Assembly: GCA_965200715.1 (NCBI GenBank) | Contig: OZ241374.1 | Span: 2,917,031-2,981,030, forward strand | Direction of reading: 5' to 3' | DNA from: Arenicellales bacterium | GTDB taxonomy: Bacteria; Pseudomonadota; Gammaproteobacteria; Arenicellales; Poriferihabitantaceae | Length of the DNA stretch: 64,000 nt | In this document: piece by piece, positions 1-64,000 of the stretch | Numbering within the stretch: the stretch's first letter is position 1 | How the letters are laid out: the number at the start of each line of letters is the position of its first letter | Position numbers and translations under genes: made by a program | The notes under the pieces: generated by a model | Seen by the model: the letters and a program-made list of their open reading frames with translations, nothing else | Database searches by the model: none | What the model was told of the DNA's origin: nothing

Positions 1-1146
1 GGTTTCTGCTTCAAACCCATAGAACGCCCCGACCACATCTGGGATACCATCTCGGTTTTGCCAATCACTAGCCGAATCGAAGTAATGGCCATAGAGACTA
101 AGGTCGTAGCGATAGCCGTTTCGATTCCACCAGTTGCCATCCCAGTCCGCAATCCGGTGAAAACGGGCCACTCCCGTTCCTCGATTAAAGTTAATGCTGA
201 GATCTGCGTCACCATGTACAGGTTCGTCATCAGCGTATCCAACCAAAGTACCGCTATACGATGCTCGGCCTGACAGCTCATCTAATCTCGGGGCTGCTAT
301 GTGTCCGGCATCTACCCACGGAATGACAACCGTTCCCTGGTGCAAACTGTGTACCCCAAAATGTACCCCGCCCGCATGATCCGCTACCCTTTTCATGTCG
401 GTATCCCAGGATCCCCATTCATACAGATCGTACAGTATGGACGCATCAATCAGCGGTACGCTGTCCAACTCCCCTTCTCGGTGATGGCGATAGGACATGA
501 TCGAGGTATGGACTGCGTGTGGATGCCCGCTAAGGCCGAAAGCATGAAGGAATTCATGCACCATGGTATCGATCAAAGCCCTCATGCCATGAGGGGTAGA
601 AAGATCATAATTAACCCGATCTCCAAGCGCATAGCCCCTTTCACCATTCGTCCATGCTACCCCGCCGAATTCTGGATCGTCATACGGATAAATCTCTACA
701 TGAATCACACCCTCCGGTACAAGAGACTTGGAACGCTCTACCTGATCATCCCGGTCTATCCCGGAAAACGTCCGGCGGGTTATTTGATAGGTATGCCGGT
801 ATTCCACGGGAAGGAATCGGTTGAGTATGCCGATTGCCCTCCGGATTGCCCAGACTTCCTGTTGTGTGCTATTTGAGGATACATGAACTTCGGGCAATTG
901 GTTCCAAGCATGAAACCATCCGTCTCCAGATAAGGAACAGTCCTCGTGCTCAAGCGCACAATCCTCATACATCGCTTGACGGTAATCTTGACGGGCATCC
1001 GGGCCAATGCCTTTGTGGTGTTTTCCGGTAGTGGAAACGGCAGCTTGTGGTTCGGTTTGATTTACCGGATCCAGATTGTCAGTACCGATAGAACCGCCCC
1101 CACAGCCTACAAGGGCAAGCATTAAGGCCAATAGGATCGCTTTCAA
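1..1146 (-). CDS. Zinc-metalloprotease lipoprotein (metzincin/serralysin-like) with TbpB-like C-terminal barrel; 3' end runs off the window
   Basis: The minus-strand frame stays open from TTG at 1146 to position 1, so it is absent from the ORF track (no stop in window). My translation gives KAILLALMLALVGCGGGS (lipobox), MVHEFLHAFGLSGHPHAVHTSIMSY, and IPDVVGAFYGFEAET at the window edge. Paralog of 17336..18556 and closest to the decayed copy 29830..31049. Confidence 0.75.
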   Translation of the reverse strand, partial: MKAILLALMLALVGCGGGSIGTDNLDPVNQTEPQAAVSTTGKHHKGIGPDARQDYRQAMYEDCALEHEDCSLSGDGWFHAWNQLPEVHVSSNSTQQEVWAIRRAIGILNRFLPVEYRHTYQITRRTFSGIDRDDQVERSKSLVPEGVIHVEIYPYDDPEFGGVAWTNGERGYALGDRVNYDLSTPHGMRALIDTMVHEFLHAFGLSGHPHAVHTSIMSYRHHREGELDSVPLIDASILYDLYEWGSWDTDMKRVADHAGGVHFGVHSLHQGTVVIPWVDAGHIAAPRLDELSGRASYSGTLVGYADDEPVHGDADLSINFNRGTGVARFHRIADWDGNWWNRNGYRYDLSLYGHYFDSASDWQNRDGIPDVVGAFYGFEAET

Positions 1147-1167
1147 AATTCTCTGTTTGTTGGTATA

Positions 1168-1199
1168 GAAAAAAACCGGGGCAGTTACGCCCCGGTTTG
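1168..1199 (-). terminator. Rho-independent terminator of the conserved CCGGGG-N8-CCCCGG family
   Basis: On the minus strand: ACCGGGGCGTAACTGCCCCGG followed by a T7 run, 16 nt downstream of the stop of 1215..3728. Confidence 0.8.
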
Positions 1200-1214
1200 T
1201 ATCAATATAGGTTG

Positions 1215-3728
1215 TTAGTTGTTATCCAGATTGACTCCGAAAGCTCCAACCATACGTCCCGTATTATTGTATTCGGAATGGAATATACCCGTCGCTGACT
1301 GAGGCGTACCAGCTCCGTCTTCTCCAACTGCAATATTGTTGCGAAGTTGTCCGGTCCAATCACCAGATTTAGTAGCATTGGTATCGGTGTCGTTCATTTT
1401 CCATGTGGTCATGGCACCGCTATCGGTATCTACAACTGTATCATCATCATCACCAGCATCACGAATTAAACCAGTATCGCCAATATCAGATTCTTCCAGT
1501 GCAATAGACCAGTCCCGAGATTCACCATCATCACCAACCTTGAAATTGTTAATGGTGCCTGAAATCTCGTCTTCAGTGAAGTTCGCATTCAGCGTGGCAT
1601 CGGCGATAAAGTGCCCGGCATCGTTGGTTGAGCCAGCGCGAATCGCATACTTGCCAGCTGCTCCGCCCTTGTAGGTTGCGGTACCAGTGAAAGCAGTCAA
1701 CCCAGTGGCGGCGGCGACATCAGGATCATCATTATCTTCATTATTCCTAACGGCAGTAAATGCACTGACCGTGGCTTTGCCCTCATCATCTTCATGCAAC
1801 CACCAGCCATAGACATTATATTCATTATCAGGCATTTCCGTTACTCGGTCTTCAGGTTCATTCGGCGTGAAAGTCCAAACACCACCTCCCAGCGTATAGC
1901 CTTCAGATGCTTTCGTTACACTACAACCAGTAGCATCAGCAGTCGGATTACAAGTATAGCGACCAGACACGCCGAAATAACTTCCCTGAATGAGGGGTAT
2001 ATTAGGTGCGTTTAGTGGATTAGGATCAGGCAATTTGTAGAACCTAGGCCCTGAAGTAGGGACATCGCGATCAAAGGTCGGGCTTGCGATCCTGTCCGCT
2101 TCTCCACCACTAGCAAGAGTTAATACTCCATCTGCGAAAGCGCCATCATCAGTTGCATCTAAAGTACCATCCGCATTAAACTTTCCTCCTTCCGTAGCCT
2201 TTCCTACATTCGAGTACAGCCGCGCCGTGTAGGTGCCGTTGTCATTATCAGTATCGTCAGGTACTGTCAAAGTCTGCTCGGAACCTACCCAACCGTGGAG
2301 AGGTGCTACAACAGTCTTGCTTGCCTTCAGTTCAATAGCACCAGGATCACCATCACCACCATCACCATCGGGATCAGGCCGATCGATCGTAATCAGTCCA
2401 TCGTTAGCAGTGGCACCAGTTGGTGTATCAGTATCTACAACAGTACCTTTATTGCCATCTTCTCCGATTGCGTCCCAAAGCTTCAAGGTCATGGCCAGAG
2501 CATCGGCATTCTCTTGATTATTCTGTTGGGTTTCTAGTCCTGTTATCCGAGTATCCTGCACTTCAGCCCAGCCTGACGCAGTGTCGAAGGCCGTCTGATA
2601 GGTGGATTTATCGAGAACCTGAGCAGCATTATCAAGAGCGGTTTTCAGTTCACCATGAGCCTCTAGGACGGTATTCAGTTGGGCGCGGGTTGGTGTATCT
2701 CCCGCTGCCTGTCTTGCATTAGTCAGTTTAGTATTTGCCGTATTCAACGCGTTGACCTGCGCTAACCGTGATTTCAGGGTTGCTATTTGACCGGTATCAC
2801 CATCTGCGGCAGCGCGCTGTCCCTCATACGAAGCTTTATCCGTATTGGCTACATCTGTCGCTTCGGTAATCCGAGTTTTCAGAGTGCCAAGAGCGGCTTC
2901 TACTGCTTCAATCTGCTCTTGAGTAACGGCATCCTTTGCATCAGTAGCTGCGCCTAATTTGGTAGTCAACTCTTCGCCAGCTGCCTTAAGGGCGGTTAAT
3001 TGAACAGGATTGTTAAGCTCGGCTCTTTTCGCAGCGGCGGCCATTTGATACGAACCTGCATCATCAGCGTCCTTGTCTTTTTCTTCCTGCTTAATAGCGG
3101 CATTGTTATCAGCTTCACCTTCAGCAGTGTCAACTTGCGCCAGTGTAGTCGCAGCGTTGATCGCGGTTATTGCAGCTTGAACGGCGGTATTAGAAGCAGT
3201 ATCCCGTTGTTGATCAGCGGCCATCTGAATCGCGGTTTTCCGATCAGTAGCAGCCATATCCAATCTTCCCTGTGCAGCCGTATCATCTGCCGGAATGTTC
3301 GGATTATTTTCCTTAGCCGTTCGCAGCTGAAAATCAACATCAGCGGCATCGTCTTGAGCCTTGATCACGACTATTGCAACATCAACGGCATCAGTGGTAA
3401 TCATTCCTTTCTTAGTGGTTGCCTCACCTTGCAAGGTTATATAAGCTTCCGAAGATATTGCACCTTGATCCAAACCTTTAATGACGGCATCTACTTCCAC
3501 TAAAGTTGTAGCGGCGTCAATATCAGCTGAAGCATCGGTAACGATCTTAGCGGCAGCCTCTGCAGCGGCAGCAGCAGCTTCTTCAGCGGCTTTAGCTTCG
3601 GCTTCAGCGACCGCAGCAGCAGCTCGTTCAGCCGCTTCCTCTTCGCTGATACCACTACTCCCGCCCCCGCATCCTGCGAGTGCCAGCATACCGGCTAATA
3701 GTACCGCTATGTATATTTTCTGTTTCAT
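1215..3728 (-). CDS. Surface lipoprotein, 837 aa: Ala/Glu-rich helical stalk plus TbpB-like C-terminal beta-barrel
   Basis: Lipobox MKQKIYIAVLLAGMLALAGCGGGSS. About 400 aa of A/E/T/D-rich low-complexity sequence. C-terminal GTATYKGGAAGKYA..GHFIADATLNANF..ISGTINNF..GDWTGQL..GRMVGAFGV pattern. Starts 28 nt after the porin stop, behind an AGAGGAA Shine-Dalgarno (SD) sequence. Confidence 0.85.
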   Translation of the reverse strand: MKQKIYIAVLLAGMLALAGCGGGSSGISEEEAAERAAAAVAEAEAKAAEEAAAAAAEAAAKIVTDASADIDAATTLVEVDAVIKGLDQGAISSEAYITLQGEATTKKGMITTDAVDVAIVVIKAQDDAADVDFQLRTAKENNPNIPADDTAAQGRLDMAATDRKTAIQMAADQQRDTASNTAVQAAITAINAATTLAQVDTAEGEADNNAAIKQEEKDKDADDAGSYQMAAAAKRAELNNPVQLTALKAAGEELTTKLGAATDAKDAVTQEQIEAVEAALGTLKTRITEATDVANTDKASYEGQRAAADGDTGQIATLKSRLAQVNALNTANTKLTNARQAAGDTPTRAQLNTVLEAHGELKTALDNAAQVLDKSTYQTAFDTASGWAEVQDTRITGLETQQNNQENADALAMTLKLWDAIGEDGNKGTVVDTDTPTGATANDGLITIDRPDPDGDGGDGDPGAIELKASKTVVAPLHGWVGSEQTLTVPDDTDNDNGTYTARLYSNVGKATEGGKFNADGTLDATDDGAFADGVLTLASGGEADRIASPTFDRDVPTSGPRFYKLPDPNPLNAPNIPLIQGSYFGVSGRYTCNPTADATGCSVTKASEGYTLGGGVWTFTPNEPEDRVTEMPDNEYNVYGWWLHEDDEGKATVSAFTAVRNNEDNDDPDVAAATGLTAFTGTATYKGGAAGKYAIRAGSTNDAGHFIADATLNANFTEDEISGTINNFKVGDDGESRDWSIALEESDIGDTGLIRDAGDDDDTVVDTDSGAMTTWKMNDTDTNATKSGDWTGQLRNNIAVGEDGAGTPQSATGIFHSEYNNTGRMVGAFGVNLDNN

Positions 3729-3756
3729 TGTTTATTCCTCTTAAATTAAATCGGGC

Positions 3757-4755
3757 TTAGAAGTCGTAACGAATGCCAATCCAGTGCTTGACTTGGTCGT
3801 CACTGCCGGCCACATCATTGTCGGTAGATCCGCCCTCATACCAGAGACGCAATCCACCGCCCATGTTGTGATACAGGCCAGCGGCAATCTTGCTGGGTTC
3901 GGCGGTTGATCCTTCGGTTTCCGACATGGAGTAGCCAAGCCATCCCGAAGTACTGTCGGAAAAGCTCATACCCACATAGCTAGTGACATACTCCTTATCG
4001 GGCTGGGCAACCCCAGAACTGTTTTCTGATTCATGTCTGCTCCATCCCAAAGATCCCCAGAATTGACCAAGCGAAACCTTGCCGGTAATCGCTGCGCGGT
4101 TATGCTCTAATCCATGTTTAGCAGTGGTGGCCGGAATGGACTTGAATGCTCCATTTTCGCTACCTGCCATTTCAGGCATTGCGGGGGTGACGACGATCTC
4201 AGTCTGATCGTCCACATCAAAGGCGGCTGCAACCGTCACATTATCCGTTGCGGCAACGCGGACACCAATACCGCCGCCATTACCGGACAGGTTGGCACCT
4301 TCACCGCCCTCATCACCGAGACGCAAATCTGCTTCTAAGGACAGCGGGCCGACTGAGTTGGAATACTTGATGGTATTGGGAGATCGAAAAGGAGTCGGAC
4401 TACCCACCGGCCCGACCGTGTAGGTTGGATCAAGATCAACCCCGACCGAGTTGTAGAAGGCACTCCACTGGTTACCGACATCAACCCGTCCGAAACCACC
4501 GGAAATCCCGGCCGTAGCAATCCGGGTAGAGGTGATACCACCGGCACCGTCATCGGTATTGGTAGCAAACTCGTAATGACCATGAGCGGTCAGACCGTTG
4601 CCCAGATCAGAACTGGCTTTGACTCCAAACCGAGAGCCAACGCCCTGGATGTCAGCCGTTGAGTCATTCGAGCCGCCCGTGTCCTCCAGGACAATTGCGT
4701 TGTTGATACGACCGTAAACAGTCGCCTCCGCCTGGGCTCCAAGCGGGATCATCAC
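3757..4755 (-). CDS. Gram-negative porin family beta-barrel (OmpC/PorB-like); 5' start unresolved
   Basis: EATVYGRINNAIV, GSRFGVKASSDLGNGLTAHGHYEF, NTIKYSNSVGPLSLEADLRL, alternating amphipathic strands, C-terminal IGIRYDF. The ORF-track start is a GVM-internal GTG that leaves only 8 aa before the AQA|E cleavage-like site. Confidence 0.85.
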   Translation of the reverse strand: MMIPLGAQAEATVYGRINNAIVLEDTGGSNDSTADIQGVGSRFGVKASSDLGNGLTAHGHYEFATNTDDGAGGITSTRIATAGISGGFGRVDVGNQWSAFYNSVGVDLDPTYTVGPVGSPTPFRSPNTIKYSNSVGPLSLEADLRLGDEGGEGANLSGNGGGIGVRVAATDNVTVAAAFDVDDQTEIVVTPAMPEMAGSENGAFKSIPATTAKHGLEHNRAAITGKVSLGQFWGSLGWSRHESENSSGVAQPDKEYVTSYVGMSFSDSTSGWLGYSMSETEGSTAEPSKIAAGLYHNMGGGLRLWYEGGSTDNDVAGSDDQVKHWIGIRYDF

Positions 4756-4779
4756 CGCGGCAGAAACGACCTCTGTCGC
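4750..4779. repeat. Invariant 26-nt porin 5' element (reverse orientation) with palindrome GGCAGA-AACGACC-TCTGTC
   Basis: CATCACCGCGGCAGAAACGACCTCTG is the reverse complement of CAGAGGTCGTTTCTGCCGCGGTGATG, which is found in all six porins. Confidence 0.9.
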
Positions 4780-5117
4780 TATTGGAATCTATCACGATAG
4801 CGACGAGAAAAGTCCCATAAGGATTTACGAATTGAGTTGTTTTAATGTAGAATGGACCGAAATATAGCGTAGGATTTGCGATTTCGCGTGTTTGAAAAAT
4901 GGAAAATTCCTTAGCGTATGATCCTGCCCATTTGTAGAATCGACCCCCTTTAGGATGATTGTCATATATGAACAAAAGAAGAGTTCGTACGTGAAATTTT
5001 GTTTGCTCAACCAAATCACTGAAAACCAGGGAATAACTGGATTATTATTTTTTTGGGACACAGTCCAAGCCAGTGCCTTAATTAGTTTTCTTTCTACCTT
5101 TCCTTTGGAGGATATTT

Positions 5118-5471
5118 ATGACTCAATCAACTAAAAAAACCAGTAATAAAGCCACTTTGGAATATGAAAACCTTGATTTGCCTCCAGTATATGTAGATGG
5201 TGCTCAAGGGACTTTGAGCCCAAATAAGGATGTGCTTCATGTCAGTTTTTCTGAACGAATAGCAGGCTTGCCATCACTTTCCGTTAATACAGAAATAATC
5301 GAAAGCCAAGATAACAAAACTTGTCAGGCAAATTTTGGTGATTGCTTCGGTTTAGACACAGGAAATATCCACTTAATCAGGCGTGTGGAGGCTAATTTAA
5401 TTTTCAGTCGACACTCATTGGAAGGAATAATTTCTTGGCTACAACAACAACTTAATACTTTGCCGAAATAG
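5118..5471 (+). CDS. Hypothetical protein (AT-rich island)
   Basis: 117-aa ORF with GGAGGA SD 7 nt upstream. It is followed after 11 nt by the next ORF. No domain recognised. Confidence 0.55.
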   Translation: MTQSTKKTSNKATLEYENLDLPPVYVDGAQGTLSPNKDVLHVSFSERIAGLPSLSVNTEIIESQDNKTCQANFGDCFGLDTGNIHLIRRVEANLIFSRHSLEGIISWLQQQLNTLPK

Positions 5472-5482
5472 GGGACAAGTCG

Positions 5483-6055
5483 ATGATAAATATTGAATTG
5501 AATAGCAAAATTGAAAGTTCATCGAATTCTCTGGATTCGCTTGAGATGATCATTCAACCTAATGGCAACTCTGTTTCAAATTTGAATATAGAAAAATCAT
5601 CAGAAAACTGTATTCTCGAAAATAACAGTATCAATTTTTCATTTTCCCATGATCCTGATTTTTCACCTAGGACTTCATCGTTGAATACGAATAATGAGCA
5701 AAAGGCGCTGGATGATGCACTTGCAGATATTGATTCTATCGCCAGTAAACTCCACGATTACGATGTAGAAGAACCGCCTGAGCAATCCGCTATAGACAAC
5801 GCACGGGACTTGCTTCAAAAAATTTTTAGGATTTATCCAGTTAAGTATTTTATATCTCCTACGGAAAGATGCGGCGTAGCCATCTCTCCTCCAATTCGGA
5901 AAGGAGGGGCTGTTTCGTTTGAATGTGCTCCAAGTGGAGTCGTTCATTGTTTTGCTTCTATCGATGGCAATCGCCGCCGTGCAAAATATTTTCAAACAGA
6001 TGATCTTCCTGACCCATTTATGGAGAAGGCATTGAAAGATCTTGCAAAAAAGTGA
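5483..6055 (+). CDS. Hypothetical protein (AT-rich island)
   Basis: 190-aa ORF tightly coupled to 5118..5471. No domain recognised. Confidence 0.55.
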   Translation: MINIELNSKIESSSNSLDSLEMIIQPNGNSVSNLNIEKSSENCILENNSINFSFSHDPDFSPRTSSLNTNNEQKALDDALADIDSIASKLHDYDVEEPPEQSAIDNARDLLQKIFRIYPVKYFISPTERCGVAISPPIRKGGAVSFECAPSGVVHCFASIDGNRRRAKYFQTDDLPDPFMEKALKDLAKK

Positions 6056-6198
6056 ATCGTGGATAAAGTTTGCGAAGATGAGCACGTTTGGCGCGATGTT
6101 TATCATCAAAATATAGAAAAATATTTGAAAAGAACAGAACGCCAAATAAATAGTTTAGCAAAAGCATTTTTTGGAGACAGGCAGTTTCCAAAAAAAGT

Positions 6199-6507
6199 TT
6201 GTCCAGTAATTTGTATGATCTTATTTCGCTAAAACAAGCTACAGCATTTTCAGATTCTAGAGCAGGCAAACACGATCCACCCAAAACGATCAGGGGTTGG
6301 TGGAAAATGCGAGTGGCAGATCTACATGTGAATAAAATGATAGTTGAACATGCCCCCATTCATACTGAATATTGCAATAATGATTACCATGCAGAAATTA
6401 TCTTTCCAGAAGGTCATTGTGATTCGTGGGAAGATGCTGAGGTGCAATTGCTGTGCTTTATTTCTAATGGGTCATGGCAAGATATAGAGAAAATAGATGT
6501 TTCTTAA
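6199..6507 (+). CDS. Hypothetical protein
   Basis: 102-aa ORF in an AT-rich region. No clear SD and no domain. Confidence 0.3.
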   Translation: MSSNLYDLISLKQATAFSDSRAGKHDPPKTIRGWWKMRVADLHVNKMIVEHAPIHTEYCNNDYHAEIIFPEGHCDSWEDAEVQLLCFISNGSWQDIEKIDVS

Positions 6508-7202
6508 GATTATCCACAGTTTTTCTTAATTCGCTATATTCTTGACTTCTGAATTAACGCTCAAATATTCGGTTATTATTGATTGTTATCTTACTAGAAT
6601 TTGCAAGTATATCTCGGATCTAAGCAAGGCGAATTTAATTTTCTTTGTTAGCGAGTTTTTGCTCGGATTCTAGGGTTTGTTTTCTATTTTGTGCGTGATG
6701 GAGAGGTGTTGGATAGTCACAAATTCGGGTAATCGATTGTAATTGAACGTCATTTTTCTCAATTTATGGCTACAGGTAATGCCAGCATGAGCCTGATGCC
6801 CATCGGGCGCTATCGAAAATCAGTAGGTGCAGTTCGGTTTGCTGACTCATAGCCAGCGACAGATGTCCTAGCCCGAAGTACTGATCGATTTGCAGAGTTA
6901 TTTACAGGGTATAGCCGAAGATTTTAGGCATAAGGAAACGGTGTAAATAAGCATAAGAACCAAGATTGCGGTTTGCTATTTGGATAACCCAGACATTATC
7001 TAGAAACCGTTTAAGTAATCCGGCTTTGAGCACCGATATTGCTTGATAGCAAACATGATAACGATCTGTTTGTTCTGGTCGCGAAGGAATTCGAGAAACA
7101 CCAGAAAACTAGTTGGCTTATCGTATAACACAATATAAATCATCGTGAAAATCCACCTAAGTCAGTGTCTCTCCAGCGCGGAGTTATTAACACTGTTTCC
7201 AA

Positions 7203-7814
7203 TCACTGGGTTGAATCTCTTACCACATTTTCGTGAAAACGACAAAAATGCACGGATATTTTAAACAGGAACATATAAAACCCAAACTGACTTAATGTGA
7301 AAAGATTTTGCTCGCAATCTAAACAATCAAAATAGTCAACGGGTATTGTATGTATGTCATCAAAATAGGCAATATATTCGTCAAACAACTCTCCACCTTT
7401 AGGCAAATAAAAAACTGATGTCACTTCCTGTCTTCTTATACTCTCAATTTTCGACGAAATTACGTCAACTGGTAAACACTGACTTATGAGCAATTCTCTA
7501 TATCGAGATAGACTGATTAATGGGGCGAATACAATGTTTGGCGGTCGTTCTCTTTTATTGGCGATATCCATGTCGCAAGTATTCGAAAGCAAAATTCCTT
7601 TTGTGCTGATTCTTCTTGTATCTTTGAATTGAACTATTTCGAGCGCATCCCAACCGTCGCCCTGTAGTAACTCTCCCTGATGATGAGTGGTGTAATATGA
7701 GGCACTCTCGCCTTTTTGGGAGAAATCCTCAAGTGCTCTTCTAAGTCCTTCTTTTTGGTTCTGGGTCAAATAATACGGTATATGATCTCGTAACAAGTCA
7801 ACTGATACTTCCAT
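7203..7814 (-). CDS. Hypothetical protein, third gene of an AT-rich three-gene operon
   Basis: 203-aa ORF, 10 nt downstream of 7825..8172 on the same strand. No domain recognised. Confidence 0.55.
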   Translation of the reverse strand: MEVSVDLLRDHIPYYLTQNQKEGLRRALEDFSQKGESASYYTTHHQGELLQGDGWDALEIVQFKDTRRISTKGILLSNTCDMDIANKRERPPNIVFAPLISLSRYRELLISQCLPVDVISSKIESIRRQEVTSVFYLPKGGELFDEYIAYFDDIHTIPVDYFDCLDCEQNLFTLSQFGFYMFLFKISVHFCRFHENVVRDSTQ

Positions 7815-7824
7815 GTTAATTGCT

Positions 7825-8172
7825 TTATGAGCCGTATAAATCTGATAGGTTTTCGTTCAATACTTGTTCAAATTCCTTTCCTAATGGTTTCTGCCTAGAA
7901 GATAAAGTTGCATAGAAGGTAGAAACAGCTTCAACAAAATCCTCGTCACGTTTTACTAAATGAGGATTCTTGGAAGAGTAAGTTTCTAGACTTGTAGTAG
8001 AAGAGATGCCGTCATAAGTATATGAAGACTGAGATAAATTCCATTTTAAGCCTGTGGCATTTTTTTCTGATGTATCAACAGAGCTCAGATACTGACTAGC
8101 TGTGACGCCAATCAAAAAAAGGGCATTGGCCAAAGTTGCCGAGGACTGGCGGGAAAGATATTTATACGTCAT
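7825..8172 (-). CDS. Hypothetical protein, middle gene of the operon
   Basis: 115-aa ORF that overlaps the 3' end of 8162..8920 by 11 nt. Confidence 0.5.
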   Translation of the reverse strand: MTYKYLSRQSSATLANALFLIGVTASQYLSSVDTSEKNATGLKWNLSQSSYTYDGISSTTSLETYSSKNPHLVKRDEDFVEAVSTFYATLSSRQKPLGKEFEQVLNENLSDLYGS

Positions 8173-8920
8173 ATTTTGGATTCAAGGATGCAATCGTTTC
8201 CTCTTTCAGTAAATTGAAAAATAGTCTTTTATTTTCAGCATGAATAGATTCAAGGCCCTCTGAGACATATTGGGGCCAATCATCAATATCACTAGATTCT
8301 GGCATCATAAATATAGTATCTATATCAATAATAACGCCTTCTTTTACCACATTATTATTGACTATCAATTGTGCTAACGAAAGAATATTAACAATGTTGA
8401 GAAATTCTTCATGTGAAATTTCCACTTTTAATGAAAAGTCTTGACCCTCAAGTTTGTATTGACCAATGGATATTGTTGATTCAAGTAAGTCTATGTATTT
8501 CCTTGATGCATCCATTTCCAAGAGGTCGACATACTTCAGCGAGTATCTATGGATGCTCTTTACGATTCCTGCCTCATTAATTATTCCTATTATCTGTCTT
8601 ATTTTGGATCTGAATGGACTCCAACCTTGATATGGCATATTACAGGAAACGGCCGCATTTTTGTCGCCTATCAAAACATCATATCCTTCAAGCTGGAGTT
8701 TTACCAAAAAGGCAAATTGTAGGTTTGGGTCATTTTGCCTAATTATTGTGGGTATCTCGTTTGCAGGGAGTTTCTCAATATGTTTATGACCATCTAGCTT
8801 GCTATATAAAATACCTGCCAAGACATCAGATGTTGGCATATCGCTCGAAAAGCGAATCTCAAAAAGAGATTCAATAAGCGGTTCTTTTTCAAGACTTTTA
8901 GGTAATTTTCTATCTGACAT
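8162..8920 (-). CDS. Hypothetical protein, possibly TIGR04255-family
   Basis: 252-aa ORF. The N-terminal EPLIESLFEIRF resembles the conserved start of TIGR04255-family proteins. This is from memory and unverified. Confidence 0.5.
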   Translation of the reverse strand: MSDRKLPKSLEKEPLIESLFEIRFSSDMPTSDVLAGILYSKLDGHKHIEKLPANEIPTIIRQNDPNLQFAFLVKLQLEGYDVLIGDKNAAVSCNMPYQGWSPFRSKIRQIIGIINEAGIVKSIHRYSLKYVDLLEMDASRKYIDLLESTISIGQYKLEGQDFSLKVEISHEEFLNIVNILSLAQLIVNNNVVKEGVIIDIDTIFMMPESSDIDDWPQYVSEGLESIHAENKRLFFNLLKEETIASLNPKYDV

Positions 8921-9307
8921 GTTTCAATGCTCTGCTACAAACCAGTAAGTCCTAAATGACTGAGTGCAGGTTAGATTTGTGGTCTTCAATGATAGTGTCT
9001 CCGCATTGTGGGGTTGTGACTCCATCCTGAGATCCATTCTCAATCGCAGTACCTTCCCTATCTGCCGATGGATGAATTGCATCACCGCTAAGCCAGAGTC
9101 CAATACAACCTTCAGAGGATGGAGGTCATCATCTCACTCCAATATGGTTGCTAGACCGGTAATTCCGATCATAAGCGAGAACTTCATGGAATGCAATAAC
9201 AGTCTTATCTTCAACAGGGCAATTTTATGTTTAGCCTCAAATATTCAATTATAAATAAATAACACAAAAAGCTGGACTTTTGAATTTCAGTTTGTTATGC
9301 TCTCGGC

Positions 9308-11172
9308 ATGAACAGTCCAGTTAAGCCCTCGAAATCCGATCCACCGCTGCTCAATTTGCGCCTGGTGCGATACGATGAAATGGCGCAATACGATGATTTC
9401 ATGGATCAATACCATCGTCGTGGTGCCTTGAGACGGATCGGTCACGAGCTGCACTATGTGGTGGAAGATCGGGGGCAGTGGATTGCACTGATCAGTTTTT
9501 CTCCGGCCGCGCTGAAGTGTTCGGCCCGAGATCAGTGGATTGGCTTGATCTCGCAAATCCAGAACGACCGGTTGCGGTTTATCGTGAACAATTCGCGCTT
9601 CCTGATTTTGCCCGGTCATGCTGTTCCGAATCTGGGCTCGCGGATTCTGTCGACCTGCCGCAAGCGGCTTGCGAGTGACTGGATGAGGCATTTTTCCCAA
9701 CCGTTGTTATTGCTTGAGACCTTTGTTGATACGGATTTCCACGTGGGAACGATTTATCGTGCCGATAACTGGGTGTTGGCGGGAAAGACCCGAGGCTACC
9801 GGCGGGTGCATGGTGGCTATAGTCCGACTCCGACCGAGTCGGTCAAGTTGGTATTTGTGAAACCCCTGCATGCGGATGCCCAGGTGATCTTGCGAGCCCA
9901 GCCGCTTCCGGATGTGGATCAATATCGAGTGAAGAAGATGAATTTGGCAATTGAAGACTATGGTTCCCTGTACGACTATTTCCAGGGCATGAAGGATGTT
10001 CGCAGTCGCCAGGGCAGACGGCATGAACTGGCCAGCGTATTGTCCCTGATCGCTGCGGCGATGTTAAGTGGTGCGATCGGGTATAAGGGCATCTGGATCT
10101 GGTGCGATGAGTTGTCGCAGGCCAATCGTCGGCATTTCCACTGTCGAAGATGGAGAGGCAAGCGAATCACCCCTTCCATCACCTGTATTCGCAATACCAT
10201 GATCCAGGTGAATCCCGACCGACTGCAACAGCTGGTCAACCGGTTCAGCATCCAGCATTTCGGTTTGCCTTTTGAGCCGCTTGCGATTGATGGCAAGGTG
10301 CTGTGTGGTTCGAAAGGCGAGCACCATCGTCAGACCCAGGTTATGAATGTGGTGGGGCATGATAGTGGGTTTTGCTATGCGAAAAAAAAGTAGGGACGTT
10401 GCCGGTTGAGGGATCAGACGAGGAGAAGCAGTCGAACGAGATCAAGTTTTTCGCCCCGACTCTTGAGCAGATGGATATTGCCGGAAGGACGATCACGGCG
10501 GACGCGATGAATACCCAGATTGCATCGGCCAATTACATGATCGAACGCGGGGCGGATTTTCATTTTTCGGTCAAGGGCAACCAACCCGGTCTGCTCGAGG
10601 ATATCCAGGTCTGGTATGAGCAGCAAGGTCAGTTTCAGGAGCCGGATTTCGAAGAGCCGTTGGAGAAAGATCATGGGCGCATCACGCAACGCAAGATCTG
10701 GGTAACCGATCGGTTGAATGAATAGGTTGAATTCCCACATGTACAACCGGTATTTGTGATTGAGCGAAACGTCAAGGACCCCAAGGGGGAAAATCCAGAT
10801 CGTGTCGAGATCGTGTATGGCATCACCTCGCAGCATCAGGATCAGACAACCGCAGAAGAAATTCTGAAAACCAATAGAGGACATTGGTCGGTCGAGACCG
10901 CCCATCAGGTGCTGGACAATCCGCATGCCTTTGATGAGGACGGCAGCCGCATCCGCTGTGGGCACGGTCCGGAAAACATGGCCTGCATGCGACGTCTTGC
11001 CCTGACCCTGCTGCGCTATTATCAGCAGCGCAATCGTCAACCGATCACGGAACAGATCGAACGACTCAAGTACAACCCGCGACGCGTGCTTGACTATCTC
11101 CGGCTGACTGGCAACACCCGGCCCAGAAGGCGATCACCAACCGAGTGTTGGCCGCTATCGCTGGCTACCTAA
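9308..11172 (+). pseudogene. ISAs1-family (H-repeat-like) DDE transposase with N-terminal DUF4338-like domain, disrupted
   Basis: Three ORF pieces: 9308..10393, 10372..10725 and 10756..11172. N-terminal ARDQWIG..NNSRFLILP..LLLETFVD is homologous to the N-termini of the two 782-aa transposases. AIDGKVLCGS and ITADAMNTQ..FSVKGNQPGL are ISAs1 hallmarks. There is a frameshift at an A8 run (10382-10389) and an in-frame TAG at 10726. Confidence 0.75.
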
Positions 11173-11624
11173 GACAACCGACTGATATCTGCTGATTTTC
11201 GATGGCACCCGATGGGCGCCAGGTATCCGCTCGTGTCGATCTTGCCCACAGCACCGAAATCCTGGCGAAAGGATGCTCAATTCCAACGGATTAGCCGAAT
11301 ATCCGTCTAACCAACGCTCCCTGACCACATACAAATGGAAAAACAACCTCTGAAACCGAGCAAAAACGAGCGAATAAAAAAGAATAAATTTGCCTTGTTA
11401 TCCGATCTTTAACATTTTTGCGTTATCTGATCTAGGTCAAAATCCTATTTGGTCTATCTCTGGTCCATAAATATGCCCTTTTATGGCCTTTTTAGCCCCT
11501 TTTTTACGGATTTCGAGGCCTTCTAGAAAATGTAGTGACATGTAATAAGATATGGGTATTGACAGCGCTTGTAATCCACTGCTACGATTGCCTGTTCTGA
11601 AATACTGAATAGCTCCAATCGATC

Positions 11625-13469
11625 ATGTACATTCGTCAAGCCAAGACCGGAACCAGCTCAGATGGAACGGTCCACTACAGTTTCCGACTCGTCGAGAGCG
11701 TTCGAAATGGCGCACAAGTCCGACAGCTTACCTTGTTGAATCTAGGTCGTTATTTTTCAATTGAGCGGGAGTACTGGCCGCTACTCTGCCAGCGCATTGA
11801 AGAGTTGCGTAGCGGTCAGGTGCCCATTGGATATGGAGAGATCGACCCAACACTCGAAGCGGAAGCGCACCGCATTGCCAATCTTCTCAACCAGCGTCAG
11901 GGGCAGGCGGTCCCGGAACGCGTCTCGGTCGAGTCGGGACCGGACTGGCAAACCTTAGACCTCAATTCGGTCCAGGATCATGATGTGCGGACCATTGGAG
12001 GTGAATATGCGGCGCTTCAGGCGGTGCAGGAACTGGGACTGCCCGAGCGGCTGTTGGAATTGGGATTCAACCCTCGTCAGCAGCGGGTTGCCCTGGGTTT
12101 GATCATCGCCCGCATGATTGCTCCGGCATCCGACCGGCAAACGCATCACTGGCTGAGCAATATCAGTGCCACTGGGGAGTTACTCGGTCAGGACTTTGGT
12201 GCCTTGAGCGAGATGACGTTGCATCGGGTCTCGGATAAGCTGCTGGATCATCAGCAGGGCATCGAAGAGCAGGTATTTGAGCGGGCTTGCTCGCTGTTTC
12301 AGCTGCAGCCAACCTTGGCATTCTATGACTTAACCAATACCTATTTTGAAGGTTCGGCAGAGCAGATTCCCGAAGCCCAGTTTGGGCGTTCGAAAGAAAA
12401 GCGCAGTGACTGCCGGTTGCTGACCCTTGGACTGGTGGTGGATGCCAGTGGATTTGTGATGAAATCCCGCATGTTTGCCGGTAATGTTGCCGAAGTTCAG
12501 ACTCTTGAGACGATGATGGGTCAGCTTGGTGGGAAACCGGGAGCCGTTGTGGTCATGGACCGCGGCATTGCCTCGGCTTCCAACCTGGCTTGGCTGCGTG
12601 AGCAGGGCTATCAATATGTGGTGGTGTCTCGTGAGCAGACGCGGGAATTCGATTTCGAACATGCCCAGCTTGAAACCTTGACCAATCGCGCAAACCGGGA
12701 AGTACAGTATTACCAGGAGTTGGTGGAGCATCAGGAAAACGGGGAGACTTGGCAGGAATCCTATGTGCGTTGCTACTCGGAGGCGCGAGCTGACAAGGAA
12801 CAGTCACTGCTGAGGCATCATCAAAAGAACTATGAAGAACAGCTCACGCAACTCAATCATTCACTGGGTAAGCCCAAAGCCCGCAATACCATCGCCGTGA
12901 TTCAGCAACGTCTTGGTCGTCTGCACAAATCTCATTCCCGAGTTGCCCGGCATTATCAGCTGAATCTGATCACTACCGATGACGATACCCGGGTGAGTCG
13001 GGTCGACTGGCAGTTTGACCCAAAATCCGGCACCATGATGACCCATCCCGGCGTCTATGCCTTGCGCAGTAACATCCTCAACTGGGATGGGGAGACGCTC
13101 TGGAGGACCTATCATACCCTGACCGAAGTGGAGTCGGTGTTTCGTGCTCTGAAATCCGAACTGGGCATGCGACCGGTGTATCACCAGACCACTGAGCGCT
13201 GTTGTTCCCATCTATTGATCGCGGTACTGGCGTATCAGGCGGTGTGTGTGTTACGCACCCGCATGAAGGCGCAGGGCCATCATGACAGCTGGGGCATGAT
13301 TCGTGAAACTCTCAGCACCATCTGCAGAACCACAACCACCTTCCAGCGTCGGGATGGCCGCACCCTACATTTGCGAAAAACCGCCATGCCGGATGCCATC
13401 CAGTCCACGTTCTATCAGGCAATGGGATTGAAAACCCCACCTCGTAGACTGCAAAAAACCGTCGTCTAA
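11625..13469 (+). CDS. IS1634-like (IS4 superfamily) transposase
   Basis: 614-aa ORF starting MYIRQAKTGTSSDGTVHYSFRLVES, with YDLTNTYFEG and SKEKRSDCRLLTLGLVVD, all typical of IS1634-group transposases. GC is higher than in the flanks. The IS ends were not resolved (roughly 11.4-13.6 kb). Confidence 0.85.
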   Translation: MYIRQAKTGTSSDGTVHYSFRLVESVRNGAQVRQLTLLNLGRYFSIEREYWPLLCQRIEELRSGQVPIGYGEIDPTLEAEAHRIANLLNQRQGQAVPERVSVESGPDWQTLDLNSVQDHDVRTIGGEYAALQAVQELGLPERLLELGFNPRQQRVALGLIIARMIAPASDRQTHHWLSNISATGELLGQDFGALSEMTLHRVSDKLLDHQQGIEEQVFERACSLFQLQPTLAFYDLTNTYFEGSAEQIPEAQFGRSKEKRSDCRLLTLGLVVDASGFVMKSRMFAGNVAEVQTLETMMGQLGGKPGAVVVMDRGIASASNLAWLREQGYQYVVVSREQTREFDFEHAQLETLTNRANREVQYYQELVEHQENGETWQESYVRCYSEARADKEQSLLRHHQKNYEEQLTQLNHSLGKPKARNTIAVIQQRLGRLHKSHSRVARHYQLNLITTDDDTRVSRVDWQFDPKSGTMMTHPGVYALRSNILNWDGETLWRTYHTLTEVESVFRALKSELGMRPVYHQTTERCCSHLLIAVLAYQAVCVLRTRMKAQGHHDSWGMIRETLSTICRTTTTFQRRDGRTLHLRKTAMPDAIQSTFYQAMGLKTPPRRLQKTVV

Positions 13470-13679
13470 GTCAGACTCAACCTCCATTCATCCACCGAAA
13501 ATCGGTGGATGAATGCACTTGTAGTGCCACTCGATTTTTTTAATTGCAAATTATCAATAGGTTGGAACACTACATGTTAAACTTCGGTTATCTTCAATGA
13601 TAGAACTGAAATACCTTCCGATCGGCAATCATGTGGTTGTTGAGTTTTCTACGGAGGTAATGATTTCACGGCAGAGGTC

Positions 13680-13700
13680 GTTTCTGCCGCAAGCGGGTTT
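13680..13700. repeat. Orphan copy of the palindromic element (no porin attached)
   Basis: GGCAGAGGTCGTTTCTGCCGC is identical over 21 nt to the porin-linked copies. It then continues into the X flank instead of GGTGATG. Confidence 0.85.
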
Positions 13701-13815
13701 TGAAGGGGATTAAACTAATAGATAATCGTATTGTTGCAGACCAGTCCGTGTGATACAGAGTGGGCTGCAGATGTGGAGTTCAAGAACCTGATAACTGGAT
13801 TTAGGGCTATAGGGC
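13701..13815. repeat. X flank module (about 115 nt)
   Basis: AAGCGGGTTTTGAAGGGGATTAAAC....GATGTGGAGTTCAAGAACCTGATAACTGGATTTAG. It recurs inverted at 25050-25149 and 42230-42377, and as a short stub at 33786-33830. Confidence 0.75.
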
Positions 13816-13882
13816 TAGCGAGAATTTCCGTATAAAAATAACTCAGAGGACTCAAGAACTAGTCTATTGTGCAACGTGGCAT

Positions 13883-14410
13883 TTAACACAGACTTACGTA
13901 ATTTGGCCCTAAGTATTCTTCTATCTTTTCACCTTTGAGAGGCACCTCAGTGCCAGCAATTTCTGCATGCGATATGTTTTCAGAAAGTGCAGTATCGTAC
14001 ACGGCAATTGCCCGCATTCCATGATGATTAATTTCTCGGATAGTCTTAACGGAAATCTCAATAGAACCACAGTTTTTCTTTTTGTTATTTCCCTCTACTA
14101 ATTTAGTTGCCCGTAAGTTATGAGATTGCTGTGAAGTATACCCCTTTCGATCGGTAGACATGCCGTTTGTTATTCTTTGTTCAAAAAATGTGGGCTCTAT
14201 ACAACCATCAATTGACAAATAATTCTCAGAAGTAACAACTGAAAGAAGTGTTTCATGGTCATTTACAGGGCCGGGTGAGTAATCGCTTACTGAAACAAGC
14301 TCACATTCACAGCAGGGATGCTTTTTTCCTAGATCGTTCCAAAAATTTCGGCCTAACTTATTACGATTTTGAAAAAATTCTCTACATTTTGTTTCTTTAT
14401 TCTCGGTCAT
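13883..14410 (-). CDS. Hypothetical protein (module gene 2)
   Basis: 175-aa ORF that overlaps the upstream gene's 3' end by 14 nt. AT-rich. No domain recognised. Confidence 0.55.
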   Translation of the reverse strand: MTENKETKCREFFQNRNKLGRNFWNDLGKKHPCCECELVSVSDYSPGPVNDHETLLSVVTSENYLSIDGCIEPTFFEQRITNGMSTDRKGYTSQQSHNLRATKLVEGNNKKKNCGSIEISVKTIREINHHGMRAIAVYDTALSENISHAEIAGTEVPLKGEKIEEYLGPNYVSLC

Positions 14411-14867
14411 TTTGTGCCAGGAAGTTCGAAAGTACTTTCCAAACTTGACTCGTATCAGAGTTTACTACTGTTTCAAAATCTTCTTCAATCAACTGAATTT
14501 CATCACTTTCATAGTCACAGCACATTGATAATTTTCTATTTCCATTAAAATTTATTTCTGCATATCCTGCAAAATTATACCAATACAATACAACTTCTCC
14601 ATCTGGACTGGGCGCAGCACTAGTTGGTTCTTTTCCAAAAAAGCGACTCCTAAATTTATTCAAAAAATTTAACGATTGATAAATTGCTGATGATGGAATT
14701 TCCTTTGCACCATCTCCGTCCCAATTTTTTCCATAGGAAAAAAATTCTTGAATTCGTGCGTCAATCTTAGATTTTCGACCGTGTTCATCATTTGACAATA
14801 AATACGCATCTCGCATTGCATTAGAAAGCCGATCAACGCTAGCGTTCAGTTTTGAATTATCGTTCAT
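14397..14867 (-). CDS. Hypothetical protein (module gene 1) with shared leader and N-terminus
   Basis: 156-aa ORF with GGAGG SD. The first 20 codons (MNDNSKLNASVDRLSNAMRD) and about 170 nt of leader are homologous to 42399..42625. The rest is unrelated. Confidence 0.6.
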   Translation of the reverse strand: MNDNSKLNASVDRLSNAMRDAYLLSNDEHGRKSKIDARIQEFFSYGKNWDGDGAKEIPSSAIYQSLNFLNKFRSRFFGKEPTSAAPSPDGEVVLYWYNFAGYAEINFNGNRKLSMCCDYESDEIQLIEEDFETVVNSDTSQVWKVLSNFLAQNDRE

Positions 14868-15038
14868 ATCATTACCTCCATTTGTAGTCAGTATAGCGCG
14901 TCATACTGCTGAGATTTGCATGAAGAATAACGCGATAAAATACACTAATCATTTATATATTACCATTTTTTCTGGTATTTTTCATCATAACTGAACCGTA
15001 TGAATTATAAGAAGAAATAAGATGAAAATCCTTAGCGA
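14868..15038. promoter_or_regulatory. S flank module: conserved divergent leader between 14867(-) and the porin element
   Basis: Homologous to 42399..42565 (inverted). It contains a TATACT -10-like box and a GGAGG SD for the minus-strand gene. It also has ATGAAAATCC (15022) facing the porin, but in the +1 frame relative to it. Confidence 0.55.
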
Positions 15039-15064
15039 CAGAGGTCGTTTCTGCCGCGGTGATG
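15039..15064. repeat. Invariant 26-nt porin 5' element
   Basis: CAGAGGTCGTTTCTGCCGCGGTGATG, with the left arm as GACAGA. Confidence 0.9.
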
Positions 15065-15997
15065 TTGCCTATCGGGGCACAGGCGGATGTGTCCATTTAC
15101 GGGCGCATAACGAACGGAATTAAGTACGTTGATCCGGCGGAACCTGGTGCCGATTCAACGACCGATGTCCATAGCTATGGTTCACGATTTGGCTTTAAGG
15201 CCAATTCCGATCTGGGTAACGGCATGACTGCAATTGGTCATTTCGAGTTCCAAGCCAGTACCGACAATACAGGTGCCAACGCTGACGGGCTGGGGAATAT
15301 GAAAACCCGGCTTGGATATGTCGGGGTTGAAGGCGGATTCGGGAAAGTCACAATTGGCAACCAATCCGCGGCGTTTTATAACAATGTTCACTTTGATCGC
15401 AGTTTCTGGAACGGCGGACACGGAGGCTATCCGGGTAGCCGCTCTTCCAATACGATTAAGTATTCCAATGCCGTAGGGCCGTTAAGCTTTCAAGCCGACT
15501 TAAGAGTCGATGCTGCAGATGATGGAGCATATGAAGCAAATACCGAAGGTTTAGGCAAAGGCAATGGTGGAGCTTTGGGTTTACAAGCCGCATTATCCGA
15601 CAACCTGACTTTGGGATTTGGTTTTGACACTCAAGACCAGGCAGATATGACCGATGGCACGGAAACCGATGTTTTTGGCATGTCCGGGCTAGCTACCTTT
15701 GGCCAATTTGATGTTTCGCTAGCCTATGCAAACAAAGAAGTGTCTGGTGAAGAAGATACCCAGCTCATGCAGTTATGGGCCAGTGCAAGCCTAACCGATC
15801 AAACTCTTGCGCGGGTTGGATACGGGCAGGAAGATCAGGACGAAAGCGAAGCAACGCCAAGCACTCTGACCGCAGTATTGATTCACAATCTTGGAGGCGG
15901 TTTTCGAGTTTGGTATGAAGGCAATGCCACAGATGACGATGTAGCTGATATGGATACCAAAGTAACCCATGAATTTGGCTTGCGGTTTGACTTCTAA
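15059..15997 (+). CDS. Gram-negative porin family beta-barrel; 5' start unresolved
   Basis: DVSIYGRITNGIKY, GSRFGFKANSDLGNGMTAIGHFEF, NTIKYSNAVGPLSFQADLRV, C-terminal FGLRFDF. The upstream in-frame codons run into TGA without any ATG, GTG or TTG. Confidence 0.85.
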   Translation: MMLPIGAQADVSIYGRITNGIKYVDPAEPGADSTTDVHSYGSRFGFKANSDLGNGMTAIGHFEFQASTDNTGANADGLGNMKTRLGYVGVEGGFGKVTIGNQSAAFYNNVHFDRSFWNGGHGGYPGSRSSNTIKYSNAVGPLSFQADLRVDAADDGAYEANTEGLGKGNGGALGLQAALSDNLTLGFGFDTQDQADMTDGTETDVFGMSGLATFGQFDVSLAYANKEVSGEEDTQLMQLWASASLTDQTLARVGYGQEDQDESEATPSTLTAVLIHNLGGGFRVWYEGNATDDDVADMDTKVTHEFGLRFDF

Positions 15998-16026
15998 CCC
16001 CATATTGATTTAGAGGAAATTAAACA

Positions 16027-17223
16027 ATGAAACAAAATATTTTTATAGCGGCCCTATTGGCCGGTATGCTGGCACTCGCGGGTTGTGGGGGCGGAAGTAG
16101 TTCAAACAACAGCGGCGGTAATGATGACAAGACGCCACCTCCGCCACCACCGCCAACTACCACGAAAACCGCGGGCGTTCCAAATAATCTAGTAGTCCGA
16201 GGCGGTACGGCCGGACTATCGTTTAACCTTGCTACCGGTGAACTTCGGTTTATTGAAGGTTATTGGTTTAGATGTACAGGTGGAACCTGTGCCGGATCTG
16301 TGGCCGCTGGCGCACAGGTTGGCACAGTTTCTTACACTGGAACAGGGACTCTTGAGATTCTTACAAGCAACCCAACTCTGGCGGATTCAAGTACTGGTAA
16401 TATAGATCAGCCAACCGAATCTACCGATCCATTGAGTAATGATGTATTGCTTAAAGCGCTTCGAGGCACAGGTAGAGTTGCCACTGACAATACAGTTTGG
16501 AATGTCGGAGAAGGTGCTGGAACACGGCCCACTAACGGCACCACATTGCCATTTACCCCTTTAGATGGTTCGCGAATAGATCTAACGATTAGTGCGGCCG
16601 GAAGTTCCAACGACGCTTATTTTGGTCATTGGGTAAAGAGCACGGCAGACCTTACCAGCTCAGGAGATCAAGATACTCTTGTAAATCGGAACCTTGGTGA
16701 TCGAGGAACTGTATGGGGCGGGGCAATGCCTTATGGGAAAAAGCCTGACACTTCCCTAGGAACGGCCTCTTACGATGAAGATGATGCAGTATTGCTTTAT
16801 TTCAGTGGCAACGGAAGAACATGGACGAACGCTACTGGAAACCTTACTTTTAATGCCAATTTCGAAACAGGCATGGTAGGCGGAAATATCGTTGTAGTTC
16901 CCGGAGGTGCTACTGGACTTGTAGCGGCAACCGACAACATTGATCTTATGGCTACCATGATCGGAAATGATGGTAAGTTTTCTGGCTCTGCCAGCTTTAC
17001 CAACTCTAATGTTAGGCGTGATTCTGGTAGTTGGAACGGAGGGTTTTTTGGTCCTACAACAACAGTTACTGGAACACCGCCGGCAGAAGCTCATGCACCG
17101 CCAGATTTTGTAGCGGGTGCGTTTAGTGTTTCAAGGCCAGCGATCGGAACATCTACTACAGTTAGTGCAACAGCACAAAACCAGTTGCACATTCGCGGTG
17201 CATTTGGAGCAGACGACGGATAA
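16027..17223 (+). CDS. Surface lipoprotein with TbpB-like C-terminal region
   Basis: MKQNIFIAALLAGMLALAGCGGGSS lipobox, a PPPPPPP linker, C-terminal GGFFGP..AGAFSV..IRGAFGA. Starts 29 nt after the porin stop. Confidence 0.8.
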   Translation: MKQNIFIAALLAGMLALAGCGGGSSSNNSGGNDDKTPPPPPPPTTTKTAGVPNNLVVRGGTAGLSFNLATGELRFIEGYWFRCTGGTCAGSVAAGAQVGTVSYTGTGTLEILTSNPTLADSSTGNIDQPTESTDPLSNDVLLKALRGTGRVATDNTVWNVGEGAGTRPTNGTTLPFTPLDGSRIDLTISAAGSSNDAYFGHWVKSTADLTSSGDQDTLVNRNLGDRGTVWGGAMPYGKKPDTSLGTASYDEDDAVLLYFSGNGRTWTNATGNLTFNANFETGMVGGNIVVVPGGATGLVAATDNIDLMATMIGNDGKFSGSASFTNSNVRRDSGSWNGGFFGPTTTVTGTPPAEAHAPPDFVAGAFSVSRPAIGTSTTVSATAQNQLHIRGAFGADDG

Positions 17224-17234
17224 CTAACCAACCA

Positions 17235-17262
17235 AACCGGGGCGTAACAACCCCGGTTTTTT
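17235..17262 (+). terminator. Rho-independent terminator (conserved family)
   Basis: AACCGGGGCGTAACAACCCCGG followed by T6. Confidence 0.85.
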
Positions 17263-17335
17263 CTATACCGAAACCCCAAACCCATACGGCGGATCGGTTT
17301 GATCCCGTCAAGCAACTATCCCATAAGAAGAAGAA

Positions 17336-18556
17336 ATGAAACCGAAATGCTCAATAGCGATCCTGTTGACCACAATGCTAGCCTTAACAGGTTGCGGGGG
17401 TGGCGGATCGGGCAATGCTGAGCCAGGCAATGAAGCAGCACCACTAGCAAGCGTTTCCAGTACCGGAATACACCACTACGGCATTGATTCGGATGCCCGC
17501 CGGGACTACCGGCGATCCATGTATGATGACTGCGTAGCAGAGAGAGGCCGGTCGCGCTGTTCCCTATCCGGTCGTGGATGGTTTTACCGCTGGAACCAAT
17601 TGCCGAAAGTACATATTTCCTCAAACACTACACAGGAGGGAATATGGGCAATTCGGAGGACAATCGGCATCCTCAACCGTTCTCTACCTGAGGAATACCG
17701 GCTTAGTTACGAAACAACCAACCGGACATTTTCTGGTGTGGATAGGGATGACAGGACATCCCGTGTCGAGTCTCTTGTGCCGAGGGGCGTGATTCATGCG
17801 GAGATCTACCCCTATGATGACCCAGAGTTTAGCGGATGGGCTTGGACCGATGGCGAACGGGGCTATGCCCTTGGCGATGAGACCGATCTTGACCTATCCG
17901 ATCCCTTGGACATGTCCTTTGCGGTGGAGACCATGGCACATGAGTTCCTGCATGCTCTCGGGCTGGTCGCACACCCACAGGAAATCCACACGTCCATCAT
18001 GTCCTATCGCTATCACTCTGAAGGAGAAATTGAGAGAGTGCCGCTGATTGATGTTGCCATGCTCCATGACCTATACGGCTGGGGATTCTGGGATGGGGAA
18101 ATGAAAAGGGTTACCGAGCATGAGGGTGGAGTGCATTTCGGGGTAGATAACCTGCATCGAGGGACTGCCGTCATTCCATGGGTGGATGCAAGATACCTAG
18201 CGGCTCCAAGACCGAATGAATTATCAGATAGTGCATCATACGATGGAACCTTAGTCGGATATGCTACGAATGGAACTGCCCTATATGGTGACTCAGATCT
18301 CAGCATTAACTTTAATCGAGGAACGGGAGTGGCCCGTTTTCACCGGATTACAGACTGGGATGGCAATTCTTGGAATCGAAGTGGCTATCGCTATGATCTC
18401 AGTCTATATGGCCATTACTTCGATTCGACCATAGATTCACAGGATCAAGATGGTATTCTAGATGTGGTCGGGGCGTTCTATGGGTTTGAGGCAGAAACCG
18501 CAGCAGGTACACTTCAAAGACCGGAGATTACCGCCGCTTTTGGTGCGGTTAAGTAA
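17336..18556 (+). CDS. Zinc-metalloprotease lipoprotein (metzincin/serralysin-like) with TbpB-like C-terminal barrel
   Basis: 406 aa. Lipobox LALTGCGGGGS, HEFLHALGLVAHPQEIHTSIMSY (HExxH..G...H plus an SxMSY Met-turn), C-terminal ASYDGTLVGYA..DLSINFN..GVARF..VVGAFYG..AAFGAVK. Confidence 0.85.
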   Translation: MKPKCSIAILLTTMLALTGCGGGGSGNAEPGNEAAPLASVSSTGIHHYGIDSDARRDYRRSMYDDCVAERGRSRCSLSGRGWFYRWNQLPKVHISSNTTQEGIWAIRRTIGILNRSLPEEYRLSYETTNRTFSGVDRDDRTSRVESLVPRGVIHAEIYPYDDPEFSGWAWTDGERGYALGDETDLDLSDPLDMSFAVETMAHEFLHALGLVAHPQEIHTSIMSYRYHSEGEIERVPLIDVAMLHDLYGWGFWDGEMKRVTEHEGGVHFGVDNLHRGTAVIPWVDARYLAAPRPNELSDSASYDGTLVGYATNGTALYGDSDLSINFNRGTGVARFHRITDWDGNSWNRSGYRYDLSLYGHYFDSTIDSQDQDGILDVVGAFYGFEAETAAGTLQRPEITAAFGAVK

Positions 18557-18655
18557 GGATTCGTTTTTTCCGTTTTCGACTCAGTTGTAATCCAGCTCTT
18601 CGGTTCTTTGCAACGATCCTGAAACGCTTGTTTAGCGGTTTGGAATAGGCTGGTT

Positions 18656-18817
18656 TTAACTCCCTTTTTCAATGTTTGGATAATCCAAATAGCAAACCGC
18701 AATCTTGGCCCTTATGCTGGCTTGTAGCGTTTGCGGTGATTTCTTTTCGGCTATACCCTGTAAGTAACTTTGCAAATCAATCAAGGCTTCCTTTTTCGTT
18801 TCATGCTCATCTGCCAT
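18656..18817 (-). CDS. Small hypothetical protein (53 aa), paralog of 61638..61799
   Basis: My translation: MADEHETKKEALIDLQSYLQGIAEKKSPQTLQASIRAKIAVCYLDYPNIEKGS. It falls below the ORF-track length cut-off. A partial third copy lies at about 6890-7010. Confidence 0.45.
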   Translation of the reverse strand: MADEHETKKEALIDLQSYLQGIAEKKSPQTLQASIRAKIAVCYLDYPNIEKGS

Positions 18818-18879
18818 GCTGGTTTACCTCATAGGGCGTGAAGTTCCGTTTAGCGGCGTGGTTATTGGTTAGGGTATTA

Positions 18880-19113
18880 TTATGAGGAATCAAGCCTATT
18901 TCTTATACTTTCTAGTAATCCATTTGTTTTATACATGTTTCTATTCAAATCGCAAATTAGCGTGTCAAGCAAATTGCCTATATCATCCAACTTGTGTATC
19001 AATAAAAGGGTTGGTATATCATTGTTAAGCTCAGATAACGGCACTTCGAGTTCATGATCCTTTTTTCCAAGATTTATTGTTACTTTAACTTTTTCTGGTT
19101 CCATTTTTCGCAT
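18880..19113 (-). CDS. Small hypothetical protein
   Basis: 77-aa ORF downstream of the 19162..20971 terminator. AT-rich. No domain. Confidence 0.35.
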   Translation of the reverse strand: MRKMEPEKVKVTINLGKKDHELEVPLSELNNDIPTLLLIHKLDDIGNLLDTLICDLNRNMYKTNGLLESIRNRLDSS

Positions 19114-19125
19114 CTCAAAAGGAAA

Positions 19126-19146
19126 CCGGGGGTTGTCACGCCCCGG
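19126..19146 (-). terminator. Terminator hairpin (conserved family, weak T-tract)
   Basis: CCGGGGCGTGACAACCCCCGG on the minus strand, 16 nt after the stop at 19162. Confidence 0.6.
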
Positions 19147-19161
19147 TATATTGATTGTTAA

Positions 19162-20971
19162 TTATGGTTGCTCAACGGCTCCGAATGCGCCGCGATGTCG
19201 TATGTAGGTAAATCCTTCAGGATCAGGATCGGCTGTACTATCATTTTCGGTGGCGGTATTGAGGGTTGTATCAGTGCCATTTGGCTGATAGTCAAAATCA
19301 CCGACAATCCATCGCCCTTGATGTACAAACCTTGCGTTCCAGTCACCAGAATCTTCACTTTGACCATTGTTTATATTGCCAGAGGCCATATAGTTACTGA
19401 TAGCACCTTCCTCAAAGGCTATGGTGTCAGTTGGAATCGGATCATCGTGCCTTCCTCTACTTATGCTTCCGTTAAGAGTATTGTTATCAAAATCAGCAGT
19501 CAATGTTATCTCTCCAATCCAAGGTAAATATTGAGGATCATATACAGGATTTGTGATATCTCCGTCACTTTCTGTAATACCCACAACATCACCTCTATAG
19601 CTTGCCGTTCCAGTTTTCGCACCGAGATACTCCCTTCCGGTTGCGGGTGCGGGGTCATTACCACCAATAGCCGCACCCCCCTCAATAAGTACAGGAACGG
19701 AATCGGTATTGCCAACTATTATCCCACTATCCGAAACCCAGGCCCCAAAACCCATGCGGTCATCGTCATCAAAATCGTTGGCAGCATCATCTTTTGACTT
19801 GCCATATACGGCTATGGCGTATATATTATTACCAGTGTTCTCCGCTCCTCTACCCGGTGCTACAGAAGTCTCGCTAGTTACGCTAATCCAGCCGTGAGTA
19901 TCAACTACCGTAACTTCATGACTTGCACCGCCAAGACCAGAGGATATGTCGATTGTCCATCGGCCCATAGTACCATCACCATTATCGAAAGTAGCATCAT
20001 ACTCAATCTCGGTTGTAGGTCGGTCTGCTAGCACTTCGGGCTGTTCTGGCATCCCAGGAACGTTAGCCCTTATCGCATCGAGACGGGCGGTATAACTCAA
20101 AATAGTACCATCTCCGACCAGCAATTCGTGAGCTTCGGTGTTATCCACACCATCCGCCATGAGTGCTGTTAGTAGCGCTGCATGAAATTCTTCAATATCC
20201 GTAATATCAGTAGTCATGGGAGTTGCTCCTGACTGTTCCTGAACTTCCAGCGCAGTTTTCAGATTCATAACCGCGGTGTTCAATGTCATCTGAGGTGGAA
20301 ACGCAAGCCTTATCGCAGCGAGACGCTGGACATAAGTCATACTAGCCGGAGTACCCGCATCAGCAGCAGTATCTCCGTTCAGCAGATTTTGGGCGGTAGT
20401 ATGCTCTGGGCTACTATCTACACCAGTATCCAGATTGCCTAAGAGGTTTCGTAACATTGTACGTGCAGATACAATGTCCCCAATTTCCTTAGCTGTTGGA
20501 ATTCCATCTTCACCTTCGTCCAATGCCGTCATGAGTGCTGCGGCTGCTTTTCCCAGATCCGCCGCGCTCGTTTTAGCTGGAGGCGGTGGTGGCGGTGGTG
20601 GAGGCCCACCATTACTAGCGACCACCTGATTATCCTCACCCTTTATCTTCTCGAGGCGGCCTTCATACCCATTCAATAGCATGGTGATCTGATCGGTTTT
20701 GGTATCTACTCCGTCCGCCGCATCCTCGATGGCCTTGTCAAGTTCCCCTTTCGCTGTTTCAATGTCCGCAATCTGCTCAGACGTGGGGGTTGTTGCAGCT
20801 TCGGCCTTCTTCAATGCGGTATCTAGTTTCATGACCGCATCATCCAACTTCGTTTGGGCGGCTTGCCTAACTGATTCAGTATCGTCAAGGGTGCCGCCCC
20901 CCCCCCCCTCCGCAACCTGCCAGGGCTAACATGGCCGCCAGTAGTGCGGTTATCAAAATATTCTGTTTCAT
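19162..20971 (-). CDS. Surface lipoprotein with TbpB-like C-terminus; out of frame at a poly-G tract (putative phase-OFF)
   Basis: ATG at 20971 gives MKQNILITALLAAMLALAGCGGGGG, then 12 G put the reading frame into a TGA. The 561-aa body (19162..20847) is in the frame that 11 or 14 G would restore. C-terminus GTASYRGDVVGITE..LTADFDNNTLNGSI..GDWNARF..RHRGAFGAVE. Confidence 0.8.
20897..20908. repeat. Homopolymeric tract, 12 C on plus (12 G in the gene sense)
   Basis: Counted directly: gccg + cccccccccccc + tccgc. It lies 3 codons after the lipobox Cys. Confidence 0.95.
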
Positions 20972-21047
20972 TATTGATTCCCCCTTAAAGGTTCTAGGAA
21001 TGCCCAGCTTTTCATGCTGGTTCCGGTTTCAAACTGATAGAAAAAAA

Positions 21048-21067
21048 CCGGGGTTGTTACGCCCCGG
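21048..21067 (-). terminator. Rho-independent terminator (conserved family)
   Basis: Minus strand: ACCGGGGCGTAACAACCCCGG followed by T7, 17 nt after the stop at 21084. Confidence 0.85.
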
Positions 21068-21083
21068 TTTGTGTTAAGCGTTA

Positions 21084-22439
21084 TTACTTGGTAGCTCCGA
21101 ATGCGCCGATTATTTCGGCTCGGTTGTTGGTTATATCGAATTGACCGGTTACATGGTTTGGAACTTGATCATCACCTACATCATGAAAATGAACATTACC
21201 CCAAGTTCCAGATTCTGGATCGTTATCGCCTATTTTCCATTCGGCAATGGCAGTTATACCGTCATAATTAGTTAAAGCACTTATGTTTTGTGTGCCGCCA
21301 CTACCATCAGATTCTGTAGAGGTTAATGAGATGGACCAACCCGCTTTTTCCTTGCCATCAACCATGAATTTGTCAATCGTGCCTTTTAGCGTATTCACAG
21401 TAGCATCGAAATCAGCCGTAAGCTTCGCATTGGCAGTGAAATGACCGGATTCATGCGCCTTTGGTACTTCACTGTATATGGCATACTTGCCCGCCGCTCC
21501 GCCTTCGTAGGTTGCTGTTCCGGTAGTAGCTGCTACTTCGCTAAATCTCCTTGCATCAGCATCAGCAGCAGCAGTTCCAGTAGTTCCAGAAAATACGTTT
21601 ACTTGGTATTTATCACCAGTTGCACCCGTATCAAGCCACCATCCGTAATAGGCATATACATTTTTCGGATCGGTTACTTTGCTATCTGCTGAAGTGGGGG
21701 TAAACGTCCAAGTCCCAGTCAACGCTCTTTTTTCATCGGCATGTTTTGTAATAAAGCAGGTGCTGACAGTGCCTGTACAATCATATTTGCCCGAAACACC
21801 ATAATATGACCCTTGAATAGTAAATCCACCACGTATCAAATCTGCTGCTTTGAAAGCATGCCTGCCTGAAGTGCCGGTTATACTGGGAATGACTATCCGG
21901 TCTGTTGGAGCGGCACCAGAAAAATCAAAACTAAGGACGCTACCAGCCGCAACTCCTGTTACCCCGGGGTCTTCAGTTCTTGCGGAAAAATCAGTAGGAA
22001 ATTCTGTACTAAACTTCATTCCTTCCCCTTTTGCATTGGCCCGCCAGTAGACGCGCGCTTCCTTCTTGTCCTTTTTGAAATAGCCGCCAGTCCATCCGTT
22101 GTTAGCTGATACGCTATCGGTTGTTTTGGCCAAGTCATCAGTACCTTGTTCAACCTTTGTTCCATCAAATGTAATCGTGCTAGGTGCAGGTGTACCAATC
22201 GCAGCGTGCAGTTTCTTGGCCATGGTCTCGGCATCCTTACCTTGTTCTTTGGCTAAATCATCTTGCGCTTTTTCTAGATCTTCCTTAAGTTCCTTATTCT
22301 CATCTTCAAGCTCACTAATCTTTTCTTTGTCTGGATCAGTCGGCGGATCCTGCTGCACCGTGCTGCTGCTCCCGCCCCCGCAACCTGCGAGTGCCAGCAT
22401 ACCGGCTAATAGGGCCGCTATGTATATTTTCTGTTTCAT
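21084..22439 (-). CDS. Surface lipoprotein with TbpB-like C-terminal barrel
   Basis: 451 aa. MKQKIYIAALLAGMLALAGCGGGSS, SYYGVSGKYDCTG..WTFTP..YYGWWL handle-like motif, GTATYEGGAAGKYA..GHFTANAKLTADF..LKGTIDKF..GTWGNVHF..AEIIGAFGATK. Confidence 0.85.
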   Translation of the reverse strand: MKQKIYIAALLAGMLALAGCGGGSSSTVQQDPPTDPDKEKISELEDENKELKEDLEKAQDDLAKEQGKDAETMAKKLHAAIGTPAPSTITFDGTKVEQGTDDLAKTTDSVSANNGWTGGYFKKDKKEARVYWRANAKGEGMKFSTEFPTDFSARTEDPGVTGVAAGSVLSFDFSGAAPTDRIVIPSITGTSGRHAFKAADLIRGGFTIQGSYYGVSGKYDCTGTVSTCFITKHADEKRALTGTWTFTPTSADSKVTDPKNVYAYYGWWLDTGATGDKYQVNVFSGTTGTAAADADARRFSEVAATTGTATYEGGAAGKYAIYSEVPKAHESGHFTANAKLTADFDATVNTLKGTIDKFMVDGKEKAGWSISLTSTESDGSGGTQNISALTNYDGITAIAEWKIGDNDPESGTWGNVHFHDVGDDQVPNHVTGQFDITNNRAEIIGAFGATK

Positions 22440-22468
22440 TGTTTATTTCCTCTTAAATTGAATCAGGC

Positions 22469-23383
22469 TTAGAAGATGTACCGAAGTCCGATACGGTGGA
22501 TTGCCTCGTAGCTTTCCCTGAGTGCTGCATCATCGTCATCGTCGTTGACCTGTCCTTCATACCAGATTGCTAGGCCGCCGCCCATGTTGTGGAATACACC
22601 GAATGTGGTTGCGGTTGGAGTAGCCTCTCCTCCATCGTCTTCTTGGCCGTAACCAAAATGAACGGAAGTACCATCGGCAACATCTGCACCTAACCACAAA
22701 GTGGTGTAGTCAGTATCGCTAGTAGTTTTGCCCGCCGCATCGGTTTTTTCATTGTTTGTCCATCCCAGAGCACCCCAGAATTGGCCCAGACTAACCTTTC
22801 CAGAAACACCAATCCAATCGCTATCTTTGCTTTCATGCTCGGACATTTCAGCAGCAAATCCTAGTTCAATGTTGTCCGTCAATGACGCTTTGAGGCCAAT
22901 CGCTCCACCATTGCCTGCTGGACCCTGGATATCTGTATCGCTATCGTTGGCTTTCAGGTCAACTTGCAAACTCAAAGGACCAACAGCATTTGCGTACTTT
23001 ATTGTGTTGGAATGCCTAGCTCCGGTAGTTCCACCGATTCCGCCTTCCCAGATGCTCTGATCCATGTGCAACGATCCCTTGAACGCTGCTCCCTGACTCC
23101 CGATCGTAACCTTGCCGAAGCCGCCGGAAAGCCCGACAAAACCAAGACGGGTTGTGTTCTTTCCTGTGGACTGATCGGCAGCAACCTGAATTTCAAGTTG
23201 AGCGTGCCCAACCAGACCGTTTCCAAGATCGCTATTGGCCTTGAATCCAAACCGTGAGCCAAGACTGTCTACATCAACTGTTGACTCTTTGTCACCTTCA
23301 TAGCTCTTGCTAACTAGCGCATTATGAACATGACCGTAAACCGTCAGTTCGCTTTCCGCTTGTACACCAAGCGGGATCATCAC
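22469..23383 (-). CDS. Gram-negative porin family beta-barrel; 5' start unresolved
   Basis: LTVYGHVHNALV, GSRFGFKANSDLGNGLVGHAQLE, NTIKYANAVGPLSLQVDLKA, C-terminal IGLRYIF. Confidence 0.85.
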   Translation of the reverse strand: MMIPLGVQAESELTVYGHVHNALVSKSYEGDKESTVDVDSLGSRFGFKANSDLGNGLVGHAQLEIQVAADQSTGKNTTRLGFVGLSGGFGKVTIGSQGAAFKGSLHMDQSIWEGGIGGTTGARHSNTIKYANAVGPLSLQVDLKANDSDTDIQGPAGNGGAIGLKASLTDNIELGFAAEMSEHESKDSDWIGVSGKVSLGQFWGALGWTNNEKTDAAGKTTSDTDYTTLWLGADVADGTSVHFGYGQEDDGGEATPTATTFGVFHNMGGGLAIWYEGQVNDDDDDAALRESYEAIHRIGLRYIF

Positions 23384-23387
23384 CGCG

Positions 23388-23413
23388 GCAGAAACGACCT
23401 CTGCAACTAATGA
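23388..23413. repeat. Invariant 26-nt porin 5' element (reverse orientation)
   Basis: CATCACCGCGGCAGAAACGACCTCTG. Confidence 0.9.
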
Positions 23414-23850
23414 TCTAACCCAATAACCGCGAGAAAAGTCCCATAGGATTTACGAATTGAGTTAGTGGGTGAGTGCGAGGAATTGGGAATATGTGTTCAG
23501 GCAAGCGACTTGAATGAACTTTGATCAGTGTTTGAGGAAGTAATGATATTTCGTAATAGTCGATTTAGTTGAAGATATGGAACTTGATGAATTTATAGCC
23601 ACTAAAGGCAACATTAGGTAACCAATTATTCCGTGGGAATTGAAGGTGAGGTTTAATTCAAGTGATAGAAAGTGTTTGCATAAAGAACTTCGCAACAGAC
23701 GTTACTACTTAAAATCAAAGTAACGATCGAAAGGTATAGGATAAAAGGAAGATTGACAATCTTTACCAGTTAGCTTGGCGGCACCACTCAATTTGTTATA
23801 AGAGTGCTTGAGAAAATCATGATTTTCTATTCACGTATATATGCAAAAAA

Positions 23851-24264
23851 CTAATCCTTTCTGTTTGCAATCCTTAGGATCATATTCAGTAGTGGATATA
23901 TTTCAGCTAGTTTCCACGAAGTTTCCTCCACATCTTTGCCTTTTCCCGATTTTCCGAATGCTCCAGCAAGCACAAATACGGTTATTACCGTAAATGAAAG
24001 TATCGTGGATACTGCAAGAAGAACGTTCATTCCTGTATCAAAATTCACATCCGCACAGACCAGCGTATAAACGGAAAGACCAAAACTTGCAATCATTGCT
24101 AAAGATCCCACCAAAAAACCAGACCATCTAATCCTGCTGTGATGCCGTTCAATCCCCTTTAACGTCTGCTCCCCTGATTCTTGATCAAGGTCTTCGGGAT
24201 CAGGATCAGGCAGCGGCAATTTCCCTTCTTCTTTCACGGTTCCTGAATCTTCTGATTTTTCCAC
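23851..24264 (-). CDS. Small membrane protein (2-3 predicted TM helices), candidate toxin partner of the Panacea-domain gene
   Basis: 137-aa ORF with an acidic N-terminus. Hydrophobic stretches are WSGFLVGSLAMIASFGLSVYTLV and MNVLLAVSTILSFTVITVFVLAGAF. It overlaps the 3' end of 24206..24700, so a later Met start is possible. Confidence 0.5.
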   Translation of the reverse strand: MEKSEDSGTVKEEGKLPLPDPDPEDLDQESGEQTLKGIERHHSRIRWSGFLVGSLAMIASFGLSVYTLVCADVNFDTGMNVLLAVSTILSFTVITVFVLAGAFGKSGKGKDVEETSWKLAEIYPLLNMILRIANRKD

Positions 24265-24700
24265 TGAAATGCTCTTCTATCAGTTCGTTTGGAATGATTA
24301 TGCCATGTATCCCTGGCTTATAGCATGTATGCCAAGGGCCTCCTTCAATATGCGTTAGCCTAGAAAGCCGAGCATCATTCATATTTTCATAGGTAATGTG
24401 AACCCTTCGAATTAATATGTGAACATAATCTTCTGTTTCAGGCTCATGTGGAAGTTCTATCCTTGGCAGATTGTATATTCCATGAGGCCTGAATGAAAAA
24501 TATATCGATGGAATGACAGGACCATATCTCCATGCCTGCACATAGTCATTTACAAGAGGTTCCTTATGCAAAGCCAGATTCCATCCGTGCGCCATGTATG
24601 CAAGCTTTAGAAGTCTCATAATAGAAACTTCTCGCCCCATTTCATTTGCCGTATCTATTATAACATTGGCAACATGACGACTGTCGTAGGGATTGGACAT
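24206..24700 (-). CDS. Panacea (DUF4065/SocA-like) domain protein, putative antitoxin
   Basis: SIMRLLKLAYMAHGWNLALHKEPLVNDYVQAWRYGPVIPSIY matches the KLxKLLYxAxGWxLA...AWxYGPVxPxxY core of DUF4065. I trimmed the start to MSNPYD (ATG at 24700); the ORF-track ORF extends to 24874. Confidence 0.65.
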   Translation of the reverse strand: MSNPYDSRHVANVIIDTANEMGREVSIMRLLKLAYMAHGWNLALHKEPLVNDYVQAWRYGPVIPSIYFSFRPHGIYNLPRIELPHEPETEDYVHILIRRVHITYENMNDARLSRLTHIEGGPWHTCYKPGIHGIIIPNELIEEHFSGKIRRFRNRERRREIAAA

Positions 24701-25049
24701 GATACAGTAACACTTGCGTTGCGAATCGACTTGCGTAACGAGTCTATCATATGTTATTTTCACTCGCAAACTTTTTCGCAAACAGCAAAAACGGGTGTAC
24801 GATATTTTTTTGAGAAAGTCATAATTTTTGTTGATACAGTTCCTGCCAACCTTGTAGCTCCCAAAAGTTGTCAAGGTGATTACTTTGGACAGTCTATTGC
24901 ATGCTACCCAGTTTGAGTTGGTTGCCTATGAGCGATTGCATGTGCCCTCAAGGATTCCGAATGGCACCTAAATCCCCTATGTTCTGAACTCTGAGTAGTT
25001 CATACTAATATCCACCATTCTAGGACTTGCCTTCGTACAAGACAAGTTA

Positions 25050-25149
25050 TGTCTCTTCAGTCTAAATCCTGTTATCAGGTTCTTTAGTTCCACATCTTTA
25101 CCCGGCTCTGCAATCCGATAACTTAACATCCTTCAAATCCCTCTTGTGG
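25050..25149. repeat. X flank module, inverted, abutting porin element
   Basis: The reverse complement reads CAAGAGGGATTTGAAGGATGTTAAG...GATGTGGAACTAAAGAACCTGATAACAGGATTTAG, homologous to 13701-13815. Confidence 0.7.
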
Positions 25150-26234
25150 CAGAGGTCGTTTCTGCCGCGGTGATGATCCCGCTTGGAGTTCAAGCGGATG
25201 TGACTGTTTATGGACGTATAAACAATGCAATTGAGCTTGATGATAAGGGAATGCAGCCAAACAAAGGGAAAACTGCATTGGAAGATAATGACTCAACGAC
25301 CGATGTAAGTACCATTGGATCGCGATTTGGCGTCAAAGCGAATTCCGATCTGGGCAATGGTCTGACTGCTCATGGTCATTATGAATTTGCGACCAATACC
25401 GATGACGCTGCGGGTGGAATCACGGCTACCCGTATTGCAACTGCTGGGCTTTCTGGCGGTTTCGGCAGGATTGACGTGGGCAATCAGTGGGGAGCTTTCT
25501 ACAATACGGTTGGCGTTGATATTGATCCGACCTGGTGGATTGGTCCGATTGCAGGTGCCACGCCTGGTCGCTCACCCAACACCATCAAGTATTCAAATTC
25601 GGTCGGTCCGTTGGCTTTGGAAGCGGATTTGCGATTAAGCAATTCTGCCGAAAATGTAAACGCTAAAGGCACCCCGGTGCTTTCCGGTTCGGGGGGTAGT
25701 ATTGGTGTTCGAGTTGCCGCTACTGACAATCTCACGCTTGCCGCCGCCTTTGATTTGGACGACCAGACAGATGTGGTGGTTACTCCTAAGATGGATGCAA
25801 AGTCGGGCGTTAATAAAGCGGGTACCGCACTTGCAGTCATCCCAGCAACGAAAGACGTTATGGGTCTTGAACATACACGTGCTGGCGTTTCTGGGAAGGT
25901 AACCCTTGGTCAGTTCTGGGGTGCTCTGGGATGGAGCAGCCATGAAGCCGAAAACGCAGCTGGGGTCACTCAGGCTGATAAAGAATTCGTTGCGGGCTAT
26001 GTGGGCATGAGTTTTAGCGACAGTAGTTCGGGCTGGATTGGCTATTCGCAGTCTGAAGAAGATAAGCCGAACACCCCGGAGCCAAGCAAGATTACGGCTG
26101 GCTTATATCACAACCTAGGCGGTGGTTTGCAGTTCTGGTATGAGGGTGCATCCGTAGATCCAGATGAAACGATTAATGGCCGTGAGGCAGACAACCATGT
26201 GACTCATTACATCGGCATTCGCTACGACTTCTAA
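25146..26234 (+). CDS. Gram-negative porin family beta-barrel; only a GTG start with an atypical signal peptide
   Basis: MAEVVSAAVMIPLGVQA|DVTVYGRINNAIE, GSRFGVKANSDLGNGLTAHGHYEF, NTIKYSNSVGPLALEADLRL, C-terminal IGIRYDF. There is no SD and no basic n-region. Confidence 0.85.
   Translation: MAEVVSAAVMIPLGVQADVTVYGRINNAIELDDKGMQPNKGKTALEDNDSTTDVSTIGSRFGVKANSDLGNGLTAHGHYEFATNTDDAAGGITATRIATAGLSGGFGRIDVGNQWGAFYNTVGVDIDPTWWIGPIAGATPGRSPNTIKYSNSVGPLALEADLRLSNSAENVNAKGTPVLSGSGGSIGVRVAATDNLTLAAAFDLDDQTDVVVTPKMDAKSGVNKAGTALAVIPATKDVMGLEHTRAGVSGKVTLGQFWGALGWSSHEAENAAGVTQADKEFVAGYVGMSFSDSSSGWIGYSQSEEDKPNTPEPSKITAGLYHNLGGGLQFWYEGASVDPDETINGREADNHVTHYIGIRYDF
25150..25175. repeat. Invariant 26-nt porin 5' element
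   Basis: CAGAGGTCGTTTCTGCCGCGGTGATG, preceded by GG, which gives a perfect GGCAGA/TCTGCC palindrome. Confidence 0.9.
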
Positions 26235-26260
26235 CCCGTATTGATTAAGAGGAATAAACA

Positions 26261-27769
26261 ATGAAACAGAAAATATACATAGCGGCACTATTGGCCGGTA
26301 TGCTGGCACTCGCAGGATGTGGGGGTGGAAGTAGCACAGTGGAGGTAACGCCTGCTACAGTAACGGCCGCGCAAACAGCGATAACAGCAGCCAATACTGC
26401 TGTTGATGCTCTAACCGCAACATCAGATCAAGTTGACGTTAATGCGGCAGATGGTTTGATAACAGCCGCAGAAGAAGCAATCGCAAAAGCCCCGGAAGGA
26501 GAACGAGCGACCTTAACTGCAATGCTTGCTGATTCCAATCGACAAATTGCCATTCATAATGATCGATTCACGGATGACGGCATAACCCCAGCTCAATTAG
26601 CCGAACTTTGCAAGGCTGATGGGGTCACTGTTAATGATGCTGGAGATGGTTGCATAGCAGATACAAGCATTGCAGATCAAACAAAGAAAGAAGCGGACTA
26701 TCTTGCTATTTTCAATGCCTTGAATGGACCTATTATTGGAGCGGCAACGGCCACTCAAACAAGTTTTACTAGTAGTTGGGATGGAAGTACAGCAGTTTCT
26801 TACACCGAGGCAGATGCCGAAGATCAAGATAACCACAAATCTGCATCGATTTCAATGCAGGGAGCTAAATTTAGTGAATTAACTACTGGATCAGAAGGCA
26901 ATGGAGTAGAAAGGAACAGTGATGGTGATGATGATATATTAGAGCTTACGGATGGCGCTGATAAAGATTACGTTATGTTTTCCGGGATATCAACCGGCCA
27001 ACAGGAAACGCATGAAAAGAAAAACATAGTAAAGGTTGGTGGCACTGATATGATAGCTTTTGTAGTTTCAGGATCATATCGCGGTGTTACGGGAACATAT
27101 CAATGTACTGGTGCAGACTGCACAACAAGCTTAGCCGGTGATGCTGCTGGCAATTTAGTGTTTGAAGGCACATGGCAGTTTAAAGCAACGGATGAGGACG
27201 CTCGGATAACCGATCAGGATGTTGTTACCTATGGCTGGTGGACTAATACAGCTTCTGCGCCGGGCAGTGTTCTACAAGCCGGATTATTTTCCGATAGGGA
27301 AAAAACAGGGCATGTCGATGCTCGCTACGCTGGCGGTGGTTCGGCAACCTACAAGGGTGAAGCTCTTGGTCAGTATGTGATGAGCGCGGATAATTTTGGA
27401 GCATTTACTGCGGATGCTACCCTAACCGCAGACTTCACAGGTACAAATACTTTGGAAGGTATGATAAACGGCTTTAAGGATGCTGATGGTGGAGACTTGA
27501 CGGGTTGGGAAGTTAAACTGCATAAAACCAACATAGCTGTTAATGGAACATTTTCCGGTACACAGACAGGAGCTGAAAATGCAAGGCAAGCAAGATGGAA
27601 CATCGGCGATAAAAAGGGAGCAGCAGGAAATTGGCAGGGGGCCCTATATGGCCCAGAAGGCACTAGTACTAATAAATATCCTACTCACGCCGCAGGAGAA
27701 TTTAGTGCACAGCATGGGCCTACTGGGCGCATGATCGGCGCATTTGGGGCCGAACTGGAAAGTAACTAA
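26261..27769 (+). CDS. Surface lipoprotein with TbpB-like C-terminal barrel
   Basis: 502 aa with the same lipobox. SYRGVTGTYQCTGADC..WQFKA..TYGWW, GSATYKGEALGQYV..FTADATLTADF..LEGMINGF..GNWQGALYGPEG..GRMIGAFGAE. Starts 26 nt after the porin stop. Confidence 0.85.
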   Translation: MKQKIYIAALLAGMLALAGCGGGSSTVEVTPATVTAAQTAITAANTAVDALTATSDQVDVNAADGLITAAEEAIAKAPEGERATLTAMLADSNRQIAIHNDRFTDDGITPAQLAELCKADGVTVNDAGDGCIADTSIADQTKKEADYLAIFNALNGPIIGAATATQTSFTSSWDGSTAVSYTEADAEDQDNHKSASISMQGAKFSELTTGSEGNGVERNSDGDDDILELTDGADKDYVMFSGISTGQQETHEKKNIVKVGGTDMIAFVVSGSYRGVTGTYQCTGADCTTSLAGDAAGNLVFEGTWQFKATDEDARITDQDVVTYGWWTNTASAPGSVLQAGLFSDREKTGHVDARYAGGGSATYKGEALGQYVMSADNFGAFTADATLTADFTGTNTLEGMINGFKDADGGDLTGWEVKLHKTNIAVNGTFSGTQTGAENARQARWNIGDKKGAAGNWQGALYGPEGTSTNKYPTHAAGEFSAQHGPTGRMIGAFGAELESN

Positions 27770-27782
27770 TAAACCAACATAA

Positions 27783-27808
27783 ACCGGGGCGTAACAACCC
27801 CGGTTTTT
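27783..27808 (+). terminator. Rho-independent terminator (conserved family)
   Basis: ACCGGGGCGTAACAACCCCGG followed by T6. Confidence 0.85.
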
Positions 27809-27889
27809 TCTATCTGTTGGGAACGGTAACCCGCATGGAAAGCTGGCCATTCCCAGATCATGAACTAGAACCTGTAAGAGGGAATCAAC

Positions 27890-29709
27890 AATGAAACAGA
27901 ACATTTTACTATCCGCCCTGTTGTCGACCATGCTGGTGATTGCAGGTTGCGGTGGAGGCAGCTCCTCGGATGGCGGTAAGATTGAAGATGGGCGGTAAGA
28001 CCCTGAGTGAAATCTACCAGTCTGCAATCACCGATGGGGAGGAACACACGTTTGATATGGTATTGTCCGCATCGGTTCTTCAGAATCAAGATTCTGACAA
28101 TCCTTCAACTTCGATTCCTGAAAACAACGAATTATCAGTTTCACAAATCGTGAGGAATGAGGATGGTGGTTATGATGTCACCTACCGCATTGATGATTCT
28201 TCTGAGACTGTAACTTTCTTGCCTAGTGATTGTAACAATCAAGATGAAGAATGCGTTTTATCGAATGAAGAAGGTCAACGAGAATTTGATATTTGGGCAA
28301 TGCCTAGTACGGAAGAAGGTACAGGTCAACTCGGCCCCGCCGCAAATCTTGTCTATCATAATATCAAACATTTTCAAGTTCATGGAACAACTTCTAGCGA
28401 TGAAAGAATTCTTCACAAGCAAATATTTGTCTTTGGCGTAACGACTCCAGAGTCAAATCAACCCAAAACGGGAACGGGAACCTACTACGGTTGGTTTTTC
28501 GGTTATGCGAATCGAATGACAGAGGCAGGTAATGCCTTCCGGCAACGAATTATGGCAGACATGCAGTTGGTAGCGAATTTTGACATGAACACCATCAATG
28601 GGGATTTGACTGGGGTTGAAGGAACACCACCAGGAGGAAATAACAATTCATGGGAAGATTGGCAGGAGGAAAGTCGTTTTGAAATCACCGGTACTGGAGT
28701 GAATTCAGCGGGGCAGTTCACGGCTACCGTAACCGGGATGGATGCTTCTACTGCGGATGACGTTGAAAGTGTACGGGGATTCATGGGTCAACTCACAGCG
28801 CAATTATTTGGCCCGAATGCCGAGGAAATTGGCGGGGTATTGAGTGCATCTCGTGATTTGGACGGTGATGATAATGACCTTGCTTTGTATGGTTATGTTT
28901 CGAGTACCAAATTCGGCCCTGCCAAGATACTTAGTTCCGAAGGTGTATCCGTTGGAGTCAAAAGAAATTTTGAGGAGAGTAAGACCGAACTACAGGAACA
29001 AGGCGAGGTCAAAATTATGAGAGATGCCGGTGATAGTGGTTGGGTGCTCACTACTGATGCTCGTACAGTCGAATTCGAAGACGAAGATTACCGGTATGGA
29101 GAGGGAAATTATTTTCGAGCTAGTGCTGCAGATGACGCGCAAGATGGCGATTATTTTTGGACGAATACTAATGGTTTTTTCGTTACCCCTGACTATGATT
29201 ACTTCGACATCAAGGGCTGGGCAAATAATCATGACAATCCAGGGATTTGGGTAAACAGTTTTATCATTCATGGTGATCGGACACCCATCTCATCCCTGCC
29301 TTTTTCAACCGCGACCTATCATGGGCGGATGCACGGTCGAGAGTTTCCATCTGATGATGCAATTAGTTGGATATCCGAAGCAAGGCGTTATCAAGGTGAT
29401 TTGACTCTGACCGCAGATTTTGCAAATACGAGTGTGATGGGTGAGATAACGAATCTAGAAACTCGAGTAGGAAATAGCGGTAGTTATAGTGACATTCAAG
29501 GAGGTGCTCGTTTCAATGCATCGATCACTGGTCACAATTTCACGGCTGATGATTTTAGTGGAACAGGGGATATATCGAATCTACAAAATGGCAATGTCTA
29601 CGGTTCGTTTTTTGGTCCTACAGCCCAGGAAGCCGGTGGGGTTTTTGATGCGGACCTTGGAAGCGACGTTGTCGTTGGTTATTTCGGTGCAACTCAGGAG
29701 AATGAATAG
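27890..29709 (+). pseudogene. Bilobed TbpB-like surface lipoprotein, frameshifted just after the lipobox
   Basis: ATG at 27890 gives MKQNILLSALLSTMLVIAGCGGGSSSDGGKIEDGR, then TAA at 27995. The 589-aa body (ORF 27940..29709) is in another frame. There are two barrel-like lobes, each ending in a FGP..AEE.GG motif (QLFGPNAEEIGGVL and SFFGPTAQEAGGVF..VVGYFGA). Confidence 0.8.
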
Positions 29710-29771
29710 ATTGATCAGTCATCGTGAATTCCATCTTTGGTAGATTCGGTGCAGCACGATGACCAATCCAA

Positions 29772-29797
29772 CCGGGGTGTAACAACCTCGGTTTTTT
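29772..29797 (+). terminator. Terminator hairpin (conserved family, one stem mismatch)
   Basis: CCGGGGTGTAACAACCTCGG followed by T6. Confidence 0.7.
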
Positions 29798-29829
29798 ATT
29801 TCAAATACAATAAATTCAGTCAAAAGAAA

Positions 29830-31049
29830 ATGGAACAGAAACACACAATAGTGATCCTATTAGTCTTAATGCTTACCCTTGTAGGCTGTGGGGGCGGTTC
29901 TATCGGTATTGACAGCTCTATCCGGTGAACCAAACCGGACGCGAGCAAGGCGCGGTTTCATGGTCTGAGGCACACCACAAAGGCATTGGTCCTGATGCCC
30001 GTCAAGATTACCGTCAAGCGATGTATGAGGATTGCACGCTTGACCGTGAGGACTGTTCCTTATCTGGAGATGGATGGTTTCATGCTTGGAACCAATTACC
30101 CGAAGTTCATGTATCCTCAAATAGCACACAACAGGAAGTCTGGGCAATCCGGAGGGCAATCGGCATACTCAACCGATCCCTTCCCGTGGAATATCGGCAT
30201 ACCTATCAAATAACCCGCCGAACCTTTTCCGGCGTGGGTAGGGATGATCAGGTAGAGCGTTCCAAGTCTCTTGTACCGGAGGGTGTGATTCATGTAGAGA
30301 TTTATCCGTATGACGATCCAGAATCCGGCGGGGTAGCATGGACGAATGGTGAAAGGGGTTATGCGCTTGGAGATCGGGTCAATTATGATCTTTCTACCCC
30401 TCATGGCATGAGGGCTTTGATCGATACCATGGTGCATGAATTCCTTCATGCTTTCGGCCTTAGCGGGCATCCACACGCAGTGCATACCTCGATCATGTCT
30501 TATCGTCATCACAGGGAAGGAGAGCTAGACAACGTACCCCTGTATTGATGTGGCCATGCTCTATGACCTCTATGAATGGGGCTATTGGGATACCGACATG
30601 AAAAGGGTAGCAGATCATGCGGGCGGGGTACATTTTGGAGTACACAGTTTGCACCAGGGAACGGCCGTCATTCCGTGGGTAGATGCCGGACACATAGCAC
30701 CCCGAGATTGGATGAGCTGTCAGGCCGAGCATCGTATAGCGGCACCCTGATTGGATATGCTGATGACGAACCTGTACATGGTGACGCAGATCTCAGCATT
30801 AACTTTAATCGAGGAACGGGAGAGGCCCGTTTTCACCGGATTGCGGACTGGGATGGCAATTCTTGGAATCGAAGTGGCTATCGCTATGATCTCGGCTTAT
30901 ATGGCCATTACTTCGATTCGACTATAGATTCACAGGATCAAGATGGTATTCCAGATGTGGTCGGGGCGTTCTATGGGTTTGAGGCGGAAACCGCAGCCGG
31001 TACACTTCAGAGGCCGGAGATTACCGCCGCTTTCGGTGCGGTTAAGTAA
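29830..31049 (+). pseudogene. Zinc-metalloprotease lipoprotein paralog, multiply frameshifted
   Basis: Pieces at 29830..29928 (MEQKHTIVILLVLMLTLVGCGGGS), 29925..30548 (HEFLHAFGLSGHPHAVHTSIMSY), 30550..30750 and 30576..31049 (..AAFGAVK) lie in different frames. Collinear with <1..1146. Confidence 0.85.
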
Positions 31050-31185
31050 GGATTCGTTTTTTCAGTTTTCAGCTTAGTTGTAATTCAGTTTTTCAGTTCT
31101 TCGCAACGATCCTGAAACACCTTTTTAGCAGCTTATAACAAATTGGTTTCAACGCTGATTACCCTTCCAAGCAGATAGAAAAAAA

Positions 31186-31205
31186 CCGGGGTTGTTACGC
31201 CCCGG
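31186..31205 (-). terminator. Rho-independent terminator (conserved family)
   Basis: Minus strand: CCGGGGCGTAACAACCCCGG followed by T7, downstream of the stop at 31227. It could also serve the convergent plus-strand gene. Confidence 0.8.
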
Positions 31206-31226
31206 TTTGTATAGTTTGGTTATTGG

Positions 31227-32750
31227 TTATGGTGCAGCAGTATGATCCGCGCCGAAAGCTCCGGCCATCCTGCCATTTAAGCCCAAATGCGCGTTAAACG
31301 TCCCGGTCACAATATCCGGTACGCCATCAGTTTCAGATCCTTCATTCCACATATTACCCGACCATGAACCGGCAGCCGTGCCATCTGCTTCTCCGACCTT
31401 CCATGTGGTAGTGCCAAGAGTAGTTGCACCAATTACTCCAGTACCGTTTATCGTCGCTTTATTCAAATCCACCAACCAGTCTCCGTCAATGTCCGCGCCT
31501 TTACCATCCTTGAAGTTGCTCACCGTGCCGGAGATCATATCAGTCACGACAGGGGTAGCAGTGCTATCCCCAAACTTAGCCGTGAGTTCTACGCTCGCGG
31601 TGAAGTGTCCAGCTTCGTTCCTTCCGCCGGTACTACTGGACAAGGCATACTTGCCAGCTGCTCCACCTCGGTAGGTTGCACTGCCGGATTCTAGTCTAGT
31701 ATTGAGAGAAGATGGTACAGCCGCAGCCGCACTCCTACGGTTTATATCGAATACTCCAACGATCCAGTTATCATCATCATCCTTATTCAGCCACCACCCG
31801 TAGGAGGCAAGCGGAGTAGCTTCGCCCATGGTAATCCGGTCATCTGGGTTGTTGGGAGCGAAACGCCATGCAGCATTTGTCTCAAACGTTTGTTTGTTTT
31901 CGCCTGCGTGATTTACCCTGCAAGCCGCACCCTCGGCACCACTACAATAAAACGTTCCTCGGACTCCATGATAGGAACCAGCTTCGGAAATATATGCAGC
32001 AGTAGAACCAGTAGGCTTTGTATAGTCCCTGCTTCCTGCGGTCTGGGTAAAGCTGTCAATGTTTATGGTAGCGACCTCACTGGCAGCAAAGGTAATCCCT
32101 GAACGACCTATATTGTAGTCGTCATTGTCTAATAAAATAAGGGTGTACCTATGTGTATGCCGCATAGATTCATCAGTTTCTTCAGGGTTAGGAGCGCCAA
32201 CTTTATCTGTTTCTGTCGAAGCGAACATCAGCCCTTCCGTTCCCGGACTCACCTTCGTATAGACATGGGCTTCGCGGTTGACTTTCTTGTCAGTTCCTGT
32301 GGTAGTGGTGTACTGAGCACCGGTCCAGCCCTCGAGAGCAGAAACGGTAGCATCGGTTTTTTCCAAGTCAATATCTGGAGATGTTGCAATTCTCAAATCA
32401 CCATTACTTTGGAAGGTAACATCAGTTCTATCCAAACCGTTCGTTCCATTACCAAATCCATTCGTAGGACTAAGTGCAGCGTGCAGACTTGCGGCATCAG
32501 CCTTTGCATCCGTTGCTTTGTCTTCCTCTGCTATCTTTTCTCCCTCATCAGCTCTTATCTGTTCTTCGGTGAGGCATTTCCCTCCACTATAAATGGTCGC
32601 ATCATCGCAATCGGCTTGACTGAGTGGCGGATCGTTTTTATCGTCACCTCCACCACCTCCGTCACCTGAACCGGAAGAACTCCCGCCCCCGCATCCTGCG
32701 AGTGCCAGCATACCGGCTAATAGGGCCGCTATGTATATTTTCTGTTTCAT
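31227..32750 (-). CDS. Surface lipoprotein with TbpB-like C-terminal barrel
   Basis: 507 aa with the same lipobox. SYHGVRGTFYCSGAEG..WRFAPN..SYGWWL, GSATYRGGAAGKYA..GHFTASVELTAKF..ISGTVSNF..GSWSGNMW..GRMAGAFGAD. Confidence 0.85.
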   Translation of the reverse strand: MKQKIYIAALLAGMLALAGCGGGSSSGSGDGGGGGDDKNDPPLSQADCDDATIYSGGKCLTEEQIRADEGEKIAEEDKATDAKADAASLHAALSPTNGFGNGTNGLDRTDVTFQSNGDLRIATSPDIDLEKTDATVSALEGWTGAQYTTTTGTDKKVNREAHVYTKVSPGTEGLMFASTETDKVGAPNPEETDESMRHTHRYTLILLDNDDYNIGRSGITFAASEVATINIDSFTQTAGSRDYTKPTGSTAAYISEAGSYHGVRGTFYCSGAEGAACRVNHAGENKQTFETNAAWRFAPNNPDDRITMGEATPLASYGWWLNKDDDDNWIVGVFDINRRSAAAAVPSSLNTRLESGSATYRGGAAGKYALSSSTGGRNEAGHFTASVELTAKFGDSTATPVVTDMISGTVSNFKDGKGADIDGDWLVDLNKATINGTGVIGATTLGTTTWKVGEADGTAAGSWSGNMWNEGSETDGVPDIVTGTFNAHLGLNGRMAGAFGADHTAAP

Positions 32751-32781
32751 TGTTTATTCCTCTTAAATATTGAGATCAGCC

Positions 32782-33789
32782 TTAGAAGTCGTAACGGATA
32801 CCGATGAAGTGCTTAACATGATCATCTGTACCGGCTTTATCTTTATCCTCGGATCCGCCCTCATACCAGAAAATCAGTCCTCCACCCATATTGTGATACA
32901 GGCCCGCGGCAATCTTGCTCGGCTCGGCCATATCATTTTCGGTTTCGGCGGTTGAGTAGCCAATCCAACCCGAAGTGCTATCCGAAAAGCTCATGCCTAC
33001 ATAGCCTGCAACATGTTCCTGGTCGGGCTGGGCAACTCCAGAGCTGTTTTCCGATTCATGTCTGCTCCATCCGAGTGCTCCCCAGAACTGGCCAAACGAA
33101 ACCTTGCCGGTAATCGCAGCACGGTTGTGTTCGAGACCATTCTCTTCTTTTCCATCTTCTTTCACTGATCCATCCAGATTCCAGGTCGGTTGAGTGGTGT
33201 ATTTGATGTCGGTCTGATCGTCGACATCAAAAGCCGCCGCAACCGTAACATTGTCAGTTGCATTAACTCGGATGCCAATGCCACCGCCGTTGCCGGATAG
33301 GCTCGTGCCTTCACCACCCTCATCACCAAAACGCAAGTCTGCTTCTAAGGACAGCGGGCCGACTGAATTCGAGTACTTGATGGTATTAGGAGATCGGAAC
33401 GGAGTCGGACTACCCACTGGCCCGATGGTATAGGTCGGATCAAGGTCTACCCCGACCGAGTTATAAAAGGCACTCCACTGATTACCGACATCAACCCGAC
33501 CAAAACCACCGGAAACCCCGGCGGTTGCAATCCGGGTTGAAAGGACTCCGTCCGCACCGTCATCGGTATTGGTCGCAAACTCGTAATGGCCATGAGCGGT
33601 CAAGCCATTGCCAAGATCCGATTCTCCCTTAATACCAAAACGCGATCCAACGGTGCCGATGTCGGCTGTTGAGTCATTCATACCGCCCTTATCTTCCAGA
33701 ACGATCGCATTATTAACACGACCGTAAACAGTCGCCTCCGCCTGTACTCCAAGCGGCAACATCACCGCGGCAGAAACGACCTCTGCCAC
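32782..33789 (-). CDS. Gram-negative porin family beta-barrel; only a GTG start with an atypical signal peptide
   Basis: MAEVVSAAVMLPLGVQA|EATVYGRVNNAIV, GSRFGIKGESDLGNGLTAHGHYEF, C-terminal IGIRYDF. Confidence 0.85.
   Translation of the reverse strand: MAEVVSAAVMLPLGVQAEATVYGRVNNAIVLEDKGGMNDSTADIGTVGSRFGIKGESDLGNGLTAHGHYEFATNTDDGADGVLSTRIATAGVSGGFGRVDVGNQWSAFYNSVGVDLDPTYTIGPVGSPTPFRSPNTIKYSNSVGPLSLEADLRFGDEGGEGTSLSGNGGGIGIRVNATDNVTVAAAFDVDDQTDIKYTTQPTWNLDGSVKEDGKEENGLEHNRAAITGKVSFGQFWGALGWSRHESENSSGVAQPDQEHVAGYVGMSFSDSTSGWIGYSTAETENDMAEPSKIAAGLYHNMGGGLIFWYEGGSEDKDKAGTDDHVKHFIGIRYDF
33760..33785. repeat. Invariant 26-nt porin 5' element (reverse orientation)
   Basis: CATCACCGCGGCAGAAACGACCTCTG followed by CC, which gives a perfect palindrome. 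Confidence 0.9.
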
Positions 33790-33862
33790 AAGAGGGCTTT
33801 GATAAGGATTAAGCTATCGGATACTTCTATTCACTGGTAGATTAACTTTCAACCGCTTACCC

Positions 33863-34120
33863 TGTTATTTTCCGCAATAAGTCAGAACTCGATTCTCAGA
33901 TTAAATTGAAAGGAATGGGACAGTTTGTCCCGGATTGTGCTGGATAGTTTTGGTTTCTTTTTCCAAGTAGTCATGGTATCCCCATTTGCCGCACTGAAAA
34001 CTGACTGCTTGGAAAAAATAAGCAGCTCAGTCCAGTTTATACCAGAATAGAGGAAAAATCATACTGAATGAATTCGAACCAAAACCACTACTTTCTCTCA
34101 AAATAGTGTGGGAAATAACA
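33863..34120. mobile_element. MITE-like internal-deletion derivative of the TG..CA transposon (left end fused to right end)
   Basis: 33863-33985 matches the left end at 44059-44185. About 33998-34120 matches the right end at 54306-54433. It starts TGTTATTTTCCGC and ends GTGGGAAATAACA. ACCC(T) is present on both flanks (33859-33863 and 34121-34125). Confidence 0.75.
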
Positions 34121-34382
34121 ACCCTCGCAAATTGTGATGGTTGTGGTTCAGCGTCATTTCTTTATACAACACTTGTACTTCCCTAATCCTGAAAGAAAAA
34201 CATGAGAGCACCCCAATGTTCTTATGTGGTATGGATTTGGAGGGGCTAGCGTTTCACCTAATAGATGACCTCATTTCTGGCATCGAAACCCACTGTAAAT
34301 AATACTTTACAAATATACAAAGAACTCGATTTAAGGATTAGGGTACTTTCATTATGTGCGGTATTACCGTACACTATAGGCT

Positions 34383-34673
34383 ATGATTATTCGCTCTATA
34401 CGCCATCGGGGATTAAAATTGCTGTTTGAAAAGAATTCCACACGGTTGTTAAGACAGGACCAGGTAGTACGGTTGCGAACTGTTTTATTCTCGCTGGAAA
34501 TCGCGGAAAGCATTGAGGATTTCAACAACAATGCCATGCCAGGATGGCGGGTTCACCGGCTGTCAGGAGAACGCCATAATGAATGGAGTATAGCCATATC
34601 GAAGAACTGGCGCATTACCTTTAAAGAATGTGACAATGCAATTGAGCAGTTAAATTTGGAGGACTACCACTGA
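34383..34673 (+). CDS. higB: HigB-like (RelE/ParE superfamily) toxin
   Basis: 96 aa: IRSIRHRGLKLLFE....HRLSGERHNEWSIAISKNWRITF, the typical killer-protein HigB layout. Its stop overlaps the next start (ATGA). Confidence 0.75.
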   Translation: MIIRSIRHRGLKLLFEKNSTRLLRQDQVVRLRTVLFSLEIAESIEDFNNNAMPGWRVHRLSGERHNEWSIAISKNWRITFKECDNAIEQLNLEDYH

Positions 34674-34978
34674 TGACAAAAAGCGGAATCAAAATGGGAA
34701 TGATGCCCCCGCAACCCGGAGAAGTCATTCGGACTGAAATCCTCGAGGAACTTGGATTGAGCGTTTCAGAGGCGGCCCGGATTCTTGGTGTCCGACGTGC
34801 GACGCTGTCGGATTTAGTAAACGGCAATTCCTCTTTATCACCAGAAATGGCGTTACGGATTGAAAAGGCATTCGGACCCAGCATGGACTATCTACTCAAG
34901 ATGCAGGCAATGCATGATGCAGGACAGATGCGGAAGCGCTCCAGCGAGGTGGACATTCAGCGTTATCAGCCGAAATAA
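34673..34978 (+). CDS. higA: HigA-like XRE-family HTH antitoxin
   Basis: PGEVIRTEILEELGLSVSEAARILGVRRATLSDLVNGNSSLSPEMALRIEKAFG is the canonical HigA/VapI HTH. Confidence 0.8.
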   Translation: MTKSGIKMGMMPPQPGEVIRTEILEELGLSVSEAARILGVRRATLSDLVNGNSSLSPEMALRIEKAFGPSMDYLLKMQAMHDAGQMRKRSSEVDIQRYQPK

Positions 34979-35689
34979 CCGTATAGCATGTCTATTGGCT
35001 TCGACAGGGAAATCTCATTTGACAACACCCACACTGCTCCCACATACCCATTCACATGTAATTGTCGAGTCTAAGTGTTGTCCAATGACAAATGGGCCTG
35101 CCTGAACGAAAGGCATAATTCCAGTGTGAAATTAACCTGCTGAGGTCAACACTAGCAGTCGGAAAAACCGACTCAAAGTAGAATTGTCAGATTAAACGAC
35201 TTTTGCGTTTCCTTGATGGCTCTTGATATGACGAAATTTCATGAAACAAGACAACTGACAATTCAGGAGGTTTCTTGCTCTATCTTCCCATAATGGATAT
35301 AACCCATTATCCATACCGAATCGGACATAGGGTTGGCGAAAAAATAAAATATCATTTTGACGCGTAATAGTGTCATTATTTTTTCGATTCTCGGTTTCTT
35401 CTAACCGGTTTTCGGGTTTATACCGGTTATTCTCCTTCAAAATCGCAAGAACAGATCAGGGAATCTCCTATAATTGATCGGTGATTTCCTGCATTTGATT
35501 CTTATTATGACATTATAATATTTACTCCAGATTATTTCTATTCGATGTTTCATCGAATACAGTGGTTTCTTCTTATTCATCATATGAGGAAACAATGATA
35601 TGCAAATCATTCTGGATCAATTCCAGGAATACCCATATAGTCCTTCGATTACTACGCGTCAAGTTCAGACTAACCGCGATCCTATGTGA

Positions 35690-35998
35690 ACTCAGCCCTC
35701 AAACCGAGACTCCTACCCGTCTACTTGAGCGGGTAGCAGAACCCGGCTCAATGGGAATCTCTCAAGCCCAAATCCAATCCGCTACCATCGCCTCCATCTC
35801 CACTACTTCGAAAGCCGAAATACCATCCGTCCGAGAGCCGACTCCAATTACCGATTGGACCAATCCGGTGCGGACAATAGGGATACCATGACTACTTGGA
35901 AAAAGAAACCAAAACTATCCAGCACAATCTGGGACAAACTGTCCCATTCCTTTCAATTTAATCTGGGAATCGAGTTCTGACTTATTGCGGAAAATAAC
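35690..35998. repeat. Solo inverted copy of the transposon left end (about 310 nt)
   Basis: Reverse complement of 44059-44365, including the CTACCCG..CGGGTAG hairpin. It ends ..CGGAAAATAACA at 35998. Confidence 0.8.
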
Positions 35999-36336
35999 AC
36001 CAGATACAATATAACTCCCATCATTTTCGAAAGTCGAAATATTTACTCGTAGGAGATTGTATAACAGGCGAGATTGCAATATTGTGGAACTGACCTGAGA
36101 ATGACCGTCTGGTCTAAAATGAAGTTGCTTTACTGTTCAGTGGACGTGCTACCCAAAGACATTGGCATGATTTTTCTCGCGATATACTGGAATTTTCTTT
36201 AAAACTCATATATCATGCTATAATTCTATAAGGATACAGTTAGTTATATATTCAATAATTAGTTTTTCTTACTCTAAAAGGCCTTATTTAGTGTCGTATA
36301 TTTGCGCTTAGATGGTATCATTACAGGAGCAGAATT

Positions 36337-36750
36337 ATGGTTCTTAACACCTTGGAAAGCAGGATCAAGTACAGGTTGAGTCGTAGCAGGAACCTAGTGT
36401 TCACGCCCATGGACTTTCTGGACTTGTCAGACCGCGATCAGACAGGCCGTGTTCTACGAAAACTGGTCGCCGAGCAATCACTTGTCAGAATTGCCCGTGG
36501 TTTGTATGCAAAGACCAGGAAATCCTCAGTGACTGGAAAAACTATCCCAGCCCTTCCCTTACCGGTTCTGGCAAGGGAAGGGCTGGCCAAGTTGGGGGCG
36601 CATGTTGTGCCTTCACGTGCCGAGCAGGAATACAACTCTGGCAATACGACACAGGTTCCAACAGGACGTGTAATCGCCATCAGGGGAAAGCGTGTTTCTC
36701 GTAGGATCGGCTTCAATGACAATTACATTGTGCTGGAACGTGCTCCTTGA
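36337..36750 (+). CDS. AbiEi-like (DUF6088) type IV antitoxin
   Basis: 137 aa. LVFTPMDFLDLSDRDQTGRVLRKLVAEQSLVRIARGLYAK matches the AbiEi N-terminal wHTH pattern. Confidence 0.65.
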   Translation: MVLNTLESRIKYRLSRSRNLVFTPMDFLDLSDRDQTGRVLRKLVAEQSLVRIARGLYAKTRKSSVTGKTIPALPLPVLAREGLAKLGAHVVPSRAEQEYNSGNTTQVPTGRVIAIRGKRVSRRIGFNDNYIVLERAP

Positions 36751-37641
36751 CAATGAATTGATCAGCGATGTAGCGTCTGAGCTTAATGTTAACGCATCGT
36801 TCGTAGAGAAAGACTACTACACGGTCAAGGTCGTCCGTGCGATTGCCGGTTACTCACATGATTTGATTACACCTGTATTTTGTGGTGGCACAAGCCTTTC
36901 CAAGGGATATGATATCCTGAAGAGGTTTTCGGAAGACATAGACTTTCGCGCACAATTCAGAGATAGCATCAAGCCAGGCAAGGGCATGCTCAGGACATTC
37001 CGGCATGAAATATGTGATCTGGTTGATCAATAGAGGGAATTACGCTTGACAAGGAGAAGATACGAAAAGGAGGAAGCCATTTCAAAGTTCCATTAACGTA
37101 CCAGCATATCGTAGAAATTTCACCGGTGTTACGTCCGCACCTGCAACTAGACTTCACTTATACACAAGCCCGCTGCGTACCCGAAGAGCGTTCCATATCA
37201 TCCTTTATGGAACAGTTTTCAAGTAATGGTTCCGAGACTCGTATTTTATGTCTGCATCCGGTGGAAACGGCTGCAGATAAATTCTGCGCACTTCTCTGGA
37301 GGGTGAACAAGAGAAACCGGAAGGATGCGAAGGATTATCCTGCCTTGATCAGGCATCTTCACGATCTGCATGATTTAAGGGGTCATATCGGTTCTATGCA
37401 AAAGGAATTCAATGAATTGGTGAATACCTCATTTGCAGCTGATCAGGATACGGCAAGACGCCGAGTCAATATGACACTGTCTGAAACAATTGGGAAGATG
37501 CTTGACAGTTTGAACAGGGATGAACTGTACAAGATGGAATATGATCATTTTGTATTAAGAATGTCTTATGCCAACCAGAAAGATACGACAAGCTTCCGTG
37601 ACGCAATTGATTTCCTTGGCAGTCTGGCAGAAAAATTCTGA
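36716..37641 (+). pseudogene. AbiEii/AbiGii-family nucleotidyltransferase toxin, single frameshift
   Basis: FVEKDYYTVKVVRAIAG..VFCGGTSLSKGYDILKRFSEDIDFR is the DUF1814 core. The frame changes at about 37030-37036 (..LVDQ* then GITLDKEKI.. in the next frame). Confidence 0.7.
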
Positions 37642-37967
37642 CGGACGATCTCCTGGTTTTCCCTATTTCATTGGTATTTTAGTTATTTATTAAACCCTCA
37701 GAAATCTTGGGTTGCCGGCCCGTTTGGACGGCGGACCCTATGGTCACCTCTTGGTAACCACAGTATTTTTTGGAGGTGCCGTTGCAACTTTGGATCTCTC
37801 AGAGTCAAAACCATCGATATCCTTAACCAAAGATTAGTTCTTGTTGTTCCGTCTTCAGCATAGCTAGCCCGTCTTTCGCAAGTGGGCCATTATTGAAAAA
37901 TCAAGTCATTGATTTTATTCAATAGCACCCTCATAGGTCGGCAACACAACCTATCATTTTTGGGAGC

Positions 37968-39752
37968 CTAGAGAGATCCGATCTGAAACCGAGGTCGCGG
38001 TTGATCGGGTAATGTCAGACCCAGTTGATACAGCAATAGCTGATGATCCTGATTGGGTTGTGTATACCGAGACATCACCAAACATCGTCCATCGGAGGTT
38101 GGCAGATGCACGTCCACCAGTTGCATCGAGGCAAACTTCTCCAGGATCTCCCGAGGGGTGAGCCCCGAAGCTTGTCGTTTGGCCAGATTCTTCAAGGTCA
38201 CATGCAGACAGTAGGCGATGAAGGACAGGAAGATATGTGCCTCAATGCGTTGTTCGGTCTGGTGATAGATCGGACGAATCGAGAGACTATGCTTGAGTTC
38301 CTTAAAGGCCTGCTCCACTTCGGAGAGTTGCATGTATTGTTTCCACAACTCGGCCGGATCAGTATCGGTGAGATTGGAACGTAACAGATAACGCCCTTCA
38401 CGGCGCATAGTTTGTCGCAGTTTTTCCCGTCGCAAGTGGAACGTGAACGATCCCGGTTGCTGGCCATCCTCCGGGGCAACCTCAATCTCGACTAGATGCC
38501 AGGCCCGTCCGGCTTCTTGCTGGGCTGCACCCAACTTGCGTTGCAGTTGATCCCGGCTGTTGCTTTGTTGCTGCAGCTCATGCAGACGTTTCCAGAGCTT
38601 TTTCAAACGTCTGCGACGCATGCTACGCTCCTTGAGAATCCGCCCTTCGCTGCGCACCAGGATGTACACTTCCTCTCCTCCCTCTTGCTGATGTAGCTTG
38701 ACCTGGAGCGAATCCCGAACCGACTGCCAGGGTCGGTTGAGAAAGGATTGCTCCAGCTTGCTTAGCCGTCCCTTGGGGGTACCAACCAGATAGCGCACAC
38801 CCGACGGATCAGCACGCATGGCTTCCAGGGTTTCTTCGGTCGGGATTCCACGGTCCATCACCCAGACCCGCTCCGAACGGCCATACTGCGCCTCAATCTT
38901 GCGCACGAAATCCAGCAATGTGGTCTTGTCCGAGGTGTTTCCCGGCATCACTTCATAGGCAACTGGAAACCCATCCGGCGTCACGATCAGGGCAATTACC
39001 ACCTGCACACAGTCCGAACGTTTATCCCGACTGTAACCAAACTGGCGTTTGCCAGCAAACGGCGCATCACTCTCGAAATAGGTACTGGTCAGATCGTATA
39101 GCAAGACCTCATAGCGGGCACCAAACAAGGTGCCCCAGCGTTCTTTCAAAAACGCAAAAAAGTCACGACGGTGCGGCTCCAGACGGTCCAGTACCCGGTA
39201 AAACCTATCCTTCGGAATCACGGGGTCCAGACCCAGTAGATCCCCCATCGCACAGTTCTCATACCAGCGCCGATACAGTCGCCACTCACTGCCCGGATCA
39301 ATCAGACGATAGCAGGCCTGTACCTTCAGAATATCCAGCCAACCGGTGCCCTGACGACTCGCCGGCAACCGTTCCTTCCAGAACTCGTCCAGACCCAGAT
39401 ACTTCCAGATCGTCAGTGCCAGCCAGCAGGCCCCCCATTGGCGTGGACGATGCAACTCCATCGCATCCACACAAATCTGAATACTCTCAAAGGGCAACTC
39501 CGGTGCTTCCCGGTCATCCGGAAACAGAGCCACCTGCCGTGACTCTGCTTCCCCCGTGATCACCTCAATGGCCCGAGTCCAGGCCGCCTTCTGGCTGTTG
39601 TTGATCTCACCAAGATACAGAACCTGACGCTGTACGGTACGGGTTGGAGACAACCGAATCGATTCCATAATACTGAAATAACGGTAGTGAACTCCGTCCT
39701 TGTAGCGACTTTTTTCTCGAATGTACATCGCCAAATCTTCGCCTTTGTGCAC
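37968..39752 (-). CDS. IS1634-like (IS4 superfamily) transposase
   Basis: 594 aa. YIREKSRYKDGVHYRYFSIMES, YDLTSTYFES, SRDKRSDCVQVVIALIVTPDG. Short inverted AAGTCATTGATTTT motifs at about 37903 and about 39808 may mark the ends. Confidence 0.85.
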   Translation of the reverse strand: MHKGEDLAMYIREKSRYKDGVHYRYFSIMESIRLSPTRTVQRQVLYLGEINNSQKAAWTRAIEVITGEAESRQVALFPDDREAPELPFESIQICVDAMELHRPRQWGACWLALTIWKYLGLDEFWKERLPASRQGTGWLDILKVQACYRLIDPGSEWRLYRRWYENCAMGDLLGLDPVIPKDRFYRVLDRLEPHRRDFFAFLKERWGTLFGARYEVLLYDLTSTYFESDAPFAGKRQFGYSRDKRSDCVQVVIALIVTPDGFPVAYEVMPGNTSDKTTLLDFVRKIEAQYGRSERVWVMDRGIPTEETLEAMRADPSGVRYLVGTPKGRLSKLEQSFLNRPWQSVRDSLQVKLHQQEGGEEVYILVRSEGRILKERSMRRRRLKKLWKRLHELQQQSNSRDQLQRKLGAAQQEAGRAWHLVEIEVAPEDGQQPGSFTFHLRREKLRQTMRREGRYLLRSNLTDTDPAELWKQYMQLSEVEQAFKELKHSLSIRPIYHQTEQRIEAHIFLSFIAYCLHVTLKNLAKRQASGLTPREILEKFASMQLVDVHLPTSDGRCLVMSRYTQPNQDHQLLLYQLGLTLPDQPRPRFQIGSL

Positions 39753-39982
39753 CCCATTTTCAAGTCAAAAGTCGGCAACACAACCGGTTTTCAGGCCCCC
39801 AAGAACGAAAAATCAATGACTTATAGACAGATTTGCGCCAAAATTAGTCGAAATTTATCAGTTTTTCAGACGAGTTGCGAAGGTCGGGTTAGTTCGTCCT
39901 TGACGCCCTTGAAAGACCCGGCTCGAATCGAAGGTGGAATTGTAGTGTTATCTTTCACATTAATAAACCAGAACGCAATTCC

Positions 39983-40038
39983 CAGATTATTTTGAATTGA
40001 ATGGGACAGTTTGTCCCGGATTGTGCTGGATAGTTTTT
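39983..40038. repeat. Fragment of the transposon left-end repeat
   Basis: ..AATGGGACAGTTTGTCCCGGATTGTGCTGGATAGTTTT matches 44105-44150. Confidence 0.7.
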
Positions 40039-40192
40039 GTATAACTGCTCACACAATATGTGATAAGCAGTTATTGCAAATCATCACCTTTATTTTCTTT
40101 CATAAGTTAACCTTGATCCGCTTTTATTTTGGTCATGACCCGGCTGATCACTTGGCTCGGGAGGCATTGAACCGGCTACGTTATCGGTAGCC

Positions 40193-41533
40193 TCACATTT
40201 CGTCACTGCTTCTAACAGAATCCAATAAAGGATCAGAGTTCTCTACAATTCCACCCTGGTCAAGCAGGTAGGTGCGGAAGGATGGAATCGGACAAACAAA
40301 CCGGTCAACGGACTCTTCGTGCAAGGCTCCCCTGTGAACGAGATGGTCGAAGAAAGAGTCGGCATCCATCCCAGCAGGAAAGCGGTATTTTCGGTGGTCC
40401 ACATCATGTAGCTCACCCATGAGGCACTTGATTTTAGAACGACTCTGACAGCGGTCCAGTCCGGACATCACCCTGTCGATGAGGTTTATAGCATCCCTCA
40501 TCTCTGCTGAAAACTGATGACCATAGTAACCGTCCCTTCCGGTCCTGATTTCGGTACCTATTTCTTCCCATTCCACTTTGACGAGATCACCGCCTGTCCT
40601 CAGGGCTTCCCTGCCAAGGGCCTTGAGAACGATGTGCAGGTGACGGGGCCAGCCATCGCAGGATCCGGCTAGCCGTTTGACTTCATCCTCGAAACCGGTA
40701 ATGACGATCCCGAAATGAGCGCAGGACTTGGTTATGAAATTCCAGGCCTCATGATCTGAAAAGCAACCGATGTTATGGACCTGCCCAGCCGGAATGCGGG
40801 TCAGGTCCATCCTGCCAGCAGAGAATTCGGTGTCGCTGAGTCCGGCCAGCACTAGTACGATCGGCAAACTGCATCCGTCATGGAGGCTCTGAAACAGCTT
40901 GGAGAGCGGATCTTCTGGAACACGGTCAAACCGCTGTGCCTCATCGATGGCAAGGACAATCGGCCGAAAGAATCTGCCGTGCTGTTTGGCCCATGCGCCA
41001 AAAGTATTCCAGTCTGCATCTGGTTCCGCATGTTTAACATCGGTCTCCCTCCTACGGACGAAACGGAACAGACCAAGGCCAAATCCGGCTTCTCCTCCAG
41101 TGTTTCTGCTGATTCTGGCCATAAACTCACGAGATCCTGAAGGATGCATCTTCTCGGCCAGTGGCCTGAGAATGTCCACGGGTCCACGGATGTCGCCGGA
41201 CTTAAACGTCACCACCATCGGAACAGGGACACCCTCCCGACATAAACTCTCAGGATTCTGTGCGATCTCGTTCAGGATCGAGCTCTTGCCAGCTCCGGGT
41301 GCACCCTGCACAATACGTGTCGCCTTCTCCATACCATGCAAGCCAGAACCCGTACCTTTCCAAACCTGCTCAGCCGCCAGAGCAATGTCCCCAAGCACTT
41401 CCTCCCTTCCAACAAACACCGGAGGCGGTGCGCCCTCCGTCTGCACGAGAAAAGATTCCAGTTCTCTCTTCTGGTCATCATTCATCAATACTACTCTCCG
41501 CACTACATTCATTCTCGGTGTAGTCTGAAACAC
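40193..41533 (-). CDS. Orphan P-loop NTPase (AAA_16/ORC-like ATPase layout)
   Basis: 446 aa. FVGREEVLGDI, then Walker A GAPGAGKSS, then Walker B-like VLAIDEAQ. Flanked by IS and repeat debris on both sides. Confidence 0.6.
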   Translation of the reverse strand: MFQTTPRMNVVRRVVLMNDDQKRELESFLVQTEGAPPPVFVGREEVLGDIALAAEQVWKGTGSGLHGMEKATRIVQGAPGAGKSSILNEIAQNPESLCREGVPVPMVVTFKSGDIRGPVDILRPLAEKMHPSGSREFMARISRNTGGEAGFGLGLFRFVRRRETDVKHAEPDADWNTFGAWAKQHGRFFRPIVLAIDEAQRFDRVPEDPLSKLFQSLHDGCSLPIVLVLAGLSDTEFSAGRMDLTRIPAGQVHNIGCFSDHEAWNFITKSCAHFGIVITGFEDEVKRLAGSCDGWPRHLHIVLKALGREALRTGGDLVKVEWEEIGTEIRTGRDGYYGHQFSAEMRDAINLIDRVMSGLDRCQSRSKIKCLMGELHDVDHRKYRFPAGMDADSFFDHLVHRGALHEESVDRFVCPIPSFRTYLLDQGGIVENSDPLLDSVRSSDEM

Positions 41534-42229
41534 GGGACCGATCCTGTTTCCCAGACGGGGATGACTGTTGACAGAAACATGGGCCCGCCTTCATGAGCCG
41601 AGGTCTCAAGTCTGCATTTCGGTTGTGAAAAATCTACTTGACAGTTACCAGGTACAATCAAAAACTGGATAGCCGGACAATGCAATGCCTTATACCCTAT
41701 ACCACCTCCCGGTACCGATTCCTGTAACAGCATTACTGTTTTTCCCAGTCTATTTCAAAAAGAAGTAGTGGTTTTGCGCCAACCCCAAGTCAATTTAGAG
41801 TCATATTTTCCCAAAAAAGCTTCAAGATGATTCAACATTTTTGGTATTTTAACTAGGGTAACACGAAGTTGATTGATATAAGAATTTTCAGTTCTCCTGC
41901 TGATATTGCGAATATCACAATGGGCAGGATTTTGTTTGTGATTTTTTGATAATCTCAAACATTGTGATCCTGTCATTATTCTTACGAGCACGGATATCTC
42001 CACAATTCAATTGAATATGCTTTTTCTTTCTTAACTGTATCACTGTTGGCCTTCTCTACTTGCCGTGTGGCTATTTTATTGGGCTTATTGTATTGCTTTT
42101 TCAAGATGCAGTAAAACCATGGTTGAGTGAAGAGTATCGCTCTAATGGGATTTCCTTGCGACAATGTCGCAAACCCAACTTGGGTATATCTCGATCACGC
42201 TGTTGCTTTTTTCGGTAAGCCATAAGAGA

Positions 42230-42377
42230 AATGACCGATTCGTGAAGTGGCATACTTAAGCCGAAATCCTGTAATGAGGTTCTTTTGCTCCGCATCTGTA
42301 ATCCACTCTATATCACACAGACTGTTCTGCAACAATACAACTATCTATTAGTTTAATCCCCTTCAAAACCTTCTTGT
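42230..42377. repeat. X flank module, inverted
   Basis: The reverse complement reads CAAGAAGGTTTTGAAGGGGATTAAACTAATAGATAGTTGTATTGTTGCAGAACAGTCTGTGTGA...GATGCGGAGCAAAAGAACCTCATTACAGGATTT, close to 13701-13815. Confidence 0.75.
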
Positions 42378-42398
42378 GGCAGAGACTACCTCCGTCGC
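42378..42398. repeat. Degenerate copy of the palindromic element joining X and S flanks
   Basis: GGCAGAGACTACCTCCGTCGC compared with GGCAGAAACGACCTCTGTCGC at 4759-4779. Confidence 0.65.
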
Positions 42399-42565
42399 CA
42401 AGGATTTTCATCATATTCCTCCTTATAATTTTATGGTTCAGTTATGATGCAAAATACGCGAAAAAAATGGTAATATATAAACAGTTCAAGTGTCTTATCG
42501 CGCTATTCGTCATGCAAGCCCCAGCAGTATGGTGCACTATACTGACTACAAATGGCGGTAACGAT
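42399..42565. promoter_or_regulatory. S flank module (conserved leader with -10-like TATACT and SD)
   Basis: Homologous to the reverse complement of 14868-15038. TATACT at 42538-42543, GGCGGTAA SD-like sequence, ATG at 42566. On the other strand AAGGAGGAATATGATGAAAATCC faces the element. Confidence 0.55.
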
Positions 42566-42727
42566 ATGAACAAATATTCAAAACTGAGCGGTAGCGTTGA
42601 TCGGCTTACTAATGCAATGCGAGATGTGTATTATGCCGAAGTGGTTGAAGGAGCTGTTGAACCCATAGGAAATGAGATCACAACTCTTCGTGACGAATTG
42701 AAGGAAATACGAACTATCATATACTGA
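42566..42727 (+). CDS. Small hypothetical protein sharing its N-terminus with 14397..14867
   Basis: MNKYSKLSGSVDRLTNAMRDVYYAE.., 53 aa. I trimmed the start from ORF 42374..42727 to the SD-preceded ATG. Confidence 0.5.
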   Translation: MNKYSKLSGSVDRLTNAMRDVYYAEVVEGAVEPIGNEITTLRDELKEIRTIIY

Positions 42728-42735
42728 TAACCAAA

Positions 42736-43290
42736 ATGTTATTTCTAAAAGATAACTGGTTTCTTATAAGTATTTTTTTAACCCTTGTGTTAGTGCTTAT
42801 TAAAGGTAGGGCTTGGATTGGATCTACTAACATCAGTATCGATTTCTTGAAAAAAGGACTAGCAGAAGTTCAAAAAAGTCTTGAGGTGATGCAAGACGAT
42901 ATAAAAAAAATACTTGGAAGATTGCCTGAGCAAAAAACGACGCAATCATCCAATCCCATAAAATTGACTTATTTTGGAAGGGATGTTTCTGAACATGTGC
43001 ATGCGGACGTTTGGGTAACAGAGAATTACGCGCAAGTATTTGACAGAGCAAAAGGCAAAGAAGAGTTTGAGATATTTGAAATCTGCAAAGAGCATGTAAA
43101 TCTTTGTTTTACAGAAATTGCCGAATTTGCCCGCACTGTGAAGTCTACCTCATACAATTATGGCATTGAAGATGATCAAGTCTTGATAGTATATCAAATT
43201 GAATTGAGAGACTATGTTATTGGCAAGCTAAATAACGAGTACACCCATGACCACCTTCAAACAAGCCCAGAAAGTTCCGAAGCGACTTAA
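42736..43290 (+). CDS. Hypothetical protein with an N-terminal TM helix
   Basis: 184-aa ORF, 8 nt after the previous stop. N-terminal WFLISIFLTLVLVLI. No domain recognised. Confidence 0.5.
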   Translation: MLFLKDNWFLISIFLTLVLVLIKGRAWIGSTNISIDFLKKGLAEVQKSLEVMQDDIKKILGRLPEQKTTQSSNPIKLTYFGRDVSEHVHADVWVTENYAQVFDRAKGKEEFEIFEICKEHVNLCFTEIAEFARTVKSTSYNYGIEDDQVLIVYQIELRDYVIGKLNNEYTHDHLQTSPESSEAT

Positions 43291-43379
43291 GCAGTTTATC
43301 CGGGAGTATCAACGAAACTATGAAAGACCAAGATAAGATGAACAATCTTATCCAGTCGATGGCTCAGGATAGATCGTGA

Positions 43380-44058
43380 TCAGTTTGGGGAACATCCGCT
43401 CCTCCGGGGCGTGGCGTGAATTAAACCGCTACTCGAACGCTTGCTATATTTGTCCAGATACCTGCCAGACACATGTACGTGTGAGCCCCTGATAGACAGT
43501 TTCAACCGAGACCAAAGCCCTTCTAGTGTATTGATGTAGACATCATTGTCTACATACTCTCTTTTTCTGTGATTAACGGTCTTATGGCCATAACCCATTT
43601 TGTTAAGCTTGTTATAGGCCTTCACTCATCGAGAAAGAATGGTCGTTACTTTCCGGATATTCTTCTACATCTCTGGCTTTAACGCCCTACCCTTGGCATT
43701 GGGAACAATCTTGGTGATCACATCACTACCGAGCTCCAACATTCCAATAAGTTGTCAGTTTTTCAGTCGTGTTTCATAACCATTGTTAGCCAGAGCATGG
43801 TAACCTAGATATCTTTGGTTTGAGAGTCCCTGTCTACTCAACATAATAGGATTACGATTTCGCACCCAGTCCAGCTAGGTTCATGATGCACTCGAATCTC
43901 ACTCACGCCCTTTCCCGCCGATCTGAAATCTTCGAAATTTAGCAAGCCATCAAATCAACTACTGCAACTGGCAAAAATCATAGACTTGATGCATGGGTAT
44001 TTCAGTTAATCACTCATCCAAGCGAGACAGTGGTGGACTGAGCTCAACCTGATACTGG
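43380..44058 (-). pseudogene. IS1595-family (ISXO2-like) transposase, decayed C-terminal two-thirds
   Basis: ORF 43380..43625 contains GYGHKTVNHRKREYVDNDVYINTLEGLWSRLK. Upstream, my translation gives IGMLELGSDVITKIVPNAKGRALKPE, interrupted by stops. Confidence 0.55.
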
Positions 44059-44350
44059 TGTTATTTTCCGCAATAAGTCAGAACTCGATTCTCAGATTAA
44101 ATTGAAAGGAATGGGACAGTTTGTCCCGGATTGTGCTGGATAGTTTTGGTTTCTTTTTCCAAGTAGTCATGGTATCCCCATTATCCGCACCGGATTGGTC
44201 CAATCGGTAATTGGAGTCGGCTCTCGGACGGATGGTATTTCGGCTTTCGAAGTAGTGGAGATGGAGGCGATGGTAGCGGATTGGATTTGGGCTTGAGAGA
44301 TTCCCATTGAGCCGGGTTCTGCTACCCGCTCAAGTCGTCGGGTAGGAGTC

Positions 44351-45196
44351 TCAGCCTGCAGTTGAGGTTTTCTGTTGGCTCGGGTTTCGGAGCAGGTCGT
44401 TCCAGTCTTTGGCATTTCCGGGCAGCAGTCTCGAGACTCGAGGATCGGTTTTTAGTGCCTGATAGGCCAGTTGTGCAGGTGGGTCGGCATCGTAGCCACA
44501 CACGATGGTGTTCAGATTCAGGCGATTGAGCCATTCCGGTACGCGATGAGCGAGTCCGGCGGTTGAGACAATCAACTGCTGCTGGGGTGCGATCGGCAGG
44601 CAAGCGACCGACAGTGCATCGATTGCGGATTCGACCAGCAATACCGAGTCGCATTGTGCGGGGTTGCGGGTCGGATCGGTGCTGATCCAGAAGCTACCGA
44701 GTGGTTTACGGGTGCCTTTGGTGAGTCCTTTGAAGGGGTATTGGGGATGGGTGCCGACGAGTTCGGCGCCGATGGCCTGCTGGTGTGCATTGCGCATACA
44801 GAATACCGCATTATTGCGTGAGTCGGCCTCAATCAGTTGTTGACGATGGTACTGTTCAATCAGGTTCGGATGCAGTTTGCGATGCTGACACAGGTAGTGT
44901 TGTACGGTGGACCAGTTTGTTTGGGGTATTGGCATGACCTCGGCGAGTGGTTGCAGCCATTGTAGGGCCTGCTGGAAGGTGCACATGTGGTCATGCATAA
45001 CCAGATCGATGGCACCGCCGCCCCCGCACTGCATGAGGTGATCATAGAACTTACTGCCGTTGATACTAATGATACTGGATGCTTTTTTCCATTTGGCCGG
45101 ATCCCGGGGTGAGCGCTGATAGCCCAGCGCTGTGGCCACCTCGGGTAGCGGTAATTCACGCAGTTGACGGATTTGTGCGGGGGATCGGCGTTTCAT
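44351..45196 (-). CDS. DUF3991/Toprim-domain protein (primase-like)
   Basis: 281 aa. INGSKFYDHLMQCGGGGAIDLVMH.. then LLVESAIDALS..VCGYDAD, a Toprim-like acidic motif. Its ATG overlaps the upstream stop (ATGA). Confidence 0.55.
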   Translation of the reverse strand: MKRRSPAQIRQLRELPLPEVATALGYQRSPRDPAKWKKASSIISINGSKFYDHLMQCGGGGAIDLVMHDHMCTFQQALQWLQPLAEVMPIPQTNWSTVQHYLCQHRKLHPNLIEQYHRQQLIEADSRNNAVFCMRNAHQQAIGAELVGTHPQYPFKGLTKGTRKPLGSFWISTDPTRNPAQCDSVLLVESAIDALSVACLPIAPQQQLIVSTAGLAHRVPEWLNRLNLNTIVCGYDADPPAQLAYQALKTDPRVSRLLPGNAKDWNDLLRNPSQQKTSTAG

Positions 45197-45996
45197 GACT
45201 GGATATCCAGGATGGCGTTTTGCACATCTTCGAGTTGCACCTGGTCGTGATGTTCAATGGCCGCGGCCGACAGGGCCAGATGGGCAATGCGGTCGATGCG
45301 TCGGGGCACTCCGTTGCTGGCCTGGGCGATGGCTTCGATGGCATTGGCCGGGAATAGCGGAATCTCGGCACCGGCCAGTCGCAGACGATGTTCCAGATAG
45401 CGCGGGATTTCCTCAGCTTCGAGACTGCCGATATGACAACGTGCGGTAATGCGCTGGCGGAGCGACTCGAACACATTCATCTCGAGTCGGGCGCGCAATT
45501 CGGTCTGTCCGACCAGGATCAGGCAGAGGCGATATTCCGAATCCATTTGGAAGTTGGTGATCAGGCGCATTTCCTCCAGCGCTTCGGTGCGCAGATAATG
45601 CGCTTCATCGATGACCAGGATGGACAGCTGACGGGCTTCCCGGTGTTGCACCGAGAACTCTTCGCGGAGCGACAGGAAGGCCTGGGCCCGGTGGCGTGCT
45701 GGCGGCACTCCGAAGGCCTGGGCGATGACCTGATACAAATCGAGAATGCTGCCGGTGGTGAGCGACACATAGCGGGGACGATACTCGCCCGAATGCAAAC
45801 CGGCAAACAGCTGACGGCAGACCGTTGACTTACCACAGCCCGGCTCGCCGGTCAACAGGCCAATCCCACCACGGGCTTGCCTCAGTTGACCCAAGCGCAT
45901 CAGGGCTTCCTGCTGACTCTGGCTTTGGAACAGTTGATCCGGGGGCAGGCTGGGTTCAAACGGATAGCGGTTCAAGGCAAAATGGTGCTTATACAT
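45193..45996 (-). CDS. ExeA/TniB-like AAA+ ATPase (transposition helper)
   Basis: MYKHHFALNRYPFEPSLPPDQLF...LLTGEPGCGKST (Walker A) ..LSILVIDEAHYL (Walker B). I trimmed the start to the ATG at 45996, which overlaps the transposase stop. Confidence 0.75.
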   Translation of the reverse strand: MYKHHFALNRYPFEPSLPPDQLFQSQSQQEALMRLGQLRQARGGIGLLTGEPGCGKSTVCRQLFAGLHSGEYRPRYVSLTTGSILDLYQVIAQAFGVPPARHRAQAFLSLREEFSVQHREARQLSILVIDEAHYLRTEALEEMRLITNFQMDSEYRLCLILVGQTELRARLEMNVFESLRQRITARCHIGSLEAEEIPRYLEHRLRLAGAEIPLFPANAIEAIAQASNGVPRRIDRIAHLALSAAAIEHHDQVQLEDVQNAILDIQS

Positions 45997-46785
45997 GGTC
46001 CGGCTCCGTATCGAGTGGGTCTTCGAGTTTGCGAAAGGCAATCGACTGGGTCGGCTGCTGACGCTTGATACGGGTATTGGCTGCCAGATCGACCACGGTG
46101 GCCTGGCCAACCGGTTTGCCCCGGTAGACCACTTGCCGAGGACGTTCGGGCGGTGCCGATGGATCAAACCGCACGGTGACGGTTTCCCCGACCAATACGG
46201 CCTCCACTTCATAGATCACATTTTCGATCTGGATCGTGCGGTCTTTCTTGACCTTGCGCTCGACTTCAAACTGGAACAGATCGCTCAGATCACTCTCGGC
46301 AACCCGGATCTCGGTGCTACACTGCGCCCATTTGTCAAACGGGGTCAGACCCCCGAGTCCATGATGCGGGGTGCGGTGATACTCGCCTTCAACCCAGGCT
46401 CGGAAATGCCGATTCAAGGCCTCGAGACTCTGCAAGTGGCATGCATCGATGCCGCGCAGCACCTGCTGTCGGACCCGCTGCAGATAGCGTTCTATTTTGC
46501 CCTTCCCCGCAGGCTGATAAGGCTTCGCAAACAGGATTGCGGTGCCCAGTTTGGCACACACCAGATCCAGCTGGCGAGAGCGAAAGGTCGACCCGTTATC
46601 GACATACAAGCGCTGCGGAATGCCGCGTCTCTCGACCGCCTGACGGAACACCGTCAGGAAGTCCCGGGCGGTTTCGGAAAAGGCAAACTGGGCATACGGC
46701 ACCACTCGCGTCGCATCATCGATGATCGCCAGTAAATAGGTCTTGCGTAACGTACCTTGCTCGGTTCGGACTTTCATGGCATGCA
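45989..46785 (-). pseudogene. DDE (rve/Mu-like) transposase, C-terminal fragment separated by the RIT insertion
   Basis: ..YLLAIIDDATRVV..LYVDNGSTFRS..KPYQPAGKGKIERY is an rve catalytic core. It continues the frame of 50573..51082 once the insertion is removed. Confidence 0.8.
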
Positions 46786-46882
46786 ATAATGCCGAGTTAA
46801 TAGTAATGCCGAGTAATGAGGAACGAAGCCTTGATTGAAGTGGGTTGAAGCCTATTTTTACTCGGCATTACTGTTGATCTGA

Positions 46883-47872
46883 TTACCCCCCAAGGACTGC
46901 CATTAGTCCGTCCTTGACGCCCTTGAAAGACCCGGCTCGAATCGAAGGCGGAATCGTTGTATGCATGATCTGCAGTTTTTCAGCCGGAGTCGCATTCAGA
47001 TACGCTTCGGTCGATTTGATGCTCGCATGACCCAGCCACAAAGACACCTTACGAATGTCACCTGTCGCATGCAATATCGCCATTGCTGAGGAATGCCGAA
47101 GGCAATGTGGGGTAATGTGCTTGTCGGCCAGCGAGGGAACGAGTTTGCTCGCCTCGGCAACATATTTGCCGAGCAGGTAGGAAACGCCATCGGTACTCAG
47201 TGCGCGACCTCGAGCACTGACAAATAACCAACGGCACTCGAGGGTCGGTCGCACGGCCAACCAGCTACCCAGTGCATCGATGGTCTCGTTCCAAAGTGGT
47301 AGTTCCCGTTCACGCCGACCCTTGCCCATGACCCGTACGCTGCGAAATTCGGGACCGACTAAGCTTTCCAGCGTCATCGAGGTTAACTCGGAAACCCGAA
47401 GCCCAGCGGCATAACACAAGTGGAACATCGCCCGGTCGCGAACGCCGCCGGGTTGTTTGATGTTCGGGGCATCCAGAATCGCTTGCACCTCGTGGGCCTC
47501 CAGCCAATCAATCAGTGGCCTTTCGGTGCGCCTTTGCACAATCGCTTGCACTTGTCTTGCCTGTTCCAGGCAGGTCGGTTCGCGATATTCAAGATAATGG
47601 AAGAATGACTTGACCGATGCCAGTCGAACGTTGCAGGTACTGCGACGGCAGTTTTGCACATGTTCCAGTGAATTCAACCAATCGTACACCAGTGCAGCAC
47701 TGAGTTGTTCGATCTTCAGTTGGCAAGGACGGATACGGTGCTGTTTTGCTGCAAAGCGAACGAGTAGCCGGAAACTGTCGGTATAGCTTTGCACGGTGTG
47801 CTGACTGCAACCCCGCTCATTGGGCAGATGCTGTTGCAGAAAATCGCTCAACAAGGTGGCCAGCTTAGTCAT
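46883..47872 (-). CDS. Tyrosine recombinase (RIT third gene)
   Basis: 329 aa. ..RAMFHLCYAAGLRVSEL.., HCLRHSSAMAIL, LGHASIKSTEAYL (R..HxxR..Y pattern). Confidence 0.85.
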   Translation of the reverse strand: MTKLATLLSDFLQQHLPNERGCSQHTVQSYTDSFRLLVRFAAKQHRIRPCQLKIEQLSAALVYDWLNSLEHVQNCRRSTCNVRLASVKSFFHYLEYREPTCLEQARQVQAIVQRRTERPLIDWLEAHEVQAILDAPNIKQPGGVRDRAMFHLCYAAGLRVSELTSMTLESLVGPEFRSVRVMGKGRRERELPLWNETIDALGSWLAVRPTLECRWLFVSARGRALSTDGVSYLLGKYVAEASKLVPSLADKHITPHCLRHSSAMAILHATGDIRKVSLWLGHASIKSTEAYLNATPAEKLQIMHTTIPPSIRAGSFKGVKDGLMAVLGG

Positions 47873-48785
47873 GGTAACCTCCGAGTCGATTGAAGTGATC
47901 CTGTTCCGTTTGAGCGGCGATCCGGTTCAGCAGTACCGGTGTCGATTGCAGATACCAATAGGTGCTTGCCACCCCGTTGTGTCCCAACGTCGTAGCAAGT
48001 GCCAGAATGTGGCGATTGACGTCGGCACCGGCAGGCAGGTTTTCCAGCGATCGGACGACAAATGAATGGCGCAACGAGTGCAACGTCGGCCGATAACCGG
48101 CCCGTTCATCACGAATTCCCGTGTCTATGGTCAGTCGTCGGAACATGGCTATTGCCTGGGCCGCGCTCGGAGGGCGACCGGAAGCGAGAATGAATAGATG
48201 TTGGTCGGTGCTACCGAGCTGGTTCCGAACCGCAATGTATCGGTTCAGTTGATCGACGGTAGTCGGGGCAAGCACGACGATCCGAGATTTCTTGAATTTG
48301 GTTTCCCGAATGAACAGACCGTCGGGAGCAACATCGTCAAGCGTCAGTCGGATGGCTTCGCCAAGGCGCATTCCGGTAACCGCGACCAGACCGAACAGAC
48401 AATACCAGGTTAACCGAGTGATGGTAGCCGCCGGCGAAATACCGAGGGCCGCCGACAACACGGTTCGAATCTGCTCGACCGACATCAGGTGCGGTGCGGG
48501 TCGAGTGTTCGGGTATGGCCCGAATGCGTCCGCGGGCGGCACTGCATGCCGCGAATCCTCAGCGTGTAGCCAAAGCGCAAAGGAATGCGCGACTCGCAGT
48601 CGCCGCACCCGAGCATAGCGGGAAATCCCTTGCGATGCCCACTCCAACAGAGTGTGTGAGCAGATAAACTCGTCGTTGACTGCAAATCGCACAAACGATC
48701 GGAGGATTTTCGCATGACCTTCGAACCGGTAGCCCAGTTGCTGCTTGGTCTCGACATATCGTCGCACATGATCAGCCAGCTTCAT
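47865..48785 (-). CDS. Tyrosine recombinase (RIT second gene)
   Basis: GMRLGEAIRL, HSLRHSFVVRSL, LGHNGVASTYWYL. I trimmed the start to the ATG at 48785; the ORF track extends to 48848. Confidence 0.8.
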   Translation of the reverse strand: MKLADHVRRYVETKQQLGYRFEGHAKILRSFVRFAVNDEFICSHTLLEWASQGISRYARVRRLRVAHSFALWLHAEDSRHAVPPADAFGPYPNTRPAPHLMSVEQIRTVLSAALGISPAATITRLTWYCLFGLVAVTGMRLGEAIRLTLDDVAPDGLFIRETKFKKSRIVVLAPTTVDQLNRYIAVRNQLGSTDQHLFILASGRPPSAAQAIAMFRRLTIDTGIRDERAGYRPTLHSLRHSFVVRSLENLPAGADVNRHILALATTLGHNGVASTYWYLQSTPVLLNRIAAQTEQDHFNRLGGYHD

Positions 48786-50367
48786 TGCACTCCTCCCCGA
48801 TCCACGCTTGAGCGACTTCCTGCAACATGGTCGTATCGGTTTTCGCATAGATCATGGTGGTTTGAACACTCCTGTGTCGAAGTAACGATGCGATCACCTC
48901 TAACGAAGCACCGGATCGGAGCAGTGTCGTCGCCTGACTATGTCGAAACACATGAGCGCCGCGGTTACCAACAGTCTCGATCCCTGCACGGTCCAGAGCA
49001 CGGTGCGCAATCGAAGTCACGGTGCCCGGATGGCCAAGTGGCCGATACGGCGCACGTGCGGTGTAAAATAACGCTTGTGTAGCTAGGTTCGACTGGTCTT
49101 GCAGCGGGCGCGAGTGGCGGATGTAGTGGCTGATTGCGTCGCCCACATCCTGAGGAAGCGGTAGCACGGTCCAGCACGGTGATTTGCCTAACACACGAAT
49201 CTCGGCCCGATCCCAGTCGATATCGCCGATGCGCAAGGCAACAATATCGCCCGCACGAAGTCCCAACCGTGCAAGCAACAATAATACGGCCCGATTGCGG
49301 ATCCCCACGCGATGGTCCTTACAGGTTGCAATCGCACGTTCGACGTCGTCAGCACTGATGTACTGAGGCAAGGATGCGAGCCGCCACTGTGGGATGGTCG
49401 GCACGGCAGCGAGTAGCGCCGGAGATACGCGGTCTTCGAATACCAAAAAGCGCAGATACATCCGCGTCGCGATTGCGAGTCGCCGGATATAAGGCAAGGA
49501 ACGCCCGCTGGTTAGCCCACCGTTGAATACCTGATGAATCATGGCCGCGTTGTAGGCCTGCGGATTGTCTCCAATTTCCGATTGCAACAAACGTATCAGC
49601 AATCGGTAGCGACGAATCGTCTTTGCCGTGATACCACGATAATGCTCAAGCCAGTTGGCAAAACGCTCCATCTCTTCGGTCATCATGGGCTCATGGTGTG
49701 GTGGCTGCCACCCGCTCACTTCACCAATCTCGATGAGATAATTCACAAAACCAGACACTTCCTTGAGCGAGGCAGGAGTGCAATAACGCCTCCTGAAGCC
49801 ATGGAACATGCCCGGAATGGAACAGACCAGCTGTCTTTCACGAAACTGTTCCAGGGTCTGTTCGGTCAGTTCCGTGAGACGAATTCTTGACCAGTGCAAC
49901 CAGATAATCAGGCTGGACGACGCAGTATGGTAGGGTCGAATAGTCAACTCGGAATAACCACTGGCGCGCAGTCCATCAAGGTATTGGTCGAGTAGCTGGA
50001 AATTGTGCTGCAGGTCGTCTGGCACCGGAACCCGATTGGTGCGTTCAAGGAAGCAGATGAAACGGATTAGGTTCGGTGCAGAACGCCGTTTTCGCCATTG
50101 AGAAAATCCGACGGGTGCCGGAACGCTCGTGATGCATCGGCAGTCATGTTGCAAAAAACGCTCAATGACCGTTGCGTCAATCTGCTCAAGTGCCATGCCG
50201 GACAGTTCAAGCCAGGTGAGAAAATGGCGGATCAGCGGCCTGCTATTCTGTATGCTTGACTTGGCAACCTGCATGGTTTTGAAGTCGTCGGCAAACTCGT
50301 CAATGATCGCATTGAAGTCATCCCGCAACATTGGGGCAACGGGCTGACAATGATGGCTTTTAGACAT
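48772..50367 (-). CDS. Tyrosine recombinase, large (RIT first gene)
   Basis: GLRAGDIVALRIGDID, HVFRHSQATTLL, LRHRSVQTTMIYAK. I trimmed the start to the SD-preceded ATG at 50367. Confidence 0.8.
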   Translation of the reverse strand: MSKSHHCQPVAPMLRDDFNAIIDEFADDFKTMQVAKSSIQNSRPLIRHFLTWLELSGMALEQIDATVIERFLQHDCRCITSVPAPVGFSQWRKRRSAPNLIRFICFLERTNRVPVPDDLQHNFQLLDQYLDGLRASGYSELTIRPYHTASSSLIIWLHWSRIRLTELTEQTLEQFRERQLVCSIPGMFHGFRRRYCTPASLKEVSGFVNYLIEIGEVSGWQPPHHEPMMTEEMERFANWLEHYRGITAKTIRRYRLLIRLLQSEIGDNPQAYNAAMIHQVFNGGLTSGRSLPYIRRLAIATRMYLRFLVFEDRVSPALLAAVPTIPQWRLASLPQYISADDVERAIATCKDHRVGIRNRAVLLLLARLGLRAGDIVALRIGDIDWDRAEIRVLGKSPCWTVLPLPQDVGDAISHYIRHSRPLQDQSNLATQALFYTARAPYRPLGHPGTVTSIAHRALDRAGIETVGNRGAHVFRHSQATTLLRSGASLEVIASLLRHRSVQTTMIYAKTDTTMLQEVAQAWIGEECNEAG

Positions 50368-50572
50368 AAGATATTCTCCGAAATAACCAAGAATATAGCC
50401 TGCCTGTCCGCCGATGTCGAAACGGCATAGCACCAGACAATGGCGAAGAATATGGCCAACAGTAATGCCGAGTAAAAATAGGCTTCAACCCACTTCAATC
50501 AAGGCTTCGTTCCTCATTACTCGGCATTACTATTAACTCGGCATTACTGCATTAATGCCGAGCTCGACATTA

Positions 50573-51082
50573 ATGCAGGACGTCAGCCTGCCATAAGGAA
50601 TTCGATCGCTCATAGGCGAAGCGTCGGCGATCGTGCACCAGCGACTGCTCCGGCGAGACCAGCAGGCCTTCCTGTTCGAACAACCGGTGAATCGTGGTGC
50701 GCGGCAAGGGCACCGCCGCATCGACCCGACCGGATGCATGAGCCTGCTGGATCACCATGCGGGTACTCCAATGCGGATGCTCCTGCTTGAGCGACAGCAA
50801 GATCTCTATCACCTCCGAGTCGAGCTTACGCGGACGCTTGCGGTCCGAGCGGCGTTTCGGCTTGAGCGCCTCAAAACCACCGGCTTTATATTTGACCAGC
50901 CAGTCATACACCGTGCCGGCACCGAGCCGACTCCGGGTCGAGTACGGAATGCGGTACTCCTGCTCGGCAATCTTGCGGATTTCACGCGACACAGACCCGG
51001 CTGGCTCATGCACCAACGGGGCGATGATTCCGAACCGAAATAAGGCAATTTCATGCGCTTTGTCGTGGGCTTGGTCAGACAT
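50573..51082 (-). pseudogene. DDE transposase, N-terminal HTH fragment ending at the RIT junction
   Basis: ..ALFRFGIIAPLV..RTIHRLF..LWQADVLH, then the element-derived stop. WQAD is the start of the catalytic domain. Confidence 0.8.
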
Positions 51083-51177
51083 GATGTTCTCTCCAGTAAA
51101 AACACCGATTGTGCGCCGGATCCCCCCAAATCTCGACTACCATCGAGTGTTGGCAGGCCAAACCCGCTCCTGTCCCA

Positions 51178-51732
51178 TTACGGAGGAAGGTGAAATCCAA
51201 GCGGAATCGACAGCTGCGGCAGCTGCGCTTGACCAAGTTTGCGCAACTCGCACAACACCGCTTCCGATGACAACCACTCGCGGACCTCCACCACCTTGGG
51301 CGGCGTCAGACTGAGCACCAGCAATAATCCCGATAAGGCCGATAAGCACTGATGAACCCGAGTGACTCGACGCTTCAAGGTCCGCCACAGATGCTCCGGA
51401 TGCGGATGGTTCGGGTAGAGAATACGCACCGCCTCCATCAACGACGAGGCCGTCTCGGCTAGCGCAACCTGACGCTCCAGCTCCGCTAACGTACCGCGAT
51501 AGCAACTGGCCAGGAAAATCGGCAGGGCGCTGAAGGTCTTCTGACACCGCTGACAGTACCAGCGAGCGATCTTGATCCCATGCGGATACTTGCGGGTATA
51601 GGTACCATGCTTCTGGGCCCCACATTCCTGACACGATAACCCTTGGCAACACGGCGGCGGCGGTGCCTTTTTCCAACCGGCTGTGCTAACATATTCCTCA
51701 GCGGTTAAATTGGTTATATGTGGATATTGCAT
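51178..51732 (-). CDS. Cys-rich zinc-ribbon-like protein of the transposon
   Basis: MQYPHITNL..CCQGLSCQECG...RWYCQRCQKTF. I trimmed it to the ATG at 51732 because the first 17 codons of ORF 51178..51783 run into the end of the Tn5-like IS. Confidence 0.45.
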   Translation of the reverse strand: MQYPHITNLTAEEYVSTAGWKKAPPPPCCQGLSCQECGAQKHGTYTRKYPHGIKIARWYCQRCQKTFSALPIFLASCYRGTLAELERQVALAETASSLMEAVRILYPNHPHPEHLWRTLKRRVTRVHQCLSALSGLLLVLSLTPPKVVEVREWLSSEAVLCELRKLGQAQLPQLSIPLGFHLPP

Positions 51733-51768
51733 TTGACCGCTCACGGCCCGGCGGTGATGACGCGCGGG

Positions 51769-54185
51769 CTGCCTATTAGCCACAAGTTTTGTCTGGACGT
51801 AAATTCGGATATAGGTATTCCGGATCCAAGCGCTTGAACAGTTCGTAAGCTCGGCCGTAGGCGCCGAGTTCGATATATCCGGTCCAGATCACTTTGTGAC
51901 CGGGCGGTGGGTCGTTTTTCCGGGCCAGATAGCCGCCGAGCATGGCCATGGTCAATACCGCTCGACCCAAATTCGAAGGCGCAGGGCGTTTGCGGTCGAG
52001 GGCAACCAATTCCAGCATGCGGATTTCCAAATGGGAGAATAACACCTCGGCCGGCAACTCCGGCGTGTCCCGTCCCAACAGCACCATCGCATGCAGGCGC
52101 CAGGCAATCACCGCCTTGATCGCAATCGCCCGTTCCAGTCGATCGGCCGTTTGCAGATTCAGGAATTCGGCCTTGCATCCGGATTTCAGGATCCGGTGCC
52201 AGTCCTCAATCCGCCAGCGCAAGCGGTAGTACTCCAGTAGCTGCTCGGCAGCCTCAGCATGCTCGACCGGTAGCGTGGTCAGCAGAAACCATTCCAGCGG
52301 ATCACTGCCATCACGGGGAACCGAGGTCTCCTGTACATGCACCAGGTTCAAGGGCACGCTGGTCGAGCGGGAAGAGCAAGGGTTGGCCAAGATCGTCACT
52401 GCCTGCCAACGCAATTCGCACTCCGCCAGTCGGGCTTCCCGGAACGCTTTCTCCCGCTGTCCCCGGGCCGACCGGCGGGCCGAACTCCGCATCACCTCAA
52501 TTTCCACTCGGGCCTGGGCTGGAGCCTGACGGACCTGGTCAAATAGACGGGCACCCTGCGCACCCAGCACTCGATTATGTCTCGCCCGAAACAGCAAATC
52601 CACATGCTCCAACTGCCGGCATTGTTGGAAGATCTCGTAGGCATCTCCTTCCCGGTCCATGACCGCAATGCAGGACACATCCGGCACCCGTTGTGCCGCT
52701 TGAGCGCTGTCCTGTACACCCCGAATCCAACGCTGGGTCTTGCTCTTTGCATCTTCTCCCGATGGCTCTTTTGGAGACTTTGGAGCATCAAACTCCAGAT
52801 GCATCACCCCCAACGGCACGCCACTCGTCGACACCGCCAGAGTACTGTGCAGATGCAACCCCAGACTGCCTTCGCTAGACTGGTTCTTGCCAATCAGACC
52901 CAGACCTTCACAGGCACCGTGTGTGGCAAAGTTCAGATCCGTTCCGTCTTGGATCAGCAACACCGAAGACTGGTTCGCAATCCGCTCAATGGTCCGCTCA
53001 CGATGCACCGCCAGAATGTTCTCAACCGACACCTCCGACTCGGCCGGATGTTCGATCATCCGGTAAAAACCGGCCACACTCGCCGCGTCCCCTTTGGCCG
53101 CCGCCGGAAACGAATCCATTGGCGATTCCGCCATCCTATGGGCACTCTTGACCAGTCGTTTACTCAATCGTTTATCTCCCAGCGGCGCACCGCCAAATTC
53201 CTGTTCGCTCCAACTCCACCGATCCAAACCCGCGGCCACATCCCGTTTGACGACCTCGGGTGGGCACACCCCCAAAGCCGCTCGCCAGTCGGCGCTCAGT
53301 GGACGACACCAGATGGCCCGTTTCGGCACCCCTTGTCCGGCGGGCGAGAAACGCCCCCGACCGGCCGTTTCACCGACTTTGGTCCAGCCCGCTGCGAGCA
53401 GCGAATGCCCGGTGTGCTGCTGCGCATGCACAAAGGTCTCGACCAGCACCGGACGATAGCCGTAGTGTCGCATAAAATCCTCTCCGAGTCTGCCCACAGT
53501 CTGGGCTAATGCCCACGAGGCGAGATTTTGACAATGCACCTCGGGACGAATCAGAAAGCGGCTGAGATTGGTCACCAAATGCCGCGGCGGATGCCCGGTC
53601 TCCCAACCAATCCACTGATCCCGGGCCTTCAGTAGATAGGCCGAGGCGGAAAATCCCAACCCACCCAGCCAGCCATGCTCCGAACCGATCAGATAGCGCA
53701 TCTGGGCTCCGGCTTGAAACACACTCCCCATCGGGTGTTCCCGGGCCATCAGTTCGTTGAAGATGCGATGCTGGTGATCATCGCAGACCCGAGACACATG
53801 TAACCCCACAATCCGATCCACCCGATCGGGCACCTCGACCGGACTCGGCACGGCCTCCTCCAGCCGTTTCGGATGACCACGAGCCCCGCTACCGGTTGGA
53901 CTGACCGGCAACGAGATCTTGCCCGCCGTCTCGAGTTTCGCCAAGGCTGCACTACAACTGCTGATCCGGGGCAATCCACCGGCATCCTGAAAATCAAACT
54001 GCTCGCACAGGGCCAGGGCTACTTGTCGACGGCTGGTACAGGTCTCTGACTCCAATAGCGCCGAGAGCCAAGACAATCTCTCTGGCTGTAACAGGGTTTC
54101 GCGAATGGGGGTCAGTGCGTCCATGCACCGGAATATAGCCCTTCCGATAAGTTATGTCAAGAGATTATTTGTGTAGAAGAGGCAG
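51769..54185. mobile_element. Tn5/IS50-like IS (IS4 family) with DUF4338-transposase fusion
   Basis: Left end CTGCCTATTAGCCACAAGTTTTGTCTGGAC. The reverse complement of the right end is CTGCCTCTTCTACACAAATAATCTCTTGAC. Flanked by the direct repeat CGCGCGGG (51761-51768 and 54186-54193). Confidence 0.8.
51776..54124 (-). CDS. Tn5-like DDE transposase with N-terminal DUF4338-like domain
   Basis: 782 aa. N-terminal ARDQWIGW..NLSRFLIRP..VLVETFV. C-terminal YYRLRWRIEDWHRILKSGC is the Tn5 YREK-region signature. Confidence 0.85.
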   Translation of the reverse strand: MDALTPIRETLLQPERLSWLSALLESETCTSRRQVALALCEQFDFQDAGGLPRISSCSAALAKLETAGKISLPVSPTGSGARGHPKRLEEAVPSPVEVPDRVDRIVGLHVSRVCDDHQHRIFNELMAREHPMGSVFQAGAQMRYLIGSEHGWLGGLGFSASAYLLKARDQWIGWETGHPPRHLVTNLSRFLIRPEVHCQNLASWALAQTVGRLGEDFMRHYGYRPVLVETFVHAQQHTGHSLLAAGWTKVGETAGRGRFSPAGQGVPKRAIWCRPLSADWRAALGVCPPEVVKRDVAAGLDRWSWSEQEFGGAPLGDKRLSKRLVKSAHRMAESPMDSFPAAAKGDAASVAGFYRMIEHPAESEVSVENILAVHRERTIERIANQSSVLLIQDGTDLNFATHGACEGLGLIGKNQSSEGSLGLHLHSTLAVSTSGVPLGVMHLEFDAPKSPKEPSGEDAKSKTQRWIRGVQDSAQAAQRVPDVSCIAVMDREGDAYEIFQQCRQLEHVDLLFRARHNRVLGAQGARLFDQVRQAPAQARVEIEVMRSSARRSARGQREKAFREARLAECELRWQAVTILANPCSSRSTSVPLNLVHVQETSVPRDGSDPLEWFLLTTLPVEHAEAAEQLLEYYRLRWRIEDWHRILKSGCKAEFLNLQTADRLERAIAIKAVIAWRLHAMVLLGRDTPELPAEVLFSHLEIRMLELVALDRKRPAPSNLGRAVLTMAMLGGYLARKNDPPPGHKVIWTGYIELGAYGRAYELFKRLDPEYLYPNLRPDKTCG

Positions 54186-54433
54186 CGCGCGGGCCACTCT
54201 CTTTCTTCTGAATGGGTGCTCTGTACCTGCCTACACCCGTGCACTCAACGCGCCGTTGAACCGCAACCAACGGGTATATACGATCTGGATGATTAAATCA
54301 TAACTACTGAAAACTGACTGCTTGGAAAAAAGAAGCAACTCAGTCCAGTTTATACCAGAATACAGGAAAAATCATACTGAATGAATTCGAACCAAAAACA
54401 CTACTTTCTCTCAAAATAGTGTGGGAAATAACA

Positions 54434-54601
54434 GCGGGTGTTCAGGAGACAGCTCCTGTCGTGGCCGCAGTGCGGGCACACGAAGCCGTCCGGCCAGCGC
54501 AGCCGGAACAGTGCGTCATGGCACTTGTCCTCGTCTCCGTAATGTTCGAGAAATTCGTTGAGACTGAGGCCTTTCTGGAACTGGACAGGATTTCGCTTCA
54601 T
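54434..54601 (-). pseudogene. IS1595-family transposase, N-terminal zinc-ribbon fragment cut by the transposon right end
   Basis: MKRNPVQFQKGLSLNEFLEHYGDEDKCHDALFRLRWPDGFVCPHCGHDRSCLLNTR. The reading frame then enters the transposon end at 54433. Confidence 0.75.
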
Positions 54602-54881
54602 GGATATACTCCTTTTTAATCAAGTGGTTGCATCTGTCCCATTGTAGCACAAAACCTGCTTATGATTAGTGGTAATTAGGAAATAATTTGTTAGTTTAGG
54701 TCTGATTTTGTCCTTGTAGTCAGTTTCACGATGTGGGTACGATCGAGTAGTTCCATTTCGGAATCTGACTATCCCAGACTAGGTTGAGTGCTTGCTTCTG
54801 CACATCGCTAATGGCAATGCCTTTTTCAGCGAGTAAATAATGGCCATCCGAAAACATAATTCCCTGCAAACTCTATTGTAG

Positions 54882-54907
54882 CAGAGGTCGTTTCTGCCGC
54901 GGTGATG
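54882..54907. repeat. Invariant 26-nt porin 5' element
   Basis: CAGAGGTCGTTTCTGCCGCGGTGATG. Confidence 0.9.
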
Positions 54908-55921
54908 TTGCCCATCGGGGCACAAGCGGATGATGGGCTGACCGTCTACGGAAGTATCCGAAATGCGATCGATTTTGTCGATCCAGCGGATCCGGCGGCG
55001 GATTCCACAACCGATATTTCAGCTGTTGGTTCCCGTCTGGGATTCAAAGGCAGTGCTGATCTCGGTAATGGTTTGACCGCACGCGGTCATTACGAGTTCG
55101 GACTAAATACCGATCGGAAGGGTGCCGATCTCAATCACCGGCTTGCTACGGTCGGCGTTTCCGGCGGTTTCGGTAGTATTGATATCGGCAACCAGTGGAG
55201 TGCTTTCTACAACACAACCGGCGTGGACATGGATCCCACTCCGAGATATGGCGGTATTCCCGGAACGCCCTACCGAGCTTCCAACACCATTAAGTATGCC
55301 AATTCAGTTGGCCCCTTGACGGTTGAGGCGGATTTGCGTTTGAACGGCGGTGGCGATGAAGCAGGCACCGATAGCCTGGCCGGTGATGGCGGCGGTCTTG
55401 GAGTTCGGGTTGCGGTTGCCGAAGGGCTTACCCTTGCGGCGGCTTATGACACCGAAGACCGGTCGGATAATCTGAGACATGTGTATACGGCAGCGGTGGC
55501 CGCTCAGCCGGCTAACAATGTGGCCCCGGCAGTTACAGCCAAGGGCGCAGTTACTGGAAGAGGCCCTGAGACCGATCGGGTTGGGGTTTCTGGCAAACTG
55601 GAACTCGGACAGTTCTGGGGAACTCTCGCTTGGAGTTCCAAGAATGTGACCGGAACGGCAACCGATCGATCGGAAAAGGAAACCGAATACACGCAACTAT
55701 TTATCGGTGCAAGCCTGACCGATAACACTTCGGCATGGGTTGGTTACGGACAGAGTGAAACGGAAAGAGAAAAAGAAGAACCAAGCGTTGTGAATGTGGG
55801 ACTTAGCCACAGTCTCGGCGGCGGCATGAGCCTTTTCTACGAGGGTAGGTCTGAGGATACAGATAAGGCTAACCAAGATTCGAAAATTGGGCATTATGTC
55901 GCACTTCGGTTTGATTTCTAA
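54902..55921 (+). CDS. Gram-negative porin family beta-barrel; 5' start unresolved
   Basis: LTVYGSIRNAIDF, GSRLGFKGSADLGNGLTARGHYEF, NTIKYANSVGPLTVEADLRL, C-terminal VALRFDF. Confidence 0.85.
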   Translation: MMLPIGAQADDGLTVYGSIRNAIDFVDPADPAADSTTDISAVGSRLGFKGSADLGNGLTARGHYEFGLNTDRKGADLNHRLATVGVSGGFGSIDIGNQWSAFYNTTGVDMDPTPRYGGIPGTPYRASNTIKYANSVGPLTVEADLRLNGGGDEAGTDSLAGDGGGLGVRVAVAEGLTLAAAYDTEDRSDNLRHVYTAAVAAQPANNVAPAVTAKGAVTGRGPETDRVGVSGKLELGQFWGTLAWSSKNVTGTATDRSEKETEYTQLFIGASLTDNTSAWVGYGQSETEREKEEPSVVNVGLSHSLGGGMSLFYEGRSEDTDKANQDSKIGHYVALRFDF

Positions 55922-56058
55922 CCGATATTGATTTAGAGGAAATAAACAATGAAACAGAAAATATACATAGCGGCCCTATTAGCCGGTATGCTGGCACTCG
56001 CAGGTTGTGGGGGTGGGGGTAGCTCTGGTGGAGGTGGTAATCCTCCGGGGGGCGGACC

Positions 56059-58651
56059 CTGCCCATTAGCCATAAATAGTGTCACAGCAAAGGGGTAGAA
56101 ATTCTATGATTTTTCCGGATTTTGGACAAAATCCGTAGCAAAAACACCACAAACAAGATTGAATTGAACGGCAATATCGGACTCATTCGGTAATCATGCG
56201 AGACACTTCACTGCCGATGCCGAGGGCTTTGGCCCGTTCAATCACTTGCGCATTGCCGTACAGATAACTGTATCCTTCCCACATGATCTGACTGCCGGCA
56301 GGGGCATCATTCGGCCGGTTGAGGTAGCCACCCATCATGGCCAGGATATTGACCGCCTGTCCGAGATTCTCCGGTAACTTTTGATTCCGGAAACGGGCAA
56401 AGTCCCGAATCACCGCCAGTTCGACTTCGGAAAACAGCACCGATGGGTCCAGTCCCGGAGTCTCTCGACCCAATAGGGTTAGGGTCGCAAGCCGCCAGGC
56501 AACCACAGCGCGCAAGGCGATGGCACGTTTCAAACGTTCTGCGGTGCGGTGCGCCAGTAATTCCACATCACAACCACTTTTCAGGATGCGATGCCAATCC
56601 TCGATGCGCCATCGCAGCTTGTAATACTGAATCACGTCAAGGGCCTGTTGGGTATTCGAAATCGGTAAACTGGTATACAGCAACCACTCCAGGCGCTCGG
56701 CATCACCATCCGGTTCCTCACTCTCCCGAATATGCACCACATGCAATACCACCGGCTGATCCCCCAATTCCTGCTTGCGCTTCTTGGGAATGGGGATCGT
56801 AACCTCCATCCAGCGCAACTCGCAATCGGCAACCCGGGCTTCGTGTCCGAGGACCGCTTTCTGAGTACCGGTGGCACGACGTGCCGATTGTTTCGGCACC
56901 CAAATCTGTAGCCGATGACGCACCGGCTGAGAACGCATCTGGGCAAACAAGGAACCCCCAACAATCCGCCGGTTATGTTTGGCACGCACCAGTAGATCGA
57001 GATGATCCTTCCGTTTGCGGTGCTCATCAAACACCTTGATATCATCCCCCTCCCGATCCATGGTGGCAATCAAGGTAACCTGCTCCAGATCACGGGCCAG
57101 TTCCGCACTGTCTTTGAGGCCTTCAATCCAACGCAATGTCTTCGGCTGCTCTTCCTGATGTCCCCGGTCGATCTGCAGGGCGGCAACCCCAAGCGGGAGT
57201 CCGTCACCCGAAACTACGTAGGTACTGTGCAAATGCAGCCCCAGCGTGCCTTCACTATGCTTGTTCTTGCCAATTCGACCCAAACCTTCACAGCCTGGAT
57301 GGCTGGCAAAATTCAAATCACTGCCATCCTGGATAATCAGGGCAACCGACTGCGCCTGCATGCGTTGTCGGGTGCGCTCCCGATGCCCGGCCAGGATGGT
57401 CTGCGCATTGATCGCCTCTTCATCCGGATGTTCAATTAATCGGTAATAGCCTGAAATCATCGCACTGTCTCCTCGTGTTGCAGTAAAAAATGTGTGCGAG
57501 GGCATGCCGGTCATGACCTCAATAATCCGGATCAGTCGCTGCACCCGCCGAGCATCCCCAAGCTGAGCTCCGGCAAACTCCTGCTCCGCCCAGTTGCGCG
57601 AATCAATGCCCTCCCAGGCGTTCAAAGGCTTGACCTTGCGAATCCCCAACTCGGCACGCCAGGCCGAACCTAATGGTTTCACATAGATGGCCTTTTTCGG
57701 CACCGGACGGCCGCTTCGATCCCGACCATACGTCTCACCAATGTGCTCCCAACCACAAGCCCGATAACTGATTCCAGAATACTCGGGGGAAACGTAGGTC
57801 TCGATCAGAACCGGACGAATACCATACTTCAGATGATAATCCGAAACCACCCGACGAGACAAGAATCCGAGCGACTTGGAGGCCAGATTCGCACACCGAA
57901 TGTGCGGACGAATCAGAAACCGGGCCATGCCGATGATACGCTGAAGGTTGGTCCTCCGTTCGGCTTGTGACCAGCCAATATACTCCTCTCTTGGACGTTG
58001 TACCAGGGTGGCGGAAGCGATCAGGAATCCACCCAGTACTCCGTGTTCCGAACGAATCAGATAGCGAATCTGCCAACCGGCCCCCCGAGCACTGCCGAGC
58101 GGATGTTCCAGGGTCATTAAGGATCGCCATTGCCGCCGTTCTAAATCGGTGCGGACCGGAACCACTTCTAGTTGCTCGATCGCATCCACTCGCGAGGGGA
58201 CTCCCAGAGCGGGCGCAACCGGCTCATTCGCCGGATTGATCTGCTTCGCAACCGGTTCCAGGGGTGGTGGTAGCGAAATCCGGCCTTGCCGATCAAGTTG
58301 GGTCAATGCAGCCAGACAGCTGTGACCGCGCACCTGACCTTTGGCATCGAGAAAATCAAACTGTTCACAGACTTCCCGGCTAATCGCCCATCGGGTAGCC
58401 GGATCCTGTTCGGTGATGATTTGCCGCACTCGCTGCAGATTCTCGGGTTCGAGCAGAGTCGCCTTGATCGGGATGGGTTGATACATGGTAGAATCGGTGT
58501 CTATTGAATCGGAATGGCGATCATCCCTCATTCGGTCCGATTTGTCAATACCGGTAAAGAAAAAAAATCAAAAAATATTTGCCGGTCAGACCGTCAATTT
58601 TATCGAACCGATTCTCCCTTTGCTGTGACGCTATTTATGGCTAATAGGCAG
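56059..58651. mobile_element. Tn5/IS50-like IS (IS4 family) with DUF4338-transposase fusion
   Basis: About 36-bp imperfect terminal inverted repeats: CTGCCCATTAGCCATAAATAGTGTCACAGCAAAGGG, and the reverse complement of the right end CTGCCTATTAGCCATAAATAGCGTCACAGCAAAGGG. An 8-9-bp target duplication (G)GGCGGACC sits at 56050-56058 and 58651-58659. Confidence 0.9.
56183..58531 (-). CDS. Tn5-like DDE transposase with N-terminal DUF4338-like domain
   Basis: 782 aa. EEYIGW..MARFLIRP..VLIETYV at the N-terminus. YYKLRWRIEDWHRILKSGC at the C-terminus. A moderately diverged paralog of 51776..54124. Confidence 0.85.
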   Translation of the reverse strand: MRDDRHSDSIDTDSTMYQPIPIKATLLEPENLQRVRQIITEQDPATRWAISREVCEQFDFLDAKGQVRGHSCLAALTQLDRQGRISLPPPLEPVAKQINPANEPVAPALGVPSRVDAIEQLEVVPVRTDLERRQWRSLMTLEHPLGSARGAGWQIRYLIRSEHGVLGGFLIASATLVQRPREEYIGWSQAERRTNLQRIIGMARFLIRPHIRCANLASKSLGFLSRRVVSDYHLKYGIRPVLIETYVSPEYSGISYRACGWEHIGETYGRDRSGRPVPKKAIYVKPLGSAWRAELGIRKVKPLNAWEGIDSRNWAEQEFAGAQLGDARRVQRLIRIIEVMTGMPSHTFFTATRGDSAMISGYYRLIEHPDEEAINAQTILAGHRERTRQRMQAQSVALIIQDGSDLNFASHPGCEGLGRIGKNKHSEGTLGLHLHSTYVVSGDGLPLGVAALQIDRGHQEEQPKTLRWIEGLKDSAELARDLEQVTLIATMDREGDDIKVFDEHRKRKDHLDLLVRAKHNRRIVGGSLFAQMRSQPVRHRLQIWVPKQSARRATGTQKAVLGHEARVADCELRWMEVTIPIPKKRKQELGDQPVVLHVVHIRESEEPDGDAERLEWLLYTSLPISNTQQALDVIQYYKLRWRIEDWHRILKSGCDVELLAHRTAERLKRAIALRAVVAWRLATLTLLGRETPGLDPSVLFSEVELAVIRDFARFRNQKLPENLGQAVNILAMMGGYLNRPNDAPAGSQIMWEGYSYLYGNAQVIERAKALGIGSEVSRMITE

Positions 58652-59685
58652 GGCGGACCAGGTGATGAGCTAAGCGAGGAAGAGATCGCATTTCTCAAGG
58701 ATAACTGCGATGCGGAGTTCAACGAGACAACCAACAAGTGCGAACCAAAACCGATGCAAGCCGCAGGGCCAAGCGTTCAGGAAGTTTATGATGAGTTGAG
58801 CGCTGATATCATTCGTCCCAAGGAACAGATGAATTTTGATGACGCAGACAAAAAGGCTTCCGAGAAGTTCGATGTTAAGGGGACTGATGATTTCTTTACC
58901 GGTGGCTATGCACTTGAAATGAGCGGGGACAATGAAGGCAAGCTGGCAATTAACACTAAAGCTAAACGGGAGAAAGCAAAAGCCTCTGTTTTTGGAGGGG
59001 TAGAAGAGAAAAAGCACGACACTGCCAACGGAAAGTTCACCACCGACGGCACCTTTGACGGAGCTGAAGGTACTTTTGAATGTATGGGTACTAATGAAAC
59101 CTGTATTTCACAGGATGGAGAGCCAAAGGGTGATATGTGGACATTCACGCCGGATGATCCAGATGCAAAAGAAACCATAACCGCTGAATGGGGCTGGTGG
59201 TGGAGCTACGATGCCGATGCCGATGACAAAAAACTAACCGGTCAGGTATTTCGCGACAGTGGTGATTTTAGTCCGTCCAGTGCACTTAATCTGTTAGGAG
59301 AGGGAACGGCAACTTACACGGGTGATGCACTAGGTTTGTATTCCATTCCGGGAGAGGCTGGAAACTTCACCGCAACCGCAACCCTAACAGCAACATTTGG
59401 AGGAGATGAAAACCCAAAACTGAAGGGCATGATTGACAACTTTTCCAATAATTCGGACTGGAAGGTAGAGCTGAAGGAACTTACTGCTGCTGATCCTGCT
59501 GGGTCTTTTACTAAAAGCGATTTTGCAGAAGTTGGCACCTGGGAGGAAGTTAGTTGGAGTGCTGACATGTACAACGGAACTGCAGCTAAAAAGCCGGATA
59601 CGATTCTGGGTGATTTCAAGGCAACCGCTCAGGGAAGTGTTGTGGTAGGAGCATTTGGAGCTCAGGAATAACCAACCAATACCAA

Positions 59686-59708
59686 CCGGGGCCGTAAAAC
59701 CGCCCCGG
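59686..59708 (+). terminator. Terminator hairpin (conserved family variant)
   Basis: CCGGGGCCGTAAAACCGCCCCGG followed by TTTTC. Confidence 0.7.
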
Positions 59709-59790
59709 TTTTCTTTATGCCTAGAACCGTAACAATGCAGATTGAGGGCATGAAAATCTTTGACCACTAAGAGATAGAGTTAATTAGACA

Positions 59791-61236
59791 ATGAAACACA
59801 ATATTTTACTATCCGCCCTGCTTGCGGCCATGCTGGTCATTGCAGGTTCCGGAGGGGGCGGAAGTAGCGGCCCCCCAATAACCGGAACGACCATGGCGCA
59901 ACTGGATAAGGCGGTCATGGAACTGGAGGCCGCAGTAGCTGCCGGAAATATAGATACCCCTACCCAGGCGTTGATTGACGCTATCGATAGGGAGATCAGG
60001 GAACTCCAGACGGCTATCGATAATGCGGCGGACGGGGTAGTTACCACTGCTGCTACTACGGCATTAAATACTGCCATGACTACTCGCGGAACAATAAATA
60101 CAAGGTTTGCCGCACTTCCAGATCCGACTGAAGTAGATGCCGGTCAGTTAGCTATGGCGGTCATGGAACTGGAGGCCGCAGTAATGGCCGGAAATATAGA
60201 TACCCCTACCCAGGCGTTGATTGACGCTATCGATAGGGAGATCAGGGAGCTCCAGGCGGCTATCGATAATGCGGCCGAAGGGGTAGATACCACTGCTGCT
60301 GCTAGGGCATTAACTACTGCCAGGACTACTCGCGGAACAATAAATACAAGGTTTGATAATCTTCCAGATCCGAACGCAATGCTAGCAAACCGACCTACAA
60401 CCGAGATTGAGTATGATGCTACTGCTAATGATGGTAATGGCCGATGGACAATCGACATATCCTCTGGTCTTGGCGGTGCAAGTCATGAAGTTACGGTAGG
60501 TCTTACTCACGGCTGGATTAGCGTAACTAGCGATACTCCTTTAGTAACAAAAACGGGTGCAGCGACAGAAATCGATGAGATATACGCCATAGCCGTATAT
60601 GGCAAGTCAAAAGATGATGATGCCAACGATTTTGATGACGAAGACCGCATGGGTTTTGGAGCCTGGGTTTCGAATAGTGGGATAGTGGTTGGCAATACCA
60701 GTTCCGTTCCTCCGCTCATTGACGGGGTTGCGGCTAGTGGTGATGACCCCGCAACCGGAAGGGTGTATCTCGATGCGAAATTAGCAGGAACAACAGGAAC
60801 GGCAACCTATACCGGTGATGTTGCGGGTATTACAGAAAGTGACGGAGATATCGGAAACAATGTATATGATCCTCAATATGTACCTTGGATTGGAGCGGTA
60901 GAATTGACGGCCAACTTAGCTAACAATACTCTTGATGGGAGCATAACTGGAAAAGTCGGTAATCCGATTCCAACTGACATAGCCTTTGAGGGAGGTGTTA
61001 TCAGTAACTATATGGCCTCTGGCAATATAAACAATGGTCAAGGTGAAGATTCTGGTGACTGGAACGCAAGGTTTGTACATCAAGGGCGATGGATTGTCGG
61101 TGATTTTGACTATCAGCCAAATGGCACTGATACAACCTTCAATCTCAAAACCGAAGCTGATAGTACAGCCGATCCTGATCCTGCAGGATTTACCTACATA
61201 CGACATCGCGGCGCATTTGGTGCCGTTGAGGAATAG
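59791..61236 (+). CDS. TbpB-like surface protein paralog of 19162..20971 with lipobox Cys replaced by Ser
   Basis: MKHNILLSALLAAMLVIAGSGGGGSS (TCC where the paralogs have TGC). An internal 82-aa tandem duplication. C-terminus GTATYTGDVAGITE..LTANLANNTLDGSI..GDWNARF..RHRGAFGAVE. Confidence 0.8.
   Translation: MKHNILLSALLAAMLVIAGSGGGGSSGPPITGTTMAQLDKAVMELEAAVAAGNIDTPTQALIDAIDREIRELQTAIDNAADGVVTTAATTALNTAMTTRGTINTRFAALPDPTEVDAGQLAMAVMELEAAVMAGNIDTPTQALIDAIDREIRELQAAIDNAAEGVDTTAAARALTTARTTRGTINTRFDNLPDPNAMLANRPTTEIEYDATANDGNGRWTIDISSGLGGASHEVTVGLTHGWISVTSDTPLVTKTGAATEIDEIYAIAVYGKSKDDDANDFDDEDRMGFGAWVSNSGIVVGNTSSVPPLIDGVAASGDDPATGRVYLDAKLAGTTGTATYTGDVAGITESDGDIGNNVYDPQYVPWIGAVELTANLANNTLDGSITGKVGNPIPTDIAFEGGVISNYMASGNINNGQGEDSGDWNARFVHQGRWIVGDFDYQPNGTDTTFNLKTEADSTADPDPAGFTYIRHRGAFGAVEE
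59911..60372. repeat. Tandem direct repeat, 2 x about 216 nt with a 246-nt period, inside the CDS
   Basis: GCGGTCATGGAACTGGAGGCCGCAGTA...CCAGATCCG occurs at 59911-60126 and again at 60157-60372 with a handful of substitutions. Confidence 0.9.
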
Positions 61237-61253
61237 TATTAACAATCAATATA

Positions 61254-61280
61254 CCGGGGCGTAACAACCCCCGGTTTTTT
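61254..61280 (+). terminator. Rho-independent terminator (conserved family)
   Basis: CCGGGGCGTAACAACCCCCGG followed by T6. Confidence 0.85.
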
Positions 61281-61296
61281 CTATCGAGGTGAAACA

Positions 61297-61581
61297 ATGG
61301 AAGATAACAGCATAAAAAGCGAAATAGATGCTTTAAGAAGCAAGTTCAATATGATGTGGCATGATTTGAAGGGTATAGGAACTGAAGTAAGCGAACTACG
61401 AAGTGATGTAAATGAACTTAAAGCCGACATGAAAAAGGTTAAATCTGACATTGCAGAAATAAAGGAAATGCACAAAGCGTCAGCCAAAACGCTTGAGGCG
61501 CACTTTTCTACTGGAAGGCCAGAAGTAATAGCAAACCTTCAAGAATCTAAAAATACCCAAACCAATAACAACCCAGATTGA
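61297..61581 (+). CDS. Small coiled-coil hypothetical protein
   Basis: 94-aa ORF with heptad-like EIDALRSKF..VSELRSDVNELKADMKKVKSDIAEIKE. GAGGTGAAACA SD-like sequence upstream. Confidence 0.45.
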   Translation: MEDNSIKSEIDALRSKFNMMWHDLKGIGTEVSELRSDVNELKADMKKVKSDIAEIKEMHKASAKTLEAHFSTGRPEVIANLQESKNTQTNNNPD

Positions 61582-61637
61582 CGCTGATTGATTCCGCGCC
61601 GCTAAACGGAACTTCACGCCCTATGAGACAAAGCAAC

Positions 61638-61799
61638 ATGGAAGATGAGCATGAAACGAAAAAGGAAGCACTGATCGATTTGCAGAGTTACTTACAGGAC
61701 ATAGCCGAAAAGAAATTACCGCAAACGCTACAAGCCAGCATAAGGGCCAAGATTGCGGTTTGCTATTTGGATTATCCAAACATTGAAAAAGGGAGTTAA
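61638..61799 (+). CDS. Small hypothetical protein, paralog of 18656..18817
   Basis: MEDEHETKKEALIDLQSYLQDIAEKKLPQTLQASIRAKIAVCYLDYPNIEKGS. I trimmed the start from ORF 61578..61799. Confidence 0.45.
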   Translation: MEDEHETKKEALIDLQSYLQDIAEKKLPQTLQASIRAKIAVCYLDYPNIEKGS

Positions 61800-61890
61800 A
61801 ACCAGCCTATTCCAAACCGCTAAACAAGCGTTTCAGGATCGTTGCAAAGAACTGGATTACAACTGAATAGAAAACTGAAAAAATGAATCC

Positions 61891-63111
61891 TTACTTAACC
61901 GCACCGAAAGCGGCGGTAATCTCTGGTCTTTGGAGTGTACCGGCTGCGGTTTCTGCTTCAAACCCATAGAACGCCCCGACCACATCCGGGATCCCGTCCC
62001 GATCCTGTGAATCTATGGTCGAATCGAAGTAATGGCCATATAAGTCGAGATCATAGCGATAGCCACTCCGATTCCAAGAATTGCCATCCCAGTCCGCAAT
62101 CCGGTGAAAACGGGCTACTCCCGTTCCTTGATTAAAGTTAATGCTGAGATCTGCGTCACCATATAGGGCAGTTCCATTCGTAGCATATCCGACTAAGGTT
62201 CCATCGTATGATGCACTGCCTGATAGTTCATTCGGTCTTGGAGCCGCTAGGTATGTTGCATCCACCCACGGAATGACGGCAGTCCCTCGATGCAGGTTGT
62301 CTACCCCGAAATGCACTCCACCCTCATGCTCGGTAACCCTTTTCATTTCCCCATCCCAGAATCCCCAGCCGTAGAGGTCATGGAGCATGGCCACATCAAT
62401 CAGCGGCACTCTCTCAATTTCTCCTTTCAGATAGTAGCGATAGGACATGATGGACGTGTGGATTTCCTGTGGGTGTGCGACCAGCCCGAGAGCGTGCAGA
62501 AATTCATGTACCATGGTCTCCACCGCAAAGGACATGTCCAAGGGATCGGATAGGTCAAGATCGGTCTCATCGCCAAGGGCATAGCCCCGTTCGCCATCGG
62601 TCCAAGCCCATCCGCTAAACTCTGGGTCATCATAGGGGTAGATCTCCGCATGAATCACGCCCCTCGGTACAAGAGACTCGACACGGGATGTCCAGTCATC
62701 CCTATCCACACCAGAAAATGTCCGGTTGGTTGTTTCGTAGCCAAGCCGGTATTCCTCAGGTAGGGAACGGTTGAGGATGCCGAGTGTTCTCCGAATTGCC
62801 CATGTTCCCGCCTGTGCAGTATTTGAAGAAATATGTACTTTCGGCAATTGGTTCCAGCGATAAAACCATCCACGACCGGATAGGGAACAGCGTGACCGAC
62901 CACTCTCTGTTACGCAGTCATCATACATGGCTCGCCGGTAGTCCTGGCGGGCATCCGAATCAATGCCGTAGTGGTGTATTCCGGTACTAGAAACGCCTGC
63001 CAGCGGTGCTGCTTCATTGCCTGGTTCTGCATTGCCCGTTCCACCGCCTCCGCAGCCTACAAGGGTTAGCATTGTGGCCAACAGGATCGCTATTGAGCAT
63101 TTCGGTTTCAT
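61891..63111 (-). CDS. Zinc-metalloprotease lipoprotein (metzincin/serralysin-like) with TbpB-like C-terminal barrel
   Basis: 406 aa, about 94 percent identical by eye to 17336..18556. Lipobox LTLVGCGGGGT, HEFLHALGLVAHPQEIHTSIMSY, ..AAFGAVK. Confidence 0.85.
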   Translation of the reverse strand: MKPKCSIAILLATMLTLVGCGGGGTGNAEPGNEAAPLAGVSSTGIHHYGIDSDARQDYRRAMYDDCVTESGRSRCSLSGRGWFYRWNQLPKVHISSNTAQAGTWAIRRTLGILNRSLPEEYRLGYETTNRTFSGVDRDDWTSRVESLVPRGVIHAEIYPYDDPEFSGWAWTDGERGYALGDETDLDLSDPLDMSFAVETMVHEFLHALGLVAHPQEIHTSIMSYRYYLKGEIERVPLIDVAMLHDLYGWGFWDGEMKRVTEHEGGVHFGVDNLHRGTAVIPWVDATYLAAPRPNELSGSASYDGTLVGYATNGTALYGDADLSINFNQGTGVARFHRIADWDGNSWNRSGYRYDLDLYGHYFDSTIDSQDRDGIPDVVGAFYGFEAETAAGTLQRPEITAAFGAVK

Positions 63112-63526
63112 TGTCGCGATCAGTGCTTCGTCATGGAAAGGCGTGAAGTTCCGTTTAGCGGCGTGGTTACGGGTTCAAGATGCTATGTTGTTTATTAAAA
63201 TATGGGTTGTGTTCATCGTTGTATATTGGCTCTAACTCTTCAATCAATTCTTTTTCAATTTTTTTCTACGTTTAGAAGAGACGCTACAAGAGACCGAAAC
63301 AACCCTAAATTGGCTCAATAAATCACTAACTTTTTCATAGCAAATAGGAGCTATTTTTTCAACTTTCATGATATTTAGCCTAAGTGAACTACCTAAATCA
63401 TTTACTTGAACCTCTATCCTTTCGGCCATATCTCCGCTTTCTCCTACGTATACGACCTCGTTATTATGGAAAAATGCATCGTATATTTTTTTGTAGATTT
63501 ATCCATTGGCATCTACCTTAAAAAAA

Positions 63527-63546
63527 CCGGGGTTGTTACGCCCCGG
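63527..63546 (-). terminator. Rho-independent terminator (conserved family)
   Basis: Minus strand: CCGGGGCGTAACAACCCCGG followed by T7, downstream of the partial gene's stop at 63612. Confidence 0.8.
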
Positions 63547-63611
63547 TATATTGATTAGGGCAATCAGGGCAACCGAGGCCGCCCCTTTGATTGCAATTTT
63601 AAGAGATCCGA

Positions 63612-64000
63612 TTAGTTCTGCTTGGTACAGTTACCACCGCGACATTCAGTACCAAATGCACCGGTTGCGTGTCCATCATCAAATGAATCTTGGAACGTGC
63701 CAACTAAACCATACGGCGCATAACCATGTCCGTTTGACTGTCTTGTTGCGGCAACCTGACCTTGGAATTGGCCATGGAAACTGGCATCGGTGTTGGTAAC
63801 ACTTCCATTATCCTCAATTGATAGTGGTTTGGCAGCAGTGCCTGCATTAACTGTCCAGTCTCCAGGGCCATCGCCAGCACCAGTACCCGCTATCCTTGCA
63901 AAATTGCTAATCGTTCCATAAACAGTATCGCTAGTAGTGCCAAATTTCGCCGTGAAATTTGCATTGGCAGTAAACTCACCGTATCCAGTTGGAACATTAT
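63612..64000 (-). CDS. C-terminal part of another TbpB-like surface lipoprotein; 5' end off-window
   Basis: Not in the ORF track because no start lies in the window. My translation of the minus strand: ..GEFTANANFTAKFG..VYGTISNFARIAG..GDWTVNAG..FHGQFQGQVA..GLVGTFQDSFDDGHATGAFGTECRGGNCTKQN, then the stop. Confidence 0.7.
   Translation of the reverse strand, partial: NVPTGYGEFTANANFTAKFGTTSDTVYGTISNFARIAGTGAGDGPGDWTVNAGTAAKPLSIEDNGSVTNTDASFHGQFQGQVAATRQSNGHGYAPYGLVGTFQDSFDDGHATGAFGTECRGGNCTKQN

Follow-up and report, generated by a model that had tools for sequence, protein, structure and literature searches.

A lipoprotein family joining a predicted, metzincin-like zinc protease to a TbpB-type barrel

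What might a gene for an apparent zinc protease be doing in between genes for porins and for variable lipoproteins, and where would its product act? The question is raised by an ORF at 17336..18556 of what here is called the window, that is, the whole 64,000-nucleotide stretch of Arenicellales DNA which was analysed. The answer argued for below, as based upon sequence and structural models, is that the encoded protein probably, if by no means certainly, belongs to a family of zinc endopeptidases not modelled before, is anchored by lipid and displayed on the cell surface, and there cuts extracellular proteins.

The gene in question, copy B (of subtype I), is an intact, forward-strand ORF of 406 aa with an ATG start. 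Its product begins with a signal peptide (17336..17395, + strand) ending in the lipobox L17-T18-G19-C20, with the Cys20 codon found at 17393..17395. An N-terminal lipobox is expected of Slam-dependent, TbpB-like lipoproteins, had been claimed for this ORF from the outset, and has a Cys which is nearly invariant in alignments of the family. A Gly/Pro/Ala-rich tether then follows (residues 21-38; 17396..17449, + strand), predicted to be disordered and modelled at pLDDT <50 over residues 4-37, and this is followed by an N-terminal extension (17450..17605, + strand) consisting, as judged from modelled secondary structure and invariant columns, of a strand (40-46) and a helix (52-70). Cys66 and Cys75, within DDCVAERGRSRCS, are invariant, are the sole Cys residues of the mature chain, and form a probable disulfide. 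Beyond this extension the AlphaFold2 model (pLDDT 81.4, pTM 0.80) places an MMP-like catalytic domain (residues 91-250; 17606..18085, + strand), a three-stranded beta handle (residues 255-284; 18098..18187, + strand), and a C-terminal, 8-stranded barrel ending in ...TAAFGAVK (18230..18553, + strand).

Is the middle domain a metzincin? Foldseek searches with the full-length model returned barrel matches only, and because of this the N-domain was modelled separately. The top 50 PDB matches of the latter model are all MMP-type catalytic domains, karilysin among these, with similarity that is moderate (E 4.6e-5 to 1.3e-3, target-normalised TM 0.44-0.57). The domain is modelled with a five-stranded sheet and helices A, B (190-207, the active-site helix), and C (237-247), an extra helix following A, and the order of sheet and helices is consistent with the metzincin fold. 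An AlphaFold model had been suggested initially as a check upon zinc site and barrel. Profile searches against PDB sequences mostly matched metzincins as well, with the alignment to MMP-14 running from the zinc helix through third His and Met-turn to helix C, and containing a one-residue gap within the zinc motif. In classification by HMM, also suggested initially, Pfam Peptidase_M10 (PF00413) scores the protein at 15.2 bits vs a gathering cut-off of 24, reaches E<0.1 in only 3 of 38 close relatives, and matches 6 of 41 distant ones (best E 6.9e-8), and no Pfam or NCBIfam model exceeds its threshold with the copy B protein. A comparison by hhalign of the N-domain profile with a single MMP-8 catalytic sequence aligned only 13 columns around HExxH, at a probability of 5%, and was set aside as uninformative. 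SprT-like Pfam matches, seen in three distant relatives, were taken as motif-level similarity only.

The zinc motif itself, H202-E203-x-x-H206-x-x-G209-x-x-x-H213 (17939..17974, + strand), begins the longer sequence HEFLHALGLVAHPQEIHTSIMSY (17939..18007). A six-frame translation of the window contains HExxHxxGxxxH exactly four times, at 17939, 30435, and 62473 as well as at 523 on the minus strand, vs none in 100 shuffles, and contains plain HExxH nine times vs approximately four expected. His202, Glu203, His206, Gly209, and His213 are invariant over 38 close and 41 distant relatives, which otherwise are only ~20-45% identical, and the motif aligns to that of MMP-14. This is much as the initial annotation had it, that is, HExxH, a Gly, and a third His arriving one position late, and the catalytic residues, whose variation among orthologues would have told against the idea, do not vary. 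The metzincin clan, MA(M), is defined by HEXXHXXGXX(H/D), from which HExxHxxGxxxH departs: a third His delayed by one residue relative to canonical metzincins is seen in all 48 motifs from close relatives and in 135 of 149 across the wider family, with canonical spacing confined to 10 distant relatives. As judged from these alignments, the one-residue shift is a hallmark of the family. His202, His206, and His213 are candidate zinc ligands and Glu203 is a candidate general base.

Downstream lies the turn S220-I-M222-S-Y224 (17993..18007, + strand), of serralysin/astacin-like form (SxMxY), as seen in sequence and found within a loop (216-229, containing His218 to Tyr224) which is modelled at pLDDT <50. 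The SxMSY Met-turn that was described initially holds for all four window copies, each of which has Met, but not for the family, as 39 of 48 close relatives have Leu at position 222 and the other 9 have Met. S223 and Y224 are invariant among the close family, and S-[IVL]-M is retained by many of the distant relatives. 'Metzincin-type' is supported by fold and profile matches but calls for qualification: strict motif spacing and an invariant Met are not kept family-wide.

Such departures invite the suggestion that the protein is a catalytically dead or otherwise non-proteolytic, zinc- or ligand-binding lipoprotein which has retained a leftover zincin-like motif. Consistent with that suggestion are the non-canonical spacing, the loss of the Met-turn Met from most close relatives, the low-confidence active-site loop, and the sub-threshold protease-family scores. 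Dead enzymes, however, typically lose the Glu, which here is strictly invariant along with its associated His, His, Gly, and His residues; a Met-turn Met-to-Leu change is tolerated in engineered metzincins; and the N-domain displays a dN/dS of 0.25. A dead enzyme is very unlikely.

The latter ratio comes from comparison of copy B with copy F, an intact subtype I paralogue (61891..63111, - strand) that is 93% identical to it in protein and 93.5% identical in DNA, with the DNA identity continuing ~300 nt downstream. The dN/dS is 0.19 overall, a value indicating purifying selection on the two intact paralogues alike. The remaining two copies are of subtype II. Copy A (<1..1146, - strand) is in frame from a TTG start at 1146 and loses its C-terminus to the window edge, while copy D (29830..31049, + strand) has three frameshifts, near 29905, 30548, and ~30720, and appears to be either a pseudogene or an error-laden copy. 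Four copies in two subtypes are just what had been reported. A poly-G phase-variation switch was looked for inside the protease gene as well and rejected, the run there being merely 5 G.

Turning to the barrel, NHBA (6cuj) is found by Foldseek at E 2.7e-7 and a target-normalised TM of 0.69-0.73, TbpB, LbpB, fHbp, HphA, and PmSLP are matched in addition, and the probability for these structures is 1.00. The barrel fold expected at first inspection thereby is recovered as one of TbpB/NHBA/fHbp type, and the modelled strands, i.e., 255-284 and then 299-405, supply the handle plus 8-stranded barrel of Slam-dependent, TbpB-like proteins, the 8-stranded barrel being common to predicted Slam-dependent lipoproteins (PMC5449769). 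Sequence models nonetheless score below threshold (Pfam TbpB_B_D, PF01298, 15.6 bits vs 26; NCBIfam slam_lipo, NF041636, 20 vs 80). That the barrel is 'the same' as that of the neighbouring lipoproteins, another initial claim, is upheld for fold class and for a shared ...GAFGA end strand but not for sequence (best BLASTP E 0.059), and recent duplication of a neighbour's barrel was ruled out on that basis.

The match of the barrel to solved Slam-dependent lipoproteins and hemophores favours a reading of the protein as a surface lipoprotein. In sequence and models, a Sec/lipoprotein signal peptide (with Cys20) and short flexible tether precede a divergent MMP-like catalytic domain of metzincin fold, with beta handle and 8-stranded barrel coming last. 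Following lipidation and Lol transport, the barrel may serve as an outer-membrane-crossing module, as with Slam-dependent lipoproteins, so that the protease, much like a membrane-type MMP in bacterial form, would come to hang by its lipid from the cell surface. Extracellular proteins would be its substrates, the likeliest of them, in organisms several of which appear to live as sponge symbionts, being host matrix or other host and environmental proteins, and the presumptive purpose would be to acquire peptides or to modify the interface with the host. A role as a cell-surface protease for host or environmental proteins is plausible.

An improbable alternative is that the protein instead faces the periplasm, as an outer-membrane lipoprotein protease engaged in envelope housekeeping, e.g., porin or lipoprotein quality control, with the barrel a binding or scaffold domain. 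Slam is relevant to that possibility. A Slam (DUF560) gene was sought in vain, both in the large ORFs of the window and, at twelve homologous loci, among the called genes listed for the flanking 7-10 kb, a result which tells against surface export as well, and six porin genes are close by within the window. Slam, furthermore, has been described in Proteobacteria, whereas hosts of the family include not just Ca. Poriferihabitans/Arenicellales and Alphaproteobacteria but also Bryobacterales and Nitrospinota, which fall outside of that phylum. Against periplasmic housekeeping, the solved proteins which match the handle plus barrel are surface lipoproteins or secreted hemophores (PMC5449769). In addition, relatives' genes lie within accessory or variable regions, i.e., at a prophage end and among transposons and defence genes, rather than with genes for envelope biogenesis. 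The family also is narrow and patchy, with just 105 cluster representatives among 1.84 billion, which is unlike a housekeeping function.

The surface-protease reading still leaves the question of substrate, and with it that of the gene's neighbours. In the window and in the genome of one close relative, the protease gene is always found between two convergent porin-lipoprotein units, and similar Gly-rich tethers are carried by the neighbouring lipoproteins and by the protease alike. An intrinsic terminator, hairpin plus T-run, was detected by terminator scan at 17234..17266 (+ strand), where it divides the lipoprotein gene at 16027..17223, which ends upstream, from the protease gene, whose start codon follows after 70 nt. 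The same element is seen 3' of other lipoprotein genes, and in copies A, B, and D the distance from it down to the protease start is 18-76 nt. For copies A and D the interval is 18-33 nt, which leaves no room for the protease gene's own promoter, and transcription there probably is by read-through from the lipoprotein operon. The position of the gene at the distal cassette end, behind a terminator, may in this lineage allow low-level read-through expression alongside the cassettes.

Adjacency, tethers, and probable read-through together are what might be expected were the protein a dedicated processing or shedding protease, i.e., one that cuts the tethers or lobes of the adjoining variable lipoproteins so as to release or mature them. 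There is precedent for such action in Neisseria, where LbpB and NHBA are released by NalP, a lipoprotein autotransporter protease. The initial annotation, too, had raised the possibility that the cognate lipoproteins are processed or shed by the protease. What links protease to lipoprotein is adjacency, however, with a terminator intervening, and that linkage to porin/lipoprotein cassettes is found in close relatives only. Homologues at 41-55% identity are solitary, amid housekeeping, mobile, or unrelated genes, and distant relatives have no fixed partner gene. One cassette pair, too, retains only the frameshifted protease copy, and the protease is conserved vs lipoproteins that are highly variable and among which no shared cleavage motif was identified. 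The linkage is probably a lineage-specific add-on, outside of the core function, and dedication to shedding is unlikely.

How widespread, and how well known, is this combination? All of the relatives are from metagenome genomes, and several of these apparently belong to sponge symbionts. A look-up of the exact window protein among public assemblies found no instance. A profile search of a 5.8-billion-protein set, employing alignment A4, returned solely that alignment's first sequence, probably due to low-complexity words filling the candidates. Few relatives are named, and these are either 'hypothetical' or labelled after the barrel alone. Literature searches found no described equivalent of a protease-plus-barrel lipoprotein, and protease cargo on Slam-type lipoproteins is not mentioned in the literature checked, PMC5449769 included, which agrees with the claim made at the outset that no described equivalent was known. 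The metzincin-plus-barrel lipoprotein family, in short, is real and undescribed. Because its members are known from metagenomes only, several apparently from sponge symbionts across phyla, and because no family model recognises them, the family is a candidate effector at the sponge-symbiont interface, and a testable one, whether the matrix is remodelled there, nutrients are set free, or immunity is evaded.

A bolder version of the same reading may be sketched, though it is rather doubtful as a whole. The family would be the founding instance of enzyme cargo on the TbpB/Slam scaffold, a lipid-anchored, surface-displayed HExxHxxGxxxH family that is horizontally exchanged among sponge symbionts of multiple phyla and that cuts proteins of the host, ECM or otherwise. 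It further would have been wired, in Ca. Poriferihabitans-like bacteria, into variable porin-lipoprotein cassettes, at least one of them perhaps phase-variable, with the result that peptides are handled by a cell-surface system of 'capture, cut and import'.

How, then, does the protein compare with systems that are better known? NalP of Neisseria, counted among neisserial surface lipoproteins (PMC5449769), resembles it as a lipid-modified surface protease of a bacterium rich in TbpB-type lipoproteins, and is the precedent for shedding, but is of the serine, subtilisin-like class, is exported as an autotransporter, and lacks homology to the protease considered here. With serralysins and astacins (M10B, M12A) there is in common an 'HP' following the third His and the S-x-M-S-Y turn, the invariant Tyr of which could be a fifth zinc ligand. 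Unlike those enzymes, however, the turn comes 8 residues past the third His vs ~30 or more, its Met is mostly Leu across the family, and no RTX beta-roll or type I secretion signal is present, with the C-terminus of the protein instead a TbpB-type barrel and its N-terminus a lipoprotein signal peptide.

MMPs and karilysin (MEROPS M10A, PF00413) provide the best structural match to the catalytic domain, sharing with it the HExxHxxG...H zinc helix, the short spacing from third His to hydrophobic turn, and a C-terminal helix, LP..D......LYG. From these the protein differs in that its third His is preceded by one additional residue, in its added helix and N-terminal Cys-pair segment, and in its fusion to a TbpB-type barrel, as well as in its sub-threshold Pfam score and in the absence from its sequence of a cysteine-switch propeptide (PRCGxPD). 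Membrane-type MMPs also are tethered to membranes, but by a TM helix or GPI rather than by lipid as here. A shifted third zinc ligand together with Leu for Met in the turn represents a natural test of what spacing and Met-turn contribute to metzincin catalysis.

With Slam-dependent lipoproteins and hemophores (TbpB, LbpB, fHbp, NHBA, HpuA, PmSLP, HphA), lastly, the protein shares lipobox, Gly-rich tether, beta handle, and then, at the C-terminus, an 8-stranded barrel with its ...FGA end strand, along with a modular design in which N-terminal cargo varies and the barrel stays constant. It differs in that the corresponding sequence models remain below threshold and in that neither a Slam nor a TonB-dependent receptor partner was seen near the loci described above, with porin genes adjoining instead. 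Known TbpB/fHbp-type surface lipoproteins bind ligands, namely iron, heme, factor H, and heparin, and a protease upon that scaffold, if true, would widen the known uses of this system of export and display, the cargo here being a predicted enzyme where theirs is a ligand-binding lobe.

The open reading frame at 17336..18556 (+), copy B, encodes a protein of 406 aa which begins, as had been initially annotated, with a lipoprotein signal peptide, MKPKCSIAILLTTMLALTGC, whose lipobox is L-T-G-C with Cys20, and which passes directly from there into a Gly/Pro/Ala-rich stretch. Read from its N-terminus, the protein carries a lipoprotein signal and a tether, then an MMP-like zincin domain in which H-E-H-G-H is invariant, and after that a handle and a TbpB-type barrel. 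The zinc-motif segment, HEFLHALGLVAHPQEIHTSIMSY, is encoded at 17939..18007. Six-frame translation of the window yields its pattern, HExxHxxGxxxH, in four places and no more, one per copy, versus none in 100 shuffles, while plain HExxH is seen nine times versus about four expected. The four copies do fall into the two subtypes originally proposed. Subtype I consists of the intact copies B and F (61891..63111, -), with 93% protein identity and, for DNA, 93.5% identity reaching about 300 nt downstream. Subtype II consists of copy A (<1..1146, -), in frame from a TTG start yielding MKAILLALMLALVGC and with its C-terminus removed by the window edge, and copy D (29830..31049, +), which has three frameshifts relative to its intact orthologue, P0009. 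Between B and F dN/dS is 0.19 overall, i.e., 0.25 for the protease part (N-domain) and 0.13 for handle plus barrel, and therefore purifying selection maintains both copies.

Among 38 close homologues (41-90% identity), H202, E203, H206, A207, G209, H213, P214, S223, and Y224 are invariant (38/38), with H218, T219, and S220 almost so. Across 41 distant relatives the sole invariant columns, besides the start Met, are the motif's His, Glu, His, and His. The catalytic Glu and His thus are kept in orthologues, rather than being lost, loss being what the initial annotation had set beforehand as counting against its reading. The protein might instead be viewed as a non-catalytic binder, but with these residues so retained that seems quite improbable. 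The third His does lie one position later than is canonical, in all four copies and in 135 of 149 motif instances (48/48 in the close family), versus just 10 of 149 with the canonical +6 rather than +7 spacing; the shift is a family trait and no oddity of the copy B gene. The proposed SxMSY Met-turn holds in part, i.e., S220-I-M-S-Y224 is present and S-[IVL]-M is retained by many of the distant relatives, but 39 of 48 close relatives have Leu in place of the Met. Given both shifted spacing and Leu at the Met-turn, the family is not one of textbook metzincins on the two sequence criteria classically applied, the spacing of the motif and the constancy of the Met. Its fold and the rest of the motif make it metzincin-like, and closest to MMPs. 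The PRCGxPD cysteine switch is absent from the protein. Cys66 and Cys75, nine residues apart at a helix end and just past it, more likely form a disulfide.

An AlphaFold2 model of the full protein, built from the 38-sequence family alignment, has a mean pLDDT of 81.4 and a pTM of 0.80, being confident everywhere but in the tether (4-37) and in a loop (216-229). It places an N-terminal extension (strand 40-46, helix 52-70), carrying the invariant Cys66 and Cys75, ahead of a catalytic part with strand 91-95, helix 100-114, strand 125-128, an extra helix at 137-147, and then strands 152-158, 167-171, and 175-181. The active-site helix, 190-207, bears H202-E203-x-x-H206, and the loop which follows holds G209, H213, H218, and S220-I-M-S-Y224. 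Helix 237-247 comes after that loop, followed by the handle, a three-stranded sheet at 255-284, and the barrel, whose strands run one after another from 299 to 405. As modelled, the part in the middle has the metzincin catalytic layout, with a sheet of five strands, helix A, helix B at the active site, and a C-terminal helix C.

Foldseek matches of the full model are confined to the C-terminal barrel, which resembles the NHBA C-domain (E 2.7e-7, TM 0.69-0.73 normalised to target) along with TbpB, LbpB, fHbp, hemophilin HphA, and PmSLP, all at probability 1.00. These are solved Slam-dependent surface lipoproteins and hemophores, and the TbpB-like barrel of the initial annotation is thereby borne out. 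With the N-domain modelled on its own (residues 38-296, pLDDT 71.9), the best 50 PDB matches are all matrix metalloproteinase catalytic domains, namely those of MMP-1, -2, -3, -8, -12, and -13 as well as bacterial karilysin (E 4.6e-5 to 1.3e-3, TM 0.44-0.57 normalised to target). Profile searches agree with Foldseek on an MMP-like protease part and an NHBA-type barrel. The N-domain profile weakly matches leucurolysin, snapalysin, and serralysin. The protease part of the distant-relative profile finds MMP-14 (E 0.0016), stromelysin-3, MMP-1, astacin, myroilysin, leishmanolysin, and karilysin, and its barrel part finds NHBA and HpuA. The MMP-14 alignment covers the zinc helix, third His, S-I-M turn, and LP..D....LY helix, with one residue more in the family at the third His (HALGLagH vs HALGL-EH). 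A metzincin-type fold, as initially suggested, is in this way supported by layout, by structural matches, and by profiles. Curated models fall below cut-off on the copy B protein: Pfam Peptidase_M10 at 15.2 bits (cut-off 24), Pfam TbpB_B_D at 15.6 (cut-off 26), and NCBIfam slam_lipo at 20 (cut-off 80), and likewise across 38 family members.

From 5.8 billion proteins, a word-indexed search retrieved 51 matches, all from metagenome assemblies, two named 'hypothetical protein' and the others without a name. An exhaustive search of 1.84 billion cluster representatives with an N-domain HMM gave 105 at E≤1e-3, 17 of them at E≤1e-10, and the full architecture is common to the distant matches, from the lipobox through HExxHxxGxxxH to a barrel with GTLERxDLTAAFGAxR at its end. 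When 41 distant relatives were scanned, 6 each reached TbpB_B_D and Pfam M10, the latter at best with E 6.9e-8; their clusters have two named members, both 'hypothetical protein'. A sister subfamily (seed P0077) numbers 112 clusters, one named 'transferrin-binding protein-like solute binding protein', a label that recognises the barrel alone. Carriers include Ca. Poriferihabitans sp. (three copies, 66-69% identity), an Arenicellales MAG, Ca. Poriferihabitaceae, several Alphaproteobacteria, a Boseongicola MAG, and a Bryobacterales MAG (49% identity), with distant relatives in Nitrospinota and other Gammaproteobacteria. Ca. Poriferihabitans belongs to the Arenicellales, an order that occurs in sponge-microbiome papers; a sponge origin for the MAG series with relatives is otherwise suggested by their names. 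The window, too, is most probably from this lineage. In line with the initial annotation, which knew of no described equivalent, literature searches found no description of protease cargo on a TbpB/Slam-type lipoprotein, and neither a 2017 survey of Slam-dependent lipoproteins nor a 2020 review mentions any.

The window holds six Porin_4 genes (3757..4755, 15059..15997, 22469..23383, 25146..26234, 32782..33789, and 54902..55921), each heading a cassette in which one or two variable lipoproteins, TbpB-like at their C-termini, follow. These pairs recall bipartite receptor systems, but with porins in place of TonB-dependent receptors. Within the window the protease gene always lies between two convergent porin-lipoprotein units, that is, porin, lipoprotein(s), terminator, and protease are met by a lipoprotein and then a porin running the other way, and a related contig of 3.2 Mb has a matching arrangement. 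Between lipoprotein gene and protease gene stands a strong intrinsic terminator, AAACCGGGGCGTAACAACCCCGGTTTTTTT (17234..17266), the same G+C-rich hairpin being reused after every lipoprotein gene (also 21037..21071, 31175..31209, 1162..1199, 63521..63547, and 27736..27813). As its T-run is only about 18 nt from the start codon in copy A and about 33 nt in copy D, a dedicated promoter is unlikely; partial terminator read-through would be the simplest reading of how the gene is expressed.

This placement could suggest a dedicated sheddase acting on neighbouring lipoproteins, which is an unlikely reading, as cassette linkage is not conserved in more distant homologues. At 41-55% identity some are solitary among housekeeping genes, and others have a relaxase, transposases, or unrelated genes next to them and only in some cases a lipoprotein of TbpB-like type nearby. 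Loci of distant relatives lie beside a TonB-dependent receptor plus defence genes, at a Mu-like prophage end, or by transposon and toxin-antitoxin genes. One such relative, P0074 (8001..9365 of locus L021), directly follows Peptidase_S24 repressor and Imm_superinfect genes at a Mu-like prophage end, and may be phage-carried cargo. The protease's barrel has no sequence relation to those of the neighbouring lipoproteins (best E 0.059), to which the initial annotation had likened it.

The cassettes display features of their own. Roughly 100 nt spanning porin stop codon, short spacer, and lipoprotein signal peptide are 84-88% identical in all six cassettes (16002..16103, 55925..56025, 26239..26334, 22366..22456, 32679..32766, 3654..3749), with the lipoprotein bodies downstream unrelated to one another; the segment could be a recombination anchor for cassette swapping. 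In the lipoprotein gene at about 19162..20971 (-), the lipobox Cys codon is immediately followed by a 12-G run (20897..20908), because of which the 561-aa body is, in the assembly, not in frame with its signal peptide, MKQNILITALLAAMLALAGC, which starts at about 20971. The run is a candidate slipped-strand phase-variation switch, or else a homopolymer assembly error; the poly-G tract of Neisseria hpuA is such a switch. A cassette's second lipoprotein, 27891..29709 (+), also has its body out of frame with its signal peptide (ATG about 27891, stop 27995..27997, body from 27940), and as no homopolymer is found there, it is possibly a pseudogene or silent copy. The lipoprotein-like gene 59791..61236 (+) has Ser where the lipobox Cys is expected (…MLVIAGSGGGG…), its C-terminal part having 89% DNA identity to that of 19162..20847. 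An IS insertion (transposase 56183..58531) follows the last porin gene (54902..55921). Tn5-like DDE transposases fused to an N-terminal DruA-like (Druantia) domain lie at 51776..54124 and 56183..58531 (both -), along with a shorter DruA-plus-DDE_Tnp_1_assoc ORF at 9308..10393 (+), and at related locus L001 a porin gene is interrupted by the same 782-aa DruA-DDE transposase type.

As to mechanism, Cys20 would be lipidated and the protein sorted to the outer membrane by the Lol system, with the barrel presumably serving, as in Slam substrates, for export and display. The surface-tethered catalytic domain would then hydrolyse extracellular proteins, with His202, His206, and His213 as probable zinc ligands, Glu203 as putative general base, and Tyr224 possibly acting as in astacins and serralysins. 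An envelope protease facing the periplasm instead is about as unlikely as a sheddase, the barrel being of the kind carried by Slam-dependent surface lipoproteins. No DUF560/Slam gene is seen among the window's large ORFs or in the homologue neighbourhoods examined. It is highly probable that the protein is an active, metzincin-like protease, built as a lipoprotein with a TbpB-type barrel, and somewhat favoured that it additionally is surface displayed and has external substrates. Apparent host association, patchy cross-phylum spread, and accessory-region sites fit a host- or environment-directed function, e.g., matrix or host-protein degradation, peptide supply, or interface modification.

Relative to known systems, the likeness to membrane-type MMPs and to NalP is that of a tethered surface protease, with surface position here a presumed one. 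Slam-type surface lipoproteins have the same build, but with a ligand-binding lobe where here there is an enzyme. By score, neither Pfam M10 nor curated slam_lipo includes the protein, and the family's motif spacing and Met conservation differ from the metzincin consensus. Given those subthreshold scores and departures, it is therefore classed as a new fusion involving an unmodelled family of metzincin-like proteins, rather than as something categorically new. Architecture and motif variant are real, conserved, and undescribed, with localisation, activity, and substrate being inferred.

Follow-up and report, generated by a model that had tools for sequence, protein, structure and literature searches.

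A twelve-G tract at the start of a TbpB-fold lipoprotein gene in an Arenicellales bacterium: a candidate phase-variation switch

The stretch of DNA analysed here, 64,000 nucleotides (64 kb) long and called the window below, contains at least six porin-lipoprotein cassettes lying among transposases (DruA-Tn5-type fusions), a trio of tyrosine recombinases and toxin-antitoxin genes, and no housekeeping genes. One of the cassettes carries a lipoprotein gene with a long run of G close to its 5' end, hereafter the poly-G gene. The gene order in this cassette is porin, lipoprotein, terminator and then, as the third gene, the poly-G lipoprotein, and the same order was found on the related contigs L001 and L007. 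The terminator hairpin recurs at the ends of other cassette genes, and the porin gene of the cassette is without a proper start codon or a signal-peptide N-region ahead of its conserved 19-mer. A sigma-70 scan between the upstream terminator and the ATG of the poly-G gene detected no sigma-70-like consensus promoter, so that transcription of the gene can only be presumed. The features are listed in Table 1.

Table 1. Features of the poly-G gene and of the cassette that it belongs to, in window coordinates.
Feature	Position	Strand	Basis
Shine-Dalgarno-like AAGGGGGA, 7 nt before the ATG, good match	20979..20986	-	read from sequence
Signal peptide MKQNILITALLAAMLALAGC, lipobox LAGC, Cys codon TGC at 20912-20914	20912..20971	-	sequence
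G12 tract, proposed slipped-strand switch and start of the poly-Gly linker; GGA codon at 20909-20911 precedes it	20897..20908	-	
TGA closing the 28-aa OFF product at 12 G	20885..20887	-	
N-terminal part of the body, in frame at 11 or 14 G: conserved module GTLDDTESVRQAAQTKLDDAVMKL, followed by three alpha-helical repeat modules and a mixed-codon poly-Pro spacer (~20578-20601)	20047..20896	-	
C-terminal 294 residues and stop: beta-rich, predicted handle and 8-stranded barrel, end GAFGAVEQP	19162..20046	-	model and Foldseek
Strong intrinsic-terminator hairpin AAACCGGGGCGTAACAACCCCGGTTT and T run, separating the poly-G gene from the lipoprotein gene upstream of it	21045..21070	-	
Lipoprotein gene upstream in this cassette, 451 aa, with MKQKIYIAALLAGMLALAGCGGGSSS and mixed Gly codons	21084..22439	-	
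Porin_4 gene of the cassette; conserved 19-mer CAGAGGTCGTTTCTGCCGC at 23385-23403	22469..23403	-	

Read on the minus strand, the gene starts with ATG (20971) AAA CAG and continues to GCA GGT, the Cys codon TGC (20914-20912), a GGA codon (20911-20909), the twelve G (20908-20897, seen as C12 on the plus strand) and then CGG CAC CCT and the stop codon TGA (20887-20885). The initial annotation had placed a run of 12 G at this position and had described the frame from the ATG as running into a TGA, and direct reading of the strand agrees with it on both points, except that the residues RHP before the stop had been omitted. It had also put the tract three codons after the lipobox Cys, which is not correct, as the run starts one codon, the GGA, after the Cys codon. 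At 12 G, as assembled, the product is a stub of 28 amino acids, MKQNILITALLAAMLALAGCGGGGGRHP followed by the stop, while the body of the gene lies in another frame as an open reading frame of 561 aa (19162-20847). When the tract was replaced in silico by 8, 11 or 14 G, the two parts came together in a single reading frame of 601, 602 or 603 aa ending at 19162, and any other length gave a stub of 27-48 aa (47 aa for 13 G). The prediction that 11 or 14 G would restore the body was thereby reproduced, and 8 G does likewise. The gene thus carries a lone lesion that sits exactly in the mutable run, and about 575 codons stay open.

The G12 tract is the only run of G or C longer than six in the window, and the longest runs after it are six C6 and two G6. 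The GC content of the window is 48.8%, and a first-order Markov model predicts 0.0014 runs of 12 or more G or C. GGG is also the rarest of the Gly codons (13%), and four GGG codons in a row have a probability of about 3e-4. No second SSR locus was found in the 64 kb.

The product of the poly-G gene has a signal peptidase II signal and a lipobox Cys (MKQNILITALLAAMLALAG directly followed by the Cys), and the same type of signal peptide is present on 11 lipoprotein genes of the window. With the frame restored, the protein consists of the lipobox LAGC, a poly-Gly linker, three helical repeats of about 80 residues each, a poly-Pro spacer and a C-terminal half rich in beta structure. The body as a whole was modelled poorly (pLDDT 57.5), and an AlphaFold2 model of the last 294 aa, made with a 19-sequence alignment, was used in its place (pLDDT 81.5, pTM 0.83). 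When this C-terminal model was compared with the PDB using Foldseek, all 13 of the 13 matches at E<=1e-3 were NHBA, HpuA, fHbp or TbpB. The best match was the NHBA C-domain (TM 0.74-0.76, rmsd 3-4 Å), followed by HpuA (entries 9mr0 and 5ec6), fHbp and the TbpB C-lobe, with LbpB and the haemophore HphA next in the list at E<=3e-3. A profile search of the protein against PDB sequences gave no match, which made the fold comparison necessary; paralogs in the window match the Pfam families TbpB_B_D and FHBP_C directly. The product is accordingly a predicted surface lipoprotein, with the fold of TbpB, HpuA, fHbp and NHBA in its C-terminal model, and the earlier description of the gene as a lipoprotein gene holds good. 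We considered whether it could be HpuA proper, but dropped this since the Pfam family HpuA (PF16960) stays below its threshold (17.7 bits against a cut-off of 29.7, E=0.0024) and there is no HpuB-type receptor next door: TonB-dependent receptors are absent from the window, and the neighbours are the Porin_4 gene and another lipoprotein gene. No DUF560/Slam gene was found among the window reading frames of at least 150 aa.

The pure G run is not a general property of the family. About 25 paralogous Gly linkers, from the window and related loci, use mixed codons and have no run, and for this reason we regard the run as specific to the module in which it is found. The paralog at 59791 had been described as having GGAGGGGGCGGAAGT in place of the tract, and it does have this sequence and no run, but at its lipobox Cys position there is TCC (Ser). 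The tract module, the G run followed by CGGCACCCTTGACGATACTGAATCAGTTAGGCAAGCCGCCCAAA, recurs in several different genes. These have diverged from one another in signal peptide, upstream region and body, but the module itself is about 98% identical among them. In a three-way alignment of the window allele with L001 and L002, the upstream sequence and the signal-peptide codons were only about 60% identical, then from the first G of the run some 80-115 nt were nearly identical, and after this the protein identity dropped to about 35%. The upstream region and signal peptide of the window allele instead match the 59791-type gene in L005 (92%) and the window paralog LP27891. Since the module is nearly identical and its surroundings are diverged, it has been recombined into different backbones with the pure run kept. 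This argues that the G run is maintained and not accidental, and the module has been kept and moved as a unit.

To compare tract lengths between alleles we defined the effective length as the number of bases between the Cys codon and CGGCACC, which gives 15 for the window allele (GGA and G12, OFF). The comparison set was six homologous alleles on metagenome contigs with the same module. At least some of the contigs are from conspecific strains, as judged from stretches of L005, L007 and L010 that match the window at 97.5-99.7% identity. Two of the six have a pure run and are ON, L001 with TGT GGA G11 (effective length 14, a protein of 843 aa) and L002 with TGT G11 (effective length 11). In L008 and L009 the run is interrupted, TGT GGA GGG GGC GGC (GGAGGGGGCGG), with a length of 11, and these are also ON. 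L007 has TGT G13 (effective length 13) and is OFF, and so is L006 with TGT GGA G13 (effective length 16), in which the downstream sequence differs. L010 has a G13 run in a related gene, the 5' end of which has been replaced by an IS. The comparison with other strains proposed in the initial annotation has in this way given effective lengths of 11, 13, 14, 16 and an interrupted 11 beside the 15 of the window, and all three frames are seen when the window allele is counted in, ON at 11 and 14 and OFF at 13, 15 and 16. A pure run has been kept in at least five alleles, against the codon bias, and the ON homologues align with the C-terminus of the poly-G product through to the end. The OFF alleles are mis-annotated as N-terminally truncated or wrong-frame proteins: P0001, the call for the poly-G gene of the window, starts at an internal Met, P0009 from L007 does the same, and P0013 from L006 starts in the wrong signal-peptide frame.

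The family is rare. In a first word-indexed protein search, poly-G and poly-P words crowded out the rest and 8 proteins were obtained, the same kind of search with the N-terminal module returned P0019 alone, and a profile search gave 240 proteins at E<=1e-3. A scan of the contigs of GTDB representative genomes with the lipoprotein alignment found no relatives, so either the source species is not among the representatives or its representative is without the family. With a porin profile the best match among the GTDB representatives came from Candidatus Poriferihabitans sp. OZ244855.1 (87% at the amino acid level), followed by weaker ones in MAGs of other Poriferihabitaceae and Arenicellales. 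The nearest genomes come from sponge genome projects and are MAGs at chromosome level, assigned to Candidatus Poriferihabitans and to Poriferihabitaceae (Arenicellales). A scan of JGI metagenomes for the module flank found nothing, and a G13 run in L030 was dropped because of its unrelated high-GC context.

It is likely, with a probability that we put at roughly 0.7 on the sequence evidence, that the G12 run acts as a simple-sequence contingency switch which turns the lipoprotein on and off by slipped-strand mispairing, as in hpuA of Neisseria. During replication, slippage would add or remove one G, and this would shift the lipoprotein body into or out of frame with the signal peptide and the lipobox. 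At 11 or 14 G a lipoprotein of about 600 aa would be made, with a lipid anchor, the poly-Gly linker, the helical repeats, the poly-Pro spacer and the handle and barrel, and at 12 or 13 G only a stub of 28 or 47 aa; a product started at an internal Met would be without an export signal. The assembled genome would then be in the OFF state. Several observations support the switch, among them that the tract is far beyond what is expected by chance and is the only thing that parts an intact signal peptide from an intact body, that the lengths differ between alleles with both ON and OFF seen, and that the fold and the position of the tract match those of the experimentally established poly-G switch of hpuA. 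We infer slippage as the mechanism, and likewise the reversibility of the switch, the expression of the gene and the surface exposure of its product. The selective agent may be host cells or phage.

An alternative explanation is that the true tract has 11 or 14 G, that the gene is ON and that the frameshift is an artefact of a long-read consensus. Long G runs are a classic weak point of long-read data, and the source protein is on a 2.99-Mb contig and the nearest genomes are chromosome-level, HiFi-style MAGs from sponge projects, which suggests that the window too is from a long-read assembly. Several of the comparison contigs have a low coverage (they are named ctg..._3x, _6x, _13x and _16x, that is 3-16x), and single lengths among them may be off by one, so that differences of one or two G between relatives could be consensus errors. 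The assembly is, however, not riddled with indels, as the other long reading frames of the window (837, 782, 782, 614 and 594 aa) are intact. Furthermore, L001, L006 and L007 are long-read-style contigs and L002, L008 and L009 are short-read-style assemblies, and the latter have the G11 run (L002) or its interrupted form (L008 and L009); since the alleles come from both styles, the tract exists whatever the platform. We therefore find an error in the length rather unlikely, and even if 12 were wrong, a coding run of 11-14 G would still be hypermutable, which means that such an error touches the current state of the gene and not the mechanism.

The frameshift could also be one more inactivating lesion in a family that is eroding in a transposon-rich region, and the poly-G gene a plain pseudogene with no adaptive switching. 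The family is decaying in the window, and the OFF state could for that reason belong to one more dead copy. Within it, at least four further family members are broken: a 19-nt insertion puts LP27891 out of frame, at least three frameshifts lie in the copy at 29831-31050, an IS splits LP55949, and LP59791 has the Ser in place of the lipobox Cys. The porin upstream of the poly-G gene, which has no start, fits with such erosion. Against it, the lesion is single and falls exactly in the mutable run, in front of a frame that is open throughout, and ON alleles with the same module exist. A dead gene should moreover gather interruptions and lesions, and the purity of the run in the alleles described above is not what such decay would leave. 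Taken together this makes a pseudogene improbable, somewhat more so than an error in the length of the run. Long homopolymers can also cause transcriptional slippage, which rescues poly(A)-frameshifted genes in endosymbionts, but that RNA-polymerase slippage or ribosomal frameshifting on the G run gives a leaky full-length protein at 12 G is hardly credible, as a stimulatory element is absent, and the DNA-level differences in all three frames are expected for slippage of the DNA and not needed for recoding.

The proposed slipped-strand switch is closest to that of hpuA, which in Neisseria meningitidis and N. gonorrhoeae belongs to the HpuAB haemoglobin-haptoglobin receptor. In both cases a coding poly-G run is found in a single-lobe handle and barrel lipoprotein. 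The hpuA run is flanked by GTGC(C/G) and TAGCC, directly after the lipobox Cys codon, and hpuA is ON at 7, 10, 13 and so on (PMC3786947); for the poly-G gene the frame arithmetic also gives ON at every third length. That the tract has the same position as in hpuA had been proposed before, and it is borne out in that both runs adjoin the lipobox Cys codon (PMC3786947). A polymorphism at the 5' edge of the run, GGA or GGG here and C/G in hpuA, alters the absolute but not the effective length in both (PMC3786947). The two systems differ in their neighbours, Porin_4 and a lipoprotein in place of an HpuB-type TonB-dependent receptor, and HpuA is without the long N-terminal region of three helical repeats and the poly-Pro spacer. 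The host is different too, an uncultured Arenicellales/Poriferihabitaceae-like bacterium and not a human pathogen. A Neisseria-like origin was considered and dropped, as the uptake sequences of Neisseriaceae and Pasteurellaceae are absent from the window.

A handle together with an eight-stranded barrel defines the Slam-dependent SLP family (PMC5449769). The lipoproteins of this family that use Slam (DUF560, type 11 secretion), such as TbpB, LbpB, fHbp, NHBA and HphA, share the lipobox, the flexible Gly-rich linker and the handle and barrel with the predicted product of the poly-G gene. They are, however, encoded in clusters with Slam and TonB receptors, and here there are porin-lipoprotein cassettes, with no DUF560 among the scanned reading frames of the window. 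The tract itself resembles the poly-G/C contingency loci of Campylobacter, Helicobacter, Haemophilus and Bordetella, in being a run of at least nine G or C in the 5' coding part of a surface-structure gene, with length differences between strains in and out of frame. These genomes carry tens of such loci, whereas one is visible in the 64 kb of the window.

Phase variation of surface lipoproteins by homopolymers is textbook knowledge for human mucosal pathogens. To our knowledge, it is hardly documented in uncultured animal symbionts, and nothing relevant turned up in a search of the literature on phase variation in sponge symbionts or the Poriferihabitaceae lineage. A poly-G phase-variable lipoprotein with a TbpB fold is thus of a well-known kind, and what is unusual is the host-associated lineage and the context of a porin-linked cassette. 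If the switch is real, a sponge-associated bacterium of the Poriferihabitaceae type uses the same trick as hpuA on a lipoprotein of TbpB fold whose partners are porins instead of TonB receptors. This would point to selection on the surface, with host recognition, phagocytosis or phage as the agent, and the distribution of tract lengths would be a simple marker, at the level of reads, of population dynamics inside the host. The locus is also a warning for annotation, as gene callers make truncated or wrong-frame "proteins" from OFF alleles.

The porin genes of the window showed another pattern. In every window porin copy the homology starts at an exact 19-mer, CAGAGGTCGTTTCTGCCGC, found 7 times where 0 would be expected; it falls inside the signal-peptide coding region of the relatives, MNKKLIAAAVSAAVMAPVAAQA. 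Ahead of the 19-mer the copies have unrelated sequences without a usable start. The site at 15039 is the only porin copy of the window that bears an ATG, with AT-rich DNA, a ribosome binding site and ATGAAAATCCTTAGCGA ahead of the 19-mer, but it is out of frame because of an A4 where the full-length relative L016 has A6; the A4 is also present in L005. Two small genes between an orphan 19-mer and this ATG-bearing site were considered as recombinases and rejected, having no Pfam match and no recombinase look. A scan of JGI metagenomes for the 19-mer gave only six chance matches, in unrelated high-GC contexts.

At the 19-mer, the same upstream half is followed by different downstream halves in different contigs. 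Judged from the sequences, the pattern looks like a system of silent cassettes or of site-specific exchange. It is reminiscent of the silent cassettes of vsa in Mycoplasma pulmonis and vsp in M. bovis, a likeness that concerns the neighbouring porins and not the tract: many surface genes are truncated at the 5' end, a short conserved site lies inside the signal-peptide coding region, and identical flanks are found with different cassettes across strains. It differs from them in that no recombinase is linked to the porin 19-mer and that alternative junctions were not observed inside a single sample. Two porin copies in a relative, L015 and L016, are not identical, and so do not give direct evidence of gene conversion.

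It is conceivable, though we offer this only tentatively and hold it to be less probable than not, that the surface of this sponge-associated gammaproteobacterium varies in two layers, with silent cassettes of porins and TbpB-like lipoproteins being exchanged and the G run acting as a toggle on top of this. In the first layer there would be dozens of silent cassettes, each cut at the 19-bp dyad-like site GGCAGA-GGTCGTT-TCTGCC in the porin signal-peptide coding region, and these would be swapped at the site between fixed chromosomal flanks and an expression site, where the porin would be in frame in the form ATGAAAAAATCC...19-mer. In the second layer, G runs would independently toggle the third gene in some of the cassettes, and the module with the run would spread among paralogs by recombination. 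A related genome has the same porin pattern as the window, with one full-length copy and several that are truncated at the same point.

In the window, the mutual homology of all six Porin_4 genes begins at an exact 19-mer, CAGAGGTCGTTTCTGCCGC, with a dyad-like architecture (GGCAGA-GGTCGTT-TCTGCC), which lies inside the signal-peptide coding region of the porin genes. None of these six genes has a usable start codon upstream. A seventh copy of the 19-mer, at 13672, is an orphan followed by non-porin DNA, and the 19-mer is found also in the homologous metagenome loci L001-L010 and in L011-L017.

Different porin cassettes are joined to the same flanks in conspecific contigs. Positions 1-2171 of L007, one of the metagenome loci, match 34121-36290 of the window at 99.7%, yet the cassette in L007 is a different one. 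The related genome OZ244855.1 (Candidatus Poriferihabitans sp.) carries a single full-length porin (L016, MKKSLVAAAVSAAVMMPVGAQA), as against several further copies truncated at the same point as those of the window. This pattern suggests that silent porin cassettes are swapped through a recombination site.

Only one porin site, at 14960-15060, is preceded by AT-rich DNA, a ribosome binding site and an ATG (ATGAAAATCCTTAGCGA followed by the 19-mer), and the reading frame of this ATG is shifted by +1 relative to that of the porin. The site has A4 as compared to A6 (ATGAAAAAATCC) in the full-length relative, and since the same A4 is present in an independent assembly (L005), it is not a sequencing error.

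Several lipoprotein genes are damaged. The gene at 27891-29709 has clear TbpB_B_D/FHBP_C domains, and an insertion or partial duplication of 19 nt (GATGGCGGTAAGA TTGAA GATGGGCGGTAAGA) has placed its signal peptide and its body in different frames; no homopolymer is present at the frameshift position. At 29831-31050, a copy of the 406-aa lipoprotein with a zinc-metalloprotease motif (HEFLHALGL family) has at least three frameshifts and is clearly a pseudogene, and the gene starting at 55949 (region 55949-59671) is broken by an IS after 49 codons.

The closest paralog of the poly-G lipoprotein gene, at 59791-61236, has its lipobox Cys codon replaced by TCC (Ser), where the L005 ortholog has TGC, and one of its helical repeat modules is duplicated in tandem (246 bp, 59910-60373). 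The L005 ortholog, for its part, is split into ORFs of 80 and 362 aa. In L010, another metagenome locus, a G13 run (region 4560-4640) lies where P0012, a paralog that has lost its 5' end, meets an IS with a DruA-DDE transposase; the P0012 gene now starts from a new ATG, without a signal peptide.

Such transposases, with an N-terminal Druantia DruA-like domain (PF14236) fused to downstream DDE/Tn5 domains, occur in several copies in the window's lineage. The tandem tyrosine-recombinase genes adjoin AAA/TniB-like and Toprim/DUF3991 genes, and their region is a mobile element of the recombinase-in-trio type, for which no connection with the 19-mer emerged. A near-identical terminator hairpin, AAACCGGGG-N8-CCCCGGTTT with a T run, recurs behind many cassette genes, as well as in the metagenome loci and in the related species (L014-L017).

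Coordinates of the features, in the window unless another locus is named
Feature	Position	Detail
19-mer copies	4757-4775, 13672-13690, 15039-15057, 23385-23403, 25150-25168, 33767-33785, 54882-54900	
Counterpart of the ATG-bearing porin site	L005 2700-2800	
Intact HEFLHALGL-family lipoproteins	17336-18556, 61891-63111	406 aa
Transposase of the IS in lipoprotein gene 55949	56183-58531	782 aa, DruA-domain/Tn5-type
C-terminal remainder of lipoprotein gene 55949	58514-59671	ORF
DruA-fused transposases	9308-10393, 51776-54124, 56183-58531	also in L001, L010
Tandem tyrosine-recombinase genes	46883-50433	three; 329, 327 and 553 aa
Terminator hairpins	1172-1199, 17233-17260, 21044-21071, 27780-27807, 31182-31209, 63523-63550

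Follow-up and report, generated by a model that had tools for sequence, protein, structure and literature searches.

Exchange of porin–lipoprotein operons at a conserved 26-nucleotide element as a probable means of surface variation in an Arenicellales bacterium

The window analysed here is a 64,000-nucleotide stretch of contig OZ241374.1 (assembly GCA_965200715.1) from an Arenicellales bacterium. An exact search of the window for the 26-mer CAGAGGTCGTTTCTGCCGCGGTGATG returned six copies with 0 mismatches, in agreement with the six substitution-free sites claimed in a first-pass annotation, and 0 copies were expected in shuffled sequences. One of the claimed positions, 23388-23413(-), was off by 10 and is corrected here to 23378-23403(-). 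Each of the six copies marks the 5' edge of an ORF matching the Porin_4/Porin_1 profile, for which the six scores were 81–105 bits compared to a cutoff of 27, and the copies alternate in orientation along the window (-,+,-,+,-,+). A seventh, partial copy at 13670-13690(+), with no porin after it, was absent from the earlier annotation. The copies and the porin bodies are as follows:

3757-4749 (-), porin 1 body, intact ORF; Porin_4 E=1e-22; pN/pS 0.24 relative to contig L008
4750-4775 (-), element copy 1 (26-mer), exact match, 5' edge of porin 1
13670-13690 (+), seventh, partial copy GGCAGAGGTCGTTTCTGCCGC, 21 nt; flank X to its left, non-porin sequence to its right
15039-15064 (+), element copy 2, exact match, 5' edge of porin 2
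15065-15997 (+), porin 2 body; Porin_4 E=1e-29
22469-23377 (-), porin 3 body; Porin_4 E=5e-26; identical in L005
23378-23403 (-), element copy 3, exact match, 5' edge of porin 3
25150-25175 (+), element copy 4, the copy under study, exact match, 5' edge of porin 4; GTG at 25146
25176-26234 (+), porin 4 body; Porin_4 E=4e-23; pN/pS 0.16 relative to L009
32782-33759 (-), porin 5 body; Porin_4 E=3e-24
33760-33785 (-), element copy 5, exact match, 5' edge of porin 5; GTG at 33789
54882-54907 (+), element copy 6, exact match, 5' edge of porin 6
54908-55921 (+), porin 6 body; Porin_4 E=2e-29; 84% identical to P0126/P0031

Each unit is a complete operon consisting of the element, a porin, one to three lipoproteins and a terminator. 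The units are arranged in convergent pairs between inverted element copies, and these pairs alternate with flank segments that face outward. A second conserved block, in the gene after the porin, comprises a Shine-Dalgarno (SD) sequence, an ATG and a lipoprotein signal peptide; seven further copies of this block were found elsewhere in the window. The longer repeats of the window are an inverted repeat of 1266 nt with 94% identity and the 13 copies of this 85-nt lipoprotein signal block. The features involved are:

4776-13669 (no strand), flank segment I (flank 1 to flank X), both ends facing outward to an element copy
23404-25149 (no strand), flank segment II (flank 3 to flank 4), containing a SocA/Panacea-like gene
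33786-54881 (no strand), flank segment III (flank 5 to flank 6), 21 kb
26253-26335 (+), second conserved block, SD, ATG and lipoprotein signal peptide MKQKIYIAALLAGMLALAGCGGG, in the gene after porin 4
3657-3746 (-), 16019-16101 (+), 22368-22457 (-), 32679-32768 (-) and 55941-56023 (+), equivalent lipoprotein signal blocks
31147-31210 (no strand), shared terminator-like hairpin, midpoint of a convergent porin segment
1137-1200, 21009-21072 and 63488-63551, the same terminator-like hairpin

Flank segment III carries toxin-antitoxin genes, insertion sequences, a trio of tyrosine recombinases and a high-GC mobile block, and a block of flank segment I (9215-13587) is missing in other strains. The abrupt loss of paralog homology that had been reported upstream of the element holds in part, as the flanks are not wholly unrelated and form families: flank 1 resembles flank 3, and flanks 4, 5 and 6 resemble one another. 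For the flank 4/5/6 family, an alignment to the leader at the 5' end of a complete gene copy was possible; this copy is described below.

The porin bodies are both diverged and intact, as had been claimed. Amino acid identity among them ranged from 41 to 82% and mean per-codon nucleotide identity was 0.57; all six ORFs (311–361 codons) were open despite 18–59% protein divergence. The bodies are under purifying selection, with 10 synonymous and 7 non-synonymous differences in the pooled between-strain comparisons (pN/pS ~0.22, binomial P=0.0024). Every window porin lacks an SD sequence, an ATG and the first seven codons of the signal peptide, and otherwise keeps its full 3' end and its own downstream genes. 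As first described, four of the six copies had no ATG, GTG or TTG between the upstream stop codon and the element, and a GTG was the sole start available to the other two (25146 and 33789). Full-length relatives begin MKKSLVAA(A/V)VSAAVM, and many other relatives have also been called as truncated proteins. Copy 2 has an A-run (ATGAAAATCC), but slippage there was rejected, as the ATG at that position belongs to a separate 33-codon ORF that is split by the element. We also rejected an intron or trans-splicing, because the sequences upstream of the six copies are not conserved and the window gave no Rfam match.

The element is read in the frame given by the first-pass annotation, EVVSAAVM(I/L)P(L/I)G(A/V)QA. 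Its 24 in-frame nucleotides (26 in total) were invariant in all six porin genes, and the longest invariant run elsewhere was 5 nt; the synonymous positions of its eight codons are all fixed, and the codons just after it vary. Six-bp inverted arms, GGCAGA/TCTGCC, had been described as part of the element. These arms, which surround the 7-nt GGTCGTT, were found in three of the seven copies (at 25148, at 33787 and in the partial copy), and they are shortened to 4–5 bp in the rest, where the left arm is GCAGA (5 bp) or ACAGA (4 bp plus a mismatch). In a sister species the element has three changed positions, all within the 5 nt between the arms (CAGAGG-CAGTG-TCTGCC...), and this version is common to all 12 copies on contigs L002-L004 and L015, complete copies included. 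Thus, in the two species compared, the spacer is invariant within each (TCGTT in the window species and CAGTG in the sister) and the arms and right side are unchanged. Scanning species-representative genomes with the element 21-mer gave one chance match, in a histidine-kinase gene (L001); JGI metagenomes scanned for CAGAGG-N5-TCTGCCGCGGTGATG also gave one, in a dehydrogenase gene (L014), and the scan of viral contigs gave no match.

There are no complete copies in the window itself. The search for a copy of the expression type was positive in another contig of the same species, L013, where TTGAGGAAAAACTA-ATG-AAA-AAA-TCC-TTA-GTG-GCT-GCG is followed by GTCGTTTCTGCCGCGGTGATG. The region upstream of this copy is AT-rich, GAGG and ATG-AAA-AAA are both present, and the right-hand 22 nt of the element are retained. 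The sister species also has a complete copy with SD and ATG (L002-L004), which bears one and the same porin in three strains and sits at a structural position equivalent to that of the other flanks. A complete copy in L016 looks frameshifted. The complete leader reads MKKSLVAAVVSAAVM, and the putatively silent flanks have a Glu codon at its second Ala position. Upstream of the complete copies the promoter scan gave no sigma-70 consensus match, nor did it detect a promoter facing the porins in flanks 4 and 5; a search with the leader peptide (40 aa) returned no matches.

The same porin body was found with and without the complete leader. P0126, with the complete leader, and P0031, which is start-less, are 100% identical over 328 aa. 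The start codon and the Ala/Glu position are the only differences between P0130, with the complete leader, and P0127 (MAEVV...), and both of these identical bodies are recorded on one contig of 112,890 nt. In addition, P0125 is porin 1 placed on a GTG flank, and three porin types were found with the complete leader.

Alternative junctions at the element, one of the checks suggested at the outset, were found between strains. In same-species contigs from other assemblies the flanks were 99.4–99.6% identical to those of the window and were joined to different porin operons, and in every case flank or operon homology ended exactly at the element edge. Flank 1 was joined to porin 1 in the window and to porin 3 in L005-L007, where flank 1 is followed by porin 3 and the next gene at 99.4% identity. 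Flank 6 was joined to porin 6 in the window and to porin 1 in L008. Four porins were found behind flank 5 (window, L009, L010 and L011): porin 5 in the window, porin 4 in L009, and the P0054 and P0044 porins. Flank X also had four partners in total, consisting of three different porins in L005, L006 and L011 and the non-porin sequence of the window; in L005 it is joined to the start of porin 6. Porin 1 was seen on three flanks. The L009 arrangement, with porin 4 behind flank 5, corresponds to a simple inversion of 25150-33785. The sister species behaved likewise, as L002 and L003 share 452 nt of a porin at 100% identity and have different flanks. A common short sequence is present at the exchange point of all the alternative genes (six 26-mers and one 21-nt copy), and the exchange boundary was always right of CAGAG; flanks ending CTATGG or CTGCGG recombine too.

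Taken together, the shuffled junctions, the complete copy and the bodies found with either 5' end make it likely that the 26-mer serves as the shared crossover or anchor sequence of a surface-variation DNA rearrangement that re-pairs start-bearing and silent flanks with porin–lipoprotein operons, as judged from sequence comparison. The same observations support the earlier proposal of start-less cassettes that need recombination to be expressed. By such recombination the organism can probably change its porin and its surface lipoproteins. We propose that recombination inside the element, at a point right of CAGAG and within GGTCGTTTCTGCCGC(GGTGATG), would re-pair flanks with operons. Most flanks would carry a decayed leader with no SD or ATG, rendering the porin of that operon untranslatable, and the flank type seen in L013 would be the expression site. 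Joining of this flank to an operon would restore the full signal peptide MKKSLVAAVVSAAVM..., such that only porins linked to the expression site would be made. Switching may be frequent enough to serve phase or antigenic variation, and its main route may be reciprocal inversion, catalysed by a conservative site-specific recombinase whose gene lies elsewhere.

The strongest competing explanation dispenses with a dedicated site or switch. Occasional homologous recombination and gene conversion would act at the most conserved stretches, the perfection of the 26-mer would be a by-product of concerted evolution, and the shuffling would amount to evolutionary scars in an IS-rich genome. Several observations are consistent with this explanation. 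Between-strain homology also breaks at the lipoprotein signal block and inside porins, P0005 and P0122 being a mosaic with break points within the porin; the P0130/P0127 exchange looks duplicative; identity tracts around the element reach 37–49 nt in exchanged pairs; and no recombinase was found in the window or the compared contigs. Moreover, the rearranged contigs represent distinct strains, because they differ by 0.4–0.6% elsewhere in the flanks. Nevertheless, we consider this explanation unlikely. The longer substrates (the 1266-nt inverted repeat and the 85-nt blocks) were available, yet the flank/operon differences all map to the 26-mer, and one partner has merely 21 nt in common. Occasional exchange also does not account for a boundary invariably right of CAGAG, for three between-species changes confined to the spacer and common to all copies, or for six window copies and many relatives that are start-less yet intact and under purifying selection. 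Within the preferred reading of the 26-mer as a crossover sequence, the inverted geometry of the sites suggests site-specific inversion, and we lean slightly toward reciprocal inversion of this kind over RecA-type short-homology recombination or gene conversion.

It was also conceivable that the element works in RNA or translation and that each copy is translated in place with no rearrangement, either through a GGCAGA...TCTGCC hairpin or by unusual initiation at the GTG before GCA-GAG, at a non-canonical codon, or by coupling to a short upstream ORF whose stop is the TGA of GGTGATG. The in-frame GTG (MAEVVSAAVM...) is indeed present in two window copies and in several relatives, the 19-nt palindrome has a folding energy of -8.7 kcal/mol (z = -3.6), and TGATG is a stop/start overlap. 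However, the other four copies have no in-frame start codon of any kind, the GTG is not preceded by an SD sequence, and the ATG start would leave 8 residues before the AQA cleavage site. A Sec signal peptide that contains Glu and lacks a basic residue is expected to support export poorly, and the leader begun at the GTG is of this type. The hairpin itself was inconsistent across copies, being part of the minimum-energy fold in three of six and weak (-3.1 kcal/mol) where the flank ends GA, and an Rfam scan of the window gave no match. As in-place translation also leaves the junction shuffling unexplained, we regard it as very improbable, and the RNA-hairpin alternative raised at the outset is not supported. 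That the six genes are decaying pseudogenes with lost 5' ends, their 26-mer due to chance or recent duplication, is scarcely credible: the region is rich in transposases and rearrangements, one porin in L002 is broken by an insertion sequence and the L016 copy appears frameshifted, but all six ORFs are open and selected at the protein level, an invariant 26-mer beside bodies saturated with change is the opposite of recent duplication, and the sister species shows the same pattern.

With the crossover reading retained, the type of site can be compared with those of known recombinases. A tyrosine-recombinase core usually consists of two inverted arms of 9–13 bp around a 6–8 bp spacer, and such a spacer is expected to be the same within a genome and free to differ between species; this was the pattern found in the two species. 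The element is no more than a candidate recombinase core site: the recombinase was not found, the inverted arms are short (6 bp) and incomplete in most flanks, and the left arm was not kept in all recombining flanks. No recombinase gene adjoins any site in the window or in L002-L017, and scans of the flank-segment ORFs with Pfam, NCBIfam and PADLOC gave no recombinase, returning a TIGR04255-family protein and weak matches. The only tyrosine recombinases of the window are the trio inside the mobile element at 46883-50433. An integrase fragment upstream of the complete copy of the sister species lies in a 4.9-kb island that is absent from another strain. The hix site of Hin/Gin/Din is 26 bp long, with two 12-bp imperfect inverted half-sites and a 2-bp centre. 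The element does not resemble it: by inspection, one half, CAGAGGTCGTTTC, matches the reverse-complemented second half, CATCACCGCGGCA, at 2 of 13 positions.

The partial copy marks one end of a segment that differs from the porin operons:

13691-15038 (+), 1.35-kb segment between two direct core copies, a circular permutation of the locus around 42261-42632
42313-42414 (-), intact paralogue of the 33-codon ORF, matching the core at 17/21 positions

The 33-codon ORF is split such that its 5' half (ATG at 15022) lies left of copy 2 and its 3' half lies right of 13670-13690. The intact paralogue begins TAAGGAGG followed by ATG ATG AAA ATC CTT GGC GAC GGA GGT AGT CTC TGC CAC AAG... Integron cassettes are bounded by recombination sites and require an IntI-type integrase and attI. 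Despite the direct cores and the circular permutation, no integron integrase was found, which speaks against integron-like cassette capture for 13691-15038. A more speculative extension of the model, which we put forward tentatively and hold to be somewhat doubtful, is that a remotely encoded conservative recombinase acts on a ~20-bp asymmetric site lying within signal-peptide codons to drive a shufflon on the scale of the chromosome, with at least seven sites spread across more than 60 kb, bringing whole operons to a single expression site. The same enzyme might insert and excise small circles, in which case the 1.35-kb segment (13670-15064) would be a captured cassette and the system would be both shufflon-like and integron-like.

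If the crossover model is true, a large library of porin–lipoprotein operons is maintained in this uncultured, host-associated gammaproteobacterium, which expresses one of them at a time. One-at-a-time expression by DNA rearrangement is known mainly from pathogens and mycoplasmas, and the only earlier porin case that we traced in the literature is the Dichelobacter Omp1 model. Both phages and host recognition preferentially target porins and TbpB-like surface lipoproteins, and such a system would therefore bear on symbiont persistence. The model would also account for the truncated or odd porin N-termini produced by gene callers and for the breaks of short-read assemblies at these loci. Finally, the short and sharply bounded target sequence provides a means to seek the responsible recombinase.

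The archive cassettes of Neisseria (pilE/pilS), Borrelia (vlsE/vls) and Anaplasma (msp2) are usually truncated at both ends and are copied non-reciprocally. The likeness to such archives, which the first-pass annotation had drawn, holds in that promoter-less and start-less copies would serve one expression site, that conserved anchors flank a variable body, and that some exchange is mosaic or duplicative, the P0005/P0122 mosaic and the identical P0130/P0127 bodies looking like copied segments. In contrast to the archives, the copies described here have full 3' ends with their own downstream genes and terminators, and whole multi-kb operons move with the junction. Because the units are complete operons and their sites alternate in inverted orientation, the nearest models are the inversion systems (Omp1, vsa and vpma) rather than pilS/vls.

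In the shufflon of plasmid R64, Rci acts at sfx sites to swap C-terminal pilV segments within 2 kb of plasmid, with rci alongside. Both systems have many short sites in both orientations, and in both the site is asymmetric, varying on one side but not on the other. Inversion in the shufflon joins different 3' parts to the constant 5' part of a surface protein gene, and the same is proposed for the present system; the sfx sequence, however, is unrelated to the element. The R64 shufflon is among the systems cited in PMC5903667.

The closest precedents are Dichelobacter Omp1 and Mycoplasma vsa/vpma. A multiple site-specific inversion model was proposed for omp1A-D of Dichelobacter nodosus (Moses et al. 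1995, as cited in PMC4196234 and PMC5903667). As it is described there, D. nodosus is likewise a gammaproteobacterium in which linked, structurally variant genes encode a major outer-membrane protein and inversions were proposed to select the expressed gene. By the same description, the Omp1 locus is compact and holds four genes, unlike the present one, in which at least six porin–lipoprotein operons, separated by large non-porin segments, span more than 60 kb; set beside Omp1 as described, our element shows no Hin/Din-type dyad by inspection.

Site-specific inversion also operates in vsa of Mycoplasma pulmonis, vpma of M. agalactiae and vsp of M. bovis (PMC2268961). Those loci are compact and encode lipoproteins of wall-less bacteria, a recombinase gene adjoins each (hvsR, xer1 and mbr), and switching was seen in clones (PMC2268961). 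Unlike them, the present system has no adjoining recombinase, its expression site would supply seven codons, its units are operons, and the evidence comes from comparisons between strains. Nevertheless, in vsa, vpma and vsp silent but otherwise complete genes share one short 5' site (PMC2268961), and the start-less porin genes, presumably silent, do so as well. In those systems inversion places a unique promoter-bearing sequence before one gene at a time, the vsa expression site provides the ribosome-binding site and the 5' part of the coding sequence as well, and the recombination sites are unaltered through the rearrangements (PMC2268961), and in each of these respects the proposed exchange at the 26-mer would be comparable.

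The sequence CAGAGGTCGTTTCTGCCGCGGTGATG occurs six times in the window without a mismatch, where none is expected by chance, and a search allowing up to three mismatches found no further match there. The six substitution-free copies are as the first-pass annotation described them, and so are their coordinates, except that the third lies at 23378-23403 rather than 23388-23413. Each copy stands at the 5' edge of an ORF matching the Gram-negative porin families Porin_4 and Porin_1 (porins 1 to 6). The porin bodies are diverged, as had been noted, with protein identities of 41-82% and a mean per-codon nucleotide identity of 0.57. In a codon alignment of the six porins the invariant run at the element was 24 nt in frame (26 in all), compared with a longest run of 5 nt outside it. 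Every synonymous position is fixed within the element, which codes for EVVSAAVM, whereas the codons that follow it, (I/L)P(L/I)G(A/V)QA, vary freely; constraint at the protein level therefore cannot explain the invariance. The 6-bp arms GGCAGA/TCTGCC, previously assigned to all copies, are complete in three only, and 5 or 4 bases match in the others. We conclude that the element and its arrangement with start-less porin genes are a real feature.

The claim that conventional start codons are missing was also correct. Between the upstream stop and the element, no ATG, GTG or TTG is present in the porin frame of four copies, and the GTG present in two (25146 and 33789) is without a Shine-Dalgarno (SD) sequence. 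Comparison with the full N-termini of relatives indicated that the window copies lack the SD sequence, the ATG and the first seven codons. All six ORFs are intact, being open over 311-361 codons, and the pooled between-strain differences comprised 10 synonymous and 7 non-synonymous changes (pN/pS ~0.22; binomial P=0.0024 versus neutrality). The open frames and this ratio led us to reject decay, and judged from their sequence the start-less genes are not pseudogenes.

Relatives in public data start with MKKSLVAA(A/V)VSAAVM(x)P(x)GAQA, and many others are called with truncated or odd N-termini (MMPVGAQA, MAVSAAVM, MAEVVSAAVM). The first-pass annotation had suggested looking for an expression-type copy, and one was found in L013; this contig belongs to the species of the window and shares its sample of origin with L009, a contig that matches the window at 98-99%. 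This complete copy has an AT-rich upstream region and reads TTGAGGAAAAACTA ATG AAA AAA TCC TTA GTG GCT GCG GTC GTT TCT GCC GCG GTG ATG; it carries the right-hand 22 nt of the element, with GCTGCG in place of the (G/A)CAGAG of start-less copies. In the sister species a complete copy reads ...GTGGCTGCGGCAGTGTCTGCCGCGGTAATG, preceded by GAGGAAAT and ATG, and start-less copies read CAGAGGCAGTGTCTGCCGCGGTGATG. The DNA upstream of copies 4, 5 and 6 (flanks 4 to 6) and comparable flanks in the sister species align with the leader of complete copies but have other bases in place of its SD and ATG. Ala-Ala was present in every complete leader seen, versus Glu in start-less flanks and Met in one start-less flank type of the sister species, which places the exchange point to the right of CAGAG.

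Among members of 90% protein clusters, the same body occurred with a complete and with a start-less 5' end. P0126 (MKKSLVAAVVSAAVMLPIGAQADDGL...) and P0031 (called from MLPIGAQA) are 100% identical over 328 residues, and P0130 (complete leader) and P0127 (MAEVVSAAVM...), both recorded on one 112,890-nt contig, differ only in the start codon and Ala/Glu. P0046 (complete, from L013) and start-less P0050 share ~97% identity outside loop indels. A mosaic pattern is seen in a sister-species pair, complete P0005 and start-less P0122, which are almost the same over residues 37-300 and unlike at both ends.

Contigs from other assemblies were retrieved by looking up window proteins. Each represents a distinct strain, such that the junction evidence is between-strain. 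Flanks 99.4-99.6% identical to those of the window were attached to other porin operons:

Flank 1 (9214 to 4776): porin 1 in the window; porin 3 and its downstream gene in L005-L007.
Flank 5 (higBA side): porin 5 in the window; porin 4 in L009, and two more porins in L010 and L011, which come from one long-read sample.
Flank 6: porin 6 in the window; porin 1 in L008.
Flank X (left of a seventh, partial copy): non-porin DNA in the window; three different porins in L005, L006 and L011.

Homology ended at the left edge of the element each time, and the alternative junctions anticipated there are seen at four flanks. In P0125, porin 1 stands on a GTG-type flank, which brings its flanks to three. 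The L009 arrangement is the product expected from simple inversion of 25150-33785. In the sister species, 452 nt of one porin are 100% identical between L002 and L003 but stand on a different flank in each, and the homology breaks four bases into the element. Judging from contig names, misassembly is an unlikely cause of these junctions because short-read assembly k-mers are longer than the stretch in common (26-49 nt) and several contigs are long-read. Assemblies do break at the element: L005 (1-59) and L006 (1-54), near-identical 7.1-kb contigs from different assemblies, both end ~30 nt beyond it and carry different porins there.

The seventh copy, GGCAGAGGTCGTTTCTGCCGC at 13670-13690(+), was absent from the first-pass annotation and has no porin after it. 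The element divides a 33-codon ORF (MKILSDRGRFCRKRVLKGIKLIDNRIVADQSV) in two. Its 5' half lies left of copy 2 (ATG AAA ATC CTT AGC GA, 15022-15038(+)), its 3' half lies right of the seventh copy (AAG CGG GTT TTG AAG ... TGA, to 13753), and its first 36 nt resemble the porin start minus two A's. An intact paralogue at 42414-42313(-), behind TAAGGAGG with a perfect SD, matches 17 of 21 positions of the core shared by the seventh copy and the porin sites. Given the split halves and the intact paralogue, the 1.35-kb segment between the two direct core copies, 13691-15038, is a circularly permuted version of the paralogous locus. Either integration of a circle at the core or a series of inversions seems to have produced it, and it shows that 21 shared bases are enough for exchange. 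Within the segment, overlapping ORFs at 14397-14867(-) and 13883-14410(-) (156 and 175 aa, no family match) have counterparts beside porin sites in a sister-species flank segment (L003 18164-18790 and 17611-18192; 62% and 72% identity).

A second conserved block of ~85 nt, with SD, ATG and a lipoprotein signal peptide (MKQKIYIAALLAGMLALAGCGGG), lies within ~30 nt after each porin. It has 13 copies in the window, and the mature parts diverge. The repeated and accessory features are:

16019-16101, 17328-17410, 26253-26335, 27883-27965, 29822-29904, 55941-56023, 59783-59865 (+): lipoprotein signal block
1090-1179, 3657-3746, 20900-20989, 22368-22457, 32679-32768, 63040-63129 (-): lipoprotein signal block
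1137-1200, 21009-21072, 31147-31210, 63488-63551: GC hairpin with A- and T-runs, AAAAAAACCGGGGTTGTTACGCCCCGGTTTGT; one in the middle of each convergent porin segment
34383-34978: HigB-like toxin gene (inferred from L010) and HTH gene, flank segment
36337-37641: DUF6088 and AbiEii, flank segment
24206-24874: SocA/Panacea antitoxin domain, flank segment

Between-strain homology also breaks at the lipoprotein block, which may therefore be a second recombination anchor. Some proteins downstream of porins have a TbpB-type barrel domain. The operons form convergent pairs around the shared hairpin, probably a bidirectional terminator, and are bounded by inverted element copies. Three flank segments (4776-13669, 23404-25149 and 33786-54881) alternate with these pairs and hold mobile elements as well as accessory genes, toxin-antitoxin genes among them; in the sister genome the complete copy stands where one such flank would, bordering a convergent pair. 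Inner genes of different porin segments share the inverted repeats 17335-18600/61847-63112 (1266 nt) and 451-1021/29972-30542 (571 nt), both 94% identical, which shows the operons to be mosaics built from shared modules. ORF 59791-61236, which encodes a putative surface lipoprotein, contains a near-tandem duplication (59907-60127/60153-60373; 221 nt, 92% identical, 246-nt period).

Mobile elements are frequent nearby. Three adjacent tyrosine-recombinase genes at 46781-50552 (46883-47872, 47865-48848 and 48772-50433, all -), bracketed by 119-nt inverted repeats in the 'recombinase in trio' layout, sit in a high-GC block (44-54 kb) that also holds rve-type and TniB-like genes; nothing was found to connect this trio with the porin sites. 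Tn5-type transposases (Tnp_DNA_bind, DDE_Tnp_1, Dimer_Tnp_Tn5) are encoded at 51776-54124(-), 56183-58531(-) and, as a shorter relative, 9308-10393(+). Their N-terminal domain matches the Druantia protein DruA, and the same type of protein interrupts a porin in L002. A MITE-like repeat of 130-300 nt (33863-33994, 35706-36003, 44055-44352; also 33993-34120, 54306-54433) recurs in both orientations at 96-99% identity, and L009 lacks a counterpart of window positions 34120-33864, a stretch with one copy.

We consider it quite probable that the element is a crossover or anchor sequence of a system re-pairing start-bearing and silent flanks with porin-lipoprotein operons. Recombination at the element would join a flank of either kind to such an operon. 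The proposal that start-less cassettes need recombination for expression gains support from the complete copy in L013, the re-paired flanks and the bodies with both 5' ends. As to the enzyme, we lean slightly towards a conservative site-specific recombinase that works chiefly through inversion. The alternating inverted geometry of the sites favours it, as do their shortness, sharp bounds and perfect conservation, and the partner with only 21 nt in common. The sister-species element also differs from that of the window by three changes, all within the 5 nt between the arms and common to all copies there, complete ones included. Against such an enzyme, no recombinase gene was found beside any site, and the site has short arms, of which the left can be dispensed with. 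Homologous recombination or gene conversion, suggested by the mosaic and apparently duplicative exchanges, would be at least a second route, although much longer nearby repeats are not among the break points seen. The evidence does not support an RNA hairpin or unusual initiation: the hairpin appears in the minimum-energy fold of only 3/6 copies, Rfam gave no match in the window, a start codon is missing from four copies, and initiation at the ATG would leave eight residues ahead of the cleavage site.

No equivalent came up when the literature was searched by text for shufflons of porins or for a comparable system in symbionts. By gene class the closest system is Omp1 of Dichelobacter nodosus, for which multiple-inversion control was proposed (Moses et al. 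1995, as cited in PMC4196234 and PMC5903667). In their logic, Mycoplasma vsa, vpma and vsp come closest: inversions at short 5' sites put silent genes behind either a unique promoter or a promoter with RBS and 5' coding sequence, and a tyrosine recombinase gene lies beside these loci (PMC2268961). Single features of the window system are also found in the R64 shufflon and in the pilS, vls and msp2 archives. Unlike known systems, its units are whole porin-lipoprotein operons, its array exceeds 60 kb with large segments in between, and its site lies inside signal-peptide codons, only seven codons being supplied. Moreover, no recombinase is adjacent, and reciprocal and copy-like exchanges seem to occur together.

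Follow-up and report, generated by a model that had tools for sequence, protein, structure and literature searches.

Within the window, by which we mean the whole stretch of 64,000 nucleotides that was analysed, lies a four-gene DDE transposon interrupted by two other mobile elements and accompanied by several derivatives of its own ends (Table 1). Its genes, all on the reverse strand, would specify a Zn-ribbon protein (orf1), a transposase, an ATPase and a Toprim protein, the set recognised in the initial annotation and carried in full by multi-copy relatives elsewhere. The genes are tightly packed, with an ATGA shared by the ATPase and primase genes at 45193-45196 and an 8-nt overlap where the transposase gene ends and the ATPase gene begins. 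These two translational-coupling overlaps hold, but the apparent overlap of a 782-aa ORF with the Zn-ribbon ORF is an artefact, with a GTG start inside the IS end.

Table 1. Features of the transposon, its nested insertions, its host gene and derivatives of its ends (window positions)
Feature	Position	Strand	Remarks
MITE, 258 bp	33863-34120	+	132 nt of primase-side end plus 128 nt of orf1-side end; 4-bp duplication ACCC
Inverted solo primase-side arm, whole	35706-35999	-	98% identical
Divergent solo primase-side end	39946-40040	+	83% identity
Divergent solo orf1-side end	41737-41776	-	78% identity
IS1595-family transposase gene, decayed remainder with stop codons	43380-44058	-	DDE_Tnp_IS1595 at ~43440-43763, E 1.1e-20
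Whole transposon	44059-54433	-	10,375 bp; ~4,158 bp minus RIT and IS; ends set by MITE and solo arm
Primase-side non-coding arm	44059-44350	-	292 nt
DUF3991 + Toprim_2 protein, 281 aa	44351-45196	-	Pfam; compact DnaG-like primase (predicted)
AAA_22 ATPase, 267 aa	45193-45996	-	True start 45996; putative MuB/TniB/TnsC-like target activator
DDE transposase, C-terminal fragment (rve + Mu-transpos_C)	45989-46780	-	Pfam
RIT element	46781-50572	-	ritC 46883-47872, ritB 47865-48848, ritA 48772-50433
DDE transposase, N-terminal fragment (HTH_32)	50573-51082	-	Ends ...WQADVLH, directly after first catalytic Asp
orf1, Zn-ribbon protein	51178-~51760	-	Weak DUF6431 match; 5' end displaced by IS
IS4-family IS, 2,417 bp	51769-54185	-	Pfam; inverted repeats begin CTGCCT
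orf1-side arm	54186-54433	-	Terminus TGTTATTTCCCACACTATT; homologous to relatives' ends
IS1595 transposase N-terminus (Zn ribbon, residues 1-56)	54434-54601	-	Cut, probably by transposon insertion

The transposon runs from TGTTATTT to AAATAACA, position 44059 being the first base of TGTTATTTTCCGCAATAAG and 54415-54433 giving TGTTATTTCCCACACTATT in reverse complement; a hand count from these terminal sequences finds 14 of 19 positions identical between the two termini. Both ends are homologous to those of three related families (A, B and C). The end consensus across the relatives is TGTT(A/G)...AACA, and each of their ends has two or three clear direct repeats of a terminal motif of ~20 bp; the primase-side arm in the window carries this motif and two weaker internal copies within its outer ~80 nt, with GGGACAAACTGTCCC at 44113-44127. 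The flanks of the main copy do not form an intact target duplication (ACTGG versus GCGGG on the plus strand). All 28 copies checked among the relatives have one, of 3-7 bp and mostly 5, and in these copies the two end types occur together around the gene set, in agreement with the original proposal that the terminal sequences at 44059 and 54433 bound a single unit.

The same ends recur in the window without the genes. The MITE is, as first proposed, a fusion of the two ends, its 33863-33994 segment being 98% identical to 44059-44190 and its 33993-34120 segment 97% identical to 54306-54433, with ACCC on either side. The inverted solo arm, previously placed at 35690-35998, aligns over 298 nt (35706-36003 with 44055-44352, 98% identity) and has its terminus at 35999. 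The second solo left end, placed at 39983-40038, is present but divergent and somewhat longer, and adjoins a 3' fragment of ritC at 39889-39946; the orf1-side remnant at 41737-41776 was missing from the earlier list. Since the MITE and the solo arm retain 97-98% identity, the ends have probably been mobilised in trans fairly recently.

The left arm, described earlier as some 300 nt long, is indeed long, though corrected to 292 nt. It might do more than bind transposase, by encoding a structured non-coding RNA with a guide or regulatory role or by forming an ssi-type hairpin recognised by the primase, but this seems very improbable. The solo copy preserves the arm at 98% up to the primase stop codon, the arm has two hairpins, its inner sense strand appears C-rich by eye in several subfamilies, and mononucleotide shuffling of the window arm gives a folding z of -2.5. 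With dinucleotide shuffling, however, z is -1.74 for the sense and +0.42 for the antisense strand, Rfam has no match in the arm, and no hairpin is shared among nine further subfamilies, whose arms give z values between -1.6 and +0.2. Moreover, arm length ranges from 144 to 292 nt and the MITE retains the outer 132 nt only. The proposed left-arm RNA thus finds no support in fold or Rfam match.

The nested layers reported initially (IS1595, transposon, RIT and a Tn5-like IS) are borne out, with the outermost insertion no more than likely. Fragments of an IS1595 transposase gene lie on both sides of the transposon in identical orientation, their spacing (~295 nt) is close to the roughly 330 nt that we estimate, and in a hand alignment, without statistics, the reading frame seems continuous at about codon 56/57. 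Against insertion, the flank duplication is degenerate when read in the orientation of the IS1595 gene (CCCGC versus CCAGT), and the G+C content of the two flanks, estimated by eye, differs. The inner layers are clearer. The RIT, a discrete insertion in the transposase gene, has 119-nt inverted repeats (46781-46899 and 50434-50552) and TGCAT at both junctions, and splits the gene directly after the first catalytic Asp in the codon run D-V-L-H. The IS4-family IS, located at the 5' end of orf1, encodes a 782-aa product (51776-54124) that combines a DruA-like domain with a Tn5-like transposase; the IS is flanked by an 8-bp duplication, CCCGCGCG, at 51761-51768 and 54186-54193, and a 99.6% identical copy occupies a different site in locus L001. 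With its transposase split by the RIT and the start of orf1 hit by the IS, the window copy is defective.

Insertion of RITs into this type of transposase gene is recurrent, at two catalytic-Asp positions, a recurrence that had escaped the first reading of the sequence. It is unlikely that the RIT landed here by chance, without any relationship to the transposon family. The region is a mobile-element graveyard, RITs also occur outside the element in three loci (L027, L058 and L084), and RITs near the transposon are over-sampled because the loci were chosen for containing it. However, the transposase gene is split at the second catalytic Asp (V232/D233) both in family C and in L040/L041, by RITs whose proteins are only 28-32% identical to one another, whereas the window RIT, although closer to that of family C (38-52% identity), sits at the first Asp. 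L040 holds three RITs within one transposon copy, and in one relative the RIT in the transposase gene is found in both orientations. An association of RITs with Tn6049-type transposons has also been reported for Acidithiobacillus ferrooxidans (PMC3414803).

Related copies are present in at least 56 of the 79 loci fetched from GTDB representative genomes, the element reaching at least 14 fetched copies in single genomes, and the MAG labels include Alphaproteobacteria, Gammaproteobacteria, Bryobacterales/Acidobacteria, Chloroflexota and Acidimicrobiales. Intact four-gene relatives, themselves multi-copy (L005-L010, L011-L016 and L002-L004), show an element of ~4.1-4.3 kb with a single operon in the order Zn-ribbon protein (DUF6431-like), DDE transposase, AAA_22 ATPase and DUF3991-Toprim primase. 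No intact copy of the exact window lineage was found among the fetched loci; three copies of that lineage (L001, L102 and L103, all from sample ERZ25067984) are disrupted as well. Self-nested copies in L088 and L089 argue against strong target immunity.

Profile matches place the transposase among IS481/TnsB/MuA-like DDE enzymes, with an HTH domain at the N-terminus and a C-terminal domain of Mu type, and the ATPase with MuB-like AAA_22 proteins, answering the initial call for a classification. In alignment with the intact L005 transposase (449 aa), the C-terminal fragment corresponds to residues 172-447. The transposase scores 199.6 bits with the IS481 model of NCBIfam, below the family cut-off of 224 bits, and further matches are to TnsB (E 2.8e-6), integrases and IstA in the PDB and to PHROG 310 (E 1.6e-42). 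The best PDB match of the ATPase is MuB (8xvb), and its PHROG match is PHROG 296, 'DNA transposition protein' (E 1e-28).

The Toprim protein, whose structure was modelled with AF2 (pLDDT 92.8), is predicted to be a DnaG-like primase conserved across a large clade; neither this identity nor the breadth of conservation had been recognised initially. All of the 34 top Foldseek PDB matches are primase structures of the DnaG/T7/T4/Twinkle type, one of them a primase zinc-binding domain, and the best covers both the zinc-binding and RNA-polymerase domains. A profile search of the PDB matched E. coli DnaG only, and PADLOC gave no match of OLD, Gabija or PARIS type. The Toprim residues E189, D236 and D238 are invariant across homologues that share 39-55% overall identity. 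The Cys/His zinc ligands found in the DnaG and T7 primases are missing from the primase-like N-terminal domain, so that the activity and template recognition of the putative primase are uncertain. This lack, and the fact that E...DxD residues serve both chemistries, could also suit a metal-dependent nuclease for cleavage of the non-transferred strands, a functional analogue of Tn7 TnsA. Toprim domains are used by nucleases such as OLD, and the 28 copies with target duplications are all simple insertions of an element without a resolvase. With such an enzyme, a transposase of the nick-and-join kind would become capable of cut-and-paste transposition. Nevertheless, a nuclease seems distinctly improbable given the uniformly DnaG-type structural and profile matches and a sister clade (family 2) in which an AAA_25 protein (PF13481, E 3.7e-36) with helicase PHROG matches is encoded directly before the Toprim gene, inside ends with target duplications.

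Alternatively, the Toprim gene could be cargo or an accessory with no part in the chemistry of transposition, for instance a primase of conjugation type that helps the element or its carrier DNA to become established after single-strand transfer, or one that replicates an excised circle. On plasmids, the closest homologues (30-36% identity) occur as DUF3991-Toprim domains in fusion with MobV relaxases, and the gene may derive from, and still serve, a conjugation-type role. Its presence with two different transposase/ATPase clades suggests a mobile module, and it is absent from Tn6049 and from three-gene relatives. Since these apparently transpose without it, the primase gene is accessory rather than core. 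Complete independence from transposition is nonetheless quite unlikely: the gene is coupled by ATGA to the ATPase gene both in the window and in L005 (8001-8004), its position is the same in 56 of 79 loci, the catalytic residues do not vary despite the overall divergence, and the element has no relaxase, oriT or replication initiator.

We think it probable, then, that the window holds a defective four-gene DDE transposon of the Tn6049 superfamily whose primase primes DNA synthesis at a replicative step of transposition. The transposase would assemble on the multi-site ends and the ATPase would deliver target DNA, as MuB, TnsC and IstB do, after which the primase would prime the synthesis required either on a Mu-type strand-transfer intermediate or in an IS3/IS481-type copy-out of a figure-eight or circle. 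Cointegrate-forming replicative transposition fits poorly, since no resolvase is encoded. A primase acting in this way would make the element less dependent on loading of the host primosome. The window copy itself probably landed in the IS1595 transposase gene and was then inactivated twice, by the RIT and by the IS4-family IS.

Tn6049, a type that is named but uncategorised and was not recognised here initially, is a 3.5-kb element that contains two further ORFs besides a transposase and a gspA-like ATPase and is present in 12 copies in Cupriavidus metallidurans CH34 (PMC2864759; PMC3414803 Table S5). Its pMOL28 copy encodes an orf1 product of 181 aa, an IS481-family transposase of 479 aa, an AAA ATPase of 277 aa and a 71-aa ORF. 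Gene order agrees with the window element for the first three genes (Zn-ribbon ORF, IS481-like transposase, gspA/ExeA-like AAA_22 ATPase), and the fragments of transposase and ATPase in the window share 24-31% identity with their Tn6049 counterparts (E 2e-9 to 3e-24). Short imperfect terminal repeats beginning TGT, target duplications (4-5 bp in Tn6049), high copy number and RIT insertion in tnpA, previously recorded for Tn6049-related transposons, are further likenesses. In contrast, the fourth gene encodes a DnaG-like primase of 281-306 aa in the window family and an ORF of 65-71 aa in Tn6049, and the window family is longer (4.1-4.3 kb). Closer three-gene relatives on Acidithiobacillus caldus, C. 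necator and Geobacillus plasmids, with transposases ~39-41% identical to that of family A, have the DUF6431 gene without the Toprim gene. The window element belongs to a widespread, primase-carrying and apparently undescribed branch of the Tn6049 family.

More distantly, Mu A/B, Tn7 TnsB/TnsC, Tn5053 TniA/TniB and IS21 IstA/IstB also pair an rve-fold transposase of Mu-type C-terminus with an AAA+ ATPase, and share TG...CA termini, several transposase-site repeats per end and a duplication centred on 5 bp. Unlike these systems, the element has no detectable TnsA, TniQ, resolvase or phage genes, and its duplication length is not fixed, variable lengths being known for IS481 and IS21. To our knowledge, no primase is encoded within the transposition modules of Mu, Tn7, Tn5053 or IS21. 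IS481 elements, the best NCBIfam match of the transposase, likewise have TGT termini in ISfinder descriptions but are single-gene elements, whereas the window element has four co-oriented, partly overlapping genes. The Toprim protein shares with DnaG-type primases (RP4 TraC, T7 gp4 and MobV-fused DUF3991-Toprim proteins) a fold in three parts (one resembling a zinc-binding domain, then the RNA-polymerase domain's N-subdomain, then Toprim), together with the invariant E and DxD residues; it differs in standing alone at 281 aa, without zinc ligands or a helicase-binding domain, and in being encoded within a DDE transposon, not on a replicon or in a conjugative element. The RIT, with three overlapping tyrosine-recombinase genes (ritA, ritB and ritC) and inverted repeats in the usual range of ~100-120 bp, does not differ in kind from other RITs; what is new, from comparison of the relatives, is the evidence that RITs have inserted repeatedly at catalytic-Asp codons within a single family of transposases, together with the precise in-situ inversion and the palindromes of 30-34 bp at one junction.

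The main copy, a transposon bounded at 44059 and 54433, carries all of its genes on the minus strand, and its anatomy is read from 54433 down to 44059 (see the table). The initial annotation was right in seeing a nested structure here, and what it described is a dead element of a named but poorly understood family. Subtracting 2,425 bp for the IS4-family IS and one of its two duplicated sites, and 3,792 bp for the insertion of the recombinase-in-trio (RIT) element, leaves an element of about 4,158 bp. The window copy itself is an ordinary dead nested element. Translational coupling, which had been claimed for its genes, holds for the ATPase and Toprim genes, which share an ATGA, and for the 8-nt overlap between the transposase stop and the ATPase start, but not for the overlap between orf1 and the 782-aa gene upstream of it, where the GTG lies inside the end of the IS. 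The listed ATPase ORF of 339 aa is an upstream over-extension, as relatives align from 45996, the true start. For orf1, a word-indexed protein search found one homologue, a PDB search found no sequence relative and a literature search on DUF6431 gave nothing relevant; its conserved pattern is C…HGxYxR…RxxC…TxSxLP.

Features of the main transposon copy, of sequences related to its ends and of their surroundings in the window
Feature	Coordinates	Strand	Remarks
orf1-side arm	54186-54433	-	
IS4-family IS	51769-54185	-	
orf1	~51760-51178	-	Zn-ribbon ORF, weak DUF6431 match
Transposase, N-terminal fragment	51082-50573	-	HTH_32
RIT element	50572-46781	-	
Transposase, C-terminal fragment	46780-45989	-	rve, Mu-transpos_C
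ATPase	45996-45193	-	AAA_22
Toprim protein	45196-44351	-	DUF3991-Toprim, 281 aa
Left arm	44350-44059		non-coding, 292 nt
MITE	33863-34120		258 bp, joins the two ends
Solo arm	35706-36003		inverted copy of the full left arm, 298 nt, 98% identity
Divergent left end	39946-40040		83% identity
Divergent remnant of right end	41737-41776		78% identity
Porin paralogues	32782-33789; 54902-55921	-; +	inverted
Inverted repeat	32699-32768; 55931-56000		70 nt, 94%
higB/higA-like toxin-antitoxin pair	34383-34978		between MITE and solo arm; by eye from translations
AbiEi/AbiEii-like ORFs	36337-37641		just past solo arm; by eye from translations

The two termini lie where they had been placed, with TGTTATTTTCCGCAATAAG at 44059 on the left and TGTTATTTCCCACACTATT, in reverse complement, ending at 54433 on the right, and by a hand count from the sequences they are identical at 14 of 19 positions. 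The 258-bp element in which they are joined shows that they are the ends of a single unit: 132 nt on its left match 44059-44190 at 98% identity, and 128 nt on its right match 54306-54433 at 97%. This element is non-coding, has both transposon ends and is flanked on either side by ACCC, a 4-bp target duplication, and is therefore a MITE. The solo left ends that had been noticed are present as an inverted copy of the full left arm and a more divergent left end, and there is also a divergent remnant of the right end. The bases CTGG, common to the main copy and the solo arm, were considered as part of the element and rejected, since they are absent from the MITE.

Relatives of the Toprim protein number 405 at E ≤ 1e-5 in the protein collection and 414 with one genome per GTDB species, and the colinear transposase-ATPase-Toprim module is found in 56 of the 79 fetched loci. 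Copies that are nearly identical but sit at different sites form three sets (family A, L005-L010; family B, L011-L016; family C, L002-L004), and each set encodes orf1, a 449-451-aa transposase, a 266-aa ATPase and a 277-306-aa Toprim protein, the transposase of family C being divided by a RIT. Copy boundaries give an element of 4,138-4,321 bp with the ends TGTT(A/G)…AACA. The initial annotation had proposed a census of the end sequences across the genome; among the relatives, all 28 copies examined have matching target duplications (5 bp in 16, 4 bp in six, 6 bp in four, and 7 bp and 3 bp in one each), a range of 3-7 bp that also covers the 4-bp ACCC of the window MITE. Scans of JGI metagenome contigs with end-sequence patterns gave no matches and then two chance matches without related proteins, and an exact-sequence look-up of the window primase and of protein P0003 returned no record. 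The terminal repeats of the window element are short and imperfect and begin with TGT, as is characteristic of the Tn6049 superfamily. A terminal motif of about 20 bp occurs as two to three direct repeats per end within about 80 bp; it is very clear in L043 and in family B and weaker in the window copy. The same multi-site organisation of ends is known in Mu and Tn7.

The metagenome-assembled genomes (MAGs) that host these elements are labelled Paracoccaceae, Rhodobacterales, other Alphaproteobacteria, Ca. Poriferihabitaceae (which belongs to Gammaproteobacteria), Bryobacterales/Acidobacteria, Chloroflexota and Acidimicrobiales. A single Bryobacterales MAG accounts for at least 14 fetched copies, and this copy number, together with the broad range of MAGs, makes the clade significant in shaping those genomes. 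In two loci of a Bryobacterales MAG (L088 and L089, CBDCOA010000003.1) the transposase gene of one copy is interrupted, near codons 99 and 115, by another full copy of the same transposon, and L087 has three transposon copies in 15 kb. Self-nesting of the kind seen at L088 and L089 argues against target immunity of the Mu or Tn7 type.

Insertion of the main copy into IS1595, as had been proposed, is supported by same-strand fragments on both sides, although the duplication is degenerate (CCCGC versus CCAGT in gene orientation). The right flank holds IS1595 residues 1-56. On the left, a stop-riddled DDE_Tnp_IS1595 domain (profile positions 36-146, E 1.1e-20) lies about 295 nt from the junction, where roughly 330 nt is the estimated expectation, and the frame picks up at about residue 57 in a hand alignment that carries no statistical test. 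The G+C contents of the flanks, estimated by reading the sequences, are unequal at about 57% versus about 44%. On the flanking sequences, insertion into one IS1595 copy is likely. The surrounding mobile-element island, of about 21 kb, lies between two inverted porin paralogues, and these, with a 70-nt inverted repeat, suggest an inverted duplication or an invertible segment. Genes resembling higB/higA and AbiEi/AbiEii lie near the solo arm.

The Tn5-like IS is real. It is a discrete unit with inverted repeats (CTGCCT(C/A)TT…), 8-bp duplications of GC-rich sites (CCCGCGCG in the window, TGCGCGCC in L001) and a copy at another site in L001, a locus of another assembly with a primase 99% identical to that of the window and DNA 98.8-99.6% identical. 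The 2.4-kb IS lies within the ATPase gene in L001 (7284-9699) and upstream of orf1 in the window. Its 782-aa protein is an IS4-family transposase (NF033590, 299.9 bits versus a cut-off of 160) in which a DruA-like N-terminal domain (PF14236, E 4e-26) is fused to a Tn5-like transposase, so that the DDE_Tnp_1, Tn5 DNA-binding and Tn5 dimerisation domains, inverted repeats, the 8-bp duplication and copies at different sites all place the IS in the Tn5-like part of that family. A reading of the 782-aa gene as cargo of the transposon, coupled to orf1, was rejected, because inverted repeats and 8-bp duplications of its own surround it and the overlapping GTG is within the IS. No intact copy of the window lineage was found: L001, L102 and L103, all from sample ERZ25067984 and 92-99% identical to the window primase where aligned, are likewise disrupted by this same IS, of which the sample has several copies. 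A stand-alone DruA-domain gene directly adjoins a family-B transposon copy (L012, 4114-5010).

The left arm had been put forward as the possible source of an RNA. It has no Rfam match (nor did a gathering scan of the whole window give one), and its fold z-scores are -1.74 for the sense and +0.42 for the antisense strand. The corresponding arms of nine other subfamilies (144-270 nt) score between -1.6 and +0.2 and have no hairpin in common, and no convincing structure emerged from folding these arms or the window arm on either strand. The sequence GGGACAAACTGTCCC scores as a weak terminator-like hairpin, and the MITE retains only the outer 132 nt of the arm. The best reading of the left arm is a set of putative transposase-binding sites with a 3' untranslated spacer behind them. 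In several subfamilies the sense strand of the inner primase-side arm (window 44140-44350; L013, L082 and L060) appears by eye to be C-rich and G-poor.

The Toprim protein is the product of the fourth gene of the module. The AlphaFold model of the Toprim protein is confident (pLDDT 92.8), and its best 34 Foldseek matches are all DnaG-type primase structures, including Aquifex DnaG, the cores of E. coli and other bacterial DnaG proteins, T7 gp4, T4 gp61, Twinkle and, at rank 34, the isolated zinc-binding domain of Bacillus primase (1d0q). A sequence profile search of the PDB gave only E. coli DnaG cores, weakly. E189 and D236/D238 (the DxD) are invariant, as is a D-W-N motif, in 49 sequences 39-54% identical to the window protein. 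The Toprim fold with its conserved Glu and DxD follows an N-subdomain of the RNA-polymerase domain, as in DnaG; the N-terminal domain has the fold of a primase zinc-binding domain with no conserved Cys/His quartet, only H53 being nearly invariant. On this modelled structure, the fourth gene encodes a DnaG-like primase. A Toprim protein beside a DDE transposase could instead be a TnsA-like nuclease; against this rival are set the structural matches and a PADLOC search, which gave no Toprim-nuclease match. Another rival, that the protein is a conjugation-type or circle-replication accessory, has in its favour the nearest plasmid homologues (30-36% identity), in which the domains are fused to MobV relaxases.

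A second, sister type of transposon (L045-L048, L052, L059, L062, L065 and L067; for example L048 5796-10984) is about 5.2 kb long, has ends TGAGCGC…GCGCTCA with 4-5-bp duplications in four of seven copies examined, and encodes a Zn-ribbon ORF, a 523-aa DDE transposase, an AAA_22 ATPase, a 323-aa AAA_25 protein and a DUF3991-Toprim protein. The AAA_25 protein (RepA/DnaB-like; PF13481, E 3.7e-36), whose gene separates those for the ATPase and the Toprim protein, matches phage primase-helicase PHROGs in their helicase portions. By eye from the sequences, the orf1 product, transposase and ATPase of the sister type appear nearer to Tn6049 itself than to the window family. Of the contextual arguments that the protein acts in DNA synthesis, the strongest is that a primase fold and a helicase fold are combined within one transposon. 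The conserved DnaG-like primase, with its helicase partner in the sister clade, is new; a full-text literature search found no paper tying a primase or a DUF3991-Toprim protein to a Tn6049-type transposon.

The gene content, the TG…CA ends with several sites each, the staggered target duplication of 3-7 bp, the high copy number and the formation of a MITE are all shown, and from them a mechanism can be sketched. Judging from what is known of the family, the transposase would assemble on the ends and a MuB-like ATPase would capture the target. The primase may then prime DNA synthesis at a Mu-type strand-transfer intermediate or during copy-out of the IS3/IS481 type, a proposal that falls only a little short of being evenly balanced. 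The element itself, rather than host PriA/DnaB/DnaG loading, would thus prime the replicative step of transposition, and the sister clade would add a RepA/DnaB-like helicase to the primase. Three caveats attach to this priming role: there are three-gene relatives without the primase, a resolvase is absent and the zinc ligands are missing. If the primase does act in transposition, a DDE transposon would be supplying its own priming, possibly a new requirement for transposition, and independence from host priming could explain expansion in distantly related bacterial lineages. The element would then provide a compact four-protein system in which to test how DNA synthesis is recruited in replicative or copy-out transposition.

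The transposase gene is also a recurrent site of RIT insertion. The RIT of the main copy is discrete, as had been claimed, with three adjacent and overlapping tyrosine-recombinase genes for Phage_integrase proteins (553, 327 and 329 aa) and inverted repeats of 119 nt, 90% complementary. It divides the transposase between …W-Q-A-D-V-L-H and A-M-K-V-R…, after H172 and adjoining the first catalytic Asp, with TGCAT at both junctions. In family C and in L040/L041, RITs lie at V232/D233, the second catalytic Asp, in positions that agree within 1 nt, and their Rit proteins are only 28-32% identical; L040 has three RITs within one transposon copy. RitA/RitB/RitC of the window and family C are 38/45/52% identical. 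An insertion ancestral to the window and family C was rejected, as the insertion sites differ. Comparison of L002 (RIT 4854-8563) with L003/L004 reveals a precise inversion of the RIT of about 3.7 kb, with the RIT 99.95% and the transposon flanks 99.0-99.2% identical; the same RIT is present at the same site in both orientations within one metagenome. A palindrome of 30-34 bp that includes the duplicated target core is present at one RIT-target junction in each of the three lineages (CTGCATTAATGTCGAG/CTCGGCATTAATGCAG in the window, ATCAACACTATGTAAAG/CTTTACATAGTGTTGAT in L002 and TGCGAATATGTGGCA/TGCCACATATTCGCA in L041). The empty target sequences are …GACGTCCTGCAT/GCCATG… for the window and …TATGTTGAT/AATGGC… for family C.

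A RIT in tnpA of a Tn6049-related element of A. ferrooxidans was noted in 2012 (PMC3414803). No laboratory has ever reproduced the movement of a RIT, and target specificity and movement are untested (PMC10214605). From these sequences, in a census biased by looking only around transposon copies, targeting of the Tn6049-type transposase gene by RITs is probable. The recurrent, invertible insertions at catalytic codons are new. RITs may be site-specific hyperparasites that home into conserved catalytic-Asp codons and invert in place, and these loci would then be the first natural substrates for working out RIT movement; with empty and filled target sites, both orientations at a single site and lox-like junction palindromes, they could make mobility testable. 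The combined picture, of Mu/IS481-type DDE transposons with their own replication priming and, secondarily, RITs homing to their catalytic-Asp codons, is tentative and somewhat less likely than not. Elsewhere in the window (39889-40040), the divergent transposon end, which starts at 39946-39949, adjoins 58 nt from the 3' end of a ritC, with 93% identity to 46903-46960. This suggests that a RIT may at one time have received a transposon of this family, so that the nesting would be opposite to that of the main copy.

The best NCBIfam match of the transposase is IS481 (NF033577), but the intact family-A protein scores 199.6 bits, under the 224-bit cut-off, and an IS481 element is a single-gene IS whereas the window type has four genes. 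The best solved relatives of the transposase are CAST TnsB (E 2.8e-6, weak), retroviral integrases and IS21 IstA, and its best PHROG is a phage transposase family (E 1.6e-42). The best solved relative of the ATPase is MuB (8xvb, E 0.002), and the protein matches PHROG 296, 'DNA transposition protein' (E 1e-28), with a Pfam TniB score of 21.7, under the 22.4 cut-off. No TniQ, TnsA or resolvase domain was found in any ORF searched. Tn7 and Tn5053 have a TniQ-type selector and a fixed 5-bp duplication, whereas the window family has neither, its duplication being variable.

Tn6049 itself is 3.5 kb long, with 12 copies in C. metallidurans CH34, each with a 'gspA' ATPase (PMC2864759), and has been described as 'Mob prot - TnpA - ATPase - UF' (Table S5, PMC3414803), with 12-bp inverted repeats and 4-bp direct repeats (PMC4739549). 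Elements of this type are abundant, and nonetheless their transposition module 'could not be categorized' (PMC6210171). The pMOL28 copy (3,517 bp; terminus TGTGCATAAGCA; duplication TATGG) encodes a 181-aa Zn-ribbon ORF, a 479-aa IS481-family transposase, a 277-aa AAA ATPase and a 71-aa ORF. The window element has the same order on one strand, a Zn-ribbon ORF, an IS481-like DDE transposase and an AAA_22 (gspA-like) ATPase. By blastp against Tn6049, its transposase fragments are 24% (E 2e-9) and 31% (E 3e-22) and its ATPase 30% (E 3e-24) identical, and orf1 has no match at E 0.01. Closer three-gene relatives, on plasmids of Acidithiobacillus caldus, C. necator and Geobacillus (about 39-41% identity to the family-A transposase), have an annotated DUF6431 gene and no Toprim gene. 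Gene order and homology thus make the window element a member of the Tn6049 superfamily with a different fourth gene: where Tn6049 has a small ORF of 65-71 aa in about 3.5 kb, the window element has a 281-aa DUF3991-Toprim protein in about 4.16 kb without its insertions.
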